In this document: piece by piece, positions 1 through 64,000 of the stretch
Position numbering within the stretch: the first letter of the stretch is position 1
How the letters are laid out: every line of letters begins with the position of its first letter
IMG/VR virus record: IMGVR_UViG_3300020473_001965
Span: 1 to 64,000 of that record
Length of the DNA stretch: 64,000 bases
Reading direction: 5' to 3' (one strand)
Position numbers and translations under genes: made by a program
Notes under the pieces: model-generated
Seen by the model: only the letters and a program-made list of their open reading frames with translations
The model's database searches: none
Told to the model about the DNA's origin: nothing

Positions 1-375
1 TCGGGACGACGGTCTCGTTTCCGATTCCGCCAGAGAGACTTCTATCACCGACAGTTAGATTCTGGAGGATCTTAATGAAAACTCCTTCCCAAGACTTTTT
101 CTTGGTAGTTGCCCTTATCCCGTTTCCACGATGAACCTACAAATCCGTGGATACTCTCAGCAGCATTCCCTCAGTGGTATGAGGACTCATGCATCGAATT
201 GCTGGACGATTCTCAGAGGTACCACCCTCCTTAACTCATCCCCTCTCTTAGTTGGGCGGCATAGTGAAAGAACACCACTTTCCCAAACGAGGTTTTCTCT
301 ACCGCGTGGCTTACACCATTGCGCTTAGGGGTCGGTAATACCACCTAAGTTTATAGACCCGAGAACTGGGGTCTT
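1..375 (-). ncRNA. Candidate large structured non-coding RNA, truncated by the left window edge
   Basis: Minus strand is a run of hairpins (GACCC..GGGTC, CTTAGG..CCTAAG, GCGGTAG..TATGCCGC, CCACG..CGTGG, CCAAGA..TCTTGG, GGAG..CTCC) with no credible ORF; preceded by a promoter and a boxA-like CGTTCTTTAACA. Confidence 0.6.
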
Positions 376-382
376 TTTATAA

Positions 383-434
383 TGTTAAAGAACGTAATAG
401 AAAAGATTATACATAGATAATTTTTCTTGTACAC
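383..434 (-). promoter_or_regulatory. Promoter GTGTAC-N17-TATAAT followed by a boxA-like antiterminator (383-394)
   Basis: Same spacing as the repeated phage promoter family; CGTTCTTTAACA resembles rrn boxA. Confidence 0.6.
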
Positions 435-458
435 ATTTTTTTAATAAATTATGTGCTA

Positions 459-674
459 TTACTTCTTCTGAACAAACGCGTAGAGTTTTTCAGCCTCAAT
501 AATGATATCTTCAGACGTAAACGGATCTATTGGCTTGCGCGCATAGTGCCGATCATTATCTGCAAGAAAGTGCTCATTAGATTCAAGTCGGCTGACTCTC
601 TCACTGACGATACCCATCGCCATTCCCAGCAGTTCTGTTCGGAGCTGGTACCCGCTTTTGTTACTATCACTCAT
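459..674 (-). CDS. Small conserved-type phage hypothetical protein
   Basis: 71 aa ORF with AGGAG RBS; KSGYQLRTELL...EAEKLYAFV pattern. Confidence 0.7.
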   Translation of the reverse strand: MSDSNKSGYQLRTELLGMAMGIVSERVSRLESNEHFLADNDRHYARKPIDPFTSEDIIIEAEKLYAFVQKK

Positions 675-757
675 TTTTTCTCCTTTGTGTGTGTGTTATG
701 AGTATTGAGCATACGCTCTATTAATACTAAACAAAAGAAATGTCTTGTATAATAAGT

Positions 758-1543
758 TTATATTTTTAAACAAAGACACTGGATCGACCCACCAGATTTT
801 AGAAATTCTCCTACATCAACTGGTCTTGTTTTTATTCCATGGTTATTTTTTAGAACTTTTTCTACTTCTGAGTGTCTAGATGGTATCAATAGCGTCTCAT
901 TAACCAGCATAGAGTTACACATAAACAACCTGGCATCTGCTTCACTTATAGGAATTAAATTAATTACTTCGGACAGTTTTTCTATTTCTCCGGATTTGAA
1001 AGCATCAGGAAAATATATTGCATGAGTATCTGAAACCTTGCAAAAACACGTGTCTAGATGATAATATCTAGGGTCTACTAATTCTAAACTAATAAGTTGC
1101 AACCCTAAGGCGCCCGCAGTGATCTCTAGAGATAAAAGATCAGATCTATAACCATAACCACCAATTAGCGTGTTAGAGTGTATCAGAGAATCACCACAAC
1201 CTTCGAATGATAATCCTGGAACTATATCGACAACAGAGAACCCCTCGTTGATAAACCACTTTCTAAAATGGGTCGATTCTCCCTTTCTTTCATCATGTTT
1301 CATAGAAGAAATGACAAAAGTCTTTCCAGAAACGATGCCAGCATTGGCAGTAAAAACCATATCTGGTAAACCGGACTGCGGAGAAATTGTTTTTACAACA
1401 CCACCAGATTCCTGTATTGCTTTGACAAGACCCAACCACTGATCTTGTGACAATCTGTTGTCTACTGGATCTCCTGTCATCCATGGATTGATAGAATAAT
1501 CAATTTTAAAGTGATCCGGTGGGCATAAAAGAAAAGTATCCAT
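758..1543 (-). CDS. Amidinotransferase / dimethylarginine dimethylaminohydrolase family protein
   Basis: INPWM, LPDMVFTANAG, FEGxGD, YHLDTCF and C-terminal GGSIQC motifs. Confidence 0.88.
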   Translation of the reverse strand: MDTFLLCPPDHFKIDYSINPWMTGDPVDNRLSQDQWLGLVKAIQESGGVVKTISPQSGLPDMVFTANAGIVSGKTFVISSMKHDERKGESTHFRKWFINEGFSVVDIVPGLSFEGCGDSLIHSNTLIGGYGYRSDLLSLEITAGALGLQLISLELVDPRYYHLDTCFCKVSDTHAIYFPDAFKSGEIEKLSEVINLIPISEADARLFMCNSMLVNETLLIPSRHSEVEKVLKNNHGIKTRPVDVGEFLKSGGSIQCLCLKI

Positions 1544-1569
1544 ATTATTAAATATGGAAAATTATATTA

Positions 1570-2571
1570 TCATTCAATAGATTGAATAAGACCTGCGCTG
1601 ATCCAGTCTTCTAGACCGTCCTGCCAAACTAAGGAGCCGTCCGAAGACAATCCTGTTAGTGACATAATAGCAGCTGTTCCTAGCGTAACTATGACAGGTC
1701 TCAATTCTGAATCTGAAAATGTCTGAGTTGGATTTTCACAACTCATTTCACAAATAGAATTAGTAGGATTTTCAAAATCACAATGGTCTGAATCTACAAT
1801 CTTCACAATTTGATAATCGGTCATCATTCTAAACAGGTCTAATCCATTATTTTCACCATTGCATGTTGACGGTTCACCCATGATAAAAAACGCCGGAGAA
1901 GATACGTGGTCTGCATAAGCCCGGCCAATAAAATCATCTACACCAGGAACGTCCTCTGTGTCTGTTGTATCTAATCCTAAAACACCGATAGCATTGCTGT
2001 CTTCGGCCGCGGCAATAATTGCCGCCAGTCCACCCGCAGAATGCCCAGCATATACTACGTTTTCACTGCCATGTATCATAGCTAGCTCAATCATATTCTG
2101 GCCGTTCATTTCGTGATCAACACCAAAAAATACGTTGTAATGACATAATGTAGGAAGTAAAACTTCAACACCCCATGATGCTAGGTGTTCTGCCCAGCCT
2201 GTCATAACTCCAGAGCCCCGGGCGAAACCATGTCCTAGAACAACAACCGGTGGATCATCAACATCAGGTGTATGTATTTCATATTCCATGCTAGAACAGT
2301 TTGTTACAGTAGCTGTTCTTATTTCTTTTGTTGAATAATAACCGCCAGATTGAGAAAAATCGGTAACAGGCTGATCAGTATCTTCAGTAGATTCAGGGCT
2401 GGCCGAATCTTCACTTTCAACAACAGTTTCTTCTTCTTCGGGAATAGAAGTTTCTTCATTTTCTTCCGTAGTATCAGAAAATATATCACCTTGTACCTTT
2501 TCTGAATCGTGAGTTATTCCAACTTCGCAAGCTGTTATCACAGCAAGCAGCAATACAATACTGGGTTTCAT
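1570..2571 (-). CDS. Lipoprotein with alpha/beta-hydrolase domain (chlorophyllase/dienelactone-hydrolase-like)
   Basis: Lipobox-like ITAC, acidic linker, HGF, GHSAGG nucleophile elbow, DHCDF His. Confidence 0.8.
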   Translation of the reverse strand: MKPSIVLLLAVITACEVGITHDSEKVQGDIFSDTTEENEETSIPEEEETVVESEDSASPESTEDTDQPVTDFSQSGGYYSTKEIRTATVTNCSSMEYEIHTPDVDDPPVVVLGHGFARGSGVMTGWAEHLASWGVEVLLPTLCHYNVFFGVDHEMNGQNMIELAMIHGSENVVYAGHSAGGLAAIIAAAEDSNAIGVLGLDTTDTEDVPGVDDFIGRAYADHVSSPAFFIMGEPSTCNGENNGLDLFRMMTDYQIVKIVDSDHCDFENPTNSICEMSCENPTQTFSDSELRPVIVTLGTAAIMSLTGLSSDGSLVWQDGLEDWISAGLIQSIE

Positions 2572-2572
2572 T

Positions 2573-3088
2573 TCAAATATCTCCAACTGCTGATAAAACT
2601 ACAGGACAAGGGAAATTAAGCGCCATCTCAATCAATACACATCCTGCGCCCTGACAAGACTTAATAGTTACATCGAAATCCAGATCCATTTCTTCTTCTG
2701 AAACGATCGTACCCCGCATAACACTCTTGATCTTTAGCGTTGCGCTACCTCCCAACGCCGTATCTTCAATGTGCGTTTCATCGCAGACAAAAATACCACC
2801 ATTTCCGATCTCACAACTTGTGTCATCGGTGTTGAACTGTGAAAGACTTCCATCTTTTACTGTGAATTTAGAAGGTACCATTTCGGTAACGTCTTGATAC
2901 GCATTCACACCGCAATTATCGCTAACTGACCTTGGGTTAGAAACAGACCATTGCCCGTCTATGGGCACCAGCTCATTTTCGTATGTAGAAGAGTTAAGAA
3001 GATTTTCATAATCTCCTGTGTCACCCAGCGGATTCTTGGCTGGGGCGCAGGCAAATAGTGTCACTAAAAGAAATAAGGGATTTATCAT
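2573..3088 (-). CDS. Hypothetical lipoprotein
   Basis: Signal peptide ending LFAC, DTG motif, paired Cys. Confidence 0.7.
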   Translation of the reverse strand: MINPLFLLVTLFACAPAKNPLGDTGDYENLLNSSTYENELVPIDGQWSVSNPRSVSDNCGVNAYQDVTEMVPSKFTVKDGSLSQFNTDDTSCEIGNGGIFVCDETHIEDTALGGSATLKIKSVMRGTIVSEEEMDLDFDVTIKSCQGAGCVLIEMALNFPCPVVLSAVGDI

Positions 3089-4011
3089 TATTCTATAACC
3101 TCGCTAGCATCAAGTGCAGCCAAAACACCATCGATCGTCCAGAAAGCAGTGTATATTTCAGCATCAGCGACCCAAGACATGCCGCATTCAATCCACCATC
3201 TATTGTTCCATGACTTAGTACGGATGGTTTGATAAGAAAGTGTAACTGTGGTGTCTTGGCCAAATGAATTGTCTATCCAGTCACCAAAAAAGAAACCATT
3301 TAGAAGATCTTCTGCATCAGTATCGTAATAATAACGGAGGTCTTCGATGAAATCAGGAGTAATCTCTATCATCAGTTCTCCAAGAACAAAATAATCGTCC
3401 TTGTGGTCTTCAGTTGTCTCAATGGCAACCAAAGAGTAGGGAAGGTCTAGCGTAAGATGTGCAACCATCGCGATGACAACCGCTCTGGTACGTGAGGCTT
3501 CTTCGTGGTCTGCCAGATAATAATAGTGGTCCCACGCGTAAGAGGGTTCACCCCCAAGCAGCGCTTGCTCTAAATTCGCCAAATACCTTGATGCAAAGTC
3601 TACGACAATTCTTTTTGCCCAGTCCTGATCTTCGATCTCGCCACGTTCAATCGCTTGAATAATACGATTTGTTATATGACGATAAGTTGTTGGAAACATA
3701 CCCCACGGATCATTACAATACTCGAATAAGCTCGCAATCTCATCGATTTTTTCGTAAATGTCATAGATGTCTTCAGATTCAGTTGTTTTTGTAAGGCCTA
3801 CAATTCTATTGGCAGAAGAAGATGAAATTAGGTCGTTGTTGCACAGAGTATCATCATATAAAAGATCACCACCCGCCTCTTGATAGTTTGTTGGGTCTAC
3901 TTCTATTTCTCTATTTTCGATGTATTCGACACTACCTGAATCTCCTGATTCTGGAACGGCACAACCCACAATAATTGCGCTAAAACATAAATAAACAGCT
4001 CTTTTTAACAT
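3088..4011 (-). CDS. Lipoprotein, DUF5995-like
   Basis: IVGC lipobox; YRHIT, DFASRYL, AHLTLDLP resemble DUF5995. Confidence 0.65.
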   Translation of the reverse strand: MLKRAVYLCFSAIIVGCAVPESGDSGSVEYIENREIEVDPTNYQEAGGDLLYDDTLCNNDLISSSSANRIVGLTKTTESEDIYDIYEKIDEIASLFEYCNDPWGMFPTTYRHITNRIIQAIERGEIEDQDWAKRIVVDFASRYLANLEQALLGGEPSYAWDHYYYLADHEEASRTRAVVIAMVAHLTLDLPYSLVAIETTEDHKDDYFVLGELMIEITPDFIEDLRYYYDTDAEDLLNGFFFGDWIDNSFGQDTTVTLSYQTIRTKSWNNRWWIECGMSWVADAEIYTAFWTIDGVLAALDASEVIE

Positions 4012-4021
4012 ATTTTAATCC

Positions 4022-4051
4022 AAAAAAATAGGACACCTGTAACCCGTGCCC
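4022..4051 (-). terminator. Intrinsic terminator
   Basis: GGGCAC..GTGTCC stem followed by a U-run on the minus strand. Confidence 0.5.
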
Positions 4052-4066
4052 TCCTGCGGTTTTCGA

Positions 4067-4186
4067 CTACTCAGCAGCGGAATCGCCGGTATCAACAACT
4101 TCAGCAGTGTCGGCACCGGTGTCTTCATCTTTATCACCACATGCGCTCAAAAATCCGAGTGCAGCAATTGCAAGAAAAAATTTCAT
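4067..4186 (-). CDS. 39-aa acidic micro-lipoprotein MKFFLAIAALGFLSACGDKDEDTGADTAEVVDTGDSAAE (not in ORF track)
   Basis: Hand-translated; GGAGGTG RBS; LSAC lipobox. Confidence 0.75.
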   Translation of the reverse strand: MKFFLAIAALGFLSACGDKDEDTGADTAEVVDTGDSAAE

Positions 4187-4262
4187 TATTCACCTCCAAG
4201 GCGAAAATATACTCATAGGTAAATTATTGTATATAGCTAACGAATTTTTTATTCGCTTTTAT

Positions 4263-5183
4263 TTATAAACTACTCACTGTGCCTGATGACCAGTCTATTT
4301 CTGCGAATTCATTTACTGTGTTATCCCCTGTTATCACACGGGTGTCTGTCCATGTTAACATCCCATTGAGATAAATGTTAACAGTGACTTCATTGTCACC
4401 ATAGACATCTGAAGTACTGCCTTGATAGTCATGAACGATCACAGTATATGTTCCGTCTATTTGAGGATCCAAAATATTAATATTTTCTGGTCCAGTCCCT
4501 GAAATATCGTCTAGGTCAAGTGAAGGATCGTCACCTTCGTATCCTGACAGTCCCCAATCCATATCATGTAGCCATTCGATAGACGGAGTACAGTTAGAAT
4601 AATAACAATCTGTAGAAATATTGTTATAAGTTCCGCCTGGCGCTAGTAAGTGAAGATCCATGTCGTCGTTTGGAAACTCCCAAAACATCTCGATCCAAAG
4701 ATTTTCAGCCGGAGTTGAGCTCAGTGTTACTTCACAAGGATCAGAAATGAGACCCAAATCATTAGTAACTACTAACCTTCCTATGTAGTCTCCTGCAAGA
4801 TCGGGTGTAAATGGATATCGATTTGACGATCCAGCTGGCATCAAAGCTGTAGAGCCTTCTGGAATAGAGATTAACTCCCAATTATAGTCTATAATATCAC
4901 CGCCGCCTGGATCGTATGAACTGTTTCCAACCCATGTTGCTGACTCAAAAGGAGGAGATACCGGGTTGGGTGTAGCATCACATAGTGCTATCGGGATTTC
5001 TGGATCTGGGTCTGCATCACCCGTCTCTTCTCTATCGGGAGGAAGCTCTTCAGGTTTGTCACCAGTATCTATCGTTGGCGTAGCTGTGTCTACACCTTCC
5101 GTCATTCCCTCCCCAAGGTTTTTTAAATCATAGTCTGAACAACCCAACAGCAAAAATAAAAATAAAATCGTGTTATTTCTCAT
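4263..5183 (-). CDS. Lipoprotein with PKD/Ig-like and YfaP(DUF2135)-like domains
   Basis: LLGC lipobox; SSYDP..YNWEL..LVVTND (PKD-like); DMDLHL..LDLDD..GPENI (YfaP-like). Confidence 0.7.
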   Translation of the reverse strand: MRNNTILFLFLLLGCSDYDLKNLGEGMTEGVDTATPTIDTGDKPEELPPDREETGDADPDPEIPIALCDATPNPVSPPFESATWVGNSSYDPGGGDIIDYNWELISIPEGSTALMPAGSSNRYPFTPDLAGDYIGRLVVTNDLGLISDPCEVTLSSTPAENLWIEMFWEFPNDDMDLHLLAPGGTYNNISTDCYYSNCTPSIEWLHDMDWGLSGYEGDDPSLDLDDISGTGPENINILDPQIDGTYTVIVHDYQGSTSDVYGDNEVTVNIYLNGMLTWTDTRVITGDNTVNEFAEIDWSSGTVSSL

Positions 5184-5353
5184 GAGAATTACATATACAG
5201 CTTTCTGTCTTTCTACAGCATTTTATGACAGCCTCAGGCTCCTGCAAGGCTTCAGTGGACTGTGATTCTTTTTGGGTATTGTCATTTTTATGTGCTATTT
5301 CAAGGCTGGCAACAAGTAAAAATGTAAAAATAAATACCACTATGTCTCCAAAA

Positions 5354-5720
5354 TGGTGGACCCGGCGGGAGTCGAACCCGCGTCCGCAATAACTTCAAAG
5401 TCGAGTCATTCACAGGTTTGTCTAATTTATTCCCAAATTAGAAAGGTAGCTACAAAATTCCCTTTTCCTATGTAGCCTTGGAAAACCACCTGTTTCCAGG
5501 GTAACCATTCTGATTTTTTATTTTTGCAGGATCTCTACCTGTTATCTTAAGTTGGGTATCAAGGTCTTAAGAAACCCCGTCGAATTAAGCGGCTAAGCGC
5601 TGTTCGTAGTGATAATTGTTGTTGGCAATTAAAGTTTTGAAACCGCGTTTAAGGTCAGCTATTTCGTGCGACCACCTGCACTCTCATTCTCCACTACCCC
5701 GTCGAAGCCGTTTCGGGCCC
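5354..5720 (-). ncRNA. ssrA: tmRNA; tag (A)ANNNYHYEQRLAA at 5585-5626
   Basis: 5' GGGCCCG pairs with 3' CGGGUCC-ACCA with G3.U Ala determinant; T-loop GGUUCGACUCC; tag ORF ends LAA-stop. Confidence 0.95.
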
Positions 5721-5726
5721 AAATCT

Positions 5727-5918
5727 CTACTTTTTCTCAGCTGAGATCGTGGAACGAACTAAATTCGCAGCTCTTGTTTTGAGATCACGCAATCCACGTC
5801 GTGCACGAACTCCTGCAGATTTATTTCCACGGGCGTTTTTGTGAACATCTAGTTCAAGACTTTCAACGAGGACCTTGATCTCTTCCCACTGGTTAAGAAT
5901 GTTATCAGTTTCTGACAT
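5727..5918 (-). CDS. Histone H1-like (Hc1 family) small basic protein
   Basis: GNKSAGVRARRGL motif. Confidence 0.75.
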   Translation of the reverse strand: MSETDNILNQWEEIKVLVESLELDVHKNARGNKSAGVRARRGLRDLKTRAANLVRSTISAEKK

Positions 5919-5980
5919 TTTTTTACTCCTTTAACGTCTAAGTGACATTATTATATATGCACACACAAAAGATTTTATCA

Positions 5981-6226
5981 TTAATTATTGACAATCAGCG
6001 TGCTGCCTTTATTGATCTCTCCATCTGCCACGGCTTTGCAAGCATTAGAAAGATATTTCATATCCTTGATATTTTCAAGCTCCAAAGATAGTAGATAGAC
6101 TAGCTGAACAATTTGTTTTTGCGAGACGCCAAAATTTAAAATCTCTTGTACTATTTCTCGACATCTAGCGCGATCTCTGATGTCCATCTCATCATCTGTT
6201 TCACCGTAAGACGTTAAATCACTCAT
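5981..6226 (-). CDS. Hypothetical protein
   Basis: ORF in operon context, start at MSDLT after GAGG. Confidence 0.65.
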   Translation of the reverse strand: MSDLTSYGETDDEMDIRDRARCREIVQEILNFGVSQKQIVQLVYLLSLELENIKDMKYLSNACKAVADGEINKGSTLIVNN

Positions 6227-6695
6227 TTCTATCCTCAAATACTTCTTCTCTTGTAAAAGATTCAATTTTAACTTTTGTTGATCCCAACATATGAAGAACC
6301 TTACCTGTAACAGTACCTTTGAATTCCTCTTTTGTTAAAATAATGGGCGGGGCCTCTAAATTAGTCTCATAGTAAAACTGAACTTCTTCCCAAACAGGGA
6401 GGTCACATTCATATGTTTCCAAAATCTTTGAAAGATTTGCAGGAAGTGATAGCTTTATATCATTTTTAGTCATGACTGACATCGACGATTCGCGCCCTAC
6501 CACAATCTCAGACTTACAAAGATCATGAATTTTATGAACAACGCCACAATTGTTACAATGGCAGAATTTTTCAATCACTTTGTCTTCATCATCAACAACA
6601 GAAAAAACAACAAACTTATGAAAAAGTGGGTCCTTCATTTTTCTGTATTGAGGCAAAATACAGTGACATTGAATTAAATGTTTAAGTCCTCTCAT
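6219..6695 (-). CDS. Hypothetical protein, possible Zn-binding
   Basis: CHC and CNNC motifs; overlaps neighbours. Confidence 0.65.
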   Translation of the reverse strand: MRGLKHLIQCHCILPQYRKMKDPLFHKFVVFSVVDDEDKVIEKFCHCNNCGVVHKIHDLCKSEIVVGRESSMSVMTKNDIKLSLPANLSKILETYECDLPVWEEVQFYYETNLEAPPIILTKEEFKGTVTGKVLHMLGSTKVKIESFTREEVFEDRNE

Positions 6696-7183
6696 AATAA
6701 TCTTCTCATTTTTCTATTTATGGCTCTTCTTTCTTTTCTATTTACTCTCTCTAAAAAAGTAATTCCATCTAGGTGGTCTATTTCATGCTGAACACAAATA
6801 GCTTCTAAGTCTTTGAAGACTCTTGATTCTCGTTCTCCGTTGATGCTTAGATAACTAATTTGAACTGTACTGTACCTTTGAACAGCAACTTCCACACCGG
6901 GAAAGCTTAGGCATCCTTCTTTTTCATAAGACTCTCCTCGGCCTTCTCTGATTACTGGATTAATAAAGCATAAGGGCTCTTCTTGATCTTCTGAGCAGTC
7001 CATCACAAAGATCCTATTCAAATATCCTGCCTGATTTGCCGCTAAACCTACTCCCTTTGATTCGTACATCAAGTCTAACATTTTATCAATTTGAGCAATC
7101 ACCTTGTCGTCAATTTTTTCAACTTCTTTGCAAGGCGATGATAAGGACGGATCTGGGTATTTGAGTATTTTTTCACTTTTCAT
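6692..7183 (-). CDS. def: Peptide deformylase
   Basis: GVGLAANQ, EGCLS and HEIDH motifs. Confidence 0.95.
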   Translation of the reverse strand: MKSEKILKYPDPSLSSPCKEVEKIDDKVIAQIDKMLDLMYESKGVGLAANQAGYLNRIFVMDCSEDQEEPLCFINPVIREGRGESYEKEGCLSFPGVEVAVQRYSTVQISYLSINGERESRVFKDLEAICVQHEIDHLDGITFLERVNRKERRAINRKMRRLL

Positions 7184-7665
7184 TTTGAATGTTTGTCCGC
7201 CACAGCCGACGAAGCCCAAGAATCAGGTTTAGTTCTTATAGGGAACCCTGTGCTTTTAGCATAACCGGTGAGTTGTTCAGCGTATTTACCTGTTGCGCCT
7301 TTATCTGGAGAAGTGCTAATGTCTAGGTGTAGTTCTAAATTAGCCTCTGGGCACGTTTCTGATATCATCAAGGTGGTATTTACTGTTTTTGTCACTTCTT
7401 CTAGCATTCTTGTAACAAGCAGCCTAAAAGGGCCCACAGGCACTCTGTCTCTTTTAAGAAAATACCTTCCACCTTGTTGATTTTCTGCACCATGAAGACA
7501 AACCGCAGTTACAAAAACGCATATGTCTTTTGTCATAAAACTATCAGTACCTATAAAAATTCGCCCCTTGTCTTTTGTGTGTGCCCTTAATTCTACTATC
7601 AGGTCATCGATATCGATTGTATTTCCTTTTGGGTCAAACCAAAAATTACTTTTTAACAGGCTCAT
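7180..7665 (-). CDS. YkuK (DUF458) RNase H-like protein
   Basis: IFIGTDS, LHLDI and C-terminal AVADKHSK. Confidence 0.8.
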   Translation of the reverse strand: MSLLKSNFWFDPKGNTIDIDDLIVELRAHTKDKGRIFIGTDSFMTKDICVFVTAVCLHGAENQQGGRYFLKRDRVPVGPFRLLVTRMLEEVTKTVNTTLMISETCPEANLELHLDISTSPDKGATGKYAEQLTGYAKSTGFPIRTKPDSWASSAVADKHSK

Positions 7666-9022
7666 TTATTAAAGCTCCAGATGTATTTTTAATTAGAAGT
7701 GCACTGTTATGACAAACTCTCATACAATTAATAAAGCTACCAGCCGGAATCTTTTTTACTCTATTGAAAAACTTTTCTAATCCCTCTATTATAATAGGGT
7801 TTTCTTTTTTATCGTGTGCAGCAGCAAAGTCTTTTATTGAAAACATTCCAAAATCTCTAGCTATAGGGATTGTTCTAAAAGCAGCATCAATATTGATTTT
7901 AGTCTTTCTAATTTCACTATCAGACGTGTTTTTTGAAGGTGTAAAATGAATGCTTCTCCCACTCAGAGCCTTCATCCTGTATTGCATTGTCCTGTCAAAC
8001 AACTCTAAAGAGAAAGGGTCTAAGTTTTTTCTTTTTGCTTCAGCGTTCTTTTTAACTCTGTTTAAATGGTGGTGAATCTGTGCTGTTTTTGTATTGTTGA
8101 TAAAGATAATCTTACTAGGCTTTATTTCAACTCGATCAACCAGTTTAATTTCACTATAATCAATAGATGATATGAGATTCCCTTTCAAGTATGATACCGG
8201 GTCAGTGTCACAAACAACAGACATGTCAACAAAAGAGTTGATCGATTTTTCATCCTTTAATAGTTTTACAGGAAATATATTTAAAGCCTTTCTTTGCATG
8301 TTTACAAACAGTGTCTGTAAAACTTCATCTGCGTAACCTTGTGACACAATAACCATGGGATCTGTATTTTTAGATGCAAATTCTAATATGTGGTGTATCT
8401 CAGCTACGCTTTCAATGACACCATCAATAATTATCACTTTTGCAAAAGAATGATCCCAACTGTTACTCTTAATAAAAAATTCATTAAACGTCTCAACGTC
8501 AAAAGAAAACGCGTTTTTTATTTCAATAGTAGGATTTTCTATCTTTGAATCTTCAACAAAGAATTTACCAGACAAGCCTGTGGATACGAAAGCCTCTTCT
8601 AGTGCATGGCGTGTTATTTCACACCCAGACGCCTGGCTTACAAATTTTATAACTTCTTTTTTTCTCGTAGGAGAAACTATCTTTTCAATCATTTCAAATG
8701 ATGGGCATTTAATATCATCATTTGATGACTTAAGTAAGTTAATTGTGTACCATAATCCAAAATCAGAAAAAAAGGGTGCTTTATAAAAAAGCTCCAGGCT
8801 TTGTTGCGTCACAAAATCTATAATGGGTCGTGAAAGATTTTTCTCATATGTGAGACATTGAAACTTGTCTGATATGTTTGAAAGATAAAATATTTTATCG
8901 TCCGCATTCGAAAACAATGCGTTCCCTGTTTGAAATTGATTCAGCCTGGACCAAATTTCATCAATAGACTTTCTATATTCATCTTCATACAAGTCATTAG
9001 ACAGCACGTTTACAAAGCTCAT
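7646..9022 (-). CDS. Highly divergent GroEL/Cpn60-like protein
   Basis: Apical-domain-like IIDGVIESVAEIHHILE..PMVIVSQG..EVLQTLFVN..DMSVV; no GDGTT motif. Confidence 0.65.
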   Translation of the reverse strand: MSFVNVLSNDLYEDEYRKSIDEIWSRLNQFQTGNALFSNADDKIFYLSNISDKFQCLTYEKNLSRPIIDFVTQQSLELFYKAPFFSDFGLWYTINLLKSSNDDIKCPSFEMIEKIVSPTRKKEVIKFVSQASGCEITRHALEEAFVSTGLSGKFFVEDSKIENPTIEIKNAFSFDVETFNEFFIKSNSWDHSFAKVIIIDGVIESVAEIHHILEFASKNTDPMVIVSQGYADEVLQTLFVNMQRKALNIFPVKLLKDEKSINSFVDMSVVCDTDPVSYLKGNLISSIDYSEIKLVDRVEIKPSKIIFINNTKTAQIHHHLNRVKKNAEAKRKNLDPFSLELFDRTMQYRMKALSGRSIHFTPSKNTSDSEIRKTKINIDAAFRTIPIARDFGMFSIKDFAAAHDKKENPIIIEGLEKFFNRVKKIPAGSFINCMRVCHNSALLIKNTSGALINEPVKK

Positions 9023-9071
9023 AAGATACTATACCGCATTAAATGCCATGGTTAAAGTTATCGAAAAAAGC

Positions 9072-9353
9072 CTAATCGTCGTCTGATCTAGACTTGCCGA
9101 AACCTGAAAATGCTGACGCAAGTGAGTCAGTTGCATTTCTAAGTCGTTCTGCTTCACCCTGCTTGGCTTCGGCTATCTTTTCTTTCTCTGCGGCCGTTAC
9201 AGCAAATCTCATAATCGCTGAAGACACACCTAACGTAATTAAAGTTATGCCCAAAGTGCTCAAATCATATGCACCAGCAGCTGCCGTTCCACAAACAACT
9301 AAGACCTCAGGGAACTGAAATCTTATTCCATCATTTTTAATACCAAATCTCAT
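9072..9353 (-). CDS. Small membrane protein
   Basis: Two hydrophobic segments; AGGAG RBS. Confidence 0.6.
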   Translation of the reverse strand: MRFGIKNDGIRFQFPEVLVVCGTAAAGAYDLSTLGITLITLGVSSAIMRFAVTAAEKEKIAEAKQGEAERLRNATDSLASAFSGFGKSRSDDD

Positions 9354-9399
9354 CGTATACTCCTGTTTAAAAATACACGCTAGAGTCTAATTGTATAAA

Positions 9400-11331
9400 T
9401 CAAGAATCGCGCCAGAGGTTGTTGCTAGCATACGTTAGAATTTCTTCAGCTGACTCAGGTGTGTAACCGTATTCATCAATCATGGTCTGAACCATCTCAT
9501 TATACTTCTTCTGCTGATCATCATCCCTTGATTTGCTCTTTGTGACGACACGCGCAAGATCTTTAATAGAGGTCATGAGATATGATTCAATCGCTTCTTT
9601 TAGTGGCGCGTAACTTGTATAGTCGATTCGCTCTTTTCTTCTCATTTTAGCAAACATATACGCTGTAACGTCTGACCTAAAACCATCCCGAGCAGAACCT
9701 GTAATACCGATTGTCTCTTCTATTGCACGCATGAAGTTTTCATCAGGATCCATAGATTCTTTTGTAACTCGATTCTTCATGCTCTGCTTAGTTGTAAAAG
9801 CCTCAGCATTATCTAGATAAGTGTCAAATAGTGACTGTGCTTGCTCTTCGTAAGCAGTAACAAATGCTTTTGCAATTTCATTCTCAAGCATTTTTAAGTA
9901 CTCTTCTCTGATCACTTTTCTTAACAGTTCTAAGCAGTGTGCCCTGAATTCTGCATCGATTAACTGCTCGTTAACTTGTCTGATAAGTGAATTCATCACT
10001 GAGATGGGTGTGATCATTTCGTTTTCTGAATCACTCAAGGCATTGTCTACGGCTTTCATTATAAACCTTGTAGAAATACCATTCATTCCCTCGTCTCTTG
10101 ACTCATCTCTCAGATCTTTAATGTCTACCTTCTTGACCCTGCCCTTTTCAATTACGTCTTCGCCGTTATAGATCTTCATTTTCGTCATAGGATCGCACTT
10201 CTGGCTTGTGTGAAGCCTAGAAAGGACAGAGAACATTGAGGCAATTCTCAGTGTGTGAGGTGCAATGTGCGCATTAAAGTCAGATCTTGAAAGAATCTTT
10301 TCATAAATTTTAATTTCTTGATCAAGTTCTAAAACGTACGGAACGTTAATTTTTACTACGCGATCTAAGATAGCTTCGTTTGTATGTTCACTTTGAAATT
10401 TATTCCATTCAGCTTCGTTACAGTGAGCAACAATCACACCGTCGAAGTATATCATATCATGCTTCCCTGGAGATGGAACCCTCTTCTCCTGCGTCGCAGT
10501 GATTATTGTATGGAGAAACTCAATCTCATTTTTGAACACCTCAACTAGCTCTACAATCCCTCTGTTACCTACATTGAAAGCGCCATTAAGGGACAGTACT
10601 CGAGGATCATCTTCAGCATATTTGTCAAGCTTTGAAATGTCTTCTGACCCTATTAGAACAGAAACATCCTGACTGTTTGCATCCATGGGTGGGACTGAAG
10701 CTATTCCTCTTCTAGCCCTTTGAGAAAACGTTGTTTCTTTAACAACAAAATTTTCGTATTCGCGGCCGTACTCTTCAAACAGCAGGTGCCTGGCAACCGG
10801 TGATATGTCACCCTCTATTTTCACACCCAGCAATTCCTCAAACTGGCTTCGAAGCCCCCGGGGTATTAAGTGTAAAGGCTCACCCCTCTGAGGATCACCT
10901 TGTAAATAAAAGTATCTTTCACCATCTAATGCACGCTTAATATGTTCTGTAAGAGCCGACTTACCAGCACCAACTGGACCCATCAAGAGCAATACTTGTC
11001 GTGATTCCTCACCTCTTTTAGATGCAGAGTTTAGAAATCTCATAACCTTGGCAATAACTTTTTCCATCCCAAAAAATTCAGATTGAAAATAATCATATGT
11101 TTTCAATGATTCGCCACCAAATAGTTTGTGACATCTTTCATCATTCTCATTCATCGACTGGACGCCGTGCCCTTCTATTGCTTCTGTAAGACGCTTATGA
11201 GCTAATTTTGCGATAGACGGGTTTTTTCTTATAATCTCTAGATACTCAATAAAAGTACCTTCAAACTTATCATCAGTCTTCTTAGCTCTTTGCTCTTTGA
11301 TTATTTTTAAAAAATCTTTTGATGCAGCCAT
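9400..11331 (-). CDS. prkA: PrkA/YeaG AAA+ serine protein kinase
   Basis: EFFGME, Walker A GPVGAGKS, GNRGIVELVEVFK, NEAILDR, EGMNGISTRF. Confidence 0.93.
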   Translation of the reverse strand: MAASKDFLKIIKEQRAKKTDDKFEGTFIEYLEIIRKNPSIAKLAHKRLTEAIEGHGVQSMNENDERCHKLFGGESLKTYDYFQSEFFGMEKVIAKVMRFLNSASKRGEESRQVLLLMGPVGAGKSALTEHIKRALDGERYFYLQGDPQRGEPLHLIPRGLRSQFEELLGVKIEGDISPVARHLLFEEYGREYENFVVKETTFSQRARRGIASVPPMDANSQDVSVLIGSEDISKLDKYAEDDPRVLSLNGAFNVGNRGIVELVEVFKNEIEFLHTIITATQEKRVPSPGKHDMIYFDGVIVAHCNEAEWNKFQSEHTNEAILDRVVKINVPYVLELDQEIKIYEKILSRSDFNAHIAPHTLRIASMFSVLSRLHTSQKCDPMTKMKIYNGEDVIEKGRVKKVDIKDLRDESRDEGMNGISTRFIMKAVDNALSDSENEMITPISVMNSLIRQVNEQLIDAEFRAHCLELLRKVIREEYLKMLENEIAKAFVTAYEEQAQSLFDTYLDNAEAFTTKQSMKNRVTKESMDPDENFMRAIEETIGITGSARDGFRSDVTAYMFAKMRRKERIDYTSYAPLKEAIESYLMTSIKDLARVVTKSKSRDDDQQKKYNEMVQTMIDEYGYTPESAEEILTYASNNLWRDS

Positions 11332-11376
11332 TATTACCTCTCAATTTTATTATATTGGGTGCGTTTTAATTATAAA

Positions 11377-12684
11377 TTAAATTTCCCAAGGTTCCTCTTC
11401 AATTATCGTATTTAACTTTACGACATCTTCCCAAAGCTCTGATATGCTCTTAACTACGTTTTCTGCATATGAAAGCTCTAGATCTCTTCCGTCGTGATCA
11501 TGATAAAGGACAAGAACGTTTCCTGCCTCTATTTCCGAAACACCGATCACCGGGATACTGTTTACTCCCGTATTTCTTATCATGTCTTCTCTAATTGGTT
11601 CCCATCCATCTTCATCAGAAATTTCATCGATAGTGTATGCGTTTTTCTTGGGGGAGTAACTAAACAAATTCAAGTCTTCAAAATCTTGACGATTCATTAA
11701 TGCTCTAATTGCAGCTACGTCATGGAATACTTCTCGAACAAAAAAGCATTCATCTATTCCTCTTTCTTTTTCTAATCTTTGAAAGAGGTGGAAGCCGACA
11801 TGATATGGGTTAATACCACCCACATGCGGTCTTACTACTTGATTGTGTGTTTTTAGAAAAGGTATGTGAATGTCTTGAGGTACTTCGAGTTCGTGCATAA
11901 TCTTATAATGCCAGAAACTAGCCCAACCTTCATTCAGTATTTTTGTTTTGATTTGAGGAATAAAATATAGAGATTCTGTTCGAACGATATCAATCAAATC
12001 TCTTTCCCAATCAGAGAGATGTGTACCATGTTCTACAATAAACCCTAGTAAATCGACGTCATAAGAAAGCGGGATTTTTTCTATGTCTACATTCTTGTAT
12101 TCACCCTTTTCATCGAATCTTATTTTTTCTGTTAATTCATTTTTGATTGTATCGTGAGGAATTCTTTCCTGACCGTCTCTGTACGTTTGAAATCTAATGG
12201 TGTGAGCAGCATCTAAAATCTTTTCAACCTTTTCGATACCGATGCTGGGATCTTCGATATAACCCTGTATTCTATTTCTAGCATTTCTAAACCTAGAAAT
12301 AACAGTTTCGGGTCGAGTATCTTTAAATTGAGGATTATTTTTAAAGAAATCACTATGACCCACACAGTGTGCCATAATCAACACCTGCATAAATAGTGGG
12401 TTTTCTCTCATCAAGTATGCTATTGATGGGTTGGAATTGATAATCAACTCGTACGGTAGGCCTTCGAGACCCATGTTATACATTTGATGGGTTCTTTCAA
12501 ACGATTTGCCGTAAGACCAGTGACCGTAATGAGACGGTAGACCATGATAAGACATGTGCCCAATCATTTCGTAGTAGTCACATATCTCATAATTGATGGG
12601 AAACCAGTCTAGATTATAATCCCTTGACATGTCAATAATACGACTATCCCAGTTTTCTAAGTCTGATATTTTCCAATCACTCAT
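11377..12684 (-). CDS. spoVR: SpoVR/YcgB family protein
   Basis: HWSYGK, YELIINSNP, AHCVGHSDFFKNN, TKILNEGWASFWH, NPYHVG. Confidence 0.93.
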   Translation of the reverse strand: MSDWKISDLENWDSRIIDMSRDYNLDWFPINYEICDYYEMIGHMSYHGLPSHYGHWSYGKSFERTHQMYNMGLEGLPYELIINSNPSIAYLMRENPLFMQVLIMAHCVGHSDFFKNNPQFKDTRPETVISRFRNARNRIQGYIEDPSIGIEKVEKILDAAHTIRFQTYRDGQERIPHDTIKNELTEKIRFDEKGEYKNVDIEKIPLSYDVDLLGFIVEHGTHLSDWERDLIDIVRTESLYFIPQIKTKILNEGWASFWHYKIMHELEVPQDIHIPFLKTHNQVVRPHVGGINPYHVGFHLFQRLEKERGIDECFFVREVFHDVAAIRALMNRQDFEDLNLFSYSPKKNAYTIDEISDEDGWEPIREDMIRNTGVNSIPVIGVSEIEAGNVLVLYHDHDGRDLELSYAENVVKSISELWEDVVKLNTIIEEEPWEI

Positions 12685-13855
12685 CTATCTTTCCTCCAAA
12701 TATTCTTGAAAAAGCCGGCCAGATGTCATCTTTTGAAGTGAGCATAATATTTTTAAACTTTTTGTCGACCATGTGCTCATATTCTTTAGACATAAGGGAC
12801 TGCTCAAACCGACTCCACTTTGGCTCTTCTTCATGCGGCAAGATTTCAATAAAACAATATAGCTGTGCCAGGTTTTTGATCTTGAGTGACTCATTAATAG
12901 CCCTAGGGTTGTCTTCAGGCCAATTATCACCATCTGAGCAGTGGAATGCGTAAATATTCCATGAATCAGGATGATAGCGCTTAGATATTATTTCATTTGC
13001 AAGCTTGGGCGCGGATGAAATGTAAGTACCTCCGGAGGTCATGACTTTAAAAAAGTCATCTTCATTTACTTCTTTTGCTTTAGTTGTATGAGCGAGAAAG
13101 ACAATTTCTGTATTTTCATACCGATGGTTGATAAACTGATATAATAGGAAAAAGAATGATCTTGCTATAAACTTTTTCTTTTGTGTCATCGAGCCTGACA
13201 CGTCCATCATGAAGAATATTACAGCATTTGAATTTTCACGGGGTGTAGGTTTAATATAGTGATACTTTAAATCATTTTGATGAAATGGAAATCTTTCCTC
13301 TTCTTCTGGGTCATAGTCACCTGTTCTCTGCGCTGCTTTTTTTCTTCTAATTTTGTTCTTAAGTGTTTCTTTCTTTGAAAGTCTTGGCCTAATCCCTTCT
13401 GATCGATAGCCCTTTCTCCTGAGCTTTTCTCCCATGATGTTCTTCATCTGCTTCTTTTCAAGCTCAGGAAGGTTCAGGTCGTCAAACAGGTAAGCCGCTA
13501 ATTCTTCGAGAGATATTTCTACTTCGTAGATTTCTTCGCCCTCTTCATTGCCTGCCTTGTTACCTGGCTTTTTTTCTTTGCCCTTCTTTTGAATGGATTG
13601 CCCACGAGTGATGTCTGCACCAGGTGCGCTACCTACTTTTCTATTTTTAGAATTTTCACCATATATGAATCTATACTCTTTGATACCTCTGACTGGTATC
13701 TTGATCTTCTTCTTGCCATCTTTTCCAATAATAGACTCATCTGAAACGATATCATGAATACCTTCCTTGATGGCTCTTTCTATCTTTTTCTTGTGTCTAG
13801 ATCTGTCACTAGCTGAACGATCTGAGTGTGTTTTATGATGTTTAAAAATGGACAT
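12677..13855 (-). CDS. yeaH: YeaH/YhbH (DUF444) VWA-containing protein
   Basis: DRSRH, MMDVSGSM MIDAS, SGGT, WNIYAFHCSDGDNW. Confidence 0.92.
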   Translation of the reverse strand: MSIFKHHKTHSDRSASDRSRHKKKIERAIKEGIHDIVSDESIIGKDGKKKIKIPVRGIKEYRFIYGENSKNRKVGSAPGADITRGQSIQKKGKEKKPGNKAGNEEGEEIYEVEISLEELAAYLFDDLNLPELEKKQMKNIMGEKLRRKGYRSEGIRPRLSKKETLKNKIRRKKAAQRTGDYDPEEEERFPFHQNDLKYHYIKPTPRENSNAVIFFMMDVSGSMTQKKKFIARSFFFLLYQFINHRYENTEIVFLAHTTKAKEVNEDDFFKVMTSGGTYISSAPKLANEIISKRYHPDSWNIYAFHCSDGDNWPEDNPRAINESLKIKNLAQLYCFIEILPHEEEPKWSRFEQSLMSKEYEHMVDKKFKNIMLTSKDDIWPAFSRIFGGKIDE

Positions 13856-13864
13856 AATAAAATT

Positions 13865-14452
13865 CTATTCCAATATTGAGTTTTGTATCAGCTCATGAAT
13901 ATAGGCTTCACTGTAACCCCTTAGTGTAGATTTTATCACCATATTCTTGTCAATAAACATAAATGTGGGCCATGACTCCACTGGTGGGCCCGAAATACCA
14001 TTTGGATCCAGCATTTCTCGATCACCACCCAGGACGAAATGGTCGTCCAATCCGTACGTGTCAGACCATAATTGTAAGTCTGCTAAATCTACGGGCTGAC
14101 CTGACAGATCATCAATTAAAATTGTGATAAATTCTAGGTCTTCTTCTGCATATTGGTCAGATATTGATTGTATAGATCCAGCAGTAACTCGACAATAACC
14201 GCACCACATTGTACTAAAGTCTAGAACAATAGGTTTTCCAATGTGATCATAGAGTTCAAAATCTTCTCCATGTTGGTCTGTTAGCTGCAAATTACACATG
14301 TGTTCTTCCTGGGTGTAACCGCAGTCGTCCCAAGTAACAAGGCTTTCAGGTTCAGATGGTGAAGAATCTTTTGAGTTGGATCCGCATGATTCGCCGCAGC
14401 CAACAAGAAAAATTGAAAAGAAAAGTGCTTTTAAGCTGAGATTTGATAACAT
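13865..14452 (-). CDS. TlpA-like thioredoxin-fold lipoprotein
   Basis: LVGC lipobox; WCGYC; cis-Pro WPT. Confidence 0.85.
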   Translation of the reverse strand: MLSNLSLKALFFSIFLVGCGESCGSNSKDSSPSEPESLVTWDDCGYTQEEHMCNLQLTDQHGEDFELYDHIGKPIVLDFSTMWCGYCRVTAGSIQSISDQYAEEDLEFITILIDDLSGQPVDLADLQLWSDTYGLDDHFVLGGDREMLDPNGISGPPVESWPTFMFIDKNMVIKSTLRGYSEAYIHELIQNSILE

Positions 14453-14486
14453 AATACATCCCTCTTATAATATATAGGATGTTTTC

Positions 14487-14831
14487 CTAGACCTTGAACT
14501 TTCTCCAAGCAAATCTTTTTCTTTTCGCCAGGTAGTTTACATCTACATCATGGTCGTAAGCCTCTTGTTCAAACCTAATTCTATAGTAAGCTGTTTCCTT
14601 GTTTCTATATTTTATTAAACCGTGCAGCCAGTCCCACACATAGAGGACATAAAAACCCACGACTAAAAGTTCACTGTACTGTTTGATGTGTATCGACTCA
14701 TGGTTTATAGTTCTGTCATTCCCTTCATCTCTAATAAAGATAAAGGGCCAAAGAGTGATTGCATATGCATTAATAACCCAGCTCAAAGCCTTAGGCACCC
14801 AACTATTTTTTACTATAATGGGTATTTTCAT
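14487..14831 (-). CDS. HExxH-containing protein (DUF4157-like)
   Basis: AITLWPFI..HESIHIKQ..FEQEAY. Confidence 0.7.
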   Translation of the reverse strand: MKIPIIVKNSWVPKALSWVINAYAITLWPFIFIRDEGNDRTINHESIHIKQYSELLVVGFYVLYVWDWLHGLIKYRNKETAYYRIRFEQEAYDHDVDVNYLAKRKRFAWRKFKV

Positions 14832-15823
14832 GCTTGATCTCCTGAAATTTTTAAATGGGCCCACTCAATTGCAGGTTTTAAATGAGCGTGACATTTTGAG
14901 AGCATAGTGTCATAATCGACCCAATCCCAACCATGATGTTCATACTCTCCAGTCTCTGGGTTCTTTTTAATTTTCGGTGTTTGTGAAGTTTCAGCTATCC
15001 AACATCTTGTCTTTGGTGTATCAAAAGAATCTTCACCCCACCTAAAATCCAGAACGGTAATGTTTGCCTCCTCTTCCACTTCGCGAAGAGCTGTTTCAAA
15101 ATGGCTACCATGATCGTCTGTATCCATCCTGCCTTTCGGGATATCATACTTTCCATAAATTTTAAGACCTAAAAATAGGCCTTTTTCATTGATAACTATG
15201 ATCCCTGCACCTTGTGGGCTTTCAAAAAGGTATTGAAGTGACTCATTTACCCCCTCTTTAGCAATTTTTAAAATCATGTCTAAGTGACGTTGATCAATTC
15301 CGGGTGGCGTACCGCCATGAAAGTCCAAAAGTATATTGATTGCATTTTTATATTTATTCTTCTGTTTTTCAGAAGGTGAGGAAGAAATATTGTGAAGCAT
15401 ATCTGCTAGCTTCACTCTTAGTGCTGTACCAGAAAGGCTTGTCACGTACTGCGAATAGTCAACATTTTTATCATGTGTTAAAGAACGAACGACATCAATT
15501 ACTTCATTTTTGACCTGTTCGTTTTCGATACTTTGACCAATCCTATCTAAGACTTCTTCTTCAGACTTAAATACACCCCCTTTTTCATAATCTTCTAAAG
15601 CATCATGTAGTAGTGCAGCTAGCTGGCCTATTTTATCTGACGGATAGAATCTCCTCATTATGTTTCTAACAGCCTTTGGGTGCTCATAATAAGGTTCGCC
15701 AGATCTTCTACGTTGATCTCTGTGTACCTCTTCACCTGCTCGATAGGTATCTGCATAGGTATCAGAAGTAATAACCTCAGAAATGTATTCTCTAATTAAT
15801 CTTGACATGTTTTTGCTGACCAC
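14828..15823 (-). CDS. HD-domain (RelA/SpoT/Mesh1-type) hydrolase fused to a Nudix hydrolase
   Basis: HRDQRRRSGEPYYEHP, AALLHDALED, VKLADMLHN; Nudix box PKG..TALREVEEEAN. Confidence 0.88.
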   Translation of the reverse strand: MVSKNMSRLIREYISEVITSDTYADTYRAGEEVHRDQRRRSGEPYYEHPKAVRNIMRRFYPSDKIGQLAALLHDALEDYEKGGVFKSEEEVLDRIGQSIENEQVKNEVIDVVRSLTHDKNVDYSQYVTSLSGTALRVKLADMLHNISSSPSEKQKNKYKNAINILLDFHGGTPPGIDQRHLDMILKIAKEGVNESLQYLFESPQGAGIIVINEKGLFLGLKIYGKYDIPKGRMDTDDHGSHFETALREVEEEANITVLDFRWGEDSFDTPKTRCWIAETSQTPKIKKNPETGEYEHHGWDWVDYDTMLSKCHAHLKPAIEWAHLKISGDQA

Positions 15824-15858
15824 CAGGAATAAGTATTATCTGAAGAGGATTTTTTAAT

Positions 15859-17514
15859 ATGGCAACAAGAACAAGAAACTTTGGTGCAGGTGTTGTAAAA
15901 ATTAACGAAGGGCTAATAATTTCGGGTTCTGATCCACAAGTATACGTCAGTGGAAACATCAACATAGACTCGCTCACAGAACCTCGCATTCAATTTCAAA
16001 TAGGCGGTGAAGACAGAGCCAAGATTCTTGTCAATACGTCGAACAACCTGGTTTTCCACAATCAATTTGTCAATAAACACATTGTTTTTAAGGCGAATGA
16101 TCAAGGTGTCACCCGAGAGGGTTTTCGTATCGATGGGGCAGTACCTGAAGTTGTTGTCAATCAGGGTTCAGAATCAATGATTGATTTTCGTGTAGAATCA
16201 AACAACAATACACACATGCTTTTCGTGGATGGGGGAAATGAAAAAGTAGGTATTGGAACAGCTTCTCCCTCCACCACATTTCATGCATATGCTAATGTAT
16301 CCAATGCGTACGTAGCCACAATTGACAATGACCAAGCCTCAGCAGGACATGTTCTAAAGCTTCTAACAGACGGAAACGGATCTGGAACACGAATACTAGA
16401 AATGGAAGACGGCGACGGCGATGTTATTTTCCGGGCCCGCGCCGATGGTCGGTTTGGCTTTGGGCCCGACGGTGTCAGCAGTATGGGCGCCGGCACTTTC
16501 GTAGTGGGTATTGATAATTCTTCTCATACAGCTGACATAGCGATATCGAAAAGACTTCAGCATCTCGGAGACTCAAACACGTATCTAGACTTCCCTTCAG
16601 CCGATACCTTCAACCTTGTAGCAGGCGGCAATTCTTTCCTTAAATACGATAGTGGAAATATTCTACTAAACAATGCAAATGCAGATGTTGACACAAAGAT
16701 TATGGCTGATAATGGCGCTGTAGTGCTACATGTTGATGCTGGAACGAACAGGGTTGGTGTTGGTACGACTGGGCCCGATCGGGCGCTAGATGTGCTAGAT
16801 TCATCAAACCCGCAGATGAGATTGTCACACACAGACGGATCAAATTATGTTGATTTTCAAGCTAGTGCAGCTGGTGATCTAATTCTGACAGGATCGGCTT
16901 CAAACGCAACATACATCTTTACATCAGCTGGAAATGCAAAGATCAACGTACAATCAAATGCAGGGGACGGCGATGCCGAAGTAGGATTTAGTGTCGATGC
17001 AGGAGCAAATATTGCGTGGTCGTTAGGTGTTGACGATGGCGACTCAGATAAGTTTAAAATAGGTGGATCAACAATTGGAGCAAATACTCGCCTTACAATT
17101 GACTCTAACGGTCATGTAGGAGTAGGCACTACTAATCCAGCTAGCACGCTCTCAGTGGCAGGATCAATAGCAGTAAACGTTACATACTTTGGTCAAGCGA
17201 ATGATCCAGGAACAACGTACACAATGAATGCTACAGATTGTGTTGTTATCGCCAATACACGACCAACAGCACAGGGTGGTATCGATAGCGCAATAACGAT
17301 AACACTTCCAGATGCATCTGACTTCCCTGGACGCATTGTCACAATCAAGGATGGCGCAGGCTATAGTGATGTAAATGCTATCAATATTAACGCAGCATCA
17401 GGCGACAATCTAGACGGAAACCCATCAACTACTACTACGAATCTACCTACTCCAGCAAGCTTTAAGACACTAGTATCTGACGGTGTCAATAGCTGGTATG
17501 AGATAGGTAGCTAG
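15859..17514 (+). CDS. Tail-fibre-like virion structural protein
   Basis: Repeated (K/R/H)VG(I/V)GT beta units, Gly/Ser/Asn-rich, C-terminal ITLPDA..GRIVTIKD..SDGVNSW module. Confidence 0.7.
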   Translation: MATRTRNFGAGVVKINEGLIISGSDPQVYVSGNINIDSLTEPRIQFQIGGEDRAKILVNTSNNLVFHNQFVNKHIVFKANDQGVTREGFRIDGAVPEVVVNQGSESMIDFRVESNNNTHMLFVDGGNEKVGIGTASPSTTFHAYANVSNAYVATIDNDQASAGHVLKLLTDGNGSGTRILEMEDGDGDVIFRARADGRFGFGPDGVSSMGAGTFVVGIDNSSHTADIAISKRLQHLGDSNTYLDFPSADTFNLVAGGNSFLKYDSGNILLNNANADVDTKIMADNGAVVLHVDAGTNRVGVGTTGPDRALDVLDSSNPQMRLSHTDGSNYVDFQASAAGDLILTGSASNATYIFTSAGNAKINVQSNAGDGDAEVGFSVDAGANIAWSLGVDDGDSDKFKIGGSTIGANTRLTIDSNGHVGVGTTNPASTLSVAGSIAVNVTYFGQANDPGTTYTMNATDCVVIANTRPTAQGGIDSAITITLPDASDFPGRIVTIKDGAGYSDVNAININAASGDNLDGNPSTTTTNLPTPASFKTLVSDGVNSWYEIGS

Positions 17515-17885
17515 AATTCTTCATCGTGATTTGAAGAAAATGGGAACTTTACTACATTCTCTGGAAGTATAACATCGTCTTCTGCTTCTGATTTGTCGAT
17601 TGCTTCGAGCAATATACCGTTTTTAATCAATTCTTTTTTCGAACATGTTCCAGGTGCCAGTTCTATTCCAGAATTGTCATACAAGTAAATTATTTCTTTT
17701 CCAGGAGTACCGACATGAGCAATTCTTACAATTCCTGTGCCAGGCAATAACCATAGTTGTCCGGGTAATACAGGAAAAAGTTCATTTTTTTGATAACTCT
17801 TTATGACAACTGTCATACCTAAAATCAACCCTATAAAACTAGATCCTAGTATTAGCATTGACAAAGTGATGGGTTCTATATTCAT
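17511..17885 (-). CDS. Hypothetical membrane protein
   Basis: N-terminal TM helix. Confidence 0.6.
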   Translation of the reverse strand: MNIEPITLSMLILGSSFIGLILGMTVVIKSYQKNELFPVLPGQLWLLPGTGIVRIAHVGTPGKEIIYLYDNSGIELAPGTCSKKELIKNGILLEAIDKSEAEDDVILPENVVKFPFSSNHDEEF

Positions 17886-17895
17886 TTTAAAGTTA

Positions 17896-17971
17896 TGGAG
17901 CCACTGATAGGGTTCGAACCTACGACCTGCTGATTACAAATCAGCTGCTCTACCAACTGAGCTACAGTGGC
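17896..17971 (-). tRNA. tRNA-Thr(UGU)
   Basis: Complete cloverleaf, anticodon loop TTTGTAA, encoded CCA. Confidence 0.95.
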
Positions 17972-17976
17972 AATTA

Positions 17977-18438
17977 TTAAATTATTTTCAATACTTCCCA
18001 TGATGATTCGCGAGTGGGAGTTATTACTTCAAATCCGTCACCCGGGGCCAGTCCCAACATGGCTTTTCCGAAAGGTGAGACGTAACTTATCTCACCCTGC
18101 GAAGGGTCTGATTCATGAATACCTACAATAGTAATTGTTTTAATTTCATCTGTATCTAAATTTTGAACCTCTGCAGACCTACCAAAAGATACAACATCAC
18201 TAGACATGTCGGGTGCTGTAATAGAAGAAGTATCGATAATTTCTTTAAGATCATCTATAGACTTTTCAACTTTTGATCTTTCATTAATAGCAGTAGCATA
18301 TTTTGAGTCTTCTCTAAAGTCACCATCACCCATCGCATCAGCGACTTCTTTTTGAGCTGCCTTTAATTTCTTATTTAAGTTTTCAAACTTTTGTATAAGC
18401 TTTTTATAGCCACCACTTGTTATAAGGTGTCTATTCAT
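17977..18438 (-). CDS. greA: Transcription elongation factor GreA/GreB
   Basis: GDFREDSKY and ISYVSPFGKAMLG motifs. Confidence 0.88.
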   Translation of the reverse strand: MNRHLITSGGYKKLIQKFENLNKKLKAAQKEVADAMGDGDFREDSKYATAINERSKVEKSIDDLKEIIDTSSITAPDMSSDVVSFGRSAEVQNLDTDEIKTITIVGIHESDPSQGEISYVSPFGKAMLGLAPGDGFEVITPTRESSWEVLKII

Positions 18439-18796
18439 TTGTCTGTTCCCCCTCTTTTGCCTTGTAATAGAAAATAGTAAATCTACCATCCGAACATACT
18501 AGAGGTAGATTATCGTCAAATAGTTGATCAGCAAACATTGTAGGTATTACTAGAAATTCTGAATCGTTCCAAAAACTATCTGTTTCGCTGTAATCTTTTT
18601 TGCAAGAAACCAAAATACCTCCTGTTCCTACTTCCATATTGGGGGAAGAACAAAAGTCTTTGTCCATGTTTACTAGAAGGGCATCTAAGCACATACTAGA
18701 CGTGTGTATAAAATCTTTGCCTGCATATTCTATAATGTTTTGCTTAATGCAACCAGTCGCGAAAACTAACGATAGTGAAAATAAAATTGATCTCAT
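18431..18796 (-). CDS. Hypothetical lipoprotein
   Basis: ATGC lipobox. Confidence 0.6.
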   Translation of the reverse strand: MRSILFSLSLVFATGCIKQNIIEYAGKDFIHTSSMCLDALLVNMDKDFCSSPNMEVGTGGILVSCKKDYSETDSFWNDSEFLVIPTMFADQLFDDNLPLVCSDGRFTIFYYKAKEGEQTNE

Positions 18797-18824
18797 GCAT
18801 TATTATAGTATGTAAACTAGAAAT

Positions 18825-19250
18825 TTATAAGTCTTTTTGCCTCTCTACTAATTCGCTACTACTTTGGATTTTTTGACCACCTAAATTCCAAACAAGTTCT
18901 ATGCCTAATTGATCACAGAGGGCAACTTCAGGTGTGTTGTTGTTTTTTCTGTCCCCTCCGTTTCCGAAGTAGTCAATGTCCATGGTATTTTTAAGATCAG
19001 CAATGGATTCACAAACAGAGTCGTCGTCATCCTTACCTTGGATTACAGCAACGACCCCCTTGAATGCAGATAAAATTTCAGCTCTTTCAGACCATGGCAT
19101 AAAAATATACCCCTTTTTTCTTTGAAGCCAATCATCTGAATTTGCGATAATTACTACGTCCCCAACATCAGCGGCCGATTGAATCATTCTTACATGTCCT
19201 ACGTGAACCGGGTCGAACCCTCCACTTAATGCGATCTTTTTATTTTTCAT
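18825..19250 (-). CDS. Cytidylyltransferase-like (HxGH) nucleotidyltransferase
   Basis: GGFDPVHVGH, NGGDR, KIQSSS. Confidence 0.88.
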   Translation of the reverse strand: MKNKKIALSGGFDPVHVGHVRMIQSAADVGDVVIIANSDDWLQRKKGYIFMPWSERAEILSAFKGVVAVIQGKDDDDSVCESIADLKNTMDIDYFGNGGDRKNNNTPEVALCDQLGIELVWNLGGQKIQSSSELVERQKDL

Positions 19251-19295
19251 AAGTCACCACGAATAATAGTTACTATATGATGCAAGGAATCTATT

Positions 19296-20096
19296 GTGTA
19301 TGATTTTTCAAAAATCAAGAAATTTTTTGTAAGTTTGACAAAGAAAACATTAAGAATTTGTGTACTGGTTTCCTTAGGTATTTTTGTAGTGTACCCTACG
19401 GGAATTAGCACCAAAAGTGAAATATATCAAAAGAGGTCAAATATACCTGAGACAAACAATCCTTTCCCTTTTGATTCGTTCGCATTCATATCAGTTGAGT
19501 CTGAATTATTTTCTGGCAATGAATCAGTTGGAGGAATGACGTCTAGCGCATCAGGTATTGTCGTCATGACAAATGATCAAGTCCACACTTACATTTTAAC
19601 AGCTGGTCATGTGTGTGACCCAGCTTATGAGACAAAGGGTGTGTATCCCATCAACATGTCAGCAAAATCAGACGTGTCAGTCTATGACTATTTTGGCAAT
19701 CTTCATGAAACTGAAGTATTAGGTGTAGACTATAATCACGATCTTTGTCTACTGCGATCCCCAGATATCTGGACACCAGGCGTTACGTTGTCTAAGTATC
19801 AATCAAAAATAGGTGAAAAAGTATACGCCATCTCTGCTCCACACTCAATATTTTCTCCTGGAAATGCGTTGCTGTTTGACGGATATTTTACAGGTTTTGA
19901 CCCTGGAAATAATGCCTTCTATACAATTCCAACAAAACCAGGAAGTTCTGGTGCGGGAGTCTTGAATGACAGCGGAGAGTTAATAGGAATAATTCACAGC
20001 GCTCCGGGTTCATTTGAAAATCTTGCAATAGCCTCGTCGATCAAAAATGTAAAGTACTTCTTATTTGAATACGTCAACCCAGTAGTGACTTTCTAG
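19296..20096 (+). CDS. Trypsin-like serine protease, membrane-anchored
   Basis: LTAGHVC, DLCLL, PGSSG catalytic triad. Confidence 0.85.
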   Translation: MYDFSKIKKFFVSLTKKTLRICVLVSLGIFVVYPTGISTKSEIYQKRSNIPETNNPFPFDSFAFISVESELFSGNESVGGMTSSASGIVVMTNDQVHTYILTAGHVCDPAYETKGVYPINMSAKSDVSVYDYFGNLHETEVLGVDYNHDLCLLRSPDIWTPGVTLSKYQSKIGEKVYAISAPHSIFSPGNALLFDGYFTGFDPGNNAFYTIPTKPGSSGAGVLNDSGELIGIIHSAPGSFENLAIASSIKNVKYFLFEYVNPVVTF

Positions 20097-20340
20097 ACCT
20101 TTTAGGTTTTTCAAAGCTGCATTTTTCTAAAAGGGCAATTCGCTGTCCACGCTCAATGGTCATGATTTGAACGCACGGGCCCCATTTTTCATCTATAAAA
20201 AAACCAGTAATTTTACCGGACAGTACAGTGCCGCCATAAGCTTCGAACCATATCTCATCAAGGAGCTTAAAACCCTCCATTTCTTCGATAGCGTCTTTCT
20301 TCACTACCTCTTTAACTGTTTTCTTCTTTTTACGTGCCAT
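20074..20340 (-). CDS. Basic hypothetical protein
   Basis: ORF coupled to the dnaJ stop. Confidence 0.6.
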
Positions 20341-21361
20341 GATCTTTTAACTTTTTGATTAATTCAGTACATGAATCCGATAAATTAGTAGGTACTGCAA
20401 TCCCCACCTTGACATATAGGTTTCCCGGGGCAGTTTTCATTCCCGGCATTCCCTTTCCACGAATCTCAAATACTTTTTCACCTTTAGTTCCCTTTTTTAT
20501 CTTTATAGTTTCTTTACCCCACAAAGAATCAACGTTGATCTCTCCCCCAAGTACAAATGTTGAAAATGGTGCAGTTGTCTTTGAGTAAAGATCCTTTCCT
20601 TCTCTTTCAAATGATTTGTGCTGAGCTATTCTTATAACAACGTATGCATCCCCCGGCACTCGAGAAAGATTAACATGGTCTCCCTTCCCTGATATTCTGA
20701 GCCTATTTCCTTCCATCACACCAGGCGGAATATTGACATTAACGATATCAGTTTTTCTTTTGAACGCAGAGCCATTACATGATGAACATGGGTTAGTGAT
20801 TACCTGACCTAATCCATGACATGCCGGGCAAGTCTGATTAAAAACCATGAAGCCTTGTTGTACTCCAACACGACCAGATCCGTTACACTGTCGACAATCT
20901 TCCGGTTTTGAACCTGCTGGATGTCCTCTACCGTCACAGGTATCACATGCGATTGATCGCTGTATTTTTACCTTTCTCATCCCGCCAAAAGCTGCTTCTT
21001 CTAGAAGAATGGTTTTCTCTGCTAAAACATCGCCATTTCTAAAATCTTGACGGGTTTCTTGTGCACGGCGCCTCGCATCTCCAAACCCTCTGCCAAAAAA
21101 ATCACCAAAATGAGAAAAAATATCTTCAAAACCGTGAAATTCATGAGCACTGCCGCCACCACTGTCGTAGTGAGCCCTCTTTTTAGGATCAGACAGTACT
21201 GAATAGGCTTCTGATACTTCTTTAAATTTTGTTTCTGCCGTACTATCCCCGGGATTTTTGTCAGGATGGTACTTTAGAGCGAGTTTCCTATAAGCTTTCT
21301 TGATAGTGGTTTGATCAGCATCTTTTCCAACACCTAATATGTCATATAAATCATTTTTCAT
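20330..21361 (-). CDS. dnaJ: DnaJ chaperone
   Basis: J-domain HPD, G/F linker, four CxxCxGxG-type repeats. Confidence 0.95.
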
Positions 21362-21788
21362 CGACTTTAAATTTTTGGATCACGAAGTCTCTGACCATTG
21401 ATTTTCTAGATGCTTTCTGATATCTATCAGGATCGCTACCAGGAGGGCCAAACCACAAATTAAGCTCATATTGAGACACCCTCATGTCTTTCTCTAAACT
21501 ACTTCTTAGTTTTCTATGAATCTTTCTAAATTTTCTCTTTATTTTCCTGCATTCATCATAGGAAAGGTTGGAAAAATTTTGATTCAATTCAAAAGTATTA
21601 AGGGTTGGAATAATCCCAAGATTAAGATATTCCAACCCTACTAAAATACTTTTAGCATTTCTATCACTCATTAGCCTGTTCATCTCCCTTAAAACTGTTC
21701 CTGAACTATCCAAAACAGAAAGAATTGCTAACTTTAATAGAACCTCACCTAACATTTCTCCCGAAGGGTGGTTACTAAGACCAGTCAT
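21351..21788 (-). CDS. Hypothetical protein
   Basis: ORF overlapping the dnaJ start. Confidence 0.55.
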
Positions 21789-21847
21789 CTTTTCACCTTA
21801 CTTACTAGTCGTTATCAATTACGTTTGTAATCGATAATGAATTATAT

Positions 21848-22099
21848 CTACAGTGTGGTTTTCTGTATAAGAGGGATTTTATTATTTTTTATTTCTCTAA
21901 TCACAAAAGGTTTCATTGTTTTAATAACATCAGGCTTTGTGAAATTAACAGAGTTAGGTGCTTCTAAATCCTCGCACCTGTCTTGCGTCCCGTATTCCAC
22001 ATGAGCGATTTGAGAAGGTGCTTCACTACCTGCGGAAAAAGATGAGTAAGATGTAAGTAAGCCTATCAGACAAGCAGTAATAATAATATAGCGCTGCAT
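21848..22099 (-). CDS. Hypothetical secreted protein
   Basis: Signal-peptide-like N-terminus. Confidence 0.5.
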   Translation of the reverse strand: MQRYIIITACLIGLLTSYSSFSAGSEAPSQIAHVEYGTQDRCEDLEAPNSVNFTKPDVIKTMKPFVIREIKNNKIPLIQKTTL

Positions 22100-22133
22100 T
22101 TTGCTATTCCTATTTTTTACGTCTTAAGTATTA

Positions 22134-23627
22134 CTATTGAGGAATAATTTCTACATCTTGGGAAAACTTTTTTCTCTGGTAAATCTGAGCTTGATTTTTC
22201 ATCCAAAAATTTGCCTCTTCCCCATTTTGAAATTCTTTTTCAAAAACTTCTTCCCATTCATCAGTCGCTTTATTGTATTCTTCTATGACAACGTAAGTAA
22301 TTCCGGAACCTATGTGAACATGGGAAGACACACGAAACCCTTCTTGCTCCATCACATCCATGGGATCCATGTTCGGCGTGTGATACGACCTCCCGGGCTC
22401 TTCTTTAATGATGCCCTCGTCCAACCAAGCGTCCCTCTTTTTCATGATATCAGTAAGTTCCCTATTCCACGGCCCATCAGTTCCAGACATTGTGCACTTC
22501 GTCAAGACCTCTTCGGCTGTGAACTCTTCGACAACCTCTGGCTGAAACATGTCATAGTAGACGTCTTTCGGTATACCGTCGGGTTTTGTTATCTTTGTCT
22601 GGTCATCTAAAACCATATCACCCATCTCAACCCACGCATGGACAATCGGTTTGGGTGGCTTCTCCCACTTGTCTGTTACCTTTCCGTGAACGACCTTAAA
22701 CTTGCTCAAATCATTAAGATCGGGATGTTTTACTCCGTCGCCTTCAGGGTCATCTGGCCTTGTATAGTGTTGTTCAAACCACATCTCAGCTTTTTGAACT
22801 GTAAAGGGGAAACATTGACCTATAGCAATTACATTTTCTCGAAGAAGTGCTCTTACCATTTCTCGAGTTGCATTTTCTTTAAGATGTTTTTTCAATAGAG
22901 TTAAAAGCTCTTCATCTTTCACTGCATATGCTCTCGGCCCGCCCGCGGCAGCTTCAATAGCCTCGATAGCTTTGCGCTGCTCATCAGCTGTAAGCATTTT
23001 AATTACATCTTCAGGGTGTTGTGTTGCTCTTAGCCCCCCGAGATTAAATGCATTTTGACGCCTTTCCCATGCAGCCATTTCTTCATCAGAAAGCCATGAA
23101 GGTCGAGTTGCCTTTCTTGTTCTGCCTCGGCCAAAACTTGAATCGTCAATTTGATCCCAAAGCTCATCTCTGTCCATGCTCTTGCCCAAGAATTCAATTT
23201 CCTTTCCCGCTTCGTTCCACACTTCCTCAGGGATTAGAACTTCAGAGCCACTGTCATACCTATGAATGCCACCTGACTTTTCTATAACCCAGTGCGGTAC
23301 CTTATAAGCATACACATTTCCCGATCTTCCATGATTCATCGCGATATCAACTGGGTTAGGAGTTAAGAAAACACCAGACTTAACTGGGTTGTCAAGCCAA
23401 TGTCTTTCCCAAACATCAGTCCCAGGAACGGTTACCATATCGCCCGTTCTTTCTCCAGTATCCGGATCTACGGCGTCACGATCCCACATTCGAAGGTAAG
23501 ACATTTTAGTTTGAGGTCTCGCGGGCCGCTTATTAATATGGTATAAGACTCTTTTAGTTTTATCGTTACGACCGGTTCGTTCACTAAGAACTTGTCTAAT
23601 GTACTCGTGAAGGAGATTCACTTGCAA
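22134..23627 (-). CDS. Multidomain putative virion-internal protein (ART-like plus Cys-His-Asp domain)
   Basis: LLHEYIRQVLSE motif; LYH..GVFLT..EVLIP; internal REMVRALLRE; GQCF..HAWVE..D. Confidence 0.6.
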   Translation of the reverse strand: MQVNLLHEYIRQVLSERTGRNDKTKRVLYHINKRPARPQTKMSYLRMWDRDAVDPDTGERTGDMVTVPGTDVWERHWLDNPVKSGVFLTPNPVDIAMNHGRSGNVYAYKVPHWVIEKSGGIHRYDSGSEVLIPEEVWNEAGKEIEFLGKSMDRDELWDQIDDSSFGRGRTRKATRPSWLSDEEMAAWERRQNAFNLGGLRATQHPEDVIKMLTADEQRKAIEAIEAAAGGPRAYAVKDEELLTLLKKHLKENATREMVRALLRENVIAIGQCFPFTVQKAEMWFEQHYTRPDDPEGDGVKHPDLNDLSKFKVVHGKVTDKWEKPPKPIVHAWVEMGDMVLDDQTKITKPDGIPKDVYYDMFQPEVVEEFTAEEVLTKCTMSGTDGPWNRELTDIMKKRDAWLDEGIIKEEPGRSYHTPNMDPMDVMEQEGFRVSSHVHIGSGITYVVIEEYNKATDEWEEVFEKEFQNGEEANFWMKNQAQIYQRKKFSQDVEIIPQ

Positions 23628-24187
23628 TCTCCTGCCTTAACTAAGTCTTCAACACCATCAGCATCCCAGATACAACCAGATGCCACATCCCACCCGTAAT
23701 ACCACATAACATCTCTTTTCTTATGTAAGTAAGGGCAAATCTCTATACCTGAGTATGCTTCAGCCACTTTCGGCCAATCAATCAGGTCTTCTTCTCTATC
23801 GTCAGGAAATACGGGATGAGGAACACTATATTTTTTAACAAACTTGTCAAAGTAATACTCGTCTGTTATGTGAAGTATATTGTATCCTTTATCTTTAAGT
23901 ATGACGTTATAAGTCCCGTCATATTTGCTGTATCCGTCTGACAGTCCTGTTTCACAAAAAGCCTTCCAGTCCATTGCACTTCCGTCCTGGCACTCGTACC
24001 ATAAGCCGTTTGGTTTTCTATCTACCTTTTGAGTAAATCCTGATATTTGCGGTTTGTCATCTACCCGAGTGCCCGGGCGACTATGATGTATTCTAAGCTT
24101 GTCTTTAGCGTAGATTGGAAATCCTTCCAGGAGAATGCTTCTTACAAATTCACGGATTAGAGCCTTTTGTTTCTTCTGAATTGTCAC
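23618..24187 (-). CDS. Phage protein with LIREFVRSILLE motif and KPNGLW..WDVASGCIWD domain
   Basis: Motifs read directly. Confidence 0.65.
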   Translation of the reverse strand: MTIQKKQKALIREFVRSILLEGFPIYAKDKLRIHHSRPGTRVDDKPQISGFTQKVDRKPNGLWYECQDGSAMDWKAFCETGLSDGYSKYDGTYNVILKDKGYNILHITDEYYFDKFVKKYSVPHPVFPDDREEDLIDWPKVAEAYSGIEICPYLHKKRDVMWYYGWDVASGCIWDADGVEDLVKAGDCK

Positions 24188-24542
24188 TTCTTTTCCGTCT
24201 CCTGTCTAGTTTTTTCTTCAATCTTTTAAGATTTTTAATATCGTCTTCTTGAATTTCAAGGGTAATAGGCTTTTCCCACTCAATAAGACGGTTATTAATA
24301 ATATCTATTTTCCTTTCTGTAATATAATTCTTCCAGGCGATCCATAAAAGAAAAATAATAGCATAAAAGTCATAGATGTTAGCATCTAGTCTCGGACCGA
24401 TTCTGGCGTTGACGAAGACAAAAGGAACCAGCCAAGCCATCGCCCAGGCGACTATTCCTACCTTGATAGCAGATGCTACAGGTTTCGCTAGGGCTCTCAA
24501 AGCCCCGGCGACGGATTGGAGACGAGAAGACCAGGGACGCAT
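24150..24542 (-). CDS. Membrane protein
   Basis: Two TM segments and a basic tail. Confidence 0.6.
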   Translation of the reverse strand: MRPWSSRLQSVAGALRALAKPVASAIKVGIVAWAMAWLVPFVFVNARIGPRLDANIYDFYAIIFLLWIAWKNYITERKIDIINNRLIEWEKPITLEIQEDDIKNLKRLKKKLDRRRKRSDNSEETKGSNP

Positions 24543-24606
24543 GTCTATAAATATAAATGTTTCTAGGATTTTATCTGTAAGCTAGAAAATTAATTTATGG
24601 GTGGAT

Positions 24607-24641
24607 AAAAGGAAAAGGATCCCCAAAACAACAGGGATCCT
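24607..24641 (-). terminator. Intrinsic terminator
   Basis: GGATCCC stem plus U-runs on the minus strand. Confidence 0.55.
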
Positions 24642-24670
24642 CCAGGAGTCTTCTAGATATACTCTAGAGT

Positions 24671-25552
24671 CTATTCGACGTCAAACATGTCGGACAGGGA
24701 TAAAGTTGAATATTTTCCGGTCTTTCGAGCCTTCTTCACGGCCCTCTCTACGCTAGCGTTCGCGCGAGAAGCCATCGGAGCAGGTGCAGATTCTTGTTTA
24801 ACAACCTTCACGTTAAGTGGGCTCATGTCATGGGCAGCCTCTTGACCCTCTTTCTCTTGAGCGCGGTCCATTCTAGGAATTAAGTGCTTAAAAACCTTCT
24901 GGACTAGCTGTTCTGCCTGGACAAGATAGATCTGGACCCATTCAGGTAGATCGTCTTCATCGTGCAAGTGAGCACCCAGCAGACCTGAAAGATAATGGAT
25001 TAACATTAATTGATCACGAGCGTACTGGCCTTCGTGAGCATCGGACTTCTGGTCACCATAATCGAGCATCATCCCTTCCCCGGGGATAGACGATGTCGGC
25101 TTTGATCCACACCCACATGCCTCGAGGATCGCCCGAGATGTAACACCCTCACTAGTTGGAATCAATGATAGAACATCATCTACCATTCTTTGCGCTTCGT
25201 CTTCGGAAACACCCATGTTCAAAAGATATCTCATGAGTTGTGTAAGCTCTTGAGTAGTATCTGGGATATTGCTAAGGTCGCCTCGCTCTACACCTCTAGC
25301 ATCCGCAGGTTCTTGATCTTCGCGCCGTGCCGGATCTTTGTATGGTAGCTTATAAGCTTGCTTACGGGTCTTTCGCGCGAGCTGCCCTGTTTCAGCAACG
25401 ATAGAGCTGCTTTTTTCCGCTAGCGTTCGAGATTCGGGCTCTCTCGCGTCCTCATTGAGGTCGCTCGAATCGCCCTTGGACTGGTCAATTCCTGTTTCAT
25501 TAAAATCTCGCCAGCCATTCCAAAGATCATACGAAGAAATCTTCTTAGTCAT
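24671..25552 (-). CDS. Putative virion protein with C-terminal DxDxLPEWVQ domain
   Basis: Paralogous domain shared with 25545-26339. Confidence 0.65.
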   Translation of the reverse strand: MTKKISSYDLWNGWRDFNETGIDQSKGDSSDLNEDAREPESRTLAEKSSSIVAETGQLARKTRKQAYKLPYKDPARREDQEPADARGVERGDLSNIPDTTQELTQLMRYLLNMGVSEDEAQRMVDDVLSLIPTSEGVTSRAILEACGCGSKPTSSIPGEGMMLDYGDQKSDAHEGQYARDQLMLIHYLSGLLGAHLHDEDDLPEWVQIYLVQAEQLVQKVFKHLIPRMDRAQEKEGQEAAHDMSPLNVKVVKQESAPAPMASRANASVERAVKKARKTGKYSTLSLSDMFDVE

Positions 25553-26339
25553 TGTCTAGCTCCAGCTCACCATCTTCTGGTTTGACAATTTTATACTCAA
25601 GATGATGCTTCACCTTGCCGATCGCATCAGAGATGATTGCAATTTTAGATTGGCACCACTCGGGGATCTCATCTTCATCCTCTAGCATATTCCAGAGGTC
25701 AACACCGTATTCAGCTATCTTATAGAGTTGTTGGCGTGTCATACGAGACTTACCACCGTTGCCGAGCTTTCTTCCACCTTCGTCAGGTCCCATGCCGTCG
25801 CCGTCATGGTCAGGTTTAGCACCTTGGACTTTTGTAATAACACCGTGAGGAGGCTCCTCAGGAAGCATTTGAGGTAACTCCTCTCCGGGTTGCTCACTAT
25901 GTCCGCCACAAGCTTCAATCAGCTTAAGAAGCTCACTTCTATCCATTTTTCTTGTCATTTTCTTCCCCTCATTAGGTCGAAGTGCTCGATGAGCCATGTA
26001 TAGGTCATCCGAAGCCGCTTCGGGCCCGATTGACTCGAGAAATCCCACTAGAACTTGGTGGGAAGACATACCGCTTGGGTCTTCGTCGACAGCAATTGCT
26101 TCAAGCTTTTTATCGAATTCTCCAGTAGCATACACATCATTTCGCAGGAGGTCAAGAATGTGATCAGCAACTTGATTTGGAGTTTTCGCCCGTTGACCAA
26201 AGACTCTACCGAGCTCATATCGAAGACTATAGTAGCTTGTCTCTACATTAGGGTCAAGCATAATGTTCTCATTCATCTCCGCAGATATCTCTAAGATCAT
26301 TCTACGTAGCTGTTTTGCTTCGAAGTGGTCAGTAGGCAT
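25545..26339 (-). CDS. Putative virion protein with C-terminal DEDEIPEWCQSKI domain
   Basis: QLRRMILE N-motif; paralogue of the neighbour. Confidence 0.65.
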   Translation of the reverse strand: MPTDHFEAKQLRRMILEISAEMNENIMLDPNVETSYYSLRYELGRVFGQRAKTPNQVADHILDLLRNDVYATGEFDKKLEAIAVDEDPSGMSSHQVLVGFLESIGPEAASDDLYMAHRALRPNEGKKMTRKMDRSELLKLIEACGGHSEQPGEELPQMLPEEPPHGVITKVQGAKPDHDGDGMGPDEGGRKLGNGGKSRMTRQQLYKIAEYGVDLWNMLEDEDEIPEWCQSKIAIISDAIGKVKHHLEYKIVKPEDGELELDND

Positions 26340-26344
26340 TGATT

Positions 26345-26911
26345 CTAGTCCTCTAGAATACCAGCAAGCTTAGCGAGACGACGGTTATTGAATGATTCTT
26401 GAACGGGTTGACGTCCTTCCTCTTCTTCCGCAGCTTCGATGTGACCAGCCATCTCACTAGTAAGCGATTGTGTCTCTTCAAGTGCCTCTACTGTTGGACG
26501 ATTCGGTTCGGTACCGGTTTGAGTATAAACTTCTTCAGCTTCACCCATGCGACCCACATTAATGTTGTCATGCCATGTTTCGCCGGCCTCAGCTCCACCG
26601 CGGAGGGCAGCAAGGACTTGCTCAATGCTGGCTCTTCCAGATTGAACAGCATTTCTCAAAGTTTCCAGAGCAGCATCAAAGCTGTCATCAGCCGCCGCGC
26701 GACCTTCAGGAGATCCGTACTGGCCTACGCCCTCTTCGACTTCGTCGACTTCATCAAGCTCTTCATTTTCAAAATAAGATTCTTCAACTTCGTCGAGGTC
26801 TTCATCCTCTTCAGTTTCAGCATATTCTTCAGATTCGGTAAGCGTCTCTCCACGAACAGCCTTAAGCTCTTCGAGGATCATCGCTCTCAGGTCCTTATTG
26901 GTAATTTTCAT
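26345..26911 (-). CDS. Very acidic putative head-core/scaffold-like protein
   Basis: MKITNKDLRAMILEEL start, E/D-rich, RRLAKLAGIL end. Confidence 0.65.
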   Translation of the reverse strand: MKITNKDLRAMILEELKAVRGETLTESEEYAETEEDEDLDEVEESYFENEELDEVDEVEEGVGQYGSPEGRAAADDSFDAALETLRNAVQSGRASIEQVLAALRGGAEAGETWHDNINVGRMGEAEEVYTQTGTEPNRPTVEALEETQSLTSEMAGHIEAAEEEEGRQPVQESFNNRRLAKLAGILED

Positions 26912-27049
26912 TGTTTTGCTTCCTTATAATTTCGAGGCTAAGCCTCATTGTTAAATACCACAAGCTATATTTATCATCTCCGGGGAAACTATTCCCTCCA
27001 GATGCTCATTAACAGCTACTATTTGTGTGATTTTTATAAAAATTTGCGT

Positions 27050-27589
27050 TCAACGACCTTCGCCGCTGCCTCCTTGTGCGTTCAAACCACTACGATCATG
27101 CCAGTCGTAGCTCGTAGCATCGTCAATGATGGGTTCCCCACCAGCGCCGGCAGCCCACGTGTAACAGGTACGAGCGGAATGGCACTTAAAGTGGTGCATC
27201 CAACAGTACCCAAGCGTTTCCCAGCCTCTCCCCTCGTCCATGGCGTCTTTGATCTCGTCCCACGTCATAAGCTCACCAGGCATGCACTCAGACATGCGAG
27301 GCGATATGTCAAACGCGGCACAATTCGAGCACTTCGATTCCTGCGCGGCTTCCGGCGTCGTACTCCAGTGATCCGCTAATCTCTCCCAATAGTCTTTATC
27401 TGAGGGGTTAAGCGGACCATACTGGATGTGCTTAGCCTTGATAGCGCTATCTCGATTCTTCGTATTAAGCTTTAAGTTTTGTGTTGCTGGGGGACACGCG
27501 AAGTCTTTTGCACGCCGCTTTGTATCTTCGACTAAGCGATCCATCTCTTGTTTAATAATAGACCTGAGAAGGTTTGGGCTGAGCTTCAC
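27050..27589 (-). CDS. Cys-rich phage protein
   Basis: MKLSPNLLRSIIKQEM start; CPPATQ, CSNC, YCWMHHFKCHSARTC. Confidence 0.7.
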   Translation of the reverse strand: MKLSPNLLRSIIKQEMDRLVEDTKRRAKDFACPPATQNLKLNTKNRDSAIKAKHIQYGPLNPSDKDYWERLADHWSTTPEAAQESKCSNCAAFDISPRMSECMPGELMTWDEIKDAMDEGRGWETLGYCWMHHFKCHSARTCYTWAAGAGGEPIIDDATSYDWHDRSGLNAQGGSGEGR

Positions 27590-27603
27590 GTTTATCCCCG
27601 TGA

Positions 27604-28266
27604 TTATATCTTTTGGGTGATCGTGTTGTTCTTAAAGTCGCCAGGTCGCACCGTGTCTTCTTTCCCGGAAGCGAGGATCTCTTCTGCGCTAGCGTAGTAC
27701 CTTTCCCCGGTGAGTGATGCGTTCATAGCGCTTTGGAATGAGTCGTACGTGCCGATCGCCTTTGGGAGTACGAAGAGCTGATACTGATCATCGGGCGTGC
27801 CTGGGAATCCCTTTCCTAAGATAACGTTCTGCCCGGATCTGGCAACGCCTCCTAGACCCTTAGGAGAATTAACTAGCCAGATGATAGGCAATTCCTTCTC
27901 CACGCCGTCTACCTTAAGCGTCTTTCCCTCGCTTAGAATGTTACTAATCTCTTCCTTGATGATCTCTCTAATTCTACTCTCTGAAATAAGCATAGTGTTT
28001 CTTCCTTTTAGTTGCTTGTTTTCTTCCTTGACACCTTGGATGAACATCTTAAGGTCTTCTGGATCCATTGGTGGCCTCTCTGCACCTATTAACTCGAGTA
28101 TCTCTGTTCTTATTGCGTCGTAATCTTGACTTCGTTCAATATACGAACCAATTGCAGACTCAAATTCATCCGGGTCTTCGGCATCTAGTCTGTGGAGCTT
28201 CTCTGCCCCGATGTGTCTAACGATGTCTTGTGCACTCATCTGCATGAAGATGTTCCTCCGATACAA
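27604..28266 (-). CDS. Hypothetical protein with internal MLISESRIREIIKEE motif
   Basis: ORF track plus motif. Confidence 0.6.
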   Translation of the reverse strand: MYRRNIFMQMSAQDIVRHIGAEKLHRLDAEDPDEFESAIGSYIERSQDYDAIRTEILELIGAERPPMDPEDLKMFIQGVKEENKQLKGRNTMLISESRIREIIKEEISNILSEGKTLKVDGVEKELPIIWLVNSPKGLGGVARSGQNVILGKGFPGTPDDQYQLFVLPKAIGTYDSFQSAMNASLTGERYYASAEEILASGKEDTVRPGDFKNNTITQKI

Positions 28267-28407
28267 TTAAATATCTCTTTGGTCCCTAAAAATTAATAGG
28301 GAGACCCTATTTTCAAGGGCCTCCCCCACGGAGCGATAATCGAGGTTATTACTAATGGCCGTCCGTATATCTATAATACTGCACCATTAACGCCTGTGTT
28401 AAATAAC

Positions 28408-28434
28408 AAAAAGGGGGACGCCGAAGCGTCCCCC
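28408..28434 (-). terminator. Intrinsic terminator
   Basis: GGGGGACGC-UUCG-GCGUCCCCC hairpin followed by U-run. Confidence 0.85.
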
Positions 28435-28459
28435 GAGTACTAGACTTATCAATTGATGA

Positions 28460-28693
28460 TTAGCCTACTTGAACGTCACCATTGTAGCCGAACTCACTGT
28501 TAAGGAAGCCCTGAAGAGCCTGTGCCTCGCGAACCGTCATGGTGAGAGAGGTCTGGCTCGTGCTATAACCGGTATCCGTTGCTGGATTGGTCGTAATAGT
28601 GAGCGAGTTGCCCCCTGCCTTGTGAGCTGTTGCGTTGCGGGTGATGCCAAAGCTGAAGCGCTTGGTAGACTTAGTCTTAGTGTAATTACTCAT
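28460..28693 (-). CDS. Small hypothetical protein with own promoter and terminator
   Basis: AGGAG RBS; flanking signals. Confidence 0.7.
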   Translation of the reverse strand: MSNYTKTKSTKRFSFGITRNATAHKAGGNSLTITTNPATDTGYSTSQTSLTMTVREAQALQGFLNSEFGYNGDVQVG

Positions 28694-28780
28694 GTGTTCA
28701 TTTTCTCCTAAATTGTTGAACGTTGTGTCGGTATTTTCCGAACTCTGTAATACTACTGCAACGGGTCACCGTGTACAACT

Positions 28781-28910
28781 AAAAAGTTTTCGAAATTTTC
28801 TCCGGAAGAAATTTTTGAGTTTTACTTTTTTCCATTTTGAATAGCGCAGCTATTTTAGCTCTCTTCGTTGAAGGGGTAAAAAGTTTTCGGCAAGTTCTCC
28901 GGAAAAAAAT
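28781..28910. repeat. Imperfect direct repeat AAAAAGTTTTCG..TTCTCCGGAA(G/A)AAAT (x2)
   Basis: Copies at 28781 and 28878. Confidence 0.75.
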
Positions 28911-28920
28911 GCGTAGACTT

Positions 28921-29113
28921 AGGCCCATCCCAGGGGGTACCCCCCGACTGAATACGGGGGCTGGGGGGCCCCGCCCTCTGGGGCCGGGGGCCCTAGGCTC
29001 TAGATAGGGGGGCCTGGGGTAGGGCGCCCTAGGTCTGCACGGGTAGGGGCCCCCGGGGCTATGGTAGGGGCGCCCTTACTGTCACCGGTCATGTAGATGG
29101 GGCGCGCCCTAGG
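28921..29113. repeat. G-run and palindrome-rich block (GGGGGTACCCCC, TAGGGCGCCCTAGG variants); candidate genome terminus or packaging signal
   Basis: Non-coding, extremely GC-rich, repeated palindromes. Confidence 0.6.
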
Positions 29114-29387
29114 CCTGCATGAGCCGATTGTATGTCTCCCTAGGGATGAGCTTTCCCTCTACTGTGCCGTCGTAGTTCTTAAAGATAACGAAGTTAAAGC
29201 GATTCGACGGGACAAGCTTAACCAGCTCGCATGCCTGATGCTCATCCTCGGTTGTATAACTACCCATATCCCACAGGATGGTGAACCAGCCGTTGCCATG
29301 AACCTCTGTGACCTTCCCTTGATACTTCCTGCCACCGGCATATGTGATTCGGTCCTCTACCATGTCGCCTACTTTAAGCATTGTCAT
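29109..29387 (-). CDS. MKVGDLV-family KOW/SH3-like protein
   Basis: MLKVGDMV..GKV..ILWD. Confidence 0.7.
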   Translation of the reverse strand: MTMLKVGDMVEDRITYAGGRKYQGKVTEVHGNGWFTILWDMGSYTTEDEHQACELVKLVPSNRFNFVIFKNYDGTVEGKLIPRETYNRLMQA

Positions 29388-29406
29388 ACTCCTGCATTGC
29401 TTAGTG

Positions 29407-29443
29407 ACATTCTTATTATATCCCGCGCCGCGGCGTCTTACAT
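29407..29443 (-). promoter_or_regulatory. Repeated early promoter
   Basis: ATGTAA-N17-TATAAT; core identical to the 32151 copy. Confidence 0.75.
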
Positions 29444-29635
29444 TTAGCTCGTGACAACTGTTAGCCTTTTTTGCTCATGAACCGTTGTAGTGTCGCCTTC
29501 TAAGACTTCCCATGTACAGTACTCAGCATCGTAAGACAGTCGCTTGCGCCGTACGACGACCCCCACCCTGCCAGTGTCCAGCCTTCCTCCCCACCGAGAG
29601 ACCTTCCAGATCTTTACTAGATCACCGACTTTCAT
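29444..29635 (-). CDS. MKVGDLV-family cassette
   Basis: Starts in the ATGAAAGTCGGTGA overlap. Confidence 0.75.
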   Translation of the reverse strand: MKVGDLVKIWKVSRWGGRLDTGRVGVVVRRKRLSYDAEYCTWEVLEGDTTTVHEQKRLTVVTS

Positions 29636-29804
29636 TGATAACCTCTGCATTCACAAAATCAAGATCACTGCGGGTCCACGTATCAAATTCGCCATCAATA
29701 AGAAATTCAAACTTATAGCCATCTGCCCATGTACAAACACCAATCCAGCTGTGGCGATCCATTTCAGTGATATAATCTACTTTGACGCAATCACCGACTT
29801 TCAC
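29622..29804 (-). CDS. MKVGDLV-family cassette
   Basis: MKVGDCV...EVINESR. Confidence 0.75.
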   Translation of the reverse strand: MKVGDCVKVDYITEMDRHSWIGVCTWADGYKFEFLIDGEFDTWTRSDLDFVNAEVINESR

Positions 29805-29952
29805 TGATCACCTCTAAATCACGCAGAGAAAATTTCTCGCCACAATGCAGGATTACCCACGGGTGCCTTCGCGCCATGGGATTATCAGTAACAATCTCCA
29901 TAATTATTCCAGTTGTTCCATTTTTTAGTCTTACTAGATCACCGACTTGCAT
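29791..29952 (-). CDS. MKVGDLV-family cassette, 53 aa (not in ORF track)
   Basis: Hand-translated MQVGDLVRLK...LEVISESR. Confidence 0.75.
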   Translation of the reverse strand: MQVGDLVRLKNGTTGIIMEIVTDNPMARRHPWVILHCGEKFSLRDLEVISESR

Positions 29953-30118
29953 CGATCACCTCTTCAATTTGTGTATAGTGAAAAGCCTTCAACACACCGT
30001 CAACTTTGATAATAGGGTTCTTGAACGAATCCAGATCGACGACTAGTCCCAACTTGCCAGCTGAAGGACCGTTCCTTCGTGTCGAGTCGTGAAGCTTTAC
30101 TAGATCACCGACCTTCAT
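29939..30118 (-). CDS. MKVGDLV-family cassette, 59 aa (not in ORF track)
   Basis: Hand-translated MKVGDLVKLH...EEVIDASR. Confidence 0.75.
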   Translation of the reverse strand: MKVGDLVKLHDSTRRNGPSAGKLGLVVDLDSFKNPIIKVDGVLKAFHYTQIEEVIDASR

Positions 30119-30275
30119 TAATCACCTCAATCTGAGTCTCTGGCCAGACAACCATCGATCCATCACAGTCTAGAATATCCCACCAGCCTTCTGCAAACTC
30201 ACCATAACTGACTAGCACTCCGATTCGCTCTTTGTCGAAAGAGCCCATAAACTTTACAATGTCACCGACTTTCAT
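30105..30275 (-). CDS. MKVGDLV-family cassette, 56 aa (not in ORF track)
   Basis: Hand-translated MKVGDIVKF...IEVINEGR. Confidence 0.75.
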   Translation of the reverse strand: MKVGDIVKFMGSFDKERIGVLVSYGEFAEGWWDILDCDGSMVVWPETQIEVINEGR

Positions 30276-30465
30276 TGATGACCTCCATCAGAGATACCAT
30301 TGACTGGGTGAAGTCTCCGTTGTCCCAAAGGACGTCTGCACTCAGTTGCTTCCTCGTGCGACCACTGGTCCAGACCTGCATGACGACACCTGTCTGTCTC
30401 TCACCCGGTGTCACCGTCGATCCCCAAGTGCCTTTAAACTTTATCAGATCTCCAACCTTCAGCAC
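30262..30465 (-). CDS. MKVGDLV-family cassette
   Basis: MLKVGDLI...VLWDNG...EVINESR. Confidence 0.75.
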   Translation of the reverse strand: MLKVGDLIKFKGTWGSTVTPGERQTGVVMQVWTSGRTRKQLSADVLWDNGDFTQSMVSLMEVINESR

Positions 30466-30650
30466 ACCTTCTCCAACTCATCCTCGTCAAACTCAGCGAC
30501 CTGACCCAGAACCATGACTTTGGCTGCGGGAATGTAGAGCCGCTTTGCCAAAGCAATGACCACACCGATCTGGCCTTCTGCTTCCGGCCATGCAGAATGG
30601 ACACTGTTGTCATGAAGAATCCTGACCATGTCTCCTACAGCCAACTCCAC
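30459..30650 (-). CDS. MKVGDLV-family cassette
   Basis: ELAVGDMVRI..GVVI. Confidence 0.7.
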   Translation of the reverse strand: MELAVGDMVRILHDNSVHSAWPEAEGQIGVVIALAKRLYIPAAKVMVLGQVAEFDEDELEKVC

Positions 30651-30651
30651 T

Positions 30652-30765
30652 TCAGCACCCCACACAGTGCATGCACCATGGCATGTTGCAGGCTACCGCG
30701 ATGATGGCGGGAACGATTGCGATGATTGCGAGTGTTCTAGTGATGTCTTGAGCAGCTTGTGCCAT
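30652..30765 (-). CDS. 37-aa membrane peptide ending CMHCVGC (not in ORF track)
   Basis: MAQAAQDITRTLAIIAIVPAIIAVACNMPWCMHCVGC; GAGG RBS. Confidence 0.65.
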   Translation of the reverse strand: MAQAAQDITRTLAIIAIVPAIIAVACNMPWCMHCVGC

Positions 30766-30805
30766 TTTGAGTACCTCTTGGTGAGAGTGACGTAAGGCGT
30801 TTCCT

Positions 30806-30846
30806 CCTTACATTCTTATAATACCACGCTCACCCGAGTCTTACAC
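30806..30846 (-). promoter_or_regulatory. Repeated early promoter
   Basis: GTGTAA-N17-TATTAT with TG extension, ends GTAAGG. Confidence 0.8.
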
Positions 30847-31020
30847 TAACTCAAGCCACTCCGCCTTGACACACCACTGGCGTCCGTCTTCCCACATAAC
30901 GAGAATGTTGTCGTCTCTCATAAACTTCGGGAGGATCTTGACAACCAATCCGGAATGCGCGCGGTCTGGTTTGTGGCTGTACTTTACTAGAGAGCCTTCT
31001 TCGATTCTGGCTTTACCCAT
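30841..31020 (-). CDS. MKVGDLV-family cassette, 59 aa (not in ORF track)
   Basis: MGKARIEEGSLVKY..GLVV..VMWEDG..WLELV. Confidence 0.7.
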   Translation of the reverse strand: MGKARIEEGSLVKYSHKPDRAHSGLVVKILPKFMRDDNILVMWEDGRQWCVKAEWLELV

Positions 31021-31220
31021 ACTCCCTCCTTCATCCAGTAGTCGACGTCGCTACGAGAGACACCTTCAATTGAAGTCTCCAACGTCGTCCCCGGGATACC
31101 TGACCACAAGACCTCTACCCAATCACACGCTTCAGCGAACTCTTCGTCCGAGTCATAGGGCGTGATGTCCAGGATCACACCCGTCTCATCACCGCACTGC
31201 ACCAAGTCACCGACTTTCAC
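30987..31220 (-). CDS. MKVGDLV-family cassette
   Basis: MKVGDLV..GVIL..VLW. Confidence 0.75.
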   Translation of the reverse strand: MKVGDLVQCGDETGVILDITPYDSDEEFAEACDWVEVLWSGIPGTTLETSIEGVSRSDVDYWMKEGVWVKPESKKAL

Positions 31221-31410
31221 TGACTACCTCCAAAAACATTTCTTTCACTCTTCGCGTTGTCCCTGTCTCAGGCCACATGACGTGTACGATGTTGTACATA
31301 GAGTGCAGCCCTTGATCCTCATGCTTGACGACGATGCCGTGACCAGGTGGGTAGGCATGGATCCGACTCGAGTAGTTAACTATCTTTACTAGATCACCGA
31401 CTTTCATCAA
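31207..31410 (-). CDS. MKVGDLV-family cassette
   Basis: MKVGDLV...LEVVSESR. Confidence 0.75.
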   Translation of the reverse strand: MMKVGDLVKIVNYSSRIHAYPPGHGIVVKHEDQGLHSMYNIVHVMWPETGTTRRVKEMFLEVVSESR

Positions 31411-31624
31411 TCACCTCGAGCTCCACCACCGGGATGTTCAATTTGCAGTCGTCGTACATCACAACTGCATGCAGCTCCGGGTCTACCTCTCGCCAGTCAA
31501 TCATTGGACCCAGCTCATCTGTCCGCCAGACTTTCTTCTGAATCGTGTCGACAACAATTCCCGTACGGGTCGCGACCTGTTTTTCATCGATCTTCTTTAG
31601 TCTTACCAAATCACCTGTCTTCAT
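31394..31624 (-). CDS. MKVGDLV-family cassette
   Basis: MKTGDLV...LEVIDESR. Confidence 0.75.
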   Translation of the reverse strand: MKTGDLVRLKKIDEKQVATRTGIVVDTIQKKVWRTDELGPMIDWREVDPELHAVVMYDDCKLNIPVVELEVIDESR

Positions 31625-31802
31625 GTACTCTCTCCACTCTTTCTCGCATAATCCAGTTGCACCTGCCATCAGCCCACAGTACGACTGGGTCACGCCTCCC
31701 CGGCCGTGGGTCTGATCCTTGATTGTCTGACCAATCGATAACAACCCCTGTCATCCGACTCTCCGAAAAGAGGTTCTTCACTAAGTCACCAATCTTCAGC
31801 AT
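31611..31802 (-). CDS. MKVGDLV-family cassette
   Basis: MLKIGDLV..VLWADG..HEDR. Confidence 0.75.
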   Translation of the reverse strand: MLKIGDLVKNLFSESRMTGVVIDWSDNQGSDPRPGRRDPVVLWADGRCNWIMRERVERVHEDR

Positions 31803-31972
31803 GCCAATCTCAACTCGTCTTCCCATACACCAATCATATGCCCATCGTCCCAAAGGATCACGCAGAAACAGTACTCACCGTTAACTGTGTGCTCGGTTTC
31901 GACAACAATGCCAACCGGAAGTCCTTCGACCCCCGGTTCGCGTTTCATCTGTACGAGATCTCCTACGTTCAC
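31796..31972 (-). CDS. MKVGDLV-family cassette, 58 aa (not in ORF track)
   Basis: GTG start NVGDLVQM..GIVV..ILWDDG. Confidence 0.7.
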   Translation of the reverse strand: MNVGDLVQMKREPGVEGLPVGIVVETEHTVNGEYCFCVILWDDGHMIGVWEDELRLAC

Positions 31973-31983
31973 TCAGCTCTCCG

Positions 31984-32103
31984 TCAGTGTCCTGGGCAGT
32001 GCATGCAAAGATCGAGCACTTCAGCCAAAACGATGATTGTTGGGAACATAGCGACGATCACCGTTCCAGTGATCTGATCTTGATATTTCTTGAGTGTTTC
32101 CAT
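31984..32103 (-). CDS. 39-aa membrane peptide ending CMHCPGH (not in ORF track)
   Basis: METLKKYQDQITGTVIVAMFPTIIVLAEVLDLCMHCPGH; AAGGA RBS. Confidence 0.65.
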   Translation of the reverse strand: METLKKYQDQITGTVIVAMFPTIIVLAEVLDLCMHCPGH

Positions 32104-32150
32104 TGTCTCTTCCTTGGTGAGGAGGTTACGTTAGTAAGGTTGTTTTCCTT

Positions 32151-32191
32151 CCTTACATTCTTATTATATCCCGCGCCGCGGCGTCTTACAC
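32151..32191 (-). promoter_or_regulatory. Repeated early promoter
   Basis: 41-bp family copy. Confidence 0.8.
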
Positions 32192-32195
32192 TGGA

Positions 32196-32390
32196 TTACT
32201 CAGATTCCTTTACCACCTCGAGCCAGTCAGCCGGCTCCCAGTCTACGACCAGAGAGTCACACCACATCACACCGACTCGCCGCATGTTCCCACTAATCTT
32301 CTGGCGATCGTCAACAATTAGTCCAACCGATGGCGGCTCACCGCATGGGATCGATTCACCCGGCATTATGACGAGATCACCGGCTTTCAC
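32196..32390 (-). CDS. MKVGDLV-family cassette
   Basis: MKAGDLV..GLIV..VMW..WLEVV. Confidence 0.75.
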   Translation of the reverse strand: MKAGDLVIMPGESIPCGEPPSVGLIVDDRQKISGNMRRVGVMWCDSLVVDWEPADWLEVVKESE

Positions 32391-32690
32391 TTACGCCTCC
32401 CCCGACGCAGAGGACGACCCAGTCTCGGGTTGCGCTTCTTTACGAAGTTCCGATCGTGGTACCAAGCAGCACCGCAAGCCAGCAACACCGAGAACATCAG
32501 CATCATGAACGCTGAGAACTGAAAAAAGAATGATACTTCAGGACAATACATTATGCTGCTACCCTCCGAAACTTGAGGCGCACGTTCTTCGCTCCGCGAC
32601 TGCGCCAGATGTTGAACTGCCTGAAAGCCTCATCGCAGCTGTACGTGCCACTGTAGTGGCCACCGATAAACAACTCGTACTTGACCCGCA

Positions 32691-32858
32691 CTACTTCACC
32701 TCAGTGAGCGCGCTGGGAATGTGACGAGACAAATGATTTGACATGTCCCACTTGACGAGAATGATCGGGGTCTCATTGCCCCACTTCTTAGTCTTCGCCA
32801 ACACCCGACCAATTTGGCCGGGATAGCTGACATGCGTTACGCGAGCTCCAACCTTCAT
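32691..32858 (-). CDS. MKVGDLV-family cassette
   Basis: MKVGARV..GRV..VKWD. Confidence 0.7.
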   Translation of the reverse strand: MKVGARVTHVSYPGQIGRVLAKTKKWGNETPIILVKWDMSNHLSRHIPSALTEVK

Positions 32859-32950
32859 GAGATCACCTGTGCGATCGCCATGCAAACGCCGAGCTCTGAG
32901 ACGACGCCGAGGTATCCGAGAAGAATGTAGTTTCCGATTTGTTCAGTCAT
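32855..32950 (-). CDS. 31-aa hydrophobic peptide (not in ORF track)
   Basis: MTEQIGNYILLGYLGVVSELGVCMAIAQVIS; AAGGA RBS. Confidence 0.55.
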   Translation of the reverse strand: MTEQIGNYILLGYLGVVSELGVCMAIAQVIS

Positions 32951-32990
32951 GTTATTTCCTTGGTGAGGAGTTGATTTGTGGTAGGACCAT

Positions 32991-33031
32991 CCCTACATTT
33001 ATATAATACCACAACTTACCAAGTCTTACAT
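32991..33031 (-). promoter_or_regulatory. Repeated early promoter
   Basis: 41-bp family copy. Confidence 0.75.
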
Positions 33032-33107
33032 GAAAAAGCGAGGGATGATTCGTCTACCAACGTCGGAAGGCAGCATCCTCCGAATCTCGGCTCTCCCTCG
33101 GGAACCA

Positions 33108-33395
33108 TTACTGTTTATTATCTTCCTGTTTTCCCATTGGCGTATACCAGCTGGGCTTATTTTGCTCCATAATGATTGAAGCCTCCTTCATTATCTGCAG
33201 AATCTTGTCCGCTTGCTCCTCTGCTGTGCCGTTCACAAAACCTTCCAGCTCCTGCGGATGCGCTTCGAAGTAAAGCCGTCCGACCGTCATCTTCTCAGCT
33301 TCGGTCATCGACTCAACATTCCAGTACTTGTCTATGGCACACTTCTTCTTCCATGCGTAGTAAGCAGTGCACCCTCCAATAATCAGCTCTATCAT
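33108..33395 (-). CDS. Hypothetical protein
   Basis: ATGA-coupled to the upstream gene. Confidence 0.55.
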   Translation of the reverse strand: MIELIIGGCTAYYAWKKKCAIDKYWNVESMTEAEKMTVGRLYFEAHPQELEGFVNGTAEEQADKILQIMKEASIIMEQNKPSWYTPMGKQEDNKQ

Positions 33396-34153
33396 CGCCG
33401 GGACTGCCTTTTGCGCAGTCGCTTCGAGCTCACCGTCTGAGGCAATCCGTTGCACAAGATATCTTGCACGACTTCTGAGTATTGCGCTGTCACGTACGGG
33501 TCACTCGTTACAATAGCAGCATCATTATTCCATACCGCCAAGTCACCCTCAGAAAAACGAGGCTCAGTCAGGGTCTTAACAGCACCCTTGAACATGTTCT
33601 TGAGGCGGGACAACGCGCGGTTATCGAGAGTCCCGTGTGTGTCGTAGAACGCTTGAGCTGAACGATACTGCCTATAGTGACCCTGACGATGCTGCCAGTA
33701 CCAGTCACCGCGCTTCGTCCCATAGATGAGAAGTGCCTCTACGAGTCGTCGCTCATCATCGGTGAGCACGGGCAGACCATTGTCAGCCAACTCTTTGGCT
33801 TGTTCCAAGAGGCTAGTTAGAAAAGCCTCTTGCTTCGGGGAAAGTCGCCAGCCCTTCGACAACTTGTACTTGAAGTCACCGAGTGGTCCGGCCATGGCCT
33901 CCATCCCGGGCGTCACCATTGCTCGCTCAATCTCCGCAGTACGGTCAGCGTTATGAACGACAGGAGCACCCTGCTCGATCAGGCTGTCCAAGTACTTACG
34001 CTGGCCGGCCGAAAGACCCTTGTTGCGCTCGAGACGCGCGATCATGTCAGTCACGAATCGAGCCGACTTGTCATGCTCCATCCCAGCGTCAACCCAAAGC
34101 ACTAGCGTCTCCTTGGCCTCGCGCAACCGAACTTCCCGAGATTTCCTAGCCAT
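33392..34153 (-). CDS. Hypothetical early protein with C-terminal KOW-like segment
   Basis: GGAGG RBS; FSEGDLAVW..AIV. Confidence 0.7.
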   Translation of the reverse strand: MARKSREVRLREAKETLVLWVDAGMEHDKSARFVTDMIARLERNKGLSAGQRKYLDSLIEQGAPVVHNADRTAEIERAMVTPGMEAMAGPLGDFKYKLSKGWRLSPKQEAFLTSLLEQAKELADNGLPVLTDDERRLVEALLIYGTKRGDWYWQHRQGHYRQYRSAQAFYDTHGTLDNRALSRLKNMFKGAVKTLTEPRFSEGDLAVWNNDAAIVTSDPYVTAQYSEVVQDILCNGLPQTVSSKRLRKRQSRR

Positions 34154-34286
34154 TATCGACCTCCATCGATGAGAATAAAAAGTGTCATGACAACCGGTAG
34201 CGGCCACCAAAGTTTCAGAAGTTTCAAAGCGACCTGTCCCATCAGGATCCAGGTACCAGCATCAGCAAGATTCTCCACAGCGTTCT

Positions 34287-34327
34287 CCTTACTTTCTAAT
34301 AATATCACGCTATGGCTTATCTTACAC
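34287..34327 (-). promoter_or_regulatory. Repeated early promoter
   Basis: 41-bp family copy. Confidence 0.8.
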
Positions 34328-34542
34328 TAAGCTGTCATCATTTCTTTGGGTACTTTAGCTTTTGTCTCAATCTCATTGAGGAGCCGACTGAGAGACGTCA
34401 CCTCGTCGACTTCTTGTTCAAACGTAGCACCGTCAGCTAGTCGCTGCCTGCATGCTTGGTAAGCTTTATTTAGTTTCGTCCAACGCTCGAGTTCTGCGAG
34501 CCCGAGGTTCGTGTATACATACGACGCAGCAGATCCCATCAT
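34327..34542 (-). CDS. Hypothetical protein
   Basis: GGAG RBS. Confidence 0.55.
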   Translation of the reverse strand: MMGSAASYVYTNLGLAELERWTKLNKAYQACRQRLADGATFEQEVDEVTSLSRLLNEIETKAKVPKEMMTA

Positions 34543-34552
34543 TATCTCCGTT

Positions 34553-34840
34553 CTAAACTAGTTTGATGAGTTTTATCGAATTGAGCGCCTGCTCCAGGTA
34601 GATCCTTTGTTGTTTGAGTTGTGCTACCTGTGTGTCAATAGTGGCACCTGACTCATGCAGGCAACCGAGTGGTGCCAAGTCTGCTTCTGTTCCTTTGCGC
34701 TCGAGTTGATCGACTACAAGTGAGATCCGCGAGCGAATGTTTGTGAGATTTGTCTTGAGCGTAATCGCAGTCTTTTCAAGTGCAGCTCTAGCTTCACCCA
34801 TCTCCTGCGCCATTACAGCCAGCTTGTCATAATCTTCCAT
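34553..34840 (-). CDS. Hypothetical coiled-coil protein
   Basis: Directly after a promoter-like GTGTAC..TACAAT. Confidence 0.6.
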   Translation of the reverse strand: MEDYDKLAVMAQEMGEARAALEKTAITLKTNLTNIRSRISLVVDQLERKGTEADLAPLGCLHESGATIDTQVAQLKQQRIYLEQALNSIKLIKLV

Positions 34841-34890
34841 GCTTTATTGTATCGTGAACACACTATAGTGTACACCTGAAAGCAAACTTT

Positions 34891-35091
34891 TTATTGAGTC
34901 GCCGACTCCGCCTCATCTTCTTCGTTCCACATGATGAAACAACCGATCGTAGTGATGGGAATCCAGAAAACTGCAGGACCCCATGACACCCAAGAGTGAG
35001 CATCGACTCCAAACAGTTGCACGAACCATGCCCAACCGCACGGTGGAATCCAACAGGCGGTGACCCATTCAACAAAACGAGGTGGCAACAT
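34891..35091 (-). CDS. Trp-rich membrane protein
   Basis: AAGGAG RBS; hydrophobic. Confidence 0.55.
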   Translation of the reverse strand: MLPPRFVEWVTACWIPPCGWAWFVQLFGVDAHSWVSWGPAVFWIPITTIGCFIMWNEEDEAESATQ

Positions 35092-35196
35092 TACTGATCT
35101 CCTTGATAAACAGTTTTATGCTTTTGCTTTCTTGTATACTTCTTAGGGCTGTGAGCACCCGCTCCGGTTCTGAAGTGCGCTTGCACAGCGACCCAG

Positions 35197-35526
35197 TTAC
35201 GGGGCTTCGGAGTCTTTGGTGATTTCTTCTTCTTCTTTGCCATTGCAAGAGTCCTTTCCTAACTGTTCTATTGTACCATAGTCAGGCTCGCAATACACTA
35301 AAAGATCAGATAAAAGTTGGAGCTCTTTCTGATACATGTGACACTGTTGTGCGCGACGCAAGATATCATTGTTAGAGCCGTAGTAACCGTCTTCTCCTCG
35401 CGATTCTATGCGTCTCTGCAGATCGTGAGCCGCGTCGAGCAGCCCTTTAAGTGATCGATCGACTGCATCTAGAACCCACCTCTTGCGCTCTAGAATGTAC
35501 TCAGATTCTTTCTTCTTCTCGCCCAT
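35197..35526 (-). CDS. Hypothetical protein
   Basis: ORF track. Confidence 0.6.
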   Translation of the reverse strand: MGEKKKESEYILERKRWVLDAVDRSLKGLLDAAHDLQRRIESRGEDGYYGSNNDILRRAQQCHMYQKELQLLSDLLVYCEPDYGTIEQLGKDSCNGKEEEEITKDSEAP

Positions 35527-35539
35527 GTATCAACTCATG

Positions 35540-35818
35540 TCACTCCGCAGGAGTCATCTGTGTAGCACGTAGGCGGTCCAGATGTACTCTCTGGAGTTCA
35601 CCGTTACTAAGCACGTCGTACATTTCGTCTTCGTACCATTTCATCGGTCGGCCTTCGCCCCAGTACGACTCGACGACTCTTTCAATGACAAGACCATCAA
35701 CCCACAGCCACTCGTCGAAGCCTTCTAGTTGAGTAGTAGCAACCCAGACTTGTTCGCCCAATTCGAATCGCCAGCGGTTGTTCGCCGTAAACTTCTCTTC
35801 TGCGTTTTTGTCTCTCAT
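35540..35818 (-). CDS. KOW/SH3-like hypothetical protein
   Basis: FELGEQVWV..GLVI..YDVL. Confidence 0.6.
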   Translation of the reverse strand: MRDKNAEEKFTANNRWRFELGEQVWVATTQLEGFDEWLWVDGLVIERVVESYWGEGRPMKWYEDEMYDVLSNGELQRVHLDRLRATQMTPAE

Positions 35819-35834
35819 TTTACTGCTTTCTTTT

Positions 35835-35921
35835 TGGTAGGACAGGCGGGACTCGAACCCGCATGCTCATTCGAGCGAGAGATTTTAAGTCTCTTGTGTC
35901 TACCGATTCCACCACTGTCCC
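35835..35921 (-). tRNA. tRNA-Leu(UAA)
   Basis: Cloverleaf with long variable arm, loop CTTAAAA, CCA. Confidence 0.95.
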
Positions 35922-35927
35922 GAGTTT

Positions 35928-36005
35928 TGGTAGGCTCACCGGGACTCGAACCCGGAACCCGCAGTTTATGAGACTGCTGCTCTAACCTGATTGAGCTATG
36001 AGCCT
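35928..36005 (-). tRNA. tRNA with CAU anticodon, probably Ile2 (alternatively elongator Met)
   Basis: Cloverleaf, loop CTCATAA, AGGCTCA acceptor resembles Ile tRNAs, CCA. Confidence 0.9.
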
Positions 36006-36014
36006 GTAAGATGT

Positions 36015-36130
36015 GAGACACCTGTTTGTTAGTCGATAATAGTTGTATGCGCGTTAATAACCGACTGCTAGGCTGTGCCTCCCTGCGCCCGGGCGAGCGT
36101 TTGTGTCCCTGACCTAATGTCTCCGCCGCC
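36015..36130 (-). ncRNA. Candidate small structured RNA between tRNA-Lys and tRNA(CAU)
   Basis: GAGACA..TGTCTC closing stem, AGTCGGT..ATCGACT; upstream promoter-like ATGAAC..TACGAT. Confidence 0.4.
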
Positions 36131-36177
36131 ACTCTTTATCGTACCGCGCTCCCCGTCAATGTTCATGCCAAAAGTAA

Positions 36178-36253
36178 TGGTGGGCCGTCCGAGACTCGAA
36201 CTCGGAACCTGCGGATTAAAAGTCCGATGCTCTGCCGGTTGAGCTAACGGCCC
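36178..36253 (-). tRNA. tRNA-Lys(UUU)
   Basis: Cloverleaf, loop CTTTTAA, CCA. Confidence 0.95.
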
Positions 36254-36257
36254 GTAC

Positions 36258-36692
36258 GATAGAGTTCCCAGCTTCTCTATCTAGACACAGCCTGTAAAGT
36301 CAGTACTTCGACTACGCTTACGCAACCACGAGATAGCTTACTGCTCGTAAGTCTTACCCACTATCTCTCTGGCCTGTGTCCCCCACTATAAGAAAGAGCT
36401 TTGGTGAGTTGGCACGTATCCCAGTACCCGTTCGCTCACCCTTGTGTTTCGGAAGTGCTCTACCCTCCCGATCTTCGCCGCCCCTCCCTTGTGCACAGGG
36501 AATGGCATTGAAAATGTAAAGTGAAGAGGAGGTAGGAATCCGTTTAGTTCGGCCGAGACATGCGGTTGGTGCATCATGCCTCTCGGTGCCGCGGACCTCT
36601 TGTGACCACCAATACGTCACTCACCGTCAGCTTCTTTGTTCGACGACTGCCGATTCCTACCAGTTCCTCGGACCGCTAAATCCAAGGCCTCT
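36258..36692 (-). ncRNA. Candidate structured ncRNA(s) in the tRNA operon leader
   Basis: Long-range GGTAGGAATC/GATTCCTACC, CCGAGA/TCTCGG, GGTGAG/CTCACC, GACACAG/CTGTGTC and GAGATAG/CTATCTC helices; no credible ORF. Confidence 0.6.
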
Positions 36693-36696
36693 AAAT

Positions 36697-36731
36697 TGTC
36701 AAAGAGCGGAGAGGACCTAATCTTTCGATTC
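36697..36731 (-). promoter_or_regulatory. boxB-like GAAA hairpin plus boxA (CGCTCTTTGACA) antitermination site
   Basis: Resembles rrn leader arrangement; lies between promoter and RNA genes. Confidence 0.6.
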
Positions 36732-36767
36732 CAGACGGCTGAACCATCAGCGCGAGCAGTGTCCTTT

Positions 36768-36808
36768 CCTTACTTTCTTATTCTACCACGTTTGGGGGGT
36801 TTTTACAT
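36768..36808 (-). promoter_or_regulatory. Repeated early promoter
   Basis: ATGTAA-N17-TAGAAT, 41-bp family. Confidence 0.8.
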
Positions 36809-36813
36809 CAAAA

Positions 36814-36890
36814 TGGCACGCCCGATAGGATTCGAACCTATGACCCTCGGCTTAGAAGGCCGATGCTCTATCCAGCTGAGCTACGGGCGC
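36814..36890 (-). tRNA. tRNA-Arg(UCU)
   Basis: Cloverleaf, loop TTTCTAA-type with anticodon TCT, CCA. Confidence 0.95.
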
Positions 36891-36895
36891 TTAGT

Positions 36896-37114
36896 TCATG
36901 TCGTAAATTCGTCTTCGATCCAGTCGTCGTCGTCTTCGTCATCGGCAACGTCTTCGTCCCAAACCATCGGCTCTTCGTCAGCTGACTCGCCCAATCCGTT
37001 CTGTCTGTTCTTCTCATCAATGACACCAGTCAACAAAATGATCTGGCCTTCGTCGTCGTAGACTATATCCCAGTGAAGCTCGCGAGCCATTTCTTCAATA
37101 TCGCTGATCGTCAT
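36896..37114 (-). CDS. Acidic hypothetical protein
   Basis: ATGA coupling; D/E-rich tail. Confidence 0.6.
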   Translation of the reverse strand: MTISDIEEMARELHWDIVYDDEGQIILLTGVIDEKNRQNGLGESADEEPMVWDEDVADDEDDDDWIEDEFTT

Positions 37115-37326
37115 TCTGTCACCGACATCGGAGTATCTGTCTTCTTCACAGTCTTTATCAAGCCCTCAAGCAACCCAGCAACCTCACCTCTCTGAGCACG
37201 AAGCGTATAACTCCTCCCAAACCGAATGATAATGTCCTGAGTAGCCTTGCACTCCTCGACTGAGACTCTTTCTGTACCCGCGTCAGTAGCCACTGACATT
37301 TGCTTAAGCAGCTTGTTGTATGTCAT
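37111..37326 (-). CDS. Hypothetical protein
   Basis: GGAGG RBS after promoter 37335-37373. Confidence 0.6.
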   Translation of the reverse strand: MTYNKLLKQMSVATDAGTERVSVEECKATQDIIIRFGRSYTLRAQRGEVAGLLEGLIKTVKKTDTPMSVTE

Positions 37327-37334
37327 TTCCTGCC

Positions 37335-37373
37335 TCCACCTCTATTCTACCGTGCGTTTCTTCCGTTTTACAC
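37335..37373 (-). promoter_or_regulatory. Repeated early promoter (variant)
   Basis: GTGTAA-N17-TAGAAT. Confidence 0.65.
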
Positions 37374-37533
37374 GACATAAAACTTTTTTTGCTTTAACAG
37401 CGCACATCTTAACTTGCAGCTGCAAAGCTCCGAGGACCACAGCGCCTGCAACGATAGCCGTCATATAGAACGGTACCGTCCGCTGCTCCTTCCCTGTTTC
37501 TCTTCTTTCCCATGGTTCTGACATAGATTCATT

Positions 37534-37583
37534 GCCCCGAAAGGGCCGCCCGGCTCACCAAGGAAGAGGTGACCCACCGGGCG
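37534..37583 (-). other. 3'-UTR double hairpin whose loop and arm are antisense to the shared early-gene leader
   Basis: CGCCCGG..TCACC-TCTTCCTT-GGTGA..CCGGGCG; 37554-37568 is the exact reverse complement of 32107-32121. Confidence 0.7.
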
Positions 37584-37595
37584 ACAAGAGCGTCA

Positions 37596-38345
37596 TTAGC
37601 CGACGCTCACTCGGGCCACCTCCTGAAAACCTGTTGCGCGCAAGTTGAGGTAGAAGATGTGACCGGCACCGCCGAAGCGATTCTTCTCGGTCGTCAGAAC
37701 ACGACACCCGAAGAGGTCCTGGTCCTTGCGCTCCACGTCCAGCGCGAGCTTTGCATCTACCATGTGCTTGAGCTTGTTGCTACCAGCCATCTGGCCGCCC
37801 TTCGTCACCTGACCGATGATGATGGCATTGACCATGTGGGCCTTGCAGTAGTCTGTAATCATCTGAAGAGCGCGCTCAGCAGTCGCGGTCGTGATTCGAC
37901 CGGTGTTGAACTTACCGTCCTCCATGCACTGCAGCGAGTCCACGATCAGGACGAAGTCCTTACCCGGGTTTGCAGCACGAACCGCGTCGCAGTTCGCCAG
38001 TAGCTGGGGAACGTTTGTCTCCTGCCCTGCCACGAAACCGCTCCGCAGCTTCAGCCGCTCTGCAGTCATCCGTACTTGGTACAACGACTCCTCAGCTGTG
38101 TTGAACATTGCAACAGCTCCCTTGCGGGTCAAGCTGTTAGCCAGCGTGAGCATCATAGTCGTCTTACCCGAACCAGGGGTACCGGTGAAAAGATAGACAG
38201 CCGAAGGAGTAAGTCCCTCGCCGCCAAGAGCGTCGTCAAAGAATTTGACACCGGTTGGGATTCTCCGCCGCAGTGCGTCGGGCACCTCGATCTCGAGGAT
38301 GTTGGTTCCAACTTTGATTCCATTGTCGCGTACGTTGAGCTTCAT
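37596..38345 (-). CDS. RadA/Sms-like RecA-fold ATPase (core only)
   Basis: GTPGSGKTT, IVDSLQ, KHMVDA, KNRFG signature; no Zn-finger or Lon domain. Confidence 0.85.
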   Translation of the reverse strand: MKLNVRDNGIKVGTNILEIEVPDALRRRIPTGVKFFDDALGGEGLTPSAVYLFTGTPGSGKTTMMLTLANSLTRKGAVAMFNTAEESLYQVRMTAERLKLRSGFVAGQETNVPQLLANCDAVRAANPGKDFVLIVDSLQCMEDGKFNTGRITTATAERALQMITDYCKAHMVNAIIIGQVTKGGQMAGSNKLKHMVDAKLALDVERKDQDLFGCRVLTTEKNRFGGAGHIFYLNLRATGFQEVARVSVG

Positions 38346-38388
38346 TTTTGATTTCCTTGGTGAGGAGTTGTTAAGCGTAAGTGTTATT

Positions 38389-38429
38389 CCTTACTATCTA
38401 ATAATACCATGTGCAGCCGGGCTTTACAC
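38389..38429 (-). promoter_or_regulatory. Repeated early promoter
   Basis: 41-bp family copy. Confidence 0.8.
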
Positions 38430-38695
38430 TAATTATGCGCGTACCCTGAAGTAAGACTATAAACTGCTGCTGTTCGCTGCAACTTTTCGATGGCTTCAGC
38501 CTTGTCGACTTCTGCTGTGATCTTGACTTCCTGAGGGAGCTCTTCGAAGAGAGTGTTCCCATCGAGCTCTACAGTTGCGCGCTCGACCAGCTCCTGGACA
38601 GAGCTCGTGATCACAAGATTTGCGGCAAACAGCTCGGCTCGTACCTTCGACTGCTCAAAAGGAGTAAGCTTTTCGATCTCTGTAATCTCGCTCAT
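38429..38695 (-). CDS. Hypothetical protein
   Basis: Start at MSEITE. Confidence 0.55.
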   Translation of the reverse strand: MSEITEIEKLTPFEQSKVRAELFAANLVITSSVQELVERATVELDGNTLFEELPQEVKITAEVDKAEAIEKLQRTAAVYSLTSGYAHN

Positions 38696-38973
38696 CCGAA
38701 CACCGCGTTGAAAGCACCAATAAAGATCCATGAGTAGATAACCCACAGCAAACTGATGACAAGCATAAAGCCGCCAATGTAAGCACATGCCATCATCATG
38801 GCAGTGTCGATTCCCCAGTTAACCCAATCTTTCATTGTTTCTCTCCATCTCCGATCAAAAGGTTGGCAAAGAGCTTGAAGCCCTCACCACAAAAGTAAAT
38901 GAATATCCAAGAGGCGAAAGTCAGCGCCCACATAATAAGAAATACCTTGAAAACGAACTCCATTGCCGCCTCT

Positions 38974-39014
38974 CCTTACTTTCTTATTCTACCACAACTA
39001 CGGGTGCGTTACAC
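38974..39014 (-). promoter_or_regulatory. Repeated early promoter
   Basis: 41-bp family copy. Confidence 0.8.
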
Positions 39015-39324
39015 GAAGTTTCGCATCATCAAACTCAAGGACACGCCCTGCTTTCTCTTCGAAGTCACTTAGCTTGCTAATGCGTCTACTGAGAACATCA
39101 CAAAGCTGGATGCAATCGACTTCCCACTCACCCTCTTCCCCTGCGTCGTCCAGAGGTACCGCTACCTCCATTGTCCGTGCTTGCCCAGCGATAGCTCCCT
39201 CTCGGAAACGATCGAGTACTTCAAGTACAAGACCTGTCGTCTTCACGTCACCGCGATCTAGGAACGTAATAGTATCGCCCGCTTCAATGAACGGGCTCCT
39301 ACCAAAGTCTGGTTTGATCAGCAT
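38998..39324 (-). CDS. KOW/SH3-like hypothetical protein
   Basis: IEAGDTITF..GLVLEV. Confidence 0.6.
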   Translation of the reverse strand: MLIKPDFGRSPFIEAGDTITFLDRGDVKTTGLVLEVLDRFREGAIAGQARTMEVAVPLDDAGEEGEWEVDCIQLCDVLSRRISKLSDFEEKAGRVLEFDDAKLRVTHP

Positions 39325-39331
39325 GTCACCC

Positions 39332-39697
39332 CTACCAGTTGATTGGGTCGTTGCTAGGGCGACCCCAAACGTCTACTTTCTGCGTCTCCGAACGATTGGC
39401 TTTTTTCTGTGCCTCACGTGCTTCGACACCTGCATCGAACATGTCCTTCTCGCTTTGGGTGTCCAGCGCACCTTCAATGAAGAAACTGAAGGTGTCGTCC
39501 TTCGACCAGTCATTGTCGAACGCAAGACCGTAGCCGATAAGCTGGACAGTTTCAGGACAGCACTCCGCGGGTGCGTCAAACTCCTGCACTGAGTAGTTCA
39601 GGTCGCCATCAAAGCCTTCCTGCTCTACATAATCCATCAGGTCTTCGATTCCCTCGAAGTCGTCCATGCTACCAATGATAAAAGTATAGGTCTTCAT
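39332..39697 (-). CDS. Acidic hypothetical protein
   Basis: GGAGG RBS. Confidence 0.65.
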   Translation of the reverse strand: MKTYTFIIGSMDDFEGIEDLMDYVEQEGFDGDLNYSVQEFDAPAECCPETVQLIGYGLAFDNDWSKDDTFSFFIEGALDTQSEKDMFDAGVEAREAQKKANRSETQKVDVWGRPSNDPINW

Positions 39698-39698
39698 T

Positions 39699-39878
39699 CT
39701 ATTTGCCCTCCGCTTGCAAGCGCTTCTTGTATCCCTGTGCCTCGCTCCGGCTCAGACCGCTTACCACCGGCCGAATGAACGGGTCACAGATTGGGCTACG
39801 CATCCCCTTGACGTCTGAAGAGCGAAACACCGCCCAGCTGTAAGAGTCATCTCCCATAAACTTCTTGATTGTGTACAT
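39699..39878 (-). CDS. 59-aa hypothetical protein (not in ORF track)
   Basis: MYTIKKFMGDDSYSWAVF...; AAGGAGG RBS after promoter. Confidence 0.65.
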   Translation of the reverse strand: MYTIKKFMGDDSYSWAVFRSSDVKGMRSPICDPFIRPVVSGLSRSEAQGYKKRLQAEGK

Positions 39879-39890
39879 TGTGTACCTCCT

Positions 39891-39931
39891 TGGTTCTATC
39901 TAATAATACCACGCTGCGATGCGTTTTACAC
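39891..39931 (-). promoter_or_regulatory. Repeated early promoter
   Basis: 41-bp family copy. Confidence 0.75.
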
Positions 39932-40341
39932 TAAAGCACGGGCGTGTGATTGGGGTCGTCGGTCACCAGGTCTACAGCTGCCTTGTATCGGGCGTGGTCA
40001 TATCCTTGTGTGTCGATAAGCAGCCTATCTCCCATCTGATGGTCCGGACCGTCGAAGCACTTTACGATAAACTTCGTGGGGTCACCCGCCATCTTACGAG
40101 CGTGAAAGAGCATCGCGAGGTCTTCGAACTCAGGCAGCCAAAAGACCAGCTCGCGGAACTCTGAGTACGGCACAAGCAGCTCCACAGGGACCAGCTCCAC
40201 CTCCTTACCCGGCAGTCCGCATCTCCGCAGAACCTCCGTGATTGTCGGGTACTGCTCTTCATCTGCTTCGACACACAGACACATGTTCTCATCAAACATC
40301 GTGTGCTTCTTCCGATATCCCGCGTGTTCTACTACAAACAT
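39931..40341 (-). CDS. Hypothetical protein
   Basis: TAATG coupling; DTQGYDHARY motif. Confidence 0.6.
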   Translation of the reverse strand: MFVVEHAGYRKKHTMFDENMCLCVEADEEQYPTITEVLRRCGLPGKEVELVPVELLVPYSEFRELVFWLPEFEDLAMLFHARKMAGDPTKFIVKCFDGPDHQMGDRLLIDTQGYDHARYKAAVDLVTDDPNHTPVL

Positions 40342-40739
40342 TATTCTTCCTCGTCTTCCCATGGCATTCTAAGGTCTACGCCAGGCATAGAGATCACTTG
40401 ATTGCCTACTTGAATGGTAACTCGTTCTCCACCGCCGAGTGTCTCCAGGACAATCCCAAAGCTCCCAGTGGTCACTCCGCGGGCATTCCATGGTACCCGC
40501 TTGATCTCGACTAAGTCCCCTTCTTGATAAGGGAACGTCCGAACTTTTCGAGGCCCCTGCATGCGTGCGTATGCCTTCGCGCTCCGCCGCTGCGATCGCC
40601 GCTCTTTAGCTGCCGCCGGGTCGTAGCCCTCAGTCATCTCGAGCTTCCGCTCGGTGACCTCAATCTCACCCTCAGCCTCTAGAGCTTTTTTCTGTGCCTT
40701 GATGGTTCTGAGTAGATTGCGAGGAATCTTGGGTGCCAC
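40341..40739 (-). CDS. Basic protein with C-terminal KOW-like domain
   Basis: YQEGDLVEIK..GIVLE. Confidence 0.65.
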   Translation of the reverse strand: MAPKIPRNLLRTIKAQKKALEAEGEIEVTERKLEMTEGYDPAAAKERRSQRRSAKAYARMQGPRKVRTFPYQEGDLVEIKRVPWNARGVTTGSFGIVLETLGGGERVTIQVGNQVISMPGVDLRMPWEDEEE

Positions 40740-40748
40740 TGGGTACCT

Positions 40749-40789
40749 CCTTACTTTCTTATTCTACCATGCTCCCACGTATCTTACAC
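40749..40789 (-). promoter_or_regulatory. Repeated early promoter
   Basis: 41-bp family copy. Confidence 0.8.
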
Positions 40790-41365
40790 GGAACCCGTGT
40801 GTATCATTGAGCGAACGGCAGTCCAGAACTCGATCTCATTAGTATGGTGACTCAGCTGCCTTCTCGAGTCATTCACTGATGTCCTCGATCGTTCGTCTAG
40901 CTTCTGAAGACAGGGCTCGAGCATTTCGTTGCCCGGCCCATAGACAAGCTTTACCCTGACATCCCCCGGCCGGGTGAGACGATGAAGATTGGTCAGCCAC
41001 TGAAAGAGGTAGTACGACACAGTCCTCGCTTCTTCTATGTTTGCAGCCGGAATGTAACCAGCAGGGGTATACCCAATAGTCACCTCATAGACTCCGCTTC
41101 CGCCCTCTTCTGACCGCTGGGTCACTAGAGGTTCTAGGGTGGACCATATCCTCTTTGCAGCTGTCCTCAACTCCTCGCGATCATCATCCGGCAAAGACCA
41201 TTGACTCAGTAGTCCAGACCCTTCAGGCCGGTGCTGCCAGACTTCTGTAAACAGCCCAGTCTCCACGTCATAGGCGTTTCTCAAATTGCTATCCCAAGCT
41301 TCGTCGACTGTAGGGGCGTATGTGATGTCCTCAAGCATTGTCTTGAGCAAGGACACTAGACCCAC
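40784..41365 (-). CDS. Hypothetical protein, paralogue of 44186-44923
   Basis: GVYEVTIGY..YIPAANIEEA. Confidence 0.65.
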   Translation of the reverse strand: MGLVSLLKTMLEDITYAPTVDEAWDSNLRNAYDVETGLFTEVWQHRPEGSGLLSQWSLPDDDREELRTAAKRIWSTLEPLVTQRSEEGGSGVYEVTIGYTPAGYIPAANIEEARTVSYYLFQWLTNLHRLTRPGDVRVKLVYGPGNEMLEPCLQKLDERSRTSVNDSRRQLSHHTNEIEFWTAVRSMIHTGSV

Positions 41366-41562
41366 CTGTCTAGTCGAGTAGAGTGCTCGAGCTTAGTTTC
41401 CTCTTCCTCTTCAACCTCAACCGGTGTTGGCTCCAGGTATGGGTCTAGACTATCGCCCCTGATCCACATCCCAAACTGAGCACCCCACGTCGGATGAAGG
41501 CTGATAGCAATGAGGAAGCCCCAGACTCCGAATCCGATGATAGTGAATAGCGCTTCAACCAT
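41356..41562 (-). CDS. Small membrane protein
   Basis: N-terminal TM; TAATG coupling. Confidence 0.6.
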   Translation of the reverse strand: MVEALFTIIGFGVWGFLIAISLHPTWGAQFGMWIRGDSLDPYLEPTPVEVEEEEETKLEHSTRLDRWV

Positions 41563-42905
41563 TACGCCGCCTCCTTGCTTGCATTGCCCTTCAGCTCCAC
41601 GACTGTGTCACCGCGGTGTGCGTCGAAGTACAGCTTGCGTCCCGGGACGATCACCCATGCCCGACGCATGCGGGAGGGACCAGGGTCGGCAGCCTCCCCG
41701 TCGGTGCAGACGATGTAGCCATCGAAGCGGTGACGGTTCTCTTCAGCGTGCCGAGCAACTGCCCTGAAGCACGTGCCGCCGCAGCGGAAGCGGTTGAGCT
41801 TCGAGCGCGAGCCCTTCTTCCAGACGATCTCATTGTCGGTGTCAACCGTGCTGTCGAATGGGTAGAAGGTGAACGTTACCTTGCGTGCCAGCTGCTCCAG
41901 CTCTGCGTAGAGCAGTGCCAGCGACTCATCATCAACCGAGCCACTCTGATCGACGTAGACTGCCACGTTGGCGCTGTGACCAATCTTGCGGCCGCTGTGG
42001 ATGTAGGGGTACTTGCGGTTGAGACGCTTCATGGTGCGGCTCTTGTTAGCGCGCTGACTCATGCCAACGAAGTTACGAAGGACTGCGCGCCAGTCAACCT
42101 CATTCGAGCACATCCGACGGAGCTCGCTCCGCATCTCAGCGGGCACCGAGCCCCACTGGCCCTTGCTGTCACACTTCTTGACTGCGTTCTTGAGGGCTTG
42201 CTTGACCTTGCCCTTGACGAGCTCCTTCTCAGCGTCGGTAGCACCCTCGCCCCACTCACCGTGGTCGTCCATGGTACCGGGAACGCCGTCTCCCTCTCCG
42301 GGCTGGCCGCCTTGGCCGTCGCCACCAGTGAGATCGTCCTTCATCTGCTCGTCATCCATCAGCTGGCCGAAGTACCACTCCGCGCTCATGTTCGGCGGGA
42401 AGCTTTCAATCTTTGCCGAGATGCGATCGAAGCGTGCCTTGGCCTGCTCATCGAGCTTGGCGTACGCATCCGGATCGATGTGGATGGCCTGGCCAGGAAT
42501 GAGACCACCCTTGGGAAGCTCCTCCACTGGGATGATCGAGTTGATCGCGAGGTCGGTCGCGTAGTTGTGAACGATGTGCGGGGTCTTCTTGCGGCTAGTC
42601 GTGTGCTCGAAGACCAGGTGGTACACCTCGTGCTTGAGAAGTCCCTTTACTTCTTTGTTGCTCAGCGAGGCGAGGAAGCGGCGGTTCCACCACATCTTGA
42701 TATCACCGTCCTTGGCGAGCACGCCGGCGGTCGGGATCGAGTCCGTCTCCACCTTGGTGACGTCACGAAGCATGGCCGAGAAAAAGGGCTCATCCCACAT
42801 CAACGCTGTGAGGTGGTTGCCAAGGTCGAAAGCAGCGAGCTCCGCGTCGGTCAGCTCTGCGCCTGGTGCCACTGGGATGTCGGTCGAGGTAGTGTTGTCA
42901 GCCAT
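41562..42905 (-). CDS. DUF2201-type metallopeptidase-VWA protein
   Basis: HEVYH, NYATDLAIN, DQSGS MIDAS, GGT, TDG. Confidence 0.88.
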   Translation of the reverse strand: MADNTTSTDIPVAPGAELTDAELAAFDLGNHLTALMWDEPFFSAMLRDVTKVETDSIPTAGVLAKDGDIKMWWNRRFLASLSNKEVKGLLKHEVYHLVFEHTTSRKKTPHIVHNYATDLAINSIIPVEELPKGGLIPGQAIHIDPDAYAKLDEQAKARFDRISAKIESFPPNMSAEWYFGQLMDDEQMKDDLTGGDGQGGQPGEGDGVPGTMDDHGEWGEGATDAEKELVKGKVKQALKNAVKKCDSKGQWGSVPAEMRSELRRMCSNEVDWRAVLRNFVGMSQRANKSRTMKRLNRKYPYIHSGRKIGHSANVAVYVDQSGSVDDESLALLYAELEQLARKVTFTFYPFDSTVDTDNEIVWKKGSRSKLNRFRCGGTCFRAVARHAEENRHRFDGYIVCTDGEAADPGPSRMRRAWVIVPGRKLYFDAHRGDTVVELKGNASKEAA

Positions 42906-42914
42906 TTGTTATCT

Positions 42915-42955
42915 CCTTACTATCTAATAATATCACGCTGCGCCGAATCTTACAC
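42915..42955 (-). promoter_or_regulatory. Repeated early promoter
   Basis: 41-bp family copy. Confidence 0.85.
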
Positions 42956-43016
42956 CAAAGCGCGCCAGCTCCACCACAGAGCTGACGCTTTGGCACACCC
43001 TCTAGCGAGGACTGAA

Positions 43017-44045
43017 TCATGAACGGCTAGCCTGAACGGCCTCGACGACCTTCTTACCGATGAGCTTGTGAAGCTTCTGGATGTTCTTCAGGTTGGAAGT
43101 ACCAGACACCTGGTTCCAGAGGTGAACGAGCATCTCGGAGCTAGGAAGAGCGTTGGCGAACGCGGCCACGTTGGCAGCCTGGCTGGCCTTCCACTCGTTG
43201 TCCTTGCAGTGAGCTGCGAGCTTGCCGATCAGGCCGTTGACCTTGGAGGCCTCGAAGCCCTTGATCTGCTCCGCCACTGCCTCGAAGTTGTCGAGCACGT
43301 CCTCAGCGGACACCTCGTTCTCCCAGTTCTTGGCGAACTCCACCAGCGAGATGGCAGCTTCAACACCGACCATACCCAGAGCGACCGGGTACCACACGTC
43401 GGAAGGCTGCTCCACCTCACCCATGTGCTTGAGGCTCAAGTCAAGGCGTTCCCACGAAGCGGGGTTCGGGGCGACCTTGCCAGGCTCCGTCGCTGCGGTA
43501 GGACGAAGGTGCTCCTCGTGCTGACGAATGAAGTCGACGATGACAGGGGCCAGACGACCCTCAGCCCAGTCGAGGAAGTCAGCGTGAGTCGGCTCCAACT
43601 CAATGCTCCAGAAACGACGGAGAAGAGCAGGGTCCATCTCGTTGACCTCGTACTCGGCACCAACGTTGACCGCCGCGAAGACGCGGGTGTCAGGGTGCAG
43701 CTTGTGACCGTTGAGCTCCCGGTCCAGGACGATCTGGAACGCAGCCTGAATGACCTCGGGGGTCGCACGGTTGAGCTCGTCCATGAAGAGGACGACTGGC
43801 TCACGGCAAGCTTGAGCGTACCAGTCTGGCGGGCAGAAGCGAGTGGTACCATCGACCAGCTCGGGGAGACCAACCATGTCACCTTCGCTCATTTGCGACA
43901 GGCGGCGGTCGATCACCGGCAGCTCCAACCCGGCTGCGATATCCTTGACGAGGTACGACTTACCGATACCGGTAGGACCTTGAATGAGGACCGCAATCTC
44001 TGCGGGGAGGCGAGGGGCGATGTTGTTGAAAGTCTTGATGTCCAT
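43017..44045 (-). CDS. MoxR-type AAA+ ATPase
   Basis: GPTGIGKS, LFMDELNRA, MDPALLRRF, PNPASWE. Confidence 0.9.
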   Translation of the reverse strand: MDIKTFNNIAPRLPAEIAVLIQGPTGIGKSYLVKDIAAGLELPVIDRRLSQMSEGDMVGLPELVDGTTRFCPPDWYAQACREPVVLFMDELNRATPEVIQAAFQIVLDRELNGHKLHPDTRVFAAVNVGAEYEVNEMDPALLRRFWSIELEPTHADFLDWAEGRLAPVIVDFIRQHEEHLRPTAATEPGKVAPNPASWERLDLSLKHMGEVEQPSDVWYPVALGMVGVEAAISLVEFAKNWENEVSAEDVLDNFEAVAEQIKGFEASKVNGLIGKLAAHCKDNEWKASQAANVAAFANALPSSEMLVHLWNQVSGTSNLKNIQKLHKLIGKKVVEAVQASRS

Positions 44046-44082
44046 GCTAGTTTCCTTGGTTAGAGGGGGTGTGTTTTTGTTT

Positions 44083-44123
44083 CCTTACTATCTAATAATA
44101 TCACGTCGCGACGGGTCTTACAC
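44083..44123 (-). promoter_or_regulatory. Repeated early promoter
   Basis: 41-bp family copy. Confidence 0.85.
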
Positions 44124-44185
44124 CGTTTTCACCGCTTATTAGTAAGTATTCTGTTCAACGGTGAAACTCTGCGGTGGAGCTGCCG

Positions 44186-44923
44186 CTAGGCAGCGTCCTC
44201 TTCGTCGTTCTCGAGAATGCCCATCGTCATCGCGAGGGCGAGGCACGCCTCTTCCTTCTCACGCCGGAGGTTCGCGAGCTTCGACTCATGACGCTCGATC
44301 TCGTCTTGGATTCGCTGGTCGTAGCGATCGGCGCCGCTGTTGCTCTGAAGTCGCTCAGCATTCGCGATCGTCGGGTAGGTCTCCCAGCTGATGCGCATGC
44401 GATCCGGGTCTAGACCCAGCGGGCCGACGAGCATCGCGCTCGCGAGCTGCTCTGCTTCTGCGACGTTCTTTGCCGGAATGTACGCGATGGTACGGTACCC
44501 GCAGCTGATCTCGTAGAGACCGATGACAGTGTCTTCATGACGATGCTGATAGTTGCGCATGTACCTCACGCGGTTGTACACGCGGTCGTCGAGGCGGTTC
44601 TCGCGGCGGACCTTAGCCTTGTACGAGCTCTTCTTGCCTTTGCGGCGCTCCAGCTCATCCGCGTGCCAATCCACCGCATCACTCGAGTTCACGAAGCCAA
44701 GGGCGTGGATCTGATCGAACGTGTAGCCCCAAAGCTGACAGTCGTCATTCTCGTTGACGTACTTGTCGCGGTACTTGTTGTACCGGTCGCACCAGACTTC
44801 TTTTCGGACCACGCGCGGCGGTCCGTGCGGGCTCCTGCCCAGCGTGCCCTTCGGCTTCGCCTGCAACAGGTCGTCAATGATGGCGAATCGGGTCGCGCTC
44901 GGGGTCGGTACGAATGGCTTCAT
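44186..44923 (-). CDS. Hypothetical early protein
   Basis: AAGGAG RBS; GLYEISCGY..YIPAKNVAEA. Confidence 0.7.
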   Translation of the reverse strand: MKPFVPTPSATRFAIIDDLLQAKPKGTLGRSPHGPPRVVRKEVWCDRYNKYRDKYVNENDDCQLWGYTFDQIHALGFVNSSDAVDWHADELERRKGKKSSYKAKVRRENRLDDRVYNRVRYMRNYQHRHEDTVIGLYEISCGYRTIAYIPAKNVAEAEQLASAMLVGPLGLDPDRMRISWETYPTIANAERLQSNSGADRYDQRIQDEIERHESKLANLRREKEEACLALAMTMGILENDEEDAA

Positions 44924-44945
44924 ATGTCTGTTCTCCTTAGTGATT

Positions 44946-44986
44946 CCTTACTATCTAATAATACCATGCGCCGGCGGGCTTTACAC
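44946..44986 (-). promoter_or_regulatory. Repeated early promoter
   Basis: 41-bp family copy. Confidence 0.85.
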
Positions 44987-45002
44987 CAAACGCCGCTCCG
45001 CT

Positions 45003-45242
45003 TCAGCGGTGGCAACCGTCGTCACGCCAGACGATCGTCCCACGCTTCGTGTTCATGTAGTCACTGATCACCAGCAGCTCACCATCGGGGTGCGGGTGCG
45101 CGGCGACCACGCAGTAGTCGTACGCGTCCAGGACATATGTCTCGAAGGCATGCAGAGTCCTCGCCTTGTGGGCCAGTACCCGAAGCTCCGCCGCTGGGAT
45201 TCTCTGTCTCTTGCTGCTCATCACGTTCTCCTTTGTGCGCAT
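45003..45242 (-). CDS. Hypothetical protein
   Basis: AAGGAG RBS before MSSKR. Confidence 0.55.
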   Translation of the reverse strand: MRTKENVMSSKRQRIPAAELRVLAHKARTLHAFETYVLDAYDYCVVAAHPHPDGELLVISDYMNTKRGTIVWRDDGCHR

Positions 45243-45245
45243 TCT

Positions 45246-45698
45246 TTACGCTCCGTATCCGTACTCTTCTGCCTTCGCCTCGTAGATCTCCCACTGCTCC
45301 AGCTCATATCCACCATTTGGGCGCAAGCCCAATGCGACTTCCTCACGGTCCTGCCGCTCCTGCTCAGCCAGCCACGCCGCCTCGGCCTCCCACTGCTCCT
45401 TCGCAGTCTCCGCCATGCGCACGTTCGCAGCCCAGACCTCTTCGAGGGTCATGTCCTCGTGGGGCATGCGCTTGCAACCCCACACGTCCTTGTGCCACTC
45501 ACAGTACGCATCGCGAGCCGAGCTCAGCTCCAACTCATAGACATTGGCGTACTCTTCCGCCAGGTCTTCCGACATGTTGGTCCAGAAGTCCCAGCCCTCC
45601 GCCACTGCCTGCGCATCGCGCGCGGCGTTCTGCGCCCGGATGTAACCCAGGACGTCAGTGTTTCCGAGGAGGCCAAGTTCGCGGGTGGTGAGGGTCAT
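45246..45698 (-). CDS. Acidic, Trp-rich hypothetical protein; first gene of the early island
   Basis: GGAG RBS after promoter 45739. Confidence 0.7.
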   Translation of the reverse strand: MTLTTRELGLLGNTDVLGYIRAQNAARDAQAVAEGWDFWTNMSEDLAEEYANVYELELSSARDAYCEWHKDVWGCKRMPHEDMTLEEVWAANVRMAETAKEQWEAEAAWLAEQERQDREEVALGLRPNGGYELEQWEIYEAKAEEYGYGA

Positions 45699-45738
45699 GC
45701 TAAGCTCCGATTCTGCGCCGGCCGAGTTGCCGCCGATT

Positions 45739-45779
45739 CCTTACTATCTAATAATATCACGCGGGCTCGAGTCTTACAC
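45739..45779 (-). promoter_or_regulatory. Repeated early promoter
   Basis: 41-bp family copy. Confidence 0.85.
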
Positions 45780-45941
45780 AAAAACGCGCGTTACTCCGAT
45801 ATCAATATCCGGGCAACATCCGATATCACCTCCCGCCGGGAACACGGGAAGACGCTGAGCACGCGCGCTGCGACCCTGCGTAAATATTTTGCGCCCCTCA
45901 CCCGGTGCCGCGCGGTGGTGGAGCTCAGACCAGGAGACGTT

Positions 45942-45961
45942 GAAAGTGATAATCATTATCA
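45942..45961. promoter_or_regulatory. Fur-box-like operator
   Basis: GAAAGTGATAATCATTATC is 17/19 to GATAATGATAATCATTATC; perfect TGATAAT-C-ATTATCA. Confidence 0.7.
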
Positions 45962-45969
45962 AAAACTAA

Positions 45970-45987
45970 TGAATGAACATTCATTCA
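45970..45987. promoter_or_regulatory. Perfect inverted repeat TGAATGAA-CA-TTCATTCA (TetR-type operator-like)
   Basis: Seen directly. Confidence 0.55.
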
Positions 45988-46060
45988 CTCACACGTCCGC
46001 GCGGCCCGGGCCACCCATGAACGCACATTCACTCCGGGCCGCGCTAAATGTTGATTCGAC

Positions 46061-46297
46061 TCAGCTCTGCTGATGCTTACGCAAAGGCTCTCGAATCCAG
46101 TCAGTAGCTTCCTTACCGATCGGGAGCCGGCCGAGCACGGGTTCGTGTGTACCCTTAGAGCATGCCAACACCCAGCCGTCGTCGACTAATCCCTTCGCGT
46201 GCTCCCACATAACGTCTGAGTCGTGTGGGCCGATGACGCAACGATACTTCAATTCAACGCTACCTCGCTCAACAAATATTACTGTCCAAATCAACAC
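46061..46297 (-). CDS. Hypothetical protein
   Basis: GAGGTG RBS, GTG start. Confidence 0.5.
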   Translation of the reverse strand: MLIWTVIFVERGSVELKYRCVIGPHDSDVMWEHAKGLVDDGWVLACSKGTHEPVLGRLPIGKEATDWIREPLRKHQQS

Positions 46298-46784
46298 TCA
46301 CCTCAATAAAATTAATTTTTGCCCACCCTGAACCCGTGCCACTTTATCGGTCGAAACCGGTGCACACCACGCCACTACTTCGCTCGGGGGATGAGCTTCA
46401 GTGCACGCCAAACGTCGATGCCCGAGGGTCACCGCGAAACCTCCTACTCTTTATCTTACCGCAGGGAGCGACAGTGTACACTTTGCGAGTCTTTTTTTAT
46501 TTTTACAACAAAAACGTGTACAATATGTGAGCCCGGGCTAAGTACGCTAGTCCCCCGATTCCCGTCAGTTTTCGACCTGTCAATGCGTACGCTGACCCGA
46601 GTACTCGCGGAGGGGGCGTGTCGAGGGCTGCTCTACGGGCTACCATGCGTGGCCATTTAGCCACGTGCCATTGATCATGGGGAGTACCCAAGTCCGCTTT
46701 TTTAGAGTGTACGAAAAGCCCGGGCAAAAGTACCTCTGGTCGACGAAGAGAGAGATAGCCCTCGTTACCCAATGCTAGTGCGCG

Positions 46785-46995
46785 AGTAACGGGTCGTCGA
46801 CGAGTAACTTGCGGGCATTAGTTACTTGCGGGCCCGAGGAAAAGTTACTTGCGGGCAGGGCGCAAGCGCGAGCAAAGCTGGGCACAAGTTACTCGTCGTC
46901 TGAGGAAAAGTTCGAGGAAAAGTAACTTGTCGAAGGGTCGCGTGTCGTTCCCTCTCTATACGAGTATGAGTACGAGGACGAGTTACTTGTCGTCC
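46785..46995 (+). repeat. Cluster of AGTWACTTG repeats; three carry the extended CGAGGANNAGTWACTT motif
   Basis: Copies at 46803, 46820, 46843, 46887, 46921, 46981. Confidence 0.8.
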
Positions 46996-47015
46996 CCCAC
47001 TCTCTTCCTTTCTCT

Positions 47016-47756
47016 CTATAGCGTTTCTTGTTTTTTGCCGCCGTGATTGGGCCGGAGTCGGGCTGTTAGCTTGACGTCTCGGCTGATCACTGTCTTGCCT
47101 CGGGTGTTGGGCATGGTCGTTAGCTTGAACTCCTCCCACACGTCTTCTCGATAGAGGATGATCGGGTCCTGCCCCTTGAGTCCTGTTCCGTTCCAGTTGG
47201 GTGACTTCATGACCCACTCATCAACGGCCGTCTTGACTCCTTGCTTCTCGCTTTCTTCTCTCTTTGTCGCCTTGTCGTTGCCCTTGTACTCATCCCGATC
47301 CGAGTAGTACAGATCAGTCTCAGCCCACTGCCCGTGATAGTCGTCACAGACTATGATCGACATGGGATGGATCACGGCTTGAATCAGCTCGAGCTCCTTC
47401 ATCACCGTCTTGTAGTTGTGGTCTCCATCGACTAACACAAGGTCGAACTTTGACTTTCTATTTTGATTAAGCTCAAGCCACTCGAGACTGTTAATGTGTT
47501 GAAGGATGACGTCCCTTCCCCTTCTCTCATCGAGCCCAAGCAAGTCAACATGCGCGTACTGTGATAGTTGTTCGATCACTAGCTCACACGGAATGATGTC
47601 GATTCCCACGTAAGTAAAGCCCTTGAACAGGCTCAAGTTATGAATCAGGGGCAATGCAGTCTGCCCTCGATGAACTCCTATTTCTAGTACCTTGGGTTCC
47701 TGATATCCTGCGAGATACCCTTCACATATTGTTTTAACAAAGCCTAAGTATGACAT
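47016..47756 (-). CDS. Class I SAM-dependent methyltransferase (Methyltransf_24-like)
   Basis: VLEIGVHRG, DLVLVDGDH, IVCDDY. Confidence 0.85.
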   Translation of the reverse strand: MSYLGFVKTICEGYLAGYQEPKVLEIGVHRGQTALPLIHNLSLFKGFTYVGIDIIPCELVIEQLSQYAHVDLLGLDERRGRDVILQHINSLEWLELNQNRKSKFDLVLVDGDHNYKTVMKELELIQAVIHPMSIIVCDDYHGQWAETDLYYSDRDEYKGNDKATKREESEKQGVKTAVDEWVMKSPNWNGTGLKGQDPIILYREDVWEEFKLTTMPNTRGKTVISRDVKLTARLRPNHGGKKQETL

Positions 47757-47819
47757 GACTAGATTATACAGAGTCTGTGTTTTCTTGTATTGATTCTAAC
47801 GAGAGAATATTTACTTTAT

Positions 47820-48569
47820 ATGAGCACGTGGGAAGAGCTAAGCGAGAAACACAGTCCGATCGTCTGGCTTCCCACACGTGAGACTTGGCACACATGTCGC
47901 TGTCGATACTATGTACACATTCCCAAGACAGGAGGCAAGATGTTTCGATCACATGGCACGCCTGACTTCGGTAGTCGGGGTTTCGAGTTCAGCCGCAAGC
48001 ACGTGTGGGACCCGCGAGTAACTTATCCAAAACAGGGCGCAAGTTACTTTTCAACTGTTCGCAACCCATACGATTGGCTCATTAGCATGTGGTTCTACAA
48101 TTGGGGTGAAAAGGTAGGTGCAGGCCCTCAGGACATGTACCTGTCTCTTGAACACTTCCTTTATGACTTTAACTCCCCTAAGCTGACGGGCAAGAACCAG
48201 TGGGACACGAGAGAGCTTGGCGCGACCAAGCATATCATGTGGCCTCTAAGATACTTTCAACTTGCGCAAACATTCGATCCTTTCGATTCGCCCGGAAGGA
48301 AGGAAAGCTTTGCTTCTTTCTACATCAGGCTTGAACGAATTGATAGTTTTTTTAGAGATGCATGGTCATGGACATCTAAGTCTAAGCCGCCAAAGACTAA
48401 CACATCGAAGCACAACGATTATCGTACATATTACACACCTGACCTCGTTGATCACATAGCCAACTGGAGGGGTCAAGAGCTTTCACTGATGGGTTACGAT
48501 TTTGATGGGCCCAAAGGTCCTGAAGTTACGTTTTCGATAAGAGGTTCTTACTATTATCAGCCTGAATGA
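47820..48569 (+). CDS. Sulfotransferase family 2 protein
   Basis: HIPKTGG, VRNPYDWLISMW, NTS, MGYDF. Confidence 0.85.
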   Translation: MSTWEELSEKHSPIVWLPTRETWHTCRCRYYVHIPKTGGKMFRSHGTPDFGSRGFEFSRKHVWDPRVTYPKQGASYFSTVRNPYDWLISMWFYNWGEKVGAGPQDMYLSLEHFLYDFNSPKLTGKNQWDTRELGATKHIMWPLRYFQLAQTFDPFDSPGRKESFASFYIRLERIDSFFRDAWSWTSKSKPPKTNTSKHNDYRTYYTPDLVDHIANWRGQELSLMGYDFDGPKGPEVTFSIRGSYYYQPE

Positions 48570-49348
48570 TCTGGAATGATAAAGGGGCATGTGACTTTTA
48601 TCGCCCGATAATCGTCCATGGGCCCATCAAAATCATAACCAAGCATGTGAAGCTCTTGTCTTCGAAACTCGGATATCACACTTATCATCTCGACATCGTA
48701 AAAGTCCCGATAGTCACGCCTCTTTCTTACTTTTGACCGATTAAGCCATAAGACTTCCTCTGTCTCTTGATCACCTCGGAGATAACGTATCACTTCATCT
48801 AAGTGTTCGAATCGAATGTAAAAGTCAGCAAAGCTGTGGGAAAGCAATCTCTTTTTTTTGAAAGACTGGAACGTCTGCCATGTCTGGAGATATCGAAGAG
48901 GCCATCGGGCGTTGTCCCAACCCCTCGCTGACTTCCTATTCCAGTACGTCATTTGAGTCGGACCGGGTTGATGCATGTCCATGATGAAGTCTTTGAAACT
49001 CGGGTATGAGCCGCGGATTCCAGCTTGACCCCATGGCCCGTGAAACCACATGCTCAACAGTAAGTCGTATGGGTTTCTGATACATGAGAAGATTATGTGC
49101 CCTTCCGGGCGTGCTTTGCACCAGTCATGATTTGTCTTGCTAACATATGATCGCTTACCTGTAACATGATTAAAGATAGACTCGAGTTCTTTAGATATCG
49201 TGTGCCCTGCCGTCTTGTGTATGTGCACGAACATGTTTTTCTTCGGCCCGCACAACAGAGCGTAAACTTCTGCCATCGGTACTTCTAAGGGAAAACCTCC
49301 TGTTGTGGATGCTCCACTATCTCTGACTAACTCATAAAATGTGCTCAT
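48557..49348 (-). CDS. Sulfotransferase family 2 protein
   Basis: HIHKTAG, IRNPYDLLLSMW, IRFE, LGYDF. Confidence 0.85.
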   Translation of the reverse strand: MSTFYELVRDSGASTTGGFPLEVPMAEVYALLCGPKKNMFVHIHKTAGHTISKELESIFNHVTGKRSYVSKTNHDWCKARPEGHIIFSCIRNPYDLLLSMWFHGPWGQAGIRGSYPSFKDFIMDMHQPGPTQMTYWNRKSARGWDNARWPLRYLQTWQTFQSFKKKRLLSHSFADFYIRFEHLDEVIRYLRGDQETEEVLWLNRSKVRKRRDYRDFYDVEMISVISEFRRQELHMLGYDFDGPMDDYRAIKVTCPFIIPDHSG

Positions 49349-49354
49349 GTTTAG

Positions 49355-49591
49355 TTACTCGTCGCCATCGTCACCGATAGCTTCAACTGGGCATGACTCT
49401 AGAGCCTCATAGCACTGGTCTAGTTCCTCGTCGTTCTCGGGTTGCTTGTACACGATATCATGATCCTCGTCATCACTTATGCGAAAGTTATTGGGCGCGC
49501 AATCAGAACAGACGGAGCAGATGATGCACTCCCGATCGACGTAGAATTTTCCGGGGACGTTGTCTTCCCACTTATCGTTTTTATCTGCCAT
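49355..49591 (-). CDS. Single-cluster ferredoxin
   Basis: CIICSVCSDCAP...CPVEAI. Confidence 0.9.
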   Translation of the reverse strand: MADKNDKWEDNVPGKFYVDRECIICSVCSDCAPNNFRISDDEDHDIVYKQPENDEELDQCYEALESCPVEAIGDDGDE

Positions 49592-49617
49592 GTAGATATC
49601 TATCGAGCCTTCGAGGA

Positions 49618-50370
49618 TTAGTAACTTGTGAGAAGTTTCGGTGCATGTGATGCATCGAACTCAAATGGAACATCTATGACAAATGTTTCATATTCGTCGA
49701 CCGGCCCTTCGATATCGTAGCCCAACATGTCCAGCTCTTGTCGGCGCCACTGTTCGATGTGATCAATCAAATCAGTTGTGTAATAAGACCTGTAATCTTT
49801 GTGGGCAGAAGCATTCTTTTTTTTCAGATTGTCGACACCCAACCACGTACCGAGCTTCTCCAGGCGAACATAGAAGTCAGCAATGCTATAAAACTTACCT
49901 GTCTGCCTGAAAGGCTCGAATGTTTGAGCCATCTGAAGATGCCTTAGCTGCCAGCTAATGTAGTCACCCATGTCTGCGGGCCCATCCCAAAACTCATTCT
50001 TGACTATCTCGTCTGAATTGAATCGAAAGAGAAAGTCCTCCAAGTTTTTAAAGACATCTCGAACACCCGGATACTTTTGATTCCCGGGCCAGCTATAGTG
50101 CCACATACTTATGAGCCAAGAATAGGGATTCCGAACTGTTGCGAAGTAGGGACCGTCATTCGGATTATACATTGGACTAGTCGAGTGCATGGTTGTTCGC
50201 GGTCGTAGTACACTCTTTAATGTGTTCCCGCCTGTCTTGGGAATGTGCACATAAACGTGATGATCGATATCGTTTGGAGGTCTGTTCACCGGTGATCGAT
50301 TGGGTACCCAGCTGGGTTGATACTCAAGCTTTTCTGCCAGCTCTAAGAATGTGCTATGCTTGCTTGACAT
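49618..50370 (-). CDS. Sulfotransferase family 2 protein
   Basis: HIPKTGG, VRNPYSWLISMW, NAS, LGYD. Confidence 0.85.
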   Translation of the reverse strand: MSSKHSTFLELAEKLEYQPSWVPNRSPVNRPPNDIDHHVYVHIPKTGGNTLKSVLRPRTTMHSTSPMYNPNDGPYFATVRNPYSWLISMWHYSWPGNQKYPGVRDVFKNLEDFLFRFNSDEIVKNEFWDGPADMGDYISWQLRHLQMAQTFEPFRQTGKFYSIADFYVRLEKLGTWLGVDNLKKKNASAHKDYRSYYTTDLIDHIEQWRRQELDMLGYDIEGPVDEYETFVIDVPFEFDASHAPKLLTSY

Positions 50371-50749
50371 CTAGGCTCTTGTCCAATCGGGCAATCTCAT
50401 CCAAGCTTTCGAGGATTAGTAACTTAACGTCATTGTTAATCTGTACGCTTTTCATCTTATGCCGCGCGGCTTCAGTCCAATATCCCTTCACTTCGATGTA
50501 GAGATCGTGATCTGGGAGATAGAAGTCAGGGATATAGTTCCGGACTCTGCGTGACCTCGTGATGTACTTTAACTTAAGATTTGGGTTGCGTATCCACTTG
50601 ATTCCCAATTCATCCAGCCTCTTCGCACAAGCCACCTCCCACGTGCTATCCATCGAGACAGTTGTCCCTTCAACTGTGACATAGTCCGATCGCTTACTCC
50701 AAAGCTTGAATCTTCTCCTGCGACCTCTGTTTCGTTTTCTTCGCGTCAT
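50354..50749 (-). CDS. PD-(D/E)XK endonuclease
   Basis: STWE..YIPDFYL..IEVKG. Confidence 0.8.
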   Translation of the reverse strand: MTRRKRNRGRRRRFKLWSKRSDYVTVEGTTVSMDSTWEVACAKRLDELGIKWIRNPNLKLKYITRSRRVRNYIPDFYLPDHDLYIEVKGYWTEAARHKMKSVQINNDVKLLILESLDEIARLDKSLDVKQA

Positions 50750-50857
50750 GCGTATAAATAGGCTCCCAAATGTTGAACCAGTGCGTGGACGCCCGAGGAC
50801 AAGTAACTTGTCGGAGGGTCGACACGTCACAACTACACTGTGAGTCCGGCGCCGGCG

Positions 50858-51586
50858 CTAGCGTATATTTGAAACACTGCAATTAGTTATGTTATATGAC
50901 TCTGTACGAAAAGATTCTGAGAAAGTATAGTAGAAATAATTGGTGTCTTTTGTTACACCCATCCACTCACATAGTGCGTCAATAAAATCTGGGCGCTGAT
51001 GGTTTCCCTTCTTTATTTTCTTTGCTGTATTCTTCCTAAAATCTACTCTTTCTCGAGTGTTGTCTTTTGAGTGGTCAACAGGGAGCATATAATAGTCTGC
51101 TTCCCAAAAGTCTAGTCCTGCAACGATAACGTTGTCATAGAAAAAAGATGCATAGCATATTGCACGCAATCCTGTATCCGGATTCTCGTTCCAGAGATAA
51201 TCAAAACTCTTATTCTGGTCCGGGAGAATAGACTTGTCTATGTTGTAATACGCGTGGTTCGCCCTTATATCTTTTATATTATATCTTCTTATCGGTTTGT
51301 TCGTAGGGTAGGGGGTACGTTCTCCGAAGCGAAACTGTCGGTCACCAAGACTTGTCAAGAAGTTTGTTGTTTTCCCTGAGCGCTTTCCTCTTTCTATTAT
51401 AGATGTAGGGAACTGACCCTCCCAATCATTTACAACAATCAAGTCTGTTTCTGGGTGCTTCTCCGCTAAAGCAATTCCATCTTGGGCGCTAGCGCCTCTA
51501 CATAAAATTATGACTGAGTTTTCACAAACAACCGGAGTTGTACCGAATGCATAAGATCTAGCTAGCTCTCGAAAAGTCGACGACAT
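50858..51586 (-). CDS. Sialyltransferase/MAF(DUF115)-like protein
   Basis: ILCRGAS, VVN, TGLRAI, VAGLDF pattern. Confidence 0.55.
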   Translation of the reverse strand: MSSTFRELARSYAFGTTPVVCENSVIILCRGASAQDGIALAEKHPETDLIVVNDWEGQFPTSIIERGKRSGKTTNFLTSLGDRQFRFGERTPYPTNKPIRRYNIKDIRANHAYYNIDKSILPDQNKSFDYLWNENPDTGLRAICYASFFYDNVIVAGLDFWEADYYMLPVDHSKDNTRERVDFRKNTAKKIKKGNHQRPDFIDALCEWMGVTKDTNYFYYTFSESFRTESYNITNCSVSNIR

Positions 51587-51587
51587 G

Positions 51588-52340
51588 TTACTTGCGCTTG
51601 CCTAATATAAAACCCCATGGACGGAACTGAGATAGTGTGTTGCCGTCGATCTCTTCGATATCTCGTGTGTCTCCTACACCCCAGTCACATACTTTCAAAT
51701 CTTTGTCGTGAAGTATCCAGACAAGTAACTTGCCGGGGTCGCCCGCCATTGACTGAGCCAGATCATTTACACAGTCAGCTAATGAGTCATATGCATAGTG
51801 GCGCTCGTGACGATATCCATTTGATCTGCGATTCCAGTTGCCTACGTGATAAATCTTAGATGTGCCGTTGTGGGGTTCTGCCCAAACACACACCATGTGT
51901 CCAGGAAAAGATGGCTTCCATCCCCACTTGAGCTCACTATCTTTGACGGCAATTACTGATAGTAGCATGGGAGAGTGCTGTTCGCCTATTGAGTTTGCGA
52001 GGTATCGAGCGTAGTCGTCGCAGTCCATTGGGCCGTCTGTATCATAGTCTTCTCCGCACTCCATTGCACGAATTCTATTTTCAATCACGCCCGGTGGGAG
52101 GCAGACATCGCCTAGCTCTCGCTTGCCGTCGGGAACGTATGGAAGTTTGAGCACCCGTTCTAAAGGAATGTGTATGTCTTCATCATCGTAAATCTCAGGT
52201 TGATATCTTCTTGTCGCTCTATCTACGTAGATAAAAGCGTATAGATTTGCCCATATTAGATAAATTTGTGTTGCAGGACCGAACCTCATTAGAGTTCTGG
52301 CACCCCACTCATATATTCTTCTCATAATGTCTTTTAACAT
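51588..52340 (-). CDS. Transglutaminase-like Cys protease-fold protein
   Basis: DCDDYA..GHMVC. Confidence 0.55.
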   Translation of the reverse strand: MLKDIMRRIYEWGARTLMRFGPATQIYLIWANLYAFIYVDRATRRYQPEIYDDEDIHIPLERVLKLPYVPDGKRELGDVCLPPGVIENRIRAMECGEDYDTDGPMDCDDYARYLANSIGEQHSPMLLSVIAVKDSELKWGWKPSFPGHMVCVWAEPHNGTSKIYHVGNWNRRSNGYRHERHYAYDSLADCVNDLAQSMAGDPGKLLVWILHDKDLKVCDWGVGDTRDIEEIDGNTLSQFRPWGFILGKRK

Positions 52341-52403
52341 ATCACCCTCCGTTATAGATAATTATCTTTCAAGGGAAGATACTTAGTATAAAGAGGTCGC
52401 ATT

Positions 52404-52955
52404 ATGTCAGAAATGAAACTCATTATGGAAGGCTGGCGTCAACACCTGCAAGAAGGTGAGAACAGACAACGTATTTTAAACTACCTGGCAGAAAACAACA
52501 TTGTTCTTACAGAAGAGCAGATCGAAGAAGCAATGCCAAAGTGGCTGAAGAAGCTTGGCGCCGGGGCTGCTCTTACGGCCACTCTTGCAGGTGTGCCGTC
52601 AGCTGCGTCAGCAGCACCCGGTGGTGCTCAAGGCGCTGATACTCAGACGGTGCAAGTTGATGCAGAAGATGCTAGTGAATCAGACGATTTCAACGCTGCG
52701 CTAGGACTTCTTAAGGCATACATCGACTCAAAGGATTCGACTAAAGAAAAGATGGACCTAGAGTTTAAGCTGATGAATGTGCAGAAAGCTCTTGACAAAG
52801 CTGCTGATGGTGATTCTTCAATGCTAAATTCACTAGGCAAAGGTGAGGCTTCGTTTTTAGATTCCGTCATGGGAAAAATCAATAAGTACAAGGCACAAGA
52901 TCTAAAGTTATATAACAGCTACAAAGATGCCGGCTCCAAAATCAACATAAGGTAA
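52404..52955 (+). CDS. Putative virion protein with MSEMKLIMEGWR motif
   Basis: Shared N-terminus with the next gene; internal hydrophobic stretch. Confidence 0.7.
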   Translation: MSEMKLIMEGWRQHLQEGENRQRILNYLAENNIVLTEEQIEEAMPKWLKKLGAGAALTATLAGVPSAASAAPGGAQGADTQTVQVDAEDASESDDFNAALGLLKAYIDSKDSTKEKMDLEFKLMNVQKALDKAADGDSSMLNSLGKGEASFLDSVMGKINKYKAQDLKLYNSYKDAGSKINIR

Positions 52956-52960
52956 CAGCC

Positions 52961-53602
52961 ATGTCAGAAATGAAGCTCATCATGGAGGGATGGAGAACAT
53001 TCCTCAACGAAGTTAAAGGTAGCAGCCTCAAAAACGACGAAGGTGCCGATATCGGTCGTCTTCTCAGCGGAGTGGTTGAGACACCTTTTCTAGGCCATGG
53101 CCCTCGAACCGTTGTTGCAGTCGACGTCCAGGGACACGGACCAATCGCATTCTATAGAAGCACAGGGACAGGAACACCTGAACTTGATACCGGCGACATG
53201 TGGTTGCCATGCGGCGGTGCATCGTATTCATCCGGGTCGAAGCCAGGGACGAATCCAGGCGATCCATGGTTGGTCAAGTGGAAAGGAGGTAAGGTCCCAC
53301 CAGAAGGTCACGTCTTTAGAGCAGTAGGCGTTGCTTTGGCTAAACTGATTCCTGAGAGTGAGCATGGTCGAAGTCTTTGGCAGTGGGGTTCATCAATGGG
53401 ATATCCGAGCATGGAGCAATTAAAGAAGACAGTTGGAACTACAGTGTTCGGACCCATGCTGTTCAACAGGTGGCTAAACAAACACAAAGCATTACGACCT
53501 GACTGGTCACCTCAACCCCTAGCAGGTTCTAATCAAGACACGTACGTAGGACCGTTCAGCCAGACAATTGAGATGATCAGACAAAAAGTTTCACAATTGT
53601 GA
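52961..53602 (+). CDS. Putative virion protein with MSEMKLIMEGWR motif
   Basis: Shared N-terminus; FYRSTG..WLP. Confidence 0.7.
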   Translation: MSEMKLIMEGWRTFLNEVKGSSLKNDEGADIGRLLSGVVETPFLGHGPRTVVAVDVQGHGPIAFYRSTGTGTPELDTGDMWLPCGGASYSSGSKPGTNPGDPWLVKWKGGKVPPEGHVFRAVGVALAKLIPESEHGRSLWQWGSSMGYPSMEQLKKTVGTTVFGPMLFNRWLNKHKALRPDWSPQPLAGSNQDTYVGPFSQTIEMIRQKVSQL

Positions 53603-53668
53603 AATAAATCCGAATAAAAGCAGCCCTTCAAGCTTATAATACATGTAGCCTTTACTACGGGAGATAAA

Positions 53669-53995
53669 ATGACATTAGTACTGTTAAGCGCGCTTGGGCT
53701 GCTAAGCGCAGGTTGCACAGCTCACGCTCACCCTCAACATCATCATGTAAAACGACCAGCTGGGCCTACGATTCAAGTAACGCTAGGTTGGACATGGGTT
53801 GATGCTCGTTGGCATCACGGGCGTCACATCAAAGGATACTGGCGTCATCCTCACTACGGCAAATCATATCGCGAGTTTGCACATGGTCCGCCAGTAGCAA
53901 GGCCTCACCAGAACGCTGTTTGGGTGCCTGGTCACTGGAAGGGTCGTGGACACAGACGTCACTGGGTTAGAGGTCACTGGAAAGTCAGAAACTAG
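53669..53995 (+). CDS. WXXGXW-repeat His-rich lipoprotein
   Basis: SAGC lipobox; WVPGHW, WVRGHW. Confidence 0.7.
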   Translation: MTLVLLSALGLLSAGCTAHAHPQHHHVKRPAGPTIQVTLGWTWVDARWHHGRHIKGYWRHPHYGKSYREFAHGPPVARPHQNAVWVPGHWKGRGHRRHWVRGHWKVRN

Positions 53996-54252
53996 TCTTC
54001 TTGATCAACAACGAGGTAGACTCTTCCATTAGGACCTCTTTTAACCATCCCTCCCCAGTTGCAAAATGTGTTGTTTCGAAAGTCTTCTCGGGAATTCCAT
54101 GTTCCGGAAGCTACTACCGATCGACTGCAGTGTGCGTAGCCCGTCTTTCCTGCGCAAGTCCAGCGCAAGTCTGAAGAGCACTTGGGACAAATTAGCTTTT
54201 CGGTCATGTACTTACTAGGCATATCTCTATTATAAGTATACACCTGCTGCAA
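53992..54252 (-). CDS. Zn-ribbon hypothetical protein
   Basis: CPKC..C..C. Confidence 0.5.
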   Translation of the reverse strand: MQQVYTYNRDMPSKYMTEKLICPKCSSDLRWTCAGKTGYAHCSRSVVASGTWNSREDFRNNTFCNWGGMVKRGPNGRVYLVVDQED

Positions 54253-54259
54253 ATACTTT

Positions 54260-54559
54260 CTACTTCACCTCTTGCAAGATGATGCCTTGATAAAAGCCGC
54301 CTCGTTCTTCTTCTTTTCTTTCAGCAGCTCCGAGCGCGACTTCCCATTCCAGCCTGTTTAAGTGACAAAAAGCTTTGATTACTTCAATCATATCAGCGGC
54401 TTCTTCATAACATGGATTGTCCATAAACTCCTGGGTTTCTTCTTCCATTTTTGCTTTTAGAAACACCATGTGCTCGTCAGGCCCATGAACAGTTCGAGTC
54501 AGACACCACTTGCCATCTGACTCGATTATTTCTGGTATACAATCTCTAACTAGTTTCAT
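54260..54559 (-). CDS. PRA-PH/MazG-like NTP pyrophosphohydrolase
   Basis: KLVRDCIPEII, EETQEF, EEAADMIEV, ERGGF. Confidence 0.85.
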   Translation of the reverse strand: MKLVRDCIPEIIESDGKWCLTRTVHGPDEHMVFLKAKMEEETQEFMDNPCYEEAADMIEVIKAFCHLNRLEWEVALGAAERKEEERGGFYQGIILQEVK

Positions 54560-54682
54560 TCGTCTTCCATTTCATCAAGTAACTTTTGAACGGTTTTGTT
54601 AATCTTCTTGACCCTTCCATACTCCAAAAAGAAAAAAGTCCCCCAGCCGACGATAGCCATGACTAGCGCCGCCCAAAAGATA

Positions 54683-54868
54683 CTATTCATCTTCAACCCA
54701 GTACATTGGGTCATTCATTCTTTCTACAGTCTGCTCAATGCTCGCCTTGTTGCGACCAGCTGCGTAGCAAACAGACTCATCAGTCCTGCAAAACTCTTGC
54801 TTTAGAAAGATTCCCCAGCGATCTGGGCCTACTTCTCTTACTTCCCATTGCATATTCTTCTTAGGCAT
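54683..54868 (-). CDS. Hypothetical protein
   Basis: Coupled ORF. Confidence 0.55.
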   Translation of the reverse strand: MPKKNMQWEVREVGPDRWGIFLKQEFCRTDESVCYAAGRNKASIEQTVERMNDPMYWVEDE

Positions 54869-55226
54869 TTGTCAACTCCAGATTTTCAAAACCTTCGTCT
54901 CTTGAAAGATTGTGTGCAATTGCCCTGTGCCCAGGAGCACGAGGATTCATATCGTTGATTAGATGACGATCACCCATACAAATACCCATAATAAGCCGAT
55001 CCCATGGAACAGAGTTTAATCTGAGTTCATTCTCAGTATGCTCTCGCATCGACTCAGGACGTGCTGTTGTCAAGATAATCATGTGACCGGATTCAGACCA
55101 GTGATTCATCTTTGCCAAGACACCTGGCAAGACTTCTACAGGTGATGTCTTAAACGTTTCAAACTTACGGTACTTAAAAATCGTACCGTCGATATCACAA
55201 AATATCGTCTTCGCAAATCTATTCAT
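54861..55226 (-). CDS. HAD-superfamily phosphatase
   Basis: CDIDGT, LTTAR, IND. Confidence 0.8.
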   Translation of the reverse strand: MNRFAKTIFCDIDGTIFKYRKFETFKTSPVEVLPGVLAKMNHWSESGHMIILTTARPESMREHTENELRLNSVPWDRLIMGICMGDRHLINDMNPRAPGHRAIAHNLSRDEGFENLELTNA

Positions 55227-55272
55227 TTGTACTCCTTAAATCTATTGTAACACAGATATTAGAGATTTACAT

Positions 55273-55887
55273 TTAAAAGGCAGATTGATAGTCTTGCCAA
55301 TCTACATTTGTTGTGTTGGGCCCAGAGCCCGCTAGCTCGGGATACATGATATGACCCTTCTTGCGGGAATGCAACCAGCCTATGGCATGGCCAAGCTCGT
55401 GTTCAACAATGTACTTTTTTTTGCTCACGTACGTATTTTGAAAAAAGACTTCTGACTTAACCAGATATGTCGGGTCCGCGGTCAGTGCGTACCTTTTTGT
55501 AGTTGCTAGGTGAGATCTGCTAACAGAAGCAGAAAGCTCTTCTTGAGTAGGCAAGCGAAATGTGATTGCTCCCCACTCTGAAGTACAAAGCGTTGCCGTT
55601 GACTTGAATGTTACTTTGCCAAAAGAATAACCCAATGCTCTCCAAAAGTCTAGGCCTTGTTTCAATCTTTGTTCGGTTATGGGTGCACCGGGACACACAG
55701 TTACATCAGGAGGTTCATCAAACCGGCCAGCAAGAACTATCTTTCGTTTGTACTTGTCGTTGTCAGAGACATCAACAGTTGATACAGTCGGTATCTTGAA
55801 CATGTCATTGTTATGCTCTCTTGGCTTCTCTTCACTGTAGCACCCTAATCCTGCAAATATCAAGAAGACGGCGACATTACGCGCCAT
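55273..55887 (-). CDS. Matrixin-like zinc metalloprotease lipoprotein
   Basis: HELGHAIGWLH plus Met-turn HIMYP; GLGC lipobox. Confidence 0.8.
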   Translation of the reverse strand: MARNVAVFLIFAGLGCYSEEKPREHNNDMFKIPTVSTVDVSDNDKYKRKIVLAGRFDEPPDVTVCPGAPITEQRLKQGLDFWRALGYSFGKVTFKSTATLCTSEWGAITFRLPTQEELSASVSRSHLATTKRYALTADPTYLVKSEVFFQNTYVSKKKYIVEHELGHAIGWLHSRKKGHIMYPELAGSGPNTTNVDWQDYQSAF

Positions 55888-56164
55888 CAGACTCACGCTT
55901 AAAGTAAAGAACCAAAGTGTTGCCAGCTGCATCTTGAATTTCAAAACTGTCTTCTGGATTCTTATGTTTCTCACACAAAATATACGGTCCGTCTTCAAGA
56001 TCTTTCTGTTTACTTTTCTTGACCTGTCCTGTCTTCCAGTCTCTCACAATAAACTTTATGATCTTAGTATATTTTCCATCCGACTCTTTTCTGAAAGACG
56101 TTACTCTCTCTTCATGATTGTCCGGGCCTGCCATGTCGATACTTTTTCTAGATTTTAAACTCAC
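55877..56164 (-). CDS. Hypothetical protein
   Basis: ORF track. Confidence 0.5.
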   Translation of the reverse strand: MSLKSRKSIDMAGPDNHEERVTSFRKESDGKYTKIIKFIVRDWKTGQVKKSKQKDLEDGPYILCEKHKNPEDSFEIQDAAGNTLVLYFKRESDGA

Positions 56165-56315
56165 GTAATAATTTTCTCAGTTTTAATTAGTTTGTTAAAG
56201 AAAAAGAGCAACAAATAACCACACACCTGCGAGAAGTGCGAATGCTTTGTAGCCGCTTTTTTTATTATCTAAGGGTTGCAAACCACGAAGGAGTGCATCC
56301 CAAAATGTGGGTGGT

Positions 56316-56672
56316 TCATACATCAGAGCCAGCCCTCTCAACAGGTATGGGTCGATGAAGCTCATCAACTGCAACAAAGACTACTCTCTCAAAGTTTGCT
56401 ATTAGAGTACCCGATGTGTCCCGAACTGTCGCAGTAAAAGTCATGCTTGTTCTTCTTGTCTCTACGTGTCGAACTACGACTTCAACGATATCACCTAACC
56501 GAACCGTTGACTGAAAGTCTATTTCTTTTATGTGTCTTGTTGCTACCACAGATTTGCTAAGCAGCCTTGCTTCGATCCCACATACTTCATCTACCCACTT
56601 CATTAATATGCCGCCGTGAAGTGTCCCATGGGCATTTAAGTGTGGCTGCGTTACTAAGAATCTATAGATCAT
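56316..56672 (-). CDS. Hotdog-fold acyl-CoA thioesterase
   Basis: NAHGTLHGG..WVDE, FVAVD..P. Confidence 0.85.
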   Translation of the reverse strand: MIYRFLVTQPHLNAHGTLHGGILMKWVDEVCGIEARLLSKSVVATRHIKEIDFQSTVRLGDIVEVVVRHVETRRTSMTFTATVRDTSGTLIANFERVVFVAVDELHRPIPVERAGSDV

Positions 56673-56872
56673 GGCTTCTCTATGTATCTTCTATCTACGT
56701 TCCTATCCCAAAATAACTCAAACCCATAGTTTAGAAATGTAAGCAGTACATGCAAACTGATTGAAACGACTGTTGCTTCTTTCACGTCTCCAATTACAGC
56801 CCACATGAATGCTGTCGTTGTCACAACAGAGACAAGTCTCCAGGACAACACCTTGATAATTCTACTTTTCAT
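56669..56872 (-). CDS. DUF2061 membrane protein
   Basis: SRIIKVLSWR..ELFW. Confidence 0.75.
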   Translation of the reverse strand: MKSRIIKVLSWRLVSVVTTTAFMWAVIGDVKEATVVSISLHVLLTFLNYGFELFWDRNVDRRYIEKP

Positions 56873-57095
56873 CTGGCTTTGGCATCTCACAAGAGATAAC
56901 TGGGATTTCTTGTGCTTTGTCTTTTACAACATAGATTTTTTGGCCCACTTTAATTTCGCAGGGAATAGCGGAATTCTGCAAGATCCCTACCGAAGGACCA
57001 CCATTGGTTGCTGGATTTAGATTGAACTCCACAGTTGATAAAACAGCGTCATGAGATATCACTGTGCCTATCAATACAAAAGAACTAAGCGTCAC
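56862..57095 (-). CDS. Hypothetical protein
   Basis: GTGA coupling to thyX. Confidence 0.55.
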   Translation of the reverse strand: MTLSSFVLIGTVISHDAVLSTVEFNLNPATNGGPSVGILQNSAIPCEIKVGQKIYVVKDKAQEIPVISCEMPKPDEK

Positions 57096-57814
57096 TTGTC
57101 ACCTTCCCTTCCTTTAATGCGGCGATATGCGCCTATTGTTTCTGGAAACAGATCTGTCGCTATTTCTAGACAGGCTTCTGCAACTTTCTGTATTTCCCAC
57201 TGTGCACCGTCATGAGTCCGAAGATCTACGAACTTCAAGAGATTGTTGAGATCAACTGTCCCATAGTACTCCGTGTACATATTTTGTGGGAGTATTCCTC
57301 TTGCTTGCTCTCGACAGACGCCGGCAGCAATTAAGTCATTGAACATTCTGAGTGAATGTTCATGATGCCTCTTAATTAATGACGCTGCCTGGAGTTTTCC
57401 GCCGTCTTCGTAATTGTAGATAACAGGATTTTCTAATTCGTCTGCATTACTGGCTTGACGATTAGACTTATGCTGTGTCCTAAATGATTCAGGTTCATAA
57501 AAGCCAATACCTACATCGGTATAGCGCCGAGAAATCTCGTTATAAGACCACGTTCTATGACGATGGTGCTGAGAACGTACGAACAAAGGAACGTTAAACC
57601 GATAAGTGATAATACAGTGCTCCAAAGTCGAAGTGTGCTTGTGCCGTATGAGATAGTTAATGAGCTTCTTGTCTCTTTCATCTAGACTCTCCTTTTCTAC
57701 TCCGAAGGAAACACGAGCGCTATTGACAACAGTCAAGTCAGTACCCATGTGATCTACGTAATCTACACTACCAATGTCATCACTGTAAATCTTAATCGAC
57801 TTCTTGTAGTTCAT
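57092..57814 (-). CDS. thyX: Flavin-dependent thymidylate synthase
   Basis: ARVSF, HTSTLEH, RHRTWSYNEISRRY, AQWEI. Confidence 0.95.
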   Translation of the reverse strand: MNYKKSIKIYSDDIGSVDYVDHMGTDLTVVNSARVSFGVEKESLDERDKKLINYLIRHKHTSTLEHCIITYRFNVPLFVRSQHHRHRTWSYNEISRRYTDVGIGFYEPESFRTQHKSNRQASNADELENPVIYNYEDGGKLQAASLIKRHHEHSLRMFNDLIAAGVCREQARGILPQNMYTEYYGTVDLNNLLKFVDLRTHDGAQWEIQKVAEACLEIATDLFPETIGAYRRIKGREGDK

Positions 57815-58001
57815 TCTTTTCCTCTTTTTGTTTGTTCCATGCTTTATCAGCCTTGCGACCTACTAGACCGTAACCGATGGCTAATGGTACTGATCCTGCT
57901 AAAAAGGTTACATGATGATACCAGCGCCAGGATGCTGGATCATCTGGGTAGTTGAACAAATCAAACCACCTATAAGACCACTTTACCAGAAACTCTCCCA
58001 T
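57792..58001 (-). CDS. Small membrane protein
   Basis: One TM. Confidence 0.5.
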   Translation of the reverse strand: MGEFLVKWSYRWFDLFNYPDDPASWRWYHHVTFLAGSVPLAIGYGLVGRKADKAWNKQKEEKNELQEVD

Positions 58002-58009
58002 AATAGATT

Positions 58010-58219
58010 CTAATCTGGGTTATTGAATTGTTCAATATCTTTCTTTCCCGCCTTCTGAACATTTTCTGCACGAATCCGTAGTACCTCGCCTTCGTGTAAA
58101 ATAGTGGCGATCTTCTCCCAGGTGTGATATTCAACAAGCAACCCTATGTTCCAAGCTTCATATCTTGAGAAGAAAGATTTGGGCTTGACTTTAAATCTTA
58201 CTAAATCACCAGCCTTCAT
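58010..58219 (-). CDS. MKVGDLV-family cassette
   Basis: MKAGDLV..GLLV. Confidence 0.75.
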   Translation of the reverse strand: MKAGDLVRFKVKPKSFFSRYEAWNIGLLVEYHTWEKIATILHEGEVLRIRAENVQKAGKKDIEQFNNPD

Positions 58220-58220
58220 T

Positions 58221-58424
58221 CTACTTGCTCCATGACACTCCGATTCGGCCGTCTTTGTCAAGTACTTCAAGAAGCGGGCCAGATTTTTGCCAACGTTCCC
58301 AAGCATCGTCAACGTCATATTCTAGCATATGATCATCAGCCCTATCACAGTACTCTTTAAACGTTAAGACTCTAATTACAAGCAACTCTCCATCGTCAAT
58401 CAAGTCCCCGGGTTTTAGATCCAC
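58221..58424 (-). CDS. MKVGDLV-related protein
   Basis: LKPGDLI. Confidence 0.6.
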   Translation of the reverse strand: MDLKPGDLIDDGELLVIRVLTFKEYCDRADDHMLEYDVDDAWERWQKSGPLLEVLDKDGRIGVSWSK

Positions 58425-58666
58425 CTAACACCTCACAGCGATGCCTAACAACGCAATTATGACTAAGCATGCTCCAAAAGCTTTTCCAATCAAAACCCAG
58501 TCTTCTTTATCGAGATATTTACCCATCACCCCTTTCTCTTCTTTCACGAATTTCTTTTTGTAAATCTATCAAATCATACGGTCCAGTGCGTTTTTTCCTC
58601 ACTAGGTAAAAGAACATCACAAACGCAAACGAAACTGTAAATGCAGCTGCTACAGCAAGAAGCGAC

Positions 58667-58852
58667 TCAAGCACTGATCACCTCCAACCTTCGTGACTTA
58701 TCGGTCTGTATAGACCCGTCTTGCCACATCACCTTAACATCTTTCCGACCAGCATACACACCCACCTCAATAATCATTCCAACCCAGTCATATCCGGTTG
58801 GTGCCCATTTCTGGGTTTTGAAATCGAACTTTACCAAATCACCGACTTTCAT
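58667..58852 (-). CDS. MKVGDLV-family cassette
   Basis: MKVGDLV..VMWQDG..LEVISA. Confidence 0.75.
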   Translation of the reverse strand: MKVGDLVKFDFKTQKWAPTGYDWVGMIIEVGVYAGRKDVKVMWQDGSIQTDKSRRLEVISA

Positions 58853-59048
58853 TGACTACCTCGAGAGATTCTGGGTATTCTTCTTCAGCTGGATATCTAT
58901 CGTTCCAGCACACTACAGCATATCTTTCTTGTGGGTCTCCAAAATTGTCAACATCAGTATGAAAATCAATTATGACACCCACCCATTGCTTTTCATGTGT
59001 GCTTACCCACGCGTCTTCTTTTGGTCTAACTAAATCCCCAACTCTCAT
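58839..59048 (-). CDS. MKVGDLV-family cassette
   Basis: MRVGDLV...LEVVNESR. Confidence 0.75.
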   Translation of the reverse strand: MRVGDLVRPKEDAWVSTHEKQWVGVIIDFHTDVDNFGDPQERYAVVCWNDRYPAEEEYPESLEVVNESR

Positions 59049-59179
59049 GATCGGACCTTCATCACATCATCATGATCAAATAGCTCGCCAGTATGAATTT
59101 TTACTCTGTCAAGGTCGAACCAAACAACAATGCCTAAAGAATTATCTCGTACAACCTTGATCAAATCACCTACTTTCAT
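59045..59179 (-). CDS. MKVGDLV-family cassette, 44 aa (not in ORF track)
   Basis: MKVGDLIKVVRDNSLGIVV... Confidence 0.7.
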   Translation of the reverse strand: MKVGDLIKVVRDNSLGIVVWFDLDRVKIHTGELFDHDDVMKVRS

Positions 59180-59489
59180 CACATCCTCCGCATCCGTGGT
59201 CGATTTCTTTGTCGATTCCTTTAAGCTTAACCCACCCGCTCCAGATTATTGGGACTGCAAGCCAGTGTATACATAGCAACCAAGAGGCTGGTGCACCGGC
59301 GTAAAAGGCGGGATGAACATTATTTCCGAGAAATATAAAAAGCAAAGGGAAAAGCACATCTTCAATAATCTCCCATCCGATAATAATTATCACCAACGCG
59401 AGTCCGTGTTGCTTCATCGTACGTTTGATTGTGCCCCACCGAAAATGATCCAGCTTGTGGCCTAATCTATCTTTGATCCATTTTAACAT
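59166..59489 (-). CDS. Membrane protein embedded in the cassette array
   Basis: WEIIEDVLFP..LCIHW; ends DESR in the junction. Confidence 0.7.
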   Translation of the reverse strand: MLKWIKDRLGHKLDHFRWGTIKRTMKQHGLALVIIIIGWEIIEDVLFPLLFIFLGNNVHPAFYAGAPASWLLCIHWLAVPIIWSGWVKLKGIDKEIDHGCGGCDESR

Positions 59490-59667
59490 CTTCGCTTACC
59501 TTTCTCACATATCCAGCCGGCCACCACTTTACCACACCGCAACAAAGCACATTGATAAAGTGCATGGTCCCTGTACTTTCTTCGGGTTTTGCCTTTTCAA
59601 TCAGCACGCCGAGAATAAGATCTTCTTGGCCTTTCACGCCAACTTCCACTAAATCACCGACTTTCAC
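59467..59667 (-). CDS. MKVGDLV-family cassette
   Basis: MKVGDLV..GVLI. Confidence 0.75.
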   Translation of the reverse strand: MKVGDLVEVGVKGQEDLILGVLIEKAKPEESTGTMHFINVLCCGVVKWWPAGYVRKVSEDVKMDQR

Positions 59668-59812
59668 TGATCAGCTCCAACCACCCTTCGGCAATATACC
59701 TTACCTCACACGTCGTTTGGTCAAGAACACCTACCAACGCTGTATTGTCCACTTTTGCTACCAAATAACATTTGCCAAACCGCTTGTGCTTTACCAAGTC
59801 ACCGACTTTCAT
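59654..59812 (-). CDS. MKVGDLV-family cassette, 52 aa (not in ORF track)
   Basis: MKVGDLVKHK...LELISESR. Confidence 0.75.
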   Translation of the reverse strand: MKVGDLVKHKRFGKCYLVAKVDNTALVGVLDQTTCEVRYIAEGWLELISESR

Positions 59813-59979
59813 TTAATCACCATAAGGTAGCGAGTTGCGACTTCTTCGAGTATCTTAGTTTGACCGTGTGCAGTCCACAATATGCGGGCGGCCTTCCAAT
59901 CAAATGGGCGAATGCTGAGTATTACACCAGACCCTTGTAGCGTACCGAATTTATGTTTTACTAAATCACCGACTTTCAC
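59809..59979 (-). CDS. MKVGDLV-family cassette, 56 aa (not in ORF track)
   Basis: GTG KVGDLVKHK..GVIL..ILW. Confidence 0.75.
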   Translation of the reverse strand: MKVGDLVKHKFGTLQGSGVILSIRPFDWKAARILWTAHGQTKILEEVATRYLMVIK

Positions 59980-60069
59980 TGATCACTAGCGTTCCAGCAA
60001 TTGCACGACGAACAGCATCGGCCGCCGGCAAAAATGTCTGCCATAAATCTAAAAAACTTCTTAATCATA

Positions 60070-60480
60070 TTACCTGTCTTCATCATCTTCTCCTCTAGCA
60101 TAAATATCTCGTCCTTCTTCATATGCCTTTAGAACTGAGACAAGATTGAGAATATCTGAGCATGCGTCAATCCCGATGGTCTGCATCTCCATCAGGGCTT
60201 TTAGCTCCATCGACTCAAGATCTACAGCGACCTCACCGCTGCCGTAATCGACGACCATTTTCTTGATAATCGGCCCCACATGAATTCTATGCTCTGTTGT
60301 GGGCTTATGATTTGTGAATCCTTTTTCATACGCAAACAATTCTACAGCTTCCTTAGCCTCTCTTAGACCGCACTTCGTCTCACTTCGAACTGCTTTGATT
60401 GCAGCGATTTTTTTTGGGCTTGAATCATCGAGCCACTCGATTAGTGAATTATATGTCGACCTTCTAATTCTTAGAATCAT
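60070..60480 (-). CDS. Protein with ribosomal protein bL12 (L7/L12) C-terminal-like domain
   Basis: KIAAIKAVRSETKCGLREAKEAVE. Confidence 0.75.
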   Translation of the reverse strand: MILRIRRSTYNSLIEWLDDSSPKKIAAIKAVRSETKCGLREAKEAVELFAYEKGFTNHKPTTEHRIHVGPIIKKMVVDYGSGEVAVDLESMELKALMEMQTIGIDACSDILNLVSVLKAYEEGRDIYARGEDDEDR

Positions 60481-60808
60481 TTGTCACCTCCAATAGTGCC
60501 TCAGCAAGTATCGCTGACTGTGTCACGTTCATATCAAAAGGCGGAGTTTCTCCAGATTCGACGCCGCCATGTTTGACAATCAAAGCTTTCAATATTCCAA
60601 CTGGAACCCAACCGTATACTGTGCCGGTGGGGTCGTCAGGTGCCTCTGCGTATCCGATAATCATGGGCTCAACAGCTGATGGGAAACCCACCTCCACCTC
60701 AGTGTACGGGCCCTGATTGTCTCTGGGGTTAGAATAACTGGTATCACTAGCTTGAACACTCATGTTAAACCCAGATTTACAAAACAAACGCTTATACATC
60801 TTTCTCAT
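60464..60808 (-). CDS. Phage hypothetical protein
   Basis: MSVQAS..VEVGFP..VYGWVP..HGG. Confidence 0.7.
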   Translation of the reverse strand: MRKMYKRLFCKSGFNMSVQASDTSYSNPRDNQGPYTEVEVGFPSAVEPMIIGYAEAPDDPTGTVYGWVPVGILKALIVKHGGVESGETPPFDMNVTQSAILAEALLEVTNDSKN

Positions 60809-60986
60809 TTAGCTTCTTGGCTCTCCATTCCTTAAATTTTTCAGTTGACATTCCACCGATGACGTCTTCTAATTGTGCATCGTGCAACTCTGTTTCGTCA
60901 GGGAAGATTGATGCAGATTCGACCGTGTGTGTTCTAAGTTTCTTCTTTAACCAATCCCTTAAGTTGACAATATTATTGACTTTCAC
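60792..60986 (-). CDS. Small protein with double-glycine leader-like motif
   Basis: ELHDAQLEDVIGG. Confidence 0.55.
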   Translation of the reverse strand: MKVNNIVNLRDWLKKKLRTHTVESASIFPDETELHDAQLEDVIGGMSTEKFKEWRAKKLNEKDV

Positions 60987-61170
60987 TTACAACATCCCAA
61001 TACTCTTTCAGGTCACTCTTGATCCTGCCGTCTGGCAGCATTACTTTAATCGCATTTCCCGAAACTTCATATACTAGAAAGGGCTCTTCTGTGTATGGAA
61101 CTCCATGCTTGCTAGTCTTTTTCATCCAGAACGCAATGTACTTCATTTGCACTAAGTCACCAGCTTTCAC
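60973..61170 (-). CDS. MKVGDLV-family cassette
   Basis: MKAGDLV...DVVSESQ. Confidence 0.75.
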   Translation of the reverse strand: MKAGDLVQMKYIAFWMKKTSKHGVPYTEEPFLVYEVSGNAIKVMLPDGRIKSDLKEYWDVVSESQ

Positions 61171-61370
61171 TTAGATTCTCCAGTGTGGGCCGTGCCTCTC
61201 GTTTGAAATTCAATTAAGATGGGTTCACCCTTTTGGTCTACCATCTTTTGGAAATTAAAGTCGGCGGCGCCCAAGAAGACTGATGATCCATCGTGGAAAG
61301 TCACGCATACATGATGCACGTCTGGCTTTGCCTTCTTTATTCCATCAAACATTTTAACGTGAACAGTCAA
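61167..61370 (-). CDS. Hypothetical protein
   Basis: Coupled ORF. Confidence 0.5.
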   Translation of the reverse strand: MTVHVKMFDGIKKAKPDVHHVCVTFHDGSSVFLGAADFNFQKMVDQKGEPILIEFQTRGTAHTGESK

Positions 61371-61383
61371 CTTAAATTCCTTT

Positions 61384-61608
61384 CTACAGTTGTTCCTCTA
61401 GTCTCTCAAGAATCCACAAGTCGGGATCACCTGTTCTGGCTTTTGCGATACCATAAGGCATTTCCCCTGAGTTGCAAAAGTATTCGTACAGCTTATCGTA
61501 AGCTGTCGTTCCATAGAAGTCTAAATCTCCTGCAATAAAGTCTGGCATCAGAGTGCTTTCATCGATAGTCAACCCAGCTCCAGCATAAATCTCATTTAAC
61601 ATCTTCAC
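61384..61608 (-). CDS. Phage hypothetical protein
   Basis: GEMPYGIAKARTGDPDLWI. Confidence 0.7.
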   Translation of the reverse strand: MKMLNEIYAGAGLTIDESTLMPDFIAGDLDFYGTTAYDKLYEYFCNSGEMPYGIAKARTGDPDLWILERLEEQL

Positions 61609-61613
61609 TCCTC

Positions 61614-61805
61614 CTAGTATACCACTTTAAGTTTAAGGTAGCCAAAAGACTGATCTGACATCTCAGCACTCATAGCTTCCAAATCTTCGACATGAGAATC
61701 ATATTCAGCTGAGTTCTCATCCGTTGTCTTCATGATCTTAATGACTTCATTAAAGTAAGCGCGAGCTGACTCGCGGAGTTGTTCAAGATTGGCTTCTTCA
61801 TTCAT
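61614..61805 (-). CDS. Hypothetical protein
   Basis: AGGAGG RBS after promoter 61820-61860. Confidence 0.6.
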   Translation of the reverse strand: MNEEANLEQLRESARAYFNEVIKIMKTTDENSAEYDSHVEDLEAMSAEMSDQSFGYLKLKVVY

Positions 61806-61819
61806 AGCTTTTACCTCCT

Positions 61820-61860
61820 GGCTATGATTATATTATACTATAAGCCGCTTGATCTTACAC
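61820..61860 (-). promoter_or_regulatory. Promoter of the GTGTAA family
   Basis: GTGTAA-N17-TATAAT. Confidence 0.65.
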
Positions 61861-62300
61861 TAAACTGGATACTCAAAATTAGCTGTTACTATGTTTGTTG
61901 CTATCTCAGTTGCGCCATTGCGAAGATGAAATCTTCTAGCCATATCTGTCAGAGGAGACAGTGTTACGACCCTTTGGATTCCCCAGTCAGACTCCTTTAC
62001 ATACTTTAGAAGTGCATTGATTATGGCTTTCCCTGCGCCGCGGCGCAAACTCCACACTGTATATGGGATACAAATGCGGCCGTCGCTGAGTGTATATGAA
62101 CTCAGCGTCATAATATCAACTGGTATGGCATGTGTTCTTGCAACACAGCAGAAAGCGACGTAGTCTCCGGAAAGATCTCTTAGACCAAAGACTTCTCGAC
62201 CCGGGTACGTTTTAAAAGCTACTCCTAGCTCTGGTCTTACTGGATCACTATCACGCCATAGCTTGGGTGTATTGCTTACATTCTCAAGCACGTATTCCAT
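61860..62300 (-). CDS. GNAT-like phage protein
   Basis: DPVRP, YTVWS..RGAGK, VTLSP..FHLRNGA. Confidence 0.65.
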   Translation of the reverse strand: MEYVLENVSNTPKLWRDSDPVRPELGVAFKTYPGREVFGLRDLSGDYVAFCCVARTHAIPVDIMTLSSYTLSDGRICIPYTVWSLRRGAGKAIINALLKYVKESDWGIQRVVTLSPLTDMARRFHLRNGATEIATNIVTANFEYPV

Positions 62301-62301
62301 A

Positions 62302-62502
62302 TCAAAACTCGCTTAACTTCAGTGGTTCAAGTCTATCTAGCTGTGTCCACGAAACTCCTGAATGCCATAACACCTTGGCCACTCGGACCATCACTGATGA
62401 GTCGTCAGGGTGATGCATTTTAAAATCGAGCAGAACTCCGGCATTCCGGCCTCGTATGTCGACGTCATTTCTTTTTATTCGTACCAAGTCACCTATTTTC
62501 AT
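62302..62502 (-). CDS. MKVGDLV-family cassette
   Basis: MKIGDLV..VLWHSG. Confidence 0.75.
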   Translation of the reverse strand: MKIGDLVRIKRNDVDIRGRNAGVLLDFKMHHPDDSSVMVRVAKVLWHSGVSWTQLDRLEPLKLSEF

Positions 62503-62701
62503 CTACAACTACTCTCCCAGGATTATCAATAGCATCTCTCATAGTCAGGCCGAAGTGCTCAGCAACAGCTAAAACTATTCTTTTCATTTGAGACGACTTT
62601 CCAGTGATAACAATAAAAGGCACGTCGAAGTCATTACAGCACCTTGATATAATATCGGAAACATCTTTGTGTCTCACCCCATGAAGATCAACTGTTTTCA
62701 T
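62489..62701 (-). CDS. Stand-alone Smr-domain-like protein
   Basis: VDLHG..VITG..NPG. Confidence 0.75.
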   Translation of the reverse strand: MKTVDLHGVRHKDVSDIISRCCNDFDVPFIVITGKSSQMKRIVLAVAEHFGLTMRDAIDNPGRVVVDENR

Positions 62702-62873
62702 CGATCACCACCCGGAGTCTAATTGACTGATCATGTGTGTAATGCCATTCGCCAGGGATTCCCTCCCAATCGACTACAACATAGTCCTTTGTTATCTTTA
62801 TAACTCTTCCCGATGCCACGTTGTGCTTCCACATAGGAGACATCTCAACTCTATCACCTACCTTGAAATTCAT
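62688..62873 (-). CDS. MKVGDLV-family cassette
   Basis: MNFKVGDRV..GRV..VDWE. Confidence 0.7.
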   Translation of the reverse strand: MNFKVGDRVEMSPMWKHNVASGRVIKITKDYVVVDWEGIPGEWHYTHDQSIRLRVVIDENS

Positions 62874-63441
62874 CACTCTGCTCTGTTGTTCTGGACCACC
62901 ATGGCGGAAGATCTCCCGATCTCCACTTAGCAAATCTTACCTTGTCCTTTAAATAATATTCTCTATAGCAGTCAACAGGATCATCACTTACCTTGTAATC
63001 TTCTAACATACAAATTGAGAACGGTGATAATCCTTTCGACTGTAATCGAGGCGGATGATTATTGTGTAGCCAACGATGCACCCTAGAAGACTTGTGGGTT
63101 TTGCCATATCGCTTTTCATACTCTTCACAAAGTGCTAATCCCAGCTTAGAGTGCCAGACATAATTGTCTAAGCTCTCTCTAGTCCAAACACTGCATGGGT
63201 GATTGATGTGTGTCATCTTCCACTCGGGCTGAAAAACGGTGGGAACTTCTTGATAAAGAAAAGCTTTTGCTTCTTTCTGCGTTCTAAAATCTTTTATATC
63301 CTTCTTAAGGTAGTCAAGCCAGCCCAACCAGTGCGCTGTACACAGCATCTGGCCTGACTCCAGAATCATCTTCAAGACGTGCTTGTCACAGTGGTAACTA
63401 GCTGCAATTTCTGGGTCGTTGTCAAGAATAAAGATGTTCAT
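62854..63441 (-). CDS. Pyrimidine-dimer glycosylase (DenV-like) family protein
   Basis: MNIFILD..HCDKHVLKMILESGQML, HINHPC, YREYY..PPWW. Confidence 0.8.
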   Translation of the reverse strand: MNIFILDNDPEIAASYHCDKHVLKMILESGQMLCTAHWLGWLDYLKKDIKDFRTQKEAKAFLYQEVPTVFQPEWKMTHINHPCSVWTRESLDNYVWHSKLGLALCEEYEKRYGKTHKSSRVHRWLHNNHPPRLQSKGLSPFSICMLEDYKVSDDPVDCYREYYLKDKVRFAKWRSGDLPPWWSRTTEQSDEFQGR

Positions 63442-63644
63442 ATTGTTTCTTTTCTCTCTGTCACTATTCTTAGTGTGCTGCAATCAACCCACTGAATTTT
63501 GCCATCCCAAAGCAGTATTTCAGCAGATCGGGTAGTGGCGCCAGTTCGAGACAACCTCAAAACGACGCCAAGATCAACATCAAACTTTTCTCGCACATCA
63601 TCTTTAGCTGAGTACCATTTGACGAGATCACCCTTTCTGATCAT
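63438..63644 (-). CDS. MKVGDLV-family cassette
   Basis: MIRKGDLVKW..GVVL..LWDG. Confidence 0.7.
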   Translation of the reverse strand: MIRKGDLVKWYSAKDDVREKFDVDLGVVLRLSRTGATTRSAEILLWDGKIQWVDCSTLRIVTERKETI

Positions 63645-63653
63645 TGGAGTACC

Positions 63654-63872
63654 TTACTTTAGTTTTAGAGTTGCAACTTCAGTGTCTAGCTCGATTGAAA
63701 AGTTTCCAAAGTTATACGAGGTTTCAAGCAACGCTGCAGCCGTAGTTTCAAGATCGAGCGTGATTGAATAATTGCCTCGCTTAAAATCATATTGTTGCAA
63801 CGAAGTGTCTAGGCCAAACTCATAGTAATCATAGGTTACTGCCTCTGAAATATCGTCTGGGACGAACGTCAT
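63654..63872 (-). CDS. Hypothetical protein
   Basis: ORF track; internal SI(T/E)LD(L/T)E repeat. Confidence 0.5.
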   Translation of the reverse strand: MTFVPDDISEAVTYDYYEFGLDTSLQQYDFKRGNYSITLDLETTAAALLETSYNFGNFSIELDTEVATLKLK

Positions 63873-64000
63873 TTGAGAAACAACTTCATCCCATACTTCA
63901 TCTTCGTCAAAGTTGTCATCTTCTGGGCTTGTTAGATTGAGGTGCTTTGTTGCTTCGCTGAAGTCGTATTCATTACCTTCATCATCAATAAAGTAACCTT

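Follow-up and report, generated by a model that had tools for sequence, protein, structure and literature searches.

A large non-coding RNA of uncultured marine jumbo phages, cut short at a contig end, with a predicted, covariation-supported fold and no match among catalogued RNA families

Large, elaborately folded RNAs of bacteria and phages without a known function are very few, namely GOLLD, ROOL, OLE, raiA and HEARO. Two of them, GOLLD (Rfam RF02032) and ROOL (RF03087), are phage RNAs found near tRNA genes, very abundant, without a known protein partner, and were recently shown to form RNA-only nanocages whose purpose is still unknown (PMC12286853). GOLLD is found in phages and prophages, and a marine example lies downstream of tRNA-Met. 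It is a large multi-domain fold, often above 800 nt in length, with a conserved 3' half and a variable 5' half, and its expression rises during lysis. ROOL is of 574 model positions, with the 659-nt env-120 as an example, is highly ornate with pseudoknots, and is known from rumen or Lactobacillales phages. In both RNAs, the pseudoknots predicted by covariation turned out in part to be contacts between molecules. A further system of relevance is the antitermination leader of rRNA operons, where boxA and the NusB/NusE/NusA/NusG/SuhB complex protect untranslated RNA from Rho and aid its folding (PMC10250234; PMC8632103), and the related nut sites of lambda, where a boxB hairpin follows boxA. Here we describe an RNA which resembles GOLLD and ROOL in its setting but not in sequence.

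The analysed window comprises bases 1-64000 of a 235,672-bp linear virus record (IMGVR_UViG_3300020473_001965), estimated as 87% complete. The element occupies positions 1-395 on the minus strand, and thus abuts the physical end of the contig. An earlier note had proposed, from the letters alone, a non-coding minus-strand RNA behind a promoter and a boxA site, interpreted as the 5' part of a long ornate RNA in which no RNase P core was seen and which could not be assigned to a class. These elements were present, and the interpretation was supported by our analyses. Two details needed correction. Firstly, the note had described about ten consecutive hairpins, while the fold obtained here is a nested multi-domain structure, of which the window contains 17 complete helices and the 5' strands of five long-range helices with partners beyond the contig end. 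Secondly, the RNA ends at base 1 only because the window begins at base 1 of its contig. The -35 hexamer given in the note (GTGTAC-N17) is the same promoter site read one base further upstream. The features, all on the minus strand, are as follows.

406..433 (-): sigma-70-like promoter TGTACA-N16-TATAAT, matching 10 of 12 positions; the predicted start lies about 6-8 nt downstream, just before boxA.
383..394 (-): rrn-type boxA-like element CGUUCUUUAACA at the very 5' end of the transcript, read as CGTTCTTTAACA at 394..383.
355..374 (-): leader hairpin H1 (AGACCC/GGGUCU) with an 8-nt loop carrying an almost invariant GUUCUC, 8-16 nt after boxA.
1..395 (-): the 5' 60% of the roughly 660-nt RNA, family profile positions 2-389 of 656, truncated by the contig end.
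303..349 (-): arms H3 (324-349) and H4/H5 (303-323), the latter with a GAAA-type tetraloop in most members.
242..302 (-): invariant single strand UAGAGAAAAC (about 293-302), followed by the stacked arm H6-H7-H8.
153..241 (-): arms H9/H10 (204-241) and H11-H13 (153-199); the H10 loop GUGGUA (220-225) is complementary to the H13 loop UACCAC (174-179), forming a kissing-loop contact.
146-149 (-): 5' strand of the long-range helix H14.
56..139 (-): multi-branch sub-domain H15-H18, including the invariant GGAAAC tetraloop hairpin H16.
3..55 (-): 5' strands of the long-range helices H19 (49-55), H20 (43-46) and H22 (3-5), the invariant single strand GAAGUCUCUC (33-42), and the complete hairpin H21 (7-32, GAAA loop).

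The partners of H14, H19, H20 and H22 lie beyond the contig end, and the partner strands are seen at 494-508 of a metagenome contig, L018, described below. The region has 47% G+C against 36-40% in the flanks. The longest ORFs touching 1-434 are 37-65 aa, and none is conserved in relatives. The minus strand folded better than shuffled sequence (z -2.48, with 0 of 100 shuffles as good), while the plus strand did not (z -0.43). At gathering thresholds Rfam 15 recognised a tmRNA and five tRNAs elsewhere in the window, and nothing at this locus. A search with all 4227 families at E <= 10 on positions 1-800 and on the full-length L018 copy gave only noise (JA02, sR11, a microRNA and a T-box at 11.9 bits). 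Nine family loci yielded only neighbouring tRNAs at gathering thresholds, and the other end of the contig showed no RNA family and no continuation.

Contigs from two marine metatranscriptomes and two DNA runs were compared with positions 1-1500. The RNA libraries contained 48-339 with 0-1 mismatches, at summed word depths of 16-294, and nothing of 351-1500. Many further contigs, 85-99% identical, piled up on 1-300 in both RNA and DNA runs. In addition, at least 14 RNA runs from at least 6 studies contained 28-57% of the full-length words. We conclude that the element is expressed far above the neighbouring genes. RNA libraries can contain DNA, and the silent flank argues against that here but does not exclude it. 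Since these contigs are short, carry no direction and break at variant sites, the strand and termini of the transcript were assigned from structure, G-U asymmetry, promoter, terminator and tRNA orientation. The pile-up also shows that the element belongs to a family with many close relatives in the same waters, which explains why the assembly stopped inside it.

Family members were collected by pattern scans followed by a profile search. A 24-nt pattern from the least variable stretch found 22 marine metagenome contigs, a split pattern from the 3' part found 15 IMG/VR contigs, and a third pattern added four more IMG/VR contigs. An early 26-nt pattern had found nothing in IMG/VR, and the 24-nt pattern nothing among the cellular genome contigs, where a later scan gave three MAG contigs. 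A profile built from the conserved block matched the members with nhmmer at E = 1e-69 to 1e-225 (6e-124 for the window copy), giving in total about 44 copies, 37 full-length and 7 truncated. Nine contigs, the window's among them, end inside the element. L018 is 100% identical to window 1-395 and continues for another roughly 270 nt to a terminal hairpin and a U-run, and the loose end of an independent DNA run beyond window base 4 reads the same continuation. The complete RNA of this phage is therefore about 660 nt, within a family of about 650-690 nt.

Twenty-five distinct full-length copies (67-100% pairwise identity, mean 77%) were aligned. RNAalifold predicted 159 pairs, 87 of them with compensatory double changes. 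With the leader hairpin added, the model comprised 165 pairs in 35 helices, with 98.3% of cells paired against 37-42% when partners were slid by 1-3 columns, 90 pairs with double changes against 18-27, and a covariation score of 0.388 against 0.07-0.10. None of 500 shuffles reached any of the five measures. Paired cells included 488 G-U but only 16 A-C, which fixes the strand. The helices form a leader hairpin, a 5' domain of stem-loop arms, a central domain closed by long-range helices, and a 3' domain followed by a terminal hairpin. The stem of H1 covaries (GGCCC/GGGCC, CACCC/GGGUG), all 8 pairs of H3 and all 6 pairs of H4/H5 show compensatory changes, and nine of the 14 pairs in H6-H8 covary. 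Four hairpins carry conserved GAAA tetraloops, and several single-stranded stretches of 10-13 nt are invariant. The terminal hairpin was present in all 25 members with different stem sequences, followed by 3-9 U.

A scan of unpaired columns gave two further covarying contacts. The kissing loop between H10 and H13 is 98% paired against 30-61% in slid controls, with U:A to A:U swaps in 5 sequences, and the conserved loop of the terminal hairpin pairs with a segment of the 3' domain, with three covarying pairs. Both could be intramolecular or intermolecular. A predicted pairing of the leader loop (UUCUC) with a distant GAGAA remains a conjecture, since it involves only invariant bases, has no covariation support and has competing partners. 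A resemblance of UAAGGAGG in H10 to a Shine-Dalgarno sequence was rejected, because this stretch covaries as a helix and is not conserved in sequence. An 11-nt tetraloop receptor (UAUGG and CCUAAG in the window's allele) was rejected as well, since the two halves lie in different helices and are not conserved.

The element is non-coding. Variability was flat across codon positions (0.174/0.172/0.160), most gap runs were not multiples of three, and the longest open frame changed strand and frame between members, with 3-11 stops in it.

Proteins encoded in the window hit phage families, and all carrier contigs that could be judged were phage-like. Carriers include complete genomes with terminal repeats of 293 kb and 204 kb and a 94%-complete one of 317 kb, and one copy was found in each of five genomes. 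No GenBank phage gave a blastn match to either the 440-nt or the 665-nt query. Among 185,579 prokaryotic species genomes only three MAG contigs matched, which we regard as mis-binned phage contigs: one is byte-identical to an IMG/VR phage contig, and one is a 305-kb contig encoding a 73%-identical homologue of a window phage protein. A covariance model of the 3' domain found nothing in 150 other genomes of that MAG's class. Relatives found through the neighbouring DDAH/amidinotransferase-like gene did not carry the RNA by BLAST, and the same covariance model found nothing in three jumbo-phage relatives sharing this gene, one of them complete. The RNA is far more conserved than the surrounding proteins, being 79-85% identical between phages whose 643-aa structural-region protein is 74% identical, 36% identical or absent. 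This indicates strong purifying selection, lateral spread, or both.

In most loci tRNA genes lie on the same strand within a few kb. In four loci a tRNA ends 6-8 nt before boxA, and in one a tRNA starts 7 nt after the terminal hairpin. Where no tRNA abuts, a -10-like hexamer (at least 5 of 6) lies 6-23 nt upstream of boxA, in 22 of 36 family copies, and TGTACA recurs as the -35 element in several copies. No protein gene keeps a fixed position. The commonest neighbours are an FKBP-type prolyl isomerase (9 loci), small unknown ORFs, and a PP-loop (TilS-like) protein (4 loci), while the window adds a tmRNA 5 kb upstream and a GroEL-like gene. The setting is a tRNA, translation and proteostasis island.

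The boxA-like element, GUUCUUUAACA in the window and close to the consensus GCUCUUUAACAA, is conserved in all 25 aligned members (consensus G-Y/A-U-C-U-U-U-n-A-M-A), some with an exact GCUCUUUAACA, and it is kept even where a tRNA gene and not a promoter lies directly upstream. As in rRNA operons, it stands near the 5' end of a long, untranslated, highly structured transcript that is probably co-transcribed with tRNAs. The hairpin following it resembles the order in a lambda nut site, not that of E. coli rrn, although its GUUCUC loop is unlike known boxB loops, and no boxC was recognised in the sequence. The transcript is not rRNA. The function of boxA is inferred from sequence only. A GUUCUY-like motif recurs within the RNA (leader loop, H8 loop, H29 strand), so that the "boxA" could instead be a structural strand, and boxA-like words were not significantly enriched in the window (3 found against 1.2 expected).

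Comparison with GOLLD and ROOL showed agreement in setting. The RNA shares with GOLLD its phage location next to tRNA genes, and several copies lie 6-8 nt downstream of tRNA-Met. The GOLLD model, however, gave no match, the only hit at E <= 10 in five carrier genomes being 5-bit noise elsewhere. The RNA is shorter than GOLLD and evenly conserved, with 81-99% column identity along the whole element, and no tRNA is embedded in it. With ROOL it shares setting, size class, abundance and ornateness, features which describe the kind of RNA and do not establish homology. The ROOL model gave no match at E <= 10 in five carrier genomes or on the full-length RNA, although this negative is weak, since the model rang in no control genome. 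The habitat differs, and a conserved boxA leader is present here, of which no report for ROOL is known to us. As to RNase P RNA (RF00010, RF00011), no hit was obtained at E <= 10 on positions 1-800 or on L018. RF00010 was absent from the five carrier genomes at E <= 0.01 while ringing in 11 of 14 controls, and no GGAAAGUC-type core is visible in the alignment. A related phage without this RNA carries a 288-nt RNase P class A RNA inside its tRNA array. This RNase P RNA and the tmRNA match their Rfam models strongly (111.7 and 148.7 bits), whereas the RNA described here matches none and has no counterpart in the cellular genomes searched. We found no description of the family in Rfam 15 or in the literature searched, though one elsewhere cannot be excluded. 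A survey of structured RNAs in IMG/VR reports elements averaging 67 nt and names no such large RNA in the passages searched (PMC10690425).

We are confident that the element is a real and previously uncatalogued large structured phage RNA of which the window contains the 5' part. We infer that it is transcribed by the host RNA polymerase, either from its own sigma-70-like promoter or by read-through from an upstream tRNA, and that boxA recruits host NusB/NusE and the other Nus factors, which would let the transcript escape Rho termination and fold co-transcriptionally. Where the U-run is short, transcription would run on into the next tRNA, and the RNA would be released by tRNA-processing enzymes. 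Our best guess on the function, which is tentative, is a stable, compact RNA particle of the GOLLD/ROOL kind, acting in trans during lytic infection as part of the phage's tRNA and translation-support island. By analogy with GOLLD and ROOL it may be self-associating.

Among the alternatives, a decoy or sponge is doubtful but survives best. On this view the RNA sequesters a host protein (a ribosomal protein, RNase, Hfq-like chaperone or the Nus factors themselves, boxA titrating NusB/NusE) or blunts an anti-phage defence that targets tRNAs or translation. Its abundance relative to the phage mRNAs beside it, its island, and the long invariant single strands, which could bind protein, agree with this. 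However, no partner is known, no conserved neighbouring protein was found, and a decoy rarely needs 35 conserved helices. This idea overlaps with the RNA-particle explanation rather than excluding it. A catalytic role, as a ribozyme processing the phage's own tRNA cluster or as an RNA releasing itself from tRNA co-transcripts, appears unlikely. The spacing of 6-8 nt to same-strand tRNAs implies processing from polycistronic precursors, and large ribozymes likewise combine GNRA tetraloops, long-range helices, pseudoknots and long invariant single strands. Carriers lack RNase P RNA while a non-carrier relative encodes it, but this contrast rests on a single non-carrier genome and is a lead only. 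No known ribozyme model matched, no catalytic motif was recognised, and host RNase P and RNase Z would suffice for processing.

It is very unlikely that the RNA is a highly divergent GOLLD, ROOL, RNase P RNA, group II intron or rRNA fragment missed by the covariance models. The setting, the size close to the 659-nt ROOL env-120, the RNase P RNA of the non-carrier relative and the weakness of the ROOL control leave some room for it, but the negative model searches, the absent RNase P core and the even conservation speak against it, and the ends of the element are a promoter or tRNA and a terminator-like hairpin, not exons. Finally, a protein-coding gene, a cis-regulatory leader or a conserved DNA site is largely refuted, since, although open stretches of up to 115 codons occur in some members and the hairpin at 355-374 looks like a terminator on the plus strand, there is no codon periodicity, downstream genes differ from locus to locus, a terminal hairpin with a U-run closes the element, the compensatory changes with G-U over A-C asymmetry are a signature of RNA, and RNA libraries contain the element without its flanks.

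The element breaks metagenome assemblies and recruits many reads in ocean metatranscriptomes that current annotation leaves unexplained. It offers about 40 natural variants with dense covariation, and it gives an independent case, unrelated to GOLLD and ROOL but with the same genomic habit of phage, tRNA island and very high expression, and features shared by all three would point to the function. It is possible, though less likely than not, that this is a third, independent class of giant ornate phage RNA, native to oceanic jumbo phages and among their most abundant transcripts, made by rRNA-style Nus/boxA antitermination, and assembling into an RNA-only multimer or acting as a new ribozyme on the phage's tRNA and translation machinery. 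On that reading, large self-organising RNAs would be a recurrent phage invention and not two oddities.

The genes upstream of the large RNA in the window, together with the other RNA genes and a second boxA-like word, were as follows.
459-674, minus strand: a 71-aa ORF.
758-1543, minus strand: a DDAH/amidinotransferase-like protein.
1570-2586, minus strand: a weak alpha/beta-hydrolase match.
3088-4011, minus strand: a DUF5995 protein.
5354-5720, minus strand: a phage-encoded tmRNA (111.7 bits) with predicted tag peptide ANNNYHYEQRLAA.
7646-9022, minus strand: a GroEL-like protein.
17896-17971 and 35835-36890, minus strand: five tRNA genes (Thr-TGT, Leu-TAA, Met-CAT, Lys-TTT, Arg-TCT).
36697-36707, minus strand: a second boxA-like word, GCTCTTTGACA.

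The tmRNA lies 5 kb upstream of the large RNA and on the same strand, and another locus of the family, L045, also has a tmRNA 2.3 kb upstream. The 71-aa ORF has homologues next to the RNA in 7 loci, on either side of it, while in other loci an FKBP prolyl isomerase (9 loci) and a PP-loop/TilS-like protein (4 loci) recur near the RNA. The five tRNA genes, all on the minus strand, lie far from this copy of the RNA, whereas most other family members sit inside or beside the tRNA cluster. The second boxA-like word was found between tRNA-Arg and tRNA-Lys. Three matches to the degenerate boxA pattern occur in the window against 1.2 expected, which is not significant. A complete 185-kb relative (record G004) lacks the large RNA. 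It carries an unusually short (288-nt) RNase P class A RNA (148.7 bits) at positions 6783-7070 on the plus strand of its locus L006, directly after two tRNAs in a tRNA array and about 1 kb downstream of the amidinotransferase-like gene.

Two further features were noted on the plus strand or on both strands of the window.
355-374, plus strand: the leader hairpin, which plus TTTTT scores as an intrinsic terminator.
41562-44063: long ORFs overlapping on opposite strands (41562-42905 minus with 41616-43022 plus; 43017-44045 minus with 43068-44063 plus).
Read in this direction, the leader hairpin could also stop antisense transcription entering from the left. Of the overlapping ORFs, the minus-strand 447-aa ORF matches a phage HNH endonuclease family.

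Three MAGs with contigs matching the family, L046 (PBIO01000025.1), L047/L050 (NHDW01000006.1), and L048 (DQKQ01000101.1), are labelled Halobacteriovorax, Methylococcaceae TMED69, and Flavobacteriales. At least two of them contain jumbo-phage contigs carrying this RNA, and the taxonomic labels are therefore not evidence about the host. Finally, nine independent assemblies end inside the RNA, namely the one reported here, at window position 1, and the family contigs L009, L022, L023, L024, L025, L030, L032, and L034. A highly conserved multi-strain element seems to break assembly graphs, which would make it under-represented in contig-based surveys.

What the first reader, a model, noticed from the sequence alone, without database searches (positions are those of the whole stretch)
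9400..13855. Complete yeaH-spoVR-prkA stress/sporulation triad on a phage, in rearranged order
Seen: all three genes intact and co-directional, transcribed yeaH, spoVR, prkA. Known: bacterial loci are typically prkA(yeaG)-yeaH-spoVR and are tied to nitrogen starvation, stationary phase and sporulation. Inference: the phage manipulates host dormancy or development, together with the adjacent alarmone hydrolase.
Basis: partly seen in the sequence, partly recalled or inferred. Interest (0 to 1): 0.6.

Follow-up and report, generated by a model that had tools for sequence, protein, structure and literature searches.

The report
Phage-borne PrkA stress module, permuted
A large marine phage, like many of its relatives, carries an intact, reordered and long-conserved copy of the bacterial three-gene PrkA/YeaH/SpoVR starvation module; it probably lets the phage switch on starvation-type protein turnover in its host, and a role in spore formation is unlikely.

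Summary
Three intact minus-strand genes lie at exactly the stated coordinates: DUF444/YeaH-YhbH (13855..12677), SpoVR (12684..11377) and PrkA (11331..9400). They sit on a 235.7-kb viral record that also has a T4-like capsid protein, portal, terminase and DNA polymerase.

The gene order is a real, clade-wide permutation. PrkA is last in the window and in all 30 other phage-clade loci that hold all three genes. PrkA is first in all 73 bacterial loci, among the closest homologues, that hold all three genes.

In each of the three protein trees the phage copies form one branch (support 100, 92 and 95). Synonymous sites are saturated, dN/dS is about 0.03-0.06, and the motifs checked are kept. This is an old, vertically inherited phage module, not a recent capture or a decaying passenger.

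- The phage is marine planktonic, so sporulation is unlikely.
- The SpoT-like HD domain is not adjacent and is shared only with the nearest relative; the recurring neighbour is a NUDIX hydrolase.
- The genes lie in an island of protein-handling functions (tmRNA, deformylase, GroEL-like, DnaJ, trypsin-like protease).

My best inference is phage-driven, starvation-type bulk protein turnover, as shown for E. coli YeaG in 2026. This is untested here.

The triad already exists in Thermus and Ralstonia phage records, but I found no paper discussing it as a phage module.

The parts
12677..13855 (-). DUF444 (YeaH/YhbH-type) protein, 392 aa, transcribed first. The C-terminal half is a vWA domain with a complete MIDAS set: D218-x-S220-x-S222, T277, D308.
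   Evidence: ORF. PF04285 E 1.4e-112. TIGR02877 spore_yhbH scores 404.6 bits, below its 467.95 cut-off. phrog_19072. The MIDAS residues are invariant in 29 phage and bacterial sequences.
11377..12684 (-). SpoVR-family protein, 435 aa, transcribed second. Invariant H106-x3-H110, the N251-E252-G-W-A255 motif, H259 and H280. Residues 1-342 are modelled as a zincin-like, mostly helical domain.
   Evidence: ORF. PF04293 E 1.3e-112. Invariant columns. AlphaFold models have pLDDT 83. In both wide structure searches the best 50 rows are essentially all zincin-type metallohydrolases or their known homologues (a few are uncharacterised structural-genomics entries), Z 10.5 to 5.4. Foldseek found nothing.
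9400..11331 (-). PrkA-family AAA+ ATPase, 643 aa, transcribed last. Walker A is GPVGAGKS at 118-125. The C-terminal PrkA domain is present.
   Evidence: ORF. PF08298 E 9e-136 and PF06798 E 5e-79. Walker A is invariant. A solved homologue exists: 9xip 'Serine protein kinase', E 4e-145. Weak Lon-type AAA+ similarity.
12677..12684 (-). 8-nt overlap of the DUF444 stop with the SpoVR start (ATGAGTGA), preceded by GGAGG. This suggests translational coupling.
   Evidence: Sequence read; coordinates.
11332..11376 (-). 45-nt spacer between SpoVR and PrkA. It holds a sigma-70-like match (TTTATA, 16 nt, TATAAT) and a GAGAGG ribosome-binding site. It may be an internal promoter for PrkA.
   Evidence: Promoter-like sites in the region are only about 2 sd above shuffles, so this is weak evidence.
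9300..9325 (-). Terminator-like hairpin (11 pairs) about 75 nt after the PrkA stop, inside a 93-aa ORF of unknown function. It may mark the end of the transcription unit.
   Evidence: The terminator count is not above shuffles, so this is weak evidence.
14828..15823 (-). Accessory neighbour: a RelA/SpoT-type HD hydrolase domain (residues about 27-164) fused to a NUDIX domain (about 195-320). Only the NUDIX half recurs beside the triad in relatives.
   Evidence: PF13328 HD_4 and PF00293 NUDIX. TIGR00691 spoT_relA E 4e-13. Motifs EHP, LLHDALED and KLADMLHN are seen. NUDIX lies upstream of DUF444 in 9 related loci and in L211.
13865..14452 (-). Thioredoxin/AhpC-like protein directly upstream of DUF444 (9-nt gap). 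It is shared only with the nearest relative.
   Evidence: No match in the IMG/VR relatives.

Best explanation
What it is (shown). This is a phage-adapted copy of the bacterial PrkA / YeaH(YhbH) / SpoVR(YcgB) stress module. Its three parts are an AAA+ ATPase, a vWA protein with a complete metal-binding (MIDAS) site, and a SpoVR protein whose modelled fold resembles zinc metallohydrolases.

The module belongs to the PrkA/YhbH sub-type found in Bacillota and several other phyla, not the enterobacterial YeaG sub-type. It was taken up long ago and then circularly permuted so that PrkA comes last. Since then it has been passed down vertically, as one block, in a diverse clade of marine T4-like jumbo phages with genomes of about 190-300 kb.

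How it most likely works (inferred). The phage expresses the three proteins together during infection, so they escape the host's starvation controls (RpoS, NtrC, ppGpp in model bacteria). The three proteins act as one machine: PrkA supplies ATP-driven remodelling or unfolding, the vWA protein acts as adaptor, and SpoVR is the candidate hydrolytic part. This machine switches on the starvation-type, largely non-specific turnover of cytoplasmic host protein that E. coli YeaG is required for. The turnover frees amino acids and energy for phage protein synthesis in nutrient-poor planktonic hosts.

The neighbouring genes (tmRNA, peptide deformylase, GroEL-like, DnaJ, trypsin-like protease, NUDIX with or without a SpoT-like HD domain) would serve the same programme of protein recycling and renewed translation.
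For: Identity and integrity.

Genuine phage:
- Viral hallmark genes.
- Capsid gene and PrkA on one contig in four relatives, about 90 kb apart in three of them.
- Flanking genes on both sides are shared with phage relatives and with none of the bacterial loci.

Old, vertical, selected:
- More than 120 metagenome proteins at 75-91% identity.
- 31 IMG/VR loci at 63-82% PrkA identity; all 29 that reach DUF444 have the same order.
- One phage branch in each tree (PrkA 100, DUF444 92, SpoVR 95), with the same sub-clades in all three.
- PrkA identity falls together with capsid identity (76/67, 72/66, 65/51 %).
- Synonymous sites are saturated; omega is 0.03-0.06 in the closest pairs.

Permutation: PrkA first in 73 of 73 bacterial loci holding all three genes.

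The three proteins work together:
- Conserved cofitness of yeaG, yeaH and ycgB in six bacteria (bioRxiv 10.1101/072470).
- Start/stop overlap of two of the genes here.

Protein turnover:
- E. coli YeaG (SpdA) is required for starvation-induced, largely non-specific degradation of cytoplasmic protein that supplies amino acids and ATP (PMC13684143).
- B. subtilis PrkA was reported as a Lon-like ATP-dependent protease (PMC9512850).
- The SpoVR models match essentially only zincin-type metallohydrolases, with an invariant H-x3-H and NEGWA motif.

Context: an island of protein-handling genes around the triad, conserved in the nearest relative.
Against: - No expression or host data. Three metatranscriptomes of the source sample gave no real coverage.
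- The PNAS paper shows a requirement for YeaG only. It does not mention YeaH or YcgB. It concerns the YeaG sub-type, which is about 30-33% identical to this PrkA.
- Purified B. anthracis PrkA had no detectable protease or kinase activity. The authors suggest the B. subtilis activity may have come from a contaminant (PMC13001217).
- The SpoVR H-x3-H motif lacks the catalytic Glu of HExxH (V or C instead). The Z scores (about 10) lie in the range that helical models can reach by chance (notes). Foldseek found no match.
- The E. coli degradation flux is only a few percent per hour (PMC13684143). That may be slow relative to an infection cycle.
- In Thermus phages the triad lies next to portal and terminase genes. 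This hints at another role.
- The triad is not shown to be universal in the clade: one 187-kb relative lacks it within 105 kb of its capsid gene.
Confidence: 0.4

Rival explanations
1. Host-state signalling. The triad acts as a regulatory switch rather than a degradative machine. The phage uses it, with NUDIX/HD nucleotide hydrolases, to hold the host out of dormancy or stationary phase, or to push it into that state, so that infection can finish.
For: - PrkA/YeaG deletions change stress survival, sporulation gene expression and regrowth lag (PMC13001217, PMC9512850, PMC13684143).
- Price et al. proposed a conserved signalling pathway from the cofitness data (10.1101/072470).
- A SpoT-type HD + NUDIX gene lies 1 kb upstream, and NUDIX recurs beside the triad.
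- GreA/GreB is nearby.
Against: - Kinase activity was not confirmed for B. subtilis or B. anthracis PrkA (PMC9512850, PMC13001217).
- The HD domain is not conserved with the triad.
- No regulator or DNA-binding partner is seen in the conserved block.
- The surrounding genes concern protein handling more than signalling.
Confidence: 0.25
2. Phage-internal role. The AAA+/vWA/zincin-like set remodels or processes the phage's own proteins, for example in head assembly, maturation or quality control of a very large virion.
For: - In Thermus phage Lalka8 the triad lies between portal/minor head protein and the large terminase. In phiYS40 it lies a few genes from the terminase.
- Both Thermus phages share the PrkA-last order.
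- GroEL-like and DnaJ genes flank the triad here.
Against: - In the marine clade the triad lies about 90 kb from the capsid gene, among non-structural genes.
- The proteins stay 55-58% (PrkA) identical to cellular ones and keep all the family's invariant residues. That fits an unchanged cellular-type activity.
- RsoM2USA and three huge phages carry an ordinary YeaG-type operon in the bacterial order, away from any obvious structural genes.
Confidence: 0.15
3. Inter-phage or defence-related function, such as superinfection exclusion, counter-defence, or a toxic abortive module. Other AAA+/vWA pairs are found in conflict systems.
For: - AAA+ plus vWA pairs occur in defence islands (general knowledge).
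- A weak DolB match for the PrkA P-loop region, E 2e-5.
Against: - No PADLOC family matches DUF444 or SpoVR, and the single PrkA match covers only the P-loop region.
- Strict vertical inheritance and slow evolution are unlike typical conflict genes.
Confidence: 0.08
4. Recent host capture, host contamination at the contig end, or a decaying passenger with no function.
For: - The triad lies only 9-14 kb from the left end of a linear, incomplete record.
- Related contigs are labelled as bacterial or archaeal MAGs in public records.
Against: - The triad is internal in complete relatives, on the same contig as the capsid gene.
- The phage-only branch is well separated from all 78 bacterial loci fetched (at most 58% identity).
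- All three genes are intact and under purifying selection.
- Both flanks are shared with phage relatives only.
Confidence: 0.02

Closest known systems
Bacterial prkA-yhbH-spoVR operons of the PrkA/YhbH sub-type (Clostridia and other Bacillota, Binatia, Thermodesulfobacteriota, Acidobacteriota and others)
   Same: - The same three families with full-length domain coverage.
- PrkA 54-58%, DUF444 40-49% and SpoVR 39-49% identical.
- The same Walker A, MIDAS and SpoVR invariant residues.
- Tightly packed, co-directional genes.
   Different: - Gene order: PrkA is first in all 73 bacterial loci holding all three genes, and last in the phage clade.
- All three phage proteins score below NCBIfam's equivalog cut-offs.
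- The module is carried on a virus, so it is expressed from phage signals rather than host starvation signals (inference).
E. coli YeaG (SpdA)-YeaH and YcgB
   Same: - The same three families.
- The three genes share phenotypes across bacteria (10.1101/072470).
- YeaG is needed for starvation-induced bulk protein degradation (PMC13684143). I propose this as the activity the phage exploits.
   Different: - A different sub-type, only about 30-33% identical in PrkA.
- Split into two operons in E. coli.
- Under RpoS/NtrC control.
Thermus phages phiYS40, TMA, YS40_Isch, phiLo, Lalka8/27, MN1
   Same: Phage-borne DUF444, SpoVR-like and PrkA genes in the same PrkA-last order. They have been annotated since 2006 as 'SpoVR' and 'serine kinase'.
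   Different: - Very divergent (about 30% in PrkA, long branches).
- An extra 616-aa gene sits between SpoVR and PrkA in phiYS40.
- The triad lies beside portal and terminase genes.
- One common origin with the marine clade is neither supported nor firmly rejected (AU p 0.068).
Ralstonia jumbo phage RsoM2USA and huge phages LR756502, LR756504, LR745206
   Same: Jumbo or huge phages carrying PrkA-family operon genes: all three genes are seen in RsoM2USA and LR745206. RsoM2USA ORF28 and ORF30 were listed in its genome paper without comment on a module (PMC8504454).
   Different: - YeaG sub-type in the bacterial order (PrkA first), so a separate acquisition.
- Spacing is looser in LR756504, where the SpoVR match is partial; no SpoVR match was found within the fetched LR756502 locus.
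MoxR/RavA-type AAA+ ATPases with vWA partners, including DUF2201 (metallopeptidase-like + vWA) proteins
   Same: The same domain logic: an AAA+ ATPase, a vWA/MIDAS domain and a zincin-like domain. One such pair lies on this same phage at 41562-44045.
   Different: - No detectable sequence relationship to SpoVR, and only a weak vWA similarity.
- A different AAA+ clade.
- This is an analogy only.

Membership tests
PrkA / YeaH(YhbH) / SpoVR(YcgB) three-gene module | A PrkA protein with an N-terminal AAA_PrkA domain and the C-terminal PrkA domain. | tested here: met
   PF08298 E 9e-136 (profile positions 2-357 of 358) and PF06798 E 5e-79 (1-255 of 255).
PrkA / YeaH(YhbH) / SpoVR(YcgB) three-gene module | An intact Walker A lysine. 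B. subtilis K108 is essential for ATP binding and for function in sporulation (PMC9512850). | tested here: met
   GPVGAGKS at 118-125; G118, P119, V120, G121, G123, K124 and S125 are invariant in 29 sequences.
PrkA / YeaH(YhbH) / SpoVR(YcgB) three-gene module | A DUF444 protein with a vWA-type MIDAS motif. | tested here: met
   PF04285 E 1.4e-112. D218, S220, S222, T277 and D308 are invariant.
PrkA / YeaH(YhbH) / SpoVR(YcgB) three-gene module | A SpoVR-family protein. | tested here: met
   PF04293 E 1.3e-112. The SpoVR_C tail scores 24 bits, just below its 27.6 cut-off. 60 columns are invariant with bacterial members.
PrkA / YeaH(YhbH) / SpoVR(YcgB) three-gene module | The canonical operon order, PrkA then DUF444 then SpoVR. 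| tested here: not met
   The order here is DUF444, SpoVR, PrkA. It is canonical in 73 of 73 bacterial loci holding all three genes. This is a variant of the arrangement; all three components are present.
PrkA / YeaH(YhbH) / SpoVR(YcgB) three-gene module | Scores above NCBIfam's equivalog cut-offs (spore_yhbH, PRK11767 SpoVR, PRK15455 PrkA). | tested here: not met
   404.6 against 467.95; 244.3 against 679; 390.6 against 576. The phage proteins are family members but not equivalogs of the curated cellular groups.
PrkA / YeaH(YhbH) / SpoVR(YcgB) three-gene module | A role in the starvation or stationary-phase response, or in sporulation. | not testable with these tools
   Only metatranscriptome contigs were available, and they gave no coverage.
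Phage auxiliary (host-derived) gene maintained by selection | Located inside a bona fide phage genome, with phage genes on both sides. | tested here: met
Phage auxiliary (host-derived) gene maintained by selection | Forms a phage-specific clade under purifying selection, not scattered recent captures. | tested here: met
   Trees. pN about 0.2-0.3 against saturated pS about 0.83, and omega 0.03-0.06.
Zincin (HExxH) metallopeptidases, considered for SpoVR | A zincin-like fold. | tested here: inconclusive
   In two wide searches the best 50 rows are essentially all zincin-type metallohydrolases or their known homologues, Z 10.5-5.4, with about 175-205 aligned residues. Foldseek found no match, and such Z values can arise for helical models.
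Zincin (HExxH) metallopeptidases, considered for SpoVR | An HExxH motif with the catalytic Glu, plus a third metal ligand. | tested here: not met
   The motif is H106-(V/C)-x-G-H110 with no Glu at the second position. A gluzincin-like NEGWA with invariant E252 lies about 140 residues later. I therefore do not file SpoVR as a zincin peptidase; it remains a lead.

The most novel reading that the evidence does not exclude
The triad is a self-contained, three-part, ATP-driven protein-degrading machine. PrkA is the unfoldase, the vWA protein is the adaptor, and SpoVR is the so-far unrecognised metallohydrolase part. A widespread clade of marine jumbo phages carries its own copy to liquidate the host proteome into amino acids and energy. 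This would be a protein-level counterpart of phage-driven host DNA recycling. It would also be a route to solving the biochemistry of the PrkA/YeaG system in bacteria.
Probability: 0.25. Interest if true: 0.85.

Novelty: new variant of a known kind. Interest (0 to 1): 0.58.

Why it matters
The PrkA/YeaG-YeaH-SpoVR module is one of the most widespread bacterial gene sets whose function is still poorly understood. In 2026 YeaG was linked to a global starvation-induced protein degradation programme.

A large, globally distributed group of marine phages has kept its own reordered copy intact, with synonymous sites saturated between members. That says the activity pays off during infection, most plausibly by feeding phage production in nutrient-starved cells.

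If this is right, it adds a new class of phage auxiliary function: recycling of host protein. It bears on how viruses redirect nitrogen and carbon in the ocean. It also offers compact, co-evolved phage versions of the three proteins for biochemical reconstitution.

If instead the module serves phage assembly, that would be a new job for the family. Either way the question can be tested in cultured phages that carry the triad.

Tried and rejected
- DNA-level search of the triad against 50,697 phage records: no match.
- PADLOC defence models: nothing for DUF444 or SpoVR, and only a weak P-loop match for PrkA.
- Foldseek of the SpoVR model against the PDB: no match at E 0.001 or better.
- Sequence profiles of SpoVR and DUF444 against the PDB: nothing.
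- hhalign of the SpoVR profile against the phage's own DUF2201 metallopeptidase-like protein: nothing. The vWA parts gave only E 0.01.
- Promoter and terminator scan: counts are close to shuffled expectation, so operon limits are only suggested.
- The T4 late-promoter motif TATAAATA is depleted on the coding strand (1 against 12.7 expected). A k-mer search of upstream gaps gave only ribosome-binding sites and generic AT-rich -10-like words. No temporal class could be assigned.
- Expression: three metatranscriptomes from the source sample gave only two short pieces less than 90% alike. This is no evidence either way.
- Classical dN/dS across the clade: not computable because synonymous sites are saturated in all 91 pairs. 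Only the closest pairs gave values.
- Prevalence in the clade from a capsid-based sample: 14 of 15 contigs are 16-62% fragments, so the result is inconclusive.
- Common origin of the PrkA-last order in marine and Thermus phages: AU p 0.068, undecided, and the group was named after I had seen the tree.
- The paper on the temporal class of the phiYS40 genes is not held, and its table in another paper's supplement was truncated.
- One mistyped family scan.
- The large representative protein search was not used, since the families were already clear.

Full report
**1. Observation**

One search lists three minus-strand ORFs whose limits match the finding exactly:
- 12677-13855 (392 aa)
- 11377-12684 (435 aa)
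- 9400-11331 (643 aa)

Pfam assigns them as follows:
- DUF444, E 1.4e-112.
- SpoVR, E 1.3e-112.
- PrkA: AAA_PrkA E 9e-136 plus the PrkA C-terminal domain E 5e-79.

Coverage of each profile is essentially full-length. NCBIfam agrees on the families, but all three score below its equivalog cut-offs. The DUF444 protein fits the Bacillota-type spore_yhbH model best (404.6 bits against a cut-off of 467.95).

Transcription order is DUF444, SpoVR, PrkA. DUF444 and SpoVR overlap by 8 nt, with start and stop inside ATGAGTGA behind a GGAGG. SpoVR and PrkA are 45 nt apart.

**2. It is a phage, and the locus is not a contaminated contig end**

The window is the first 64 kb of a 235,672-bp IMG/VR virus record that CheckV rates 87% complete. 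Elsewhere the record encodes a T4-type major head protein, a portal, a large terminase and a DNA polymerase.

The capsid protein is most like those of a huge phage, Microcystis phage Mel-JY01 and Flavobacterium phage immuto, at 35-46% identity.

In three near-complete relatives (284 kb, 281 kb, 190 kb), and in a 305,838-bp contig filed under a 'Methylococcaceae TMED69' MAG, the capsid gene and PrkA lie on the same contig. They are about 90 kb apart in three of the four.

Genes on both flanks of the triad are shared with phage relatives and with none of the bacterial loci.

An independent 2024 marine run yields an 8-kb contig covering 9050-13366 with 33 differences. The DNA occurs in marine plankton runs of five studies.

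**3. The order is a clade-wide permutation**

A word search found more than 120 metagenome proteins 75-91% identical to this PrkA, many of them from Tara or other marine sources, on contigs up to 292 kb.

IMG/VR gave 31 loci with PrkA 63-82% identical. All 29 that reach DUF444 read DUF444-SpoVR-PrkA with tight spacing; the other two are cut at the contig end and begin SpoVR-PrkA.

A profile scan of one genome per prokaryote species gave 80 loci:
- The mis-binned phage contig (73% identical), which has the phage order and phage neighbours.
- One 1.4-kb fragment.
- 78 bacterial loci at only 54-58% identity (Clostridium and other Bacillota, Binatia, Thermodesulfobacteriota, Acidobacteriota and others).

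All 73 bacterial loci that hold all three genes read PrkA-DUF444-SpoVR. It marks the phage clade rather than being a local accident.

**4. Phage clade or recent capture**

I built maximum-likelihood trees with 18 phage-clade rows, 28 bacterial rows and a YeaG-type outgroup. The phage rows fall on one branch in each tree:
- PrkA, SH-aLRT 100.
- DUF444, 92.
- SpoVR, 95.

The same inner groups recur in all three trees.

PrkA places the phage branch beside Bacillota. The other two proteins place it outside all sampled PrkA-type bacteria. The donor is therefore unresolved.

PrkA identity declines together with capsid identity (76/67, 72/66 and 65/51 %).

Synonymous sites are saturated in all 91 pairs (pS about 0.83), while pN is 0.2-0.3. 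The closest pairs give omega of 0.03-0.06.

The motifs checked are kept:
- Walker A GPVGAGKS.
- The MIDAS set D218/S220/S222/T277/D308.
- 60 invariant SpoVR columns.

It is not met.

**5. Other phages**

The triad is not new to phage records. PHROGs holds a family for each protein, and tblastn finds PrkA in 17 phage records.
- Thermus phage phiYS40 and its kin have DUF444-SpoVR-(616-aa gene)-PrkA. Thermus phage Lalka8 has portal, minor head protein, vWA, SpoVR-like, PrkA, then the terminase a few genes on.
- Ralstonia phage RsoM2USA and three huge phages carry YeaG-type genes in the bacterial order; all three genes are seen in RsoM2USA and LR745206, the SpoVR match is partial in LR756504, and none was found within the fetched LR756502 locus.

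There were therefore at least two, and probably three, acquisitions.

Whether the marine and Thermus PrkA-last orders share an origin is undecided (AU p 0.068).

The literature searches found only annotation-table mentions (PMC8504454). No paper treats the triad as a phage module. The library does not hold most subscription journals.

**6. What the proteins do**

Established elsewhere:
- yeaG, yeaH and ycgB show strong conserved cofitness in six bacteria, so they act together (bioRxiv 10.1101/072470).
- B. subtilis PrkA binds and hydrolyses ATP through its Walker A motif. It was reported as a weak Lon-like ATP-dependent protease and not a kinase (PMC9512850).
- Purified B. anthracis PrkA had no protease or kinase activity and was classed as a clade III AAA+ ATPase (PMC13001217).
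- E. coli YeaG (renamed SpdA) is required for a starvation-induced, largely non-specific degradation of cytoplasmic proteins that supplies amino acids and ATP (PMC13684143).

Found here:
- A PrkA homologue has a solved structure, 9xip. SpoVR and DUF444 have none.
- AlphaFold models of SpoVR, both whole and as residues 1-342, reach pLDDT 83.
- In two Foldseek-independent searches the best 50 rows were essentially all zincin-type metallohydrolases or their known homologues: M1 aminopeptidases, LTA4 hydrolase, M3, M32, thermolysin, DUF885, YbeY and the M1-like domain of TFIID TAF2, plus a few uncharacterised structural-genomics entries. Z ran from 10.5 to 5.4.
- SpoVR has an invariant H106-x3-H110 on a long helix. 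About 140 residues later it has an invariant NEGWA, like the Glu-helix motif of gluzincins (that comparison is from my own knowledge). The catalytic Glu of HExxH is absent.

I treat a hydrolytic role for SpoVR as a lead, not a result.

**7. Context**

The triad lies in an island of about 16 kb containing protein-handling and translation genes:

| Feature | Coordinates |
|---|---|
| tmRNA (Rfam 111.7 bits) | 5354-5720 |
| Peptide deformylase | 6692-7219 |
| RNaseH-like protein | 7180-7665 |
| GroEL-like protein | 7646-9022 |
| The triad | 9400-13855 |
| Thioredoxin-like protein | 13865-14452 |
| SpoT-type HD + NUDIX fusion | 14828-15823 |
| GreA/GreB | 17977-18489 |
| Trypsin-like protease | 19296-20096 |
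| Full DnaJ | 20330-21361 |

The nearest relative, filed as a 'bacterium' MAG with PrkA 85% identical, has the same island.

Across the wider clade the recurring neighbours are a NUDIX hydrolase just upstream and a GroEL-like gene downstream. The HD domain is not one of them.

**8. Interpretation**

The identity and evolutionary history are well supported. The mechanism is inferred.

I favour a phage-driven, starvation-type protein turnover that feeds phage synthesis in nutrient-poor hosts (confidence about 0.4).

The rivals are:
- a signalling role in dormancy control (0.25);
- a phage-internal assembly role, suggested by the Thermus phage synteny (0.15);
- a conflict function (0.08);
- capture or contamination (0.02).

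Sporulation is unlikely as the target. The habitat is marine plankton, and the family is widespread in bacteria that do not form spores.

**9. Limits**

- Expression, host and biochemistry are untested.
- The bacterial sample is the 80 best matches, so deeper donors are not sampled.
- The trees used the quick search.
- Prevalence within the phage clade is unresolved.

Noticed in passing
window 5354-5720 (-): A phage-encoded tmRNA (ARAGORN; Rfam RF00023, 111.7 bits) with tag peptide ANNNYHYEQRLAA. It lies 4 kb downstream of the triad. tmRNA tags mark stalled proteins for proteolysis, which fits the protein-turnover theme and could help identify the host.
   Followed up: partly
window 5354-21361: An island of protein-handling and translation genes surrounds the triad: tmRNA, peptide deformylase (6692-7219), RNaseH-like (7180-7665), GroEL-like (7646-9022), thioredoxin-like (13865-14452), HD+NUDIX (14828-15823), tRNA-Thr (17896-17971), GreA/GreB (17977-18489), cytidylyltransferase-like (18825-19250), trypsin-like protease (19296-20096, + strand) and DnaJ (20330-21361). 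The same set occurs in the nearest relative, L210.
   Followed up: partly
window 41562-44045 (-): A second AAA+/vWA/metallopeptidase-like set on the same phage: a MoxR-type AAA_5 ATPase (43017-44045) followed by a DUF2201 protein with a putative metallopeptidase domain and a vWA-like domain (41562-42905). It has the same domain logic as the PrkA triad but no detectable homology to SpoVR.
   Followed up: partly
window about 25000-48000: G+C rises from 37-41% to 50-60% (peak at 42-46 kb) and then falls back to about 43%. Long ORFs are few, and ORFs overlap on both strands. A tRNA cluster (Leu, Met, Lys, Arg) lies at 35835-36890, and a KaiC/RecA-like ATPase at 37596-38345. The cause is not determined: a foreign insert, a distinct module or an assembly chimera are all possible.
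   Followed up: no
L044 (NHDW01000006.1, 305,838 bp); L210 (GCA_028255805.1, 94,876 bp); L211 (GCA_002688965.1, 12,564 bp): Public MAG contigs labelled Methylococcaceae bacterium, 'bacterium' and 'archaeon' carry the phage-order triad with phage neighbours. The first also has the T4-like capsid gene on the same contig. They look like jumbo-phage genomes or fragments binned into cellular MAGs. The Methylococcaceae-labelled bin has no other PrkA homologue.
   Followed up: partly
L002 (Thermus phage YS40_Isch) 1683-7809; L128 (Thermus phage Lalka8) 3639-7854: Thermus phages share the PrkA-last order. The triad lies next to portal, minor head and terminase genes. phiYS40-type phages have an extra 616-aa gene with no Pfam match between SpoVR and PrkA.
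   Followed up: partly
G000 whole record (minus strand): Nearly all genes are on one strand. Upstream gaps are enriched in AAGGAG-type ribosome-binding sites and AT-rich -10-like words. The T4 late-promoter motif TATAAATA is depleted (1 against 12.7 expected). Strong Shine-Dalgarno use argues weakly against a Bacteroidota host.
   Followed up: no
L210 16243-17269; L211 12165-12362: Relatives encode small Hc1 (histone H1-like, PF07432) proteins a few kb downstream of the triad.
   Followed up: no

Follow-up and report, generated by a model that had tools for sequence, protein, structure and literature searches.

Gene organization at the locus

The DNA analyzed here (64,000 nt, hereafter the window) comprises the initial 64 kb of the 235.7-kb record of a marine T4-superfamily jumbo phage with a gp21-family prohead protease. 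An open frame on the minus strand runs without interruption over positions 14828–15823 and, counted from GTG, encodes 331 residues. This frame, as delimited in a first-pass annotation, is real, but its start is likely different. In each of the 24 aligned homologues the first residue is the Met that corresponds to M6, a position without variation, and the cluster representative at 99% identity has 326 residues. Because the homologues start at this Met and the representative has this length, the ATG at 15808 is, as judged from the alignment, almost certainly the true start of the fusion gene, giving a 326-residue protein, and not the GTG at 15823. The 331-residue numbering is kept below.

The encoded protein joins an HD domain to a Nudix domain. 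In one run of a different study, a contig covers positions 13800–16400 with 3 substitutions and 0 indels; another contig, from a third run, passes through the HD/Nudix junction unchanged. Fused proteins form ~14 clusters (39–99% identity) from independent sources. Together with the contigs from other runs, these clusters argue that the fusion is not an assembly artefact.

Table 1. Features of the HD-Nudix locus in window coordinates (residues in 331-aa numbering)
Feature	Position	Strand	Basis or remark
HD-Nudix fusion CDS from the likely start	14828..15808	-	M6 invariant, homologues start there; listed ORF 5 codons longer, to GTG 15823
Promoter-like ATACTTA, 28 nt upstream of the ATG	15830..15836	-	instance of the oriented signal ATA[ATC]TTA
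N-terminal leader MSRLIREYISE/VIT (residues 6-19)	15767..15808	-	candidate I-x-E protease site after E16; conserved in HD and stand-alone Nudix homologues
Rel/SpoT-type HD pyrophosphohydrolase domain (residues 20-190)	15254..15766	-	Pfam, spoT_relA, invariant residues, PDB profile matches, MESH1-like fold
Inter-domain linker (residues 191-203, ...NESLQYLFE/SP)	15215..15253	-	fused homologues with a full leader copy in the linker; separate genes elsewhere; pLDDT ~59
Nudix domain (residues 204-328)	14840..15214	-	Pfam, Nudix box, PDB profile; fold like MutT, RppH and Ap4A hydrolases
114-aa ORF with HExxH motif (NHESIH)	14487..14831	-	74% identical in L006; no Pfam family
Thioredoxin/AhpC-like lipoprotein	13865..14452	-	cassette insertion in the target phage and L006
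YeaH-like protein (DUF444)	12677..13855	-	E = 1.4e-112; cassette synteny
SpoVR/YcgB-like protein	11377..12684	-	E = 1.3e-112; cassette synteny
PrkA/YeaG-like AAA serine kinase, last cassette gene	9400..11331	-	E = 9e-136; cassette synteny

The HD/Nudix pair stands at the head of a phage-specific cassette with the order HD, Nudix, YeaH, SpoVR, PrkA. Synteny of this cassette was retained in loci L006–L009 and L015–L017, across which the HD-Nudix proteins are only 39–62% identical. The ATG of the 114-aa ORF overlaps the TGA of the fusion gene (ATGA), and the same 4-nt overlap is present in L006, which suggests translational coupling of the two genes. Of the proteins known from the bacterial prkA-yeaH-spoVR (yeaG-yeaH-ycgB) stress operon, the phage encodes all three in full length, each with high similarity to its Pfam family. 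The phage order, YeaH-SpoVR-PrkA with HD and Nudix ahead, is unlike the order prkA-yeaH-spoVR of the only bacterial locus compared (L019), and no match to HD or Nudix was found in the 14-kb stretch of that locus. The annotation of jumbo phage RsoM2USA likewise lists PrkA and SpoVR genes (PMC8504454), and spoVR is among the reported auxiliary genes of marine viruses (PMC8940887). The function of PrkA-YeaH-SpoVR is poorly understood, so the link to this cassette is context rather than mechanism.

The promoter-like element upstream of the fusion gene belongs to a signal, ATA[ATC]TTA, that occurs in 80-nt upstream regions 43 times in sense and 12 times in antisense orientation (97 occurrences genome-wide on both strands). 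It precedes structural operons and many other genes. Since the element is short and not specific to structural genes, it does not settle the timing of expression. The window holds 3 copies of the T4 late-promoter box TATAAATA against 2.06 expected, which is no enrichment, and none of the listed runs holding the gene was an RNA run.

In the 235.7-kb record, a single HD_4 and a single NUDIX domain were found, and neither a RelA_SpoT synthetase (PF04607) nor MazG was matched. The arrangement is thus not that of a toxSAS-antitoxin pair: the record contains no synthetase gene, and the neighbours of the fusion gene are other genes. At least 20 marine metagenome runs, dated 2014 to 2025, contain the phage. 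In a pattern-based scan, the closest PrkA was encoded on a 23.7-kb contig that has the phage-type cassette although its bin is a Legionellales MAG; the scan returned just one further relative (52% identical), on a 547-kb Rhodospirillales contig. Together with the origin of the phage from marine plankton metagenomes, these relatives lend no support to the Myxococcota host that had been suggested earlier.

The HD half is a Rel/SpoT-type hydrolase domain

Pfam HD_4 matched residues 31–155 with 29.4 bits (cut-off 27.2; 28.9 bits on DNA-level confirmation), and the NCBIfam spoT_relA model matched residues 27–164 (E = 4e-13). The set R39/R40, H48, H73-D74, E77-D78, D141 and N145 is invariant in 25 sequences and aligns to Rel of T. 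thermophilus. From work on RelSeq and Mesh1, we take the H...HD...D residues, the ED dyad, the R of RxSGEPY and the N of LHN to be metal-binding or catalytic. The best solved relatives were hydrolase domains of Rel/SpoT enzymes, with E = 3.5e-11 for the single sequence and 7e-22 for the family profile; these long enzymes (T. thermophilus Rel NTD, 6S2T/7OHG; M. tuberculosis Rel, 5XNX) scored above MESH1 and the (p)ppApp hydrolase. For the predicted structure, the best fold match was metazoan MESH1 (5VXA; TM 0.7 by target, Foldseek). The identity of the HD enzyme and the intactness of its catalytic residues are well supported by these alignments, and by homology it would be specific for alarmones.

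In contrast to the long RSH enzymes, the target has no synthetase, TGS or ACT domain and has the size of a small alarmone hydrolase (SAH), so it would not be under allosteric control by the ribosome or by a synthetase state. SAHs are defined as single-domain proteins; the fusion protein lacks a synthetase domain yet has two domains and falls outside this definition, whereas its split HD orthologues of 192–194 aa fall within it.

The Nudix half resembles asymmetrical Ap4A hydrolases

Pfam NUDIX matched residues 204–317 with 35.3 bits (cut-off 21.1). When the family profile was searched against the PDB, Ap4A hydrolases headed all other Nudix classes (1KT9 of C. elegans, 2.2e-13; human 3U53, 4.7e-10; 1XSA, 9e-9), and RppH-type RNA pyrophosphohydrolases and Dcp2 scored 1e-3 to 1e-5. 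By Foldseek, the Nudix half matched MutT, RppH and Ap4A hydrolases at probability 1.0 and also resembled Dcp2.

The Nudix box is a variant, G231-x5-D237-x9-R247-E248-V-E-E251-E252-A-N. Compared with the canonical G-x5-E-x7-R-E-U-x-E-E-x-G-U, it has D237 for the first E, a spacer of 9 residues instead of 7, and N254 for G; the canonical G-x5-E is kept in the split Nudix homologues. The R-E-x2-E-E core (R247-E248-V-E-E251-E252) is intact and family-invariant, as is E295-H296...W. This EH...W segment and the R-E-x2-E-E core are common to the target and the NUDT2-type hydrolases 1KT9 and 3U53, from which the target differs, in a comparison by sequence, in its atypical box (G-x5-D-x9-RE...) and its fusion to HD. 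Ap4A hydrolases usually have a tyrosine 16–18 residues past the Nudix box, and none was seen at this distance in the phage domain. The Nudix half probably belongs to the NUDT2-type Ap4A hydrolase lineage; its substrate is assigned by homology and is not readable from the sequence. A phage precedent is NudE of T4, annotated as active on FAD, ApnA, ADP-ribose and NADH.

The two domains, both above their Pfam cut-offs, bear out the two-enzyme protein proposed in the first-pass annotation. In its Mesh1/SpoT-type HD domain no residue of the Rel/SpoT hydrolase set is missing, and solved (p)ppGpp hydrolase domains are the best matches; the suggested link of the Nudix domain to Ap4A agrees with the asymmetrical Ap4A hydrolases as best matches.

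Origin of the fusion and of the linker

In L015, L016 and L017, HD (192–194 aa) and Nudix (139–151 aa) are encoded by separate neighbouring genes. Since the genes are separate but adjacent in these related phages, the protein is, on comparative sequence grounds, a fusion of two adjacent genes. The linker motif EGVNESLQYLFE (residues 190–201) had previously been read as a Glu linker. The sequence is indeed present, but it appears better explained as a shortened, decayed relic of the leader of the Nudix gene itself, because fused homologues carry a full leader copy in their linkers. The junction L-x-E-[SG]-P is kept in every fused homologue.

A portable leader precedes the HD domain

The N-terminal motif to which the first-pass annotation had drawn attention (RLIREYISE, residues 8–16) proved to be a real portable leader of 11–14 residues, for which the capsid-targeting sequence of T4 is the best analogue at hand, in a phage with a gp21-family protease. 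The leader heads proteins of unrelated fold. Those with a recognizable fold are enzymes (HD, stand-alone Nudix and GNAT-like), and most others are ORFans. It is found on ~25 or more genes of the genome, with some copies internal or near C-termini, and in larger homologues of 3–4 domains copies also lie between the domains. The core pattern hydrophobic-[RK]-x-hydrophobic-hydrophobic-x-E occurs 50 times in the genome, and 18 of these occurrences fall in the first 25 residues of proteins, a region with 10.8% of all residues (binomial P = 2e-6). Among the retrieved proteins, the motif starts within the first 20 residues in 60 of 75 matches, and the rest lie at domain borders. At locus L013, eight consecutive unrelated genes bear the leader, the HD gene being the last. 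Codon positions 1 and 2 of the leader are 74% identical and position 3 is 49% identical, which argues that the leader is under selection at the protein level.

A strict MKITKxQLRxIIKEE profile found 17 sites in the genome with a clear score gap, and the target leader was not among them. The two leader types are linked by the common core pattern and by hybrid leaders such as that of P0104. With the HD-family leader profile, the top scores at other genome sites (8.2, 7.9 and 7.4) were marginal against those of shuffled controls (2.9–6.1). Searches of leader-bearing ORFs against Pfam and PHROG gave no significant family (best Peptidase_M32, E = 0.0038, below the cut-off; phrog_5035, E = 0.0017, function unknown); a 1049-aa leader-bearing ORF corresponded to phrog_13937, of unknown function (1.8e-27). 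A text search of a collection of papers returned neither the leader strings nor a description of such a leader in marine phages.

The motif could instead be helix alpha-1 of the SpoT-type HD domain, its likeness to other N-termini being due to chance. With the model of E. coli SpoT (PRK11092) the alignment begins at residue 5 and with the A. baumannii SpoT structure at profile position 5–6, and AF2 modelled one unbroken helix over residues 3–33. However, most Rel structures align only from profile position 16–19, leaving the leader outside the aligned region, and pLDDT is below 50 for residues 1–18. Several HD homologues (e.g., P0038, P0102 and P0105) lack the motif, and in P0098 it is N-terminal but 148 residues away from the HD domain. 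The distribution of the 75 matches over N-termini and domain borders also speaks against a part of the HD fold. The same motif opens stand-alone Nudix homologues, an unrelated fold, and the eight unrelated genes of the L013 array. We therefore rejected helix alpha-1 as the explanation; it is very improbable and close to refuted.

Proposed role of the HD-Nudix protein

We infer the substrates, the timing, the cellular role and the function of the leader discussed from here on. The protein is rather probably a two-headed nucleotide-signal hydrolase with which this marine jumbo phage erases stress and starvation signals of its host. The HD half, predicted to be metal-dependent, would strip (p)ppGpp-type nucleotides of their 3'-pyrophosphate; (p)ppApp and 3'-pyrophosphorylated tRNA are further possible substrates. 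The Nudix half would cleave dinucleoside polyphosphates or a related 5'-polyphosphate substrate. Such erasure inside the infected cell, in which the enzyme may act together with the PrkA module and a nearby GreA-like factor, would keep a nutrient-starved marine host productive and blunt alarmone-based abortive defences.

The pair could also act mainly on RNA ends or cofactors. The HD half would then repair the 3'-pyrophosphate on the CCA end of tRNA (damage of the CapRel/FaRel2 type) or dephosphorylate NADPH, and the Nudix half would decap or de-pyrophosphorylate RNA 5' ends (RppH-like, or at Np4A or NAD caps). toxSAS enzymes pyrophosphorylate tRNA, and SAH enzymes reportedly reverse this modification. 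The placement of RppH and Dcp2 beside Ap4A hydrolases by Foldseek and the broad annotation of T4 NudE are compatible with such activities, and Np4N caps or RNA ends are substrates of RppH as well as of NUDT2 (PMC7705103). As for the HD half, enzymes of the SAH type are promiscuous, and MESH1 is reported to hydrolyse NADPH (PMC9765508). Nevertheless, the Nudix profile scored Ap4A hydrolases far ahead of the RppH-type enzymes and Dcp2, the top scores of the HD half went to long Rel/SpoT hydrolase domains and not to MESH1 or the (p)ppApp hydrolase, and a cassette with a starvation-response kinase fits signal nucleotides better. Action mainly on RNA ends or cofactors is thus unlikely, and we prefer the erasure of signal nucleotides.

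Phage SAHs that counter toxSAS toxins are already known. Stand-alone SAHs of Salmonella phages (PVP-SE1, PbcSpo subfamily; SSU5, PaSpo subfamily) neutralise all tested toxSAS toxins (PMC7229694), and an HD alarmone phosphodiesterase ('HD-alarmone PDEase') has been noted in jumbo phages (PMC7824862). Like these SAHs, the target has a Rel/SpoT-type HD hydrolase domain without a synthetase and would be expected from its sequence to degrade alarmones. What is added here is the fusion to Nudix, the portable leader and the position at the head of a PrkA cassette, whereas the known phage SAHs stand alone. The sequences are only distantly related: in a tblastn search of 50,697 phage records (E ≤ 1e-5), PVP-SE1 and SSU5 were not among the 8 matching records.

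That marine phages reset the stringent state of nutrient-limited hosts is a long-standing proposal, with MazG, a proposed degrader of host (p)ppGpp, as the classic candidate. Cyanophage MazG has the same proposed purpose as the HD-Nudix protein but a different fold, and it is reported to prefer dGTP and dCTP over (p)ppGpp (PMC12846349). Unlike the MazG-bearing cyanophages, the target phage has no MazG and encodes a bona fide SpoT-type hydrolase domain. In the HD-Nudix family, this genuine domain is either fused to an Ap4A-hydrolase-like enzyme or encoded beside it, with the PrkA-YeaH-SpoVR module in the same cassette. Since the phage recurs in marine metagenome runs, these defined genes allow a direct test of host reset. 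They could also counter abortive defences that use alarmones, as has been shown for other phage SAHs.

Possible packaging of leader-bearing proteins

The leader may also be a capsid-targeting propeptide. In that case the protein would be a late product that enters the prohead core and is processed by the gp21-family protease on the C-terminal side of E16. A second cut, behind E201, may split HD from Nudix. Injection together with the DNA would let alarmone erasure begin before phage genes are expressed. T-even internal-protein loci are gene arrays, and the leader-gene array of L013, with the HD gene at its end, resembles them. The internal proteins IPII and IPIII of T4 begin with MKTYQEFIAE/A and the target with MSRLIREYISE/V, so that EFIAE and EYISE correspond at P5–P1. 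In T4, the first 10 residues suffice for capsid targeting, and gp21 cleaves after L/I-x-E (PMC9026906). The target phage has a Peptidase_S77 (gp21-family) protease (genome positions 207284–207895; 95 bits) and a scaffold-like protein that begins with MSNSLYTEAIAE/A (compare T4 gp22, MLKEQLIAE/A). Within the head module, two leader-marked ORFs separate the protease gene from the scaffold gene. Packaging would also agree with the presence of the leader on unrelated folds, its protein-level selection, its unpacked state in the AF2 model, the constant L-x-E-[SG]-P junction, and the promoter-like element that the gene has in common with structural operons.

Several observations weaken this case. 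L/I-x-E is a very weak motif, found in the first 20 residues of 92 of the 322 genes, and the number of leader genes, with copies internal or near C-termini, is large. The target escapes the strict MKITK-type model, and ATA[ATC]TTA is not confined to structural genes. Some 190 kb separate the gene from the head module. Its neighbours, co-oriented and tightly spaced in what appears to be an operon, encode a lipoprotein and cytoplasmic regulators, and this position fits an enzyme made and used in the infected cell equally well. A co-fold of the gp21-like protease with target residues 6–45 gave a score of 0.00, that is, no answer, and counts neither way. By analogy with T4, virion packaging is plausible but rather unlikely, and the same holds for cleavage after Glu and action at injection.

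Like the T4 capsid-targeting leader, the target leader comprises ~10 N-terminal residues, ends in I-x-E and is found on unrelated proteins in a phage with Peptidase_S77. The leader family of the target phage, known from sequence alone, is longer and more varied (MKITKxQLRxIIKEE to LREYIxE) and also occurs between domains; in T4 the leader is on small basic proteins, in the target phage on enzymes. Tentatively, and with the odds against it, this family might be a capsid-targeting and cleavage signal in a widespread group of marine T4-superfamily phages. Two dozen or more proteins per genome would then be loaded and freed by a gp21-type protease, and multi-domain precursors would be cut at the inter-domain copies. 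If so, starved ocean bacteria would receive from these phages a whole set of injected enzymes, among them a preformed (p)ppGpp/Ap4A eraser, and injected effectors could be read straight from the genomes of uncultured phages. The portable leader in any case offers an inexpensive way to recognize, from sequence, a whole class of phage proteins that are co-regulated or co-targeted.

Polyvalent phage proteins combine at least two conflict-related domains in one polypeptide and are encoded next to, or fused with, MuF or portal proteins (PMC5512222). The target has two enzyme domains, but ~190 kb lie between its gene and those for portal and head proteins, and it adjoins the genes of the PrkA module, which is not such a packaging context. 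The larger homologues, with 3–4 domains and leader copies between them, are closer to this class than the target.

The HD-Nudix fusion gene

Contigs from independent runs spanned the gene, domain junction included, and showed no indels; therefore, the HD-Nudix fusion is real. All homologues begin at a Met matching M6 (an invariant column) of the 331-residue ORF counted from the GTG at 15823, and a cluster representative 99% identical to the target has 326 residues. The start was therefore placed, from sequence, at the ATG at 15808. AlphaFold modeled both domains with confidence (mean pLDDT 85.7), with low-confidence parts at residues 1–18 (pLDDT below 50) and in the linker (about 59).

The SpoT-type HD and Nudix domains named in the first-pass annotation were both recovered. 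The HD half exceeded the cut-off of Pfam HD_4 and also matched the spoT_relA model. Its best solved relatives were the hydrolase domains of long RelA/SpoT homologue (RSH) enzymes, with T. thermophilus Rel matching at E = 3.5e-11 (single sequence) and 7e-22 (family profile); these domains outscored a (p)ppApp hydrolase and MESH1. Foldseek with the HD half of the model gave a MESH1 match. Across 25 homologues, R39/R40, H48, H73-D74, E77-D78, D141, and N145 were invariant, and their counterparts serve metal binding and catalysis of hydrolysis in RelSeq and Mesh1. The Nudix family profile best matched asymmetrical Ap4A hydrolases (C. elegans, 2.2e-13; human NUDT2, 4.7e-10), with which the family shares an EH...W segment, and Foldseek matched this half to MutT, RppH, and Ap4A hydrolases. 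The catalytic R-E-x2-E-E is invariant in the family, and the Nudix box of the fused subgroup has an atypical front (D237 for E, a 9-residue spacer, N254 for G). No alarmone synthetase domain, MazG, or second HD_4 or Nudix domain was found in the whole genome record.

The fusion-gene stop codon overlaps the ATG of a 114-residue HExxH ORF (ATGA), for which no Pfam family was found. At the other end, a 50-bp divergent region separates the fusion-gene start from a 551-residue ORF on the opposite strand, which may encode a fibre-like structural protein.

Fused and split genes in a conserved cassette

HD (192–194 aa) and Nudix (139–151 aa) are separate, adjacent genes in the related loci L015/L016 and L017, and are fused in L006 (62% identical) and L007–L009 (39% identical). 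The target protein is best read as a fusion of these two neighboring genes. In every one of these loci, DUF444/YeaH, SpoVR, and PrkA come after HD/Nudix; in the window and L006, the HExxH ORF and a gene for a thioredoxin-like lipoprotein interrupt this order, lying between the hydrolases and the other three genes. Nudix-YeaH-SpoVR-PrkA was also found on a 23.7-kb contig that binning had placed in a Legionellales MAG. The sole bacterial locus used for comparison (547-kb Rhodospirillales contig) arranges the three genes differently, as prkA-yeaH-spoVR, and its fetched stretch gave no match to HD or Nudix. Given this synteny across phage loci and the differing bacterial locus, the cassette appears phage-specific, and it ties both hydrolases functionally to one another as well as to a stress-kinase module.

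A full DnaJ and a transcript-cleavage factor of the GreA/GreB type are encoded a few kb from the cassette, and L006 has both as well. GreA competes with DksA for the RNA-polymerase secondary channel, and a phage GreA-like factor would fit interference with stringent control.

A portable leader

The N-terminal RLIREYISE motif of the first-pass annotation is real: it is kept in nearly all HD homologues and also opens stand-alone Nudix homologues, an unrelated fold. Fused homologues carry a second full copy in the HD-Nudix linker. What had been described as a Glu linker in the target is better read as a decayed second copy (...NESLQYLFE/SP), in which the L-x-E-[SG]-P junction is retained. In larger homologues, the motif opens the protein and also separates its domains; in P0098, one of these, it lies 148 residues from the HD domain. 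Among 240 retrieved proteins, 60 of the 75 motif hits begin no later than residue 20. A related leader, MKITKxQLRxIIKEE, occurs at 17 sites in this genome, where the core pattern common to both types is concentrated at residues 1–25 (4.6-fold enrichment; P = 2e-6). Codon position 3 of the leader is 49% conserved vs 74% for positions 1 and 2; therefore, selection acts at the peptide level.

Alignments to most solved Rel domains begin only at profile position 16–19, past the leader. The leader is therefore a portable module, and the alternative that it is helix alpha-1 of the HD fold was rejected. In L013, eight genes in a row open with it; the last is a stand-alone HD gene, and one encodes a GNAT-like fold starting past the leader. 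In the genome that holds the window, the prohead protease gene and the scaffold gene flank two ORFs with the leader. No Pfam or PHROG family was found for the clustered leader ORFans (window 22134–28266; genome 73–81 kb), which to our mind recall internal-protein loci of T-even phages. Four metagenomic homologues (P0114, P0116, P0122, and P0128; 500–970 aa) join the HD domain to further regions, among them a C-terminal stretch with an HExxH motif, and look like polyproteins because of leader copies between their parts.

Possible capsid targeting and the proposed role

The first ten residues of T4 IPII/IPIII form a capsid-targeting sequence (CTS), and the prohead protease gp21 cleaves after L/I-x-E (PMC9026906). 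The IPII and IPIII N-termini read MKTYQEFIAE/A and that of the target MSRLIREYISE/V; the scaffold-like protein of the phage opens MSNSLYTEAIAE/A, as T4 gp22 does with MLKEQLIAE/A. Taken with the gp21-family protease and the leader-gene arrays, these parallels favor a CTS-like role as the best available analogy, on circumstantial grounds. However, L/I-x-E is common (within the first 20 residues of 92/322 genes), and the fusion gene is distant from the head module; it apparently shares an operon with genes for a lipoprotein and for cytoplasmic regulators. The element ATA[ATC]TTA upstream of the fusion gene is oriented (43 sense vs 12 antisense within 80 nt upstream of genes, whole genome); it occurs at structural operons but is not specific to them. 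Packaging of the fusion protein into virions is plausible but less likely than not. ATA[ATC]TTA often has GYGTR before it and stands ahead of the scaffold gene and further large genes of the structural region. Another element, TAGT[GT]TA, is found in front of other genes; the two are probably promoter classes.

Erasure of host stress nucleotides inside the infected cell would be the most likely role. We infer that the HD half would remove the 3'-pyrophosphate from (p)ppGpp-type alarmones and the Nudix half would cleave dinucleoside polyphosphates of the Ap4A type; RNA ends, tRNA, or NADPH are possible substrates instead. Nudix enzymes degrade Ap4A, a stress signal (PMC7705103). Acting alongside the PrkA module, the fusion protein may override starvation control, and it could also neutralize alarmone- or toxSAS-based abortive defence. 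Stand-alone phage small alarmone hydrolases neutralized all tested toxSAS toxins (PMC7229694), and jumbo phages are noted to carry HD alarmone phosphodiesterases (PMC7824862). Both enzyme classes and the concept of phage alarmone hydrolases are already known. Within the searched literature, the HD-Nudix fusion or adjacency, its conserved place heading the YeaH-SpoVR-PrkA cassette in widespread marine phages, and the portable leader appear new.

The phage genome and its distribution

The window covers the initial 64 kb of a 235,672-bp IMG/VR virus record. This record (completeness estimate 87%) encodes a T4-superfamily head module with major capsid protein (phrog_138, E = 1.5e-72), portal, and large terminase, and a prohead protease of the T4 gp21 family (Pfam Peptidase_S77, 95 bits, cut-off 27; phrog_207, 2.7e-51). 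Among cultured phages, the closest capsid proteins, those of Microcystis phage Mel-JY01 and Flavobacterium phage immuto, are only 35–46% identical. Several studies dated 2014–2025 together supplied at least 20 marine (plankton) metagenome runs with near-identical DNA; no RNA run was among those listed. An earlier remark on Myxococcota is unsupported.

Features of the window and related loci
Feature	Position	Strand	Remarks
HD-Nudix fusion ORF	14828-15823	minus	
Rel/SpoT-type HD domain	residues 20-190		HD_4 and spoT_relA models
Nudix domain	residues 204-328		
HExxH ORF, 114 aa	14487-14831	minus	NHESIH; hydrophobic stretches; 74% identical in L006
551-aa ORF	15859-17514	plus	Gly/Ser/Asn-rich; without family; 46% identical in L006
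ATA[ATC]TTA examples	15830-15836; 9373 region; 24554 region		
GreA/GreB-type factor	17977-18489		
Full DnaJ	20330-21361		
ORFans opening with leader	22134, 23618, 25545, 26345, 27050, 27604 (22134-28266)	minus	
Small MKITK-type genes	genome 73-81 kb (L002:9000-17000)		some with internal second copy
Eight-gene leader array	L013:84-8579		67.6-kb marine viral contig; each M-x-LLREYIRxLLxE; last gene alarmone-type hydrolase
tmRNA and tRNA gene regions	5354-5720; 17896-17971; 35835-36890		
DDAH/amidinotransferase-like	758-1543		PF19420, 8.5e-15
KaiC/RecA-like ATPase	37596-38345		PF06745, 1.9e-12
DUF2201 metallopeptidase/VWA protein	41562-42905		in GC-rich island
MoxR-like AAA_5 ATPase	43017-44045		in GC-rich island
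Predicted lipoproteins	1570-2586, 3088-4011, 4263-5183, 13865-14452		Cys lipobox signal peptide

The phage encodes a tmRNA, whose tag peptide reads ANNNYHYEQRLAA, as well as five tRNAs (Thr, Leu, Met, Lys, Arg). Raised GC and mostly short ORFs throughout 28–47 kb suggest a foreign origin for this region, which includes a GC-rich island at about 40000–46000 (55–60% GC vs about 38% nearby). The DDAH/amidinotransferase-like and KaiC/RecA-like genes are auxiliary genes unusual in a phage. Some of the predicted lipoproteins, whose signal peptides end in the lipobox Cys, carry a G-C-S-D-Y motif; the one within the cassette is thioredoxin/AhpC-like, and the genome has more copies outside the window (69409, 110583, and 111451).
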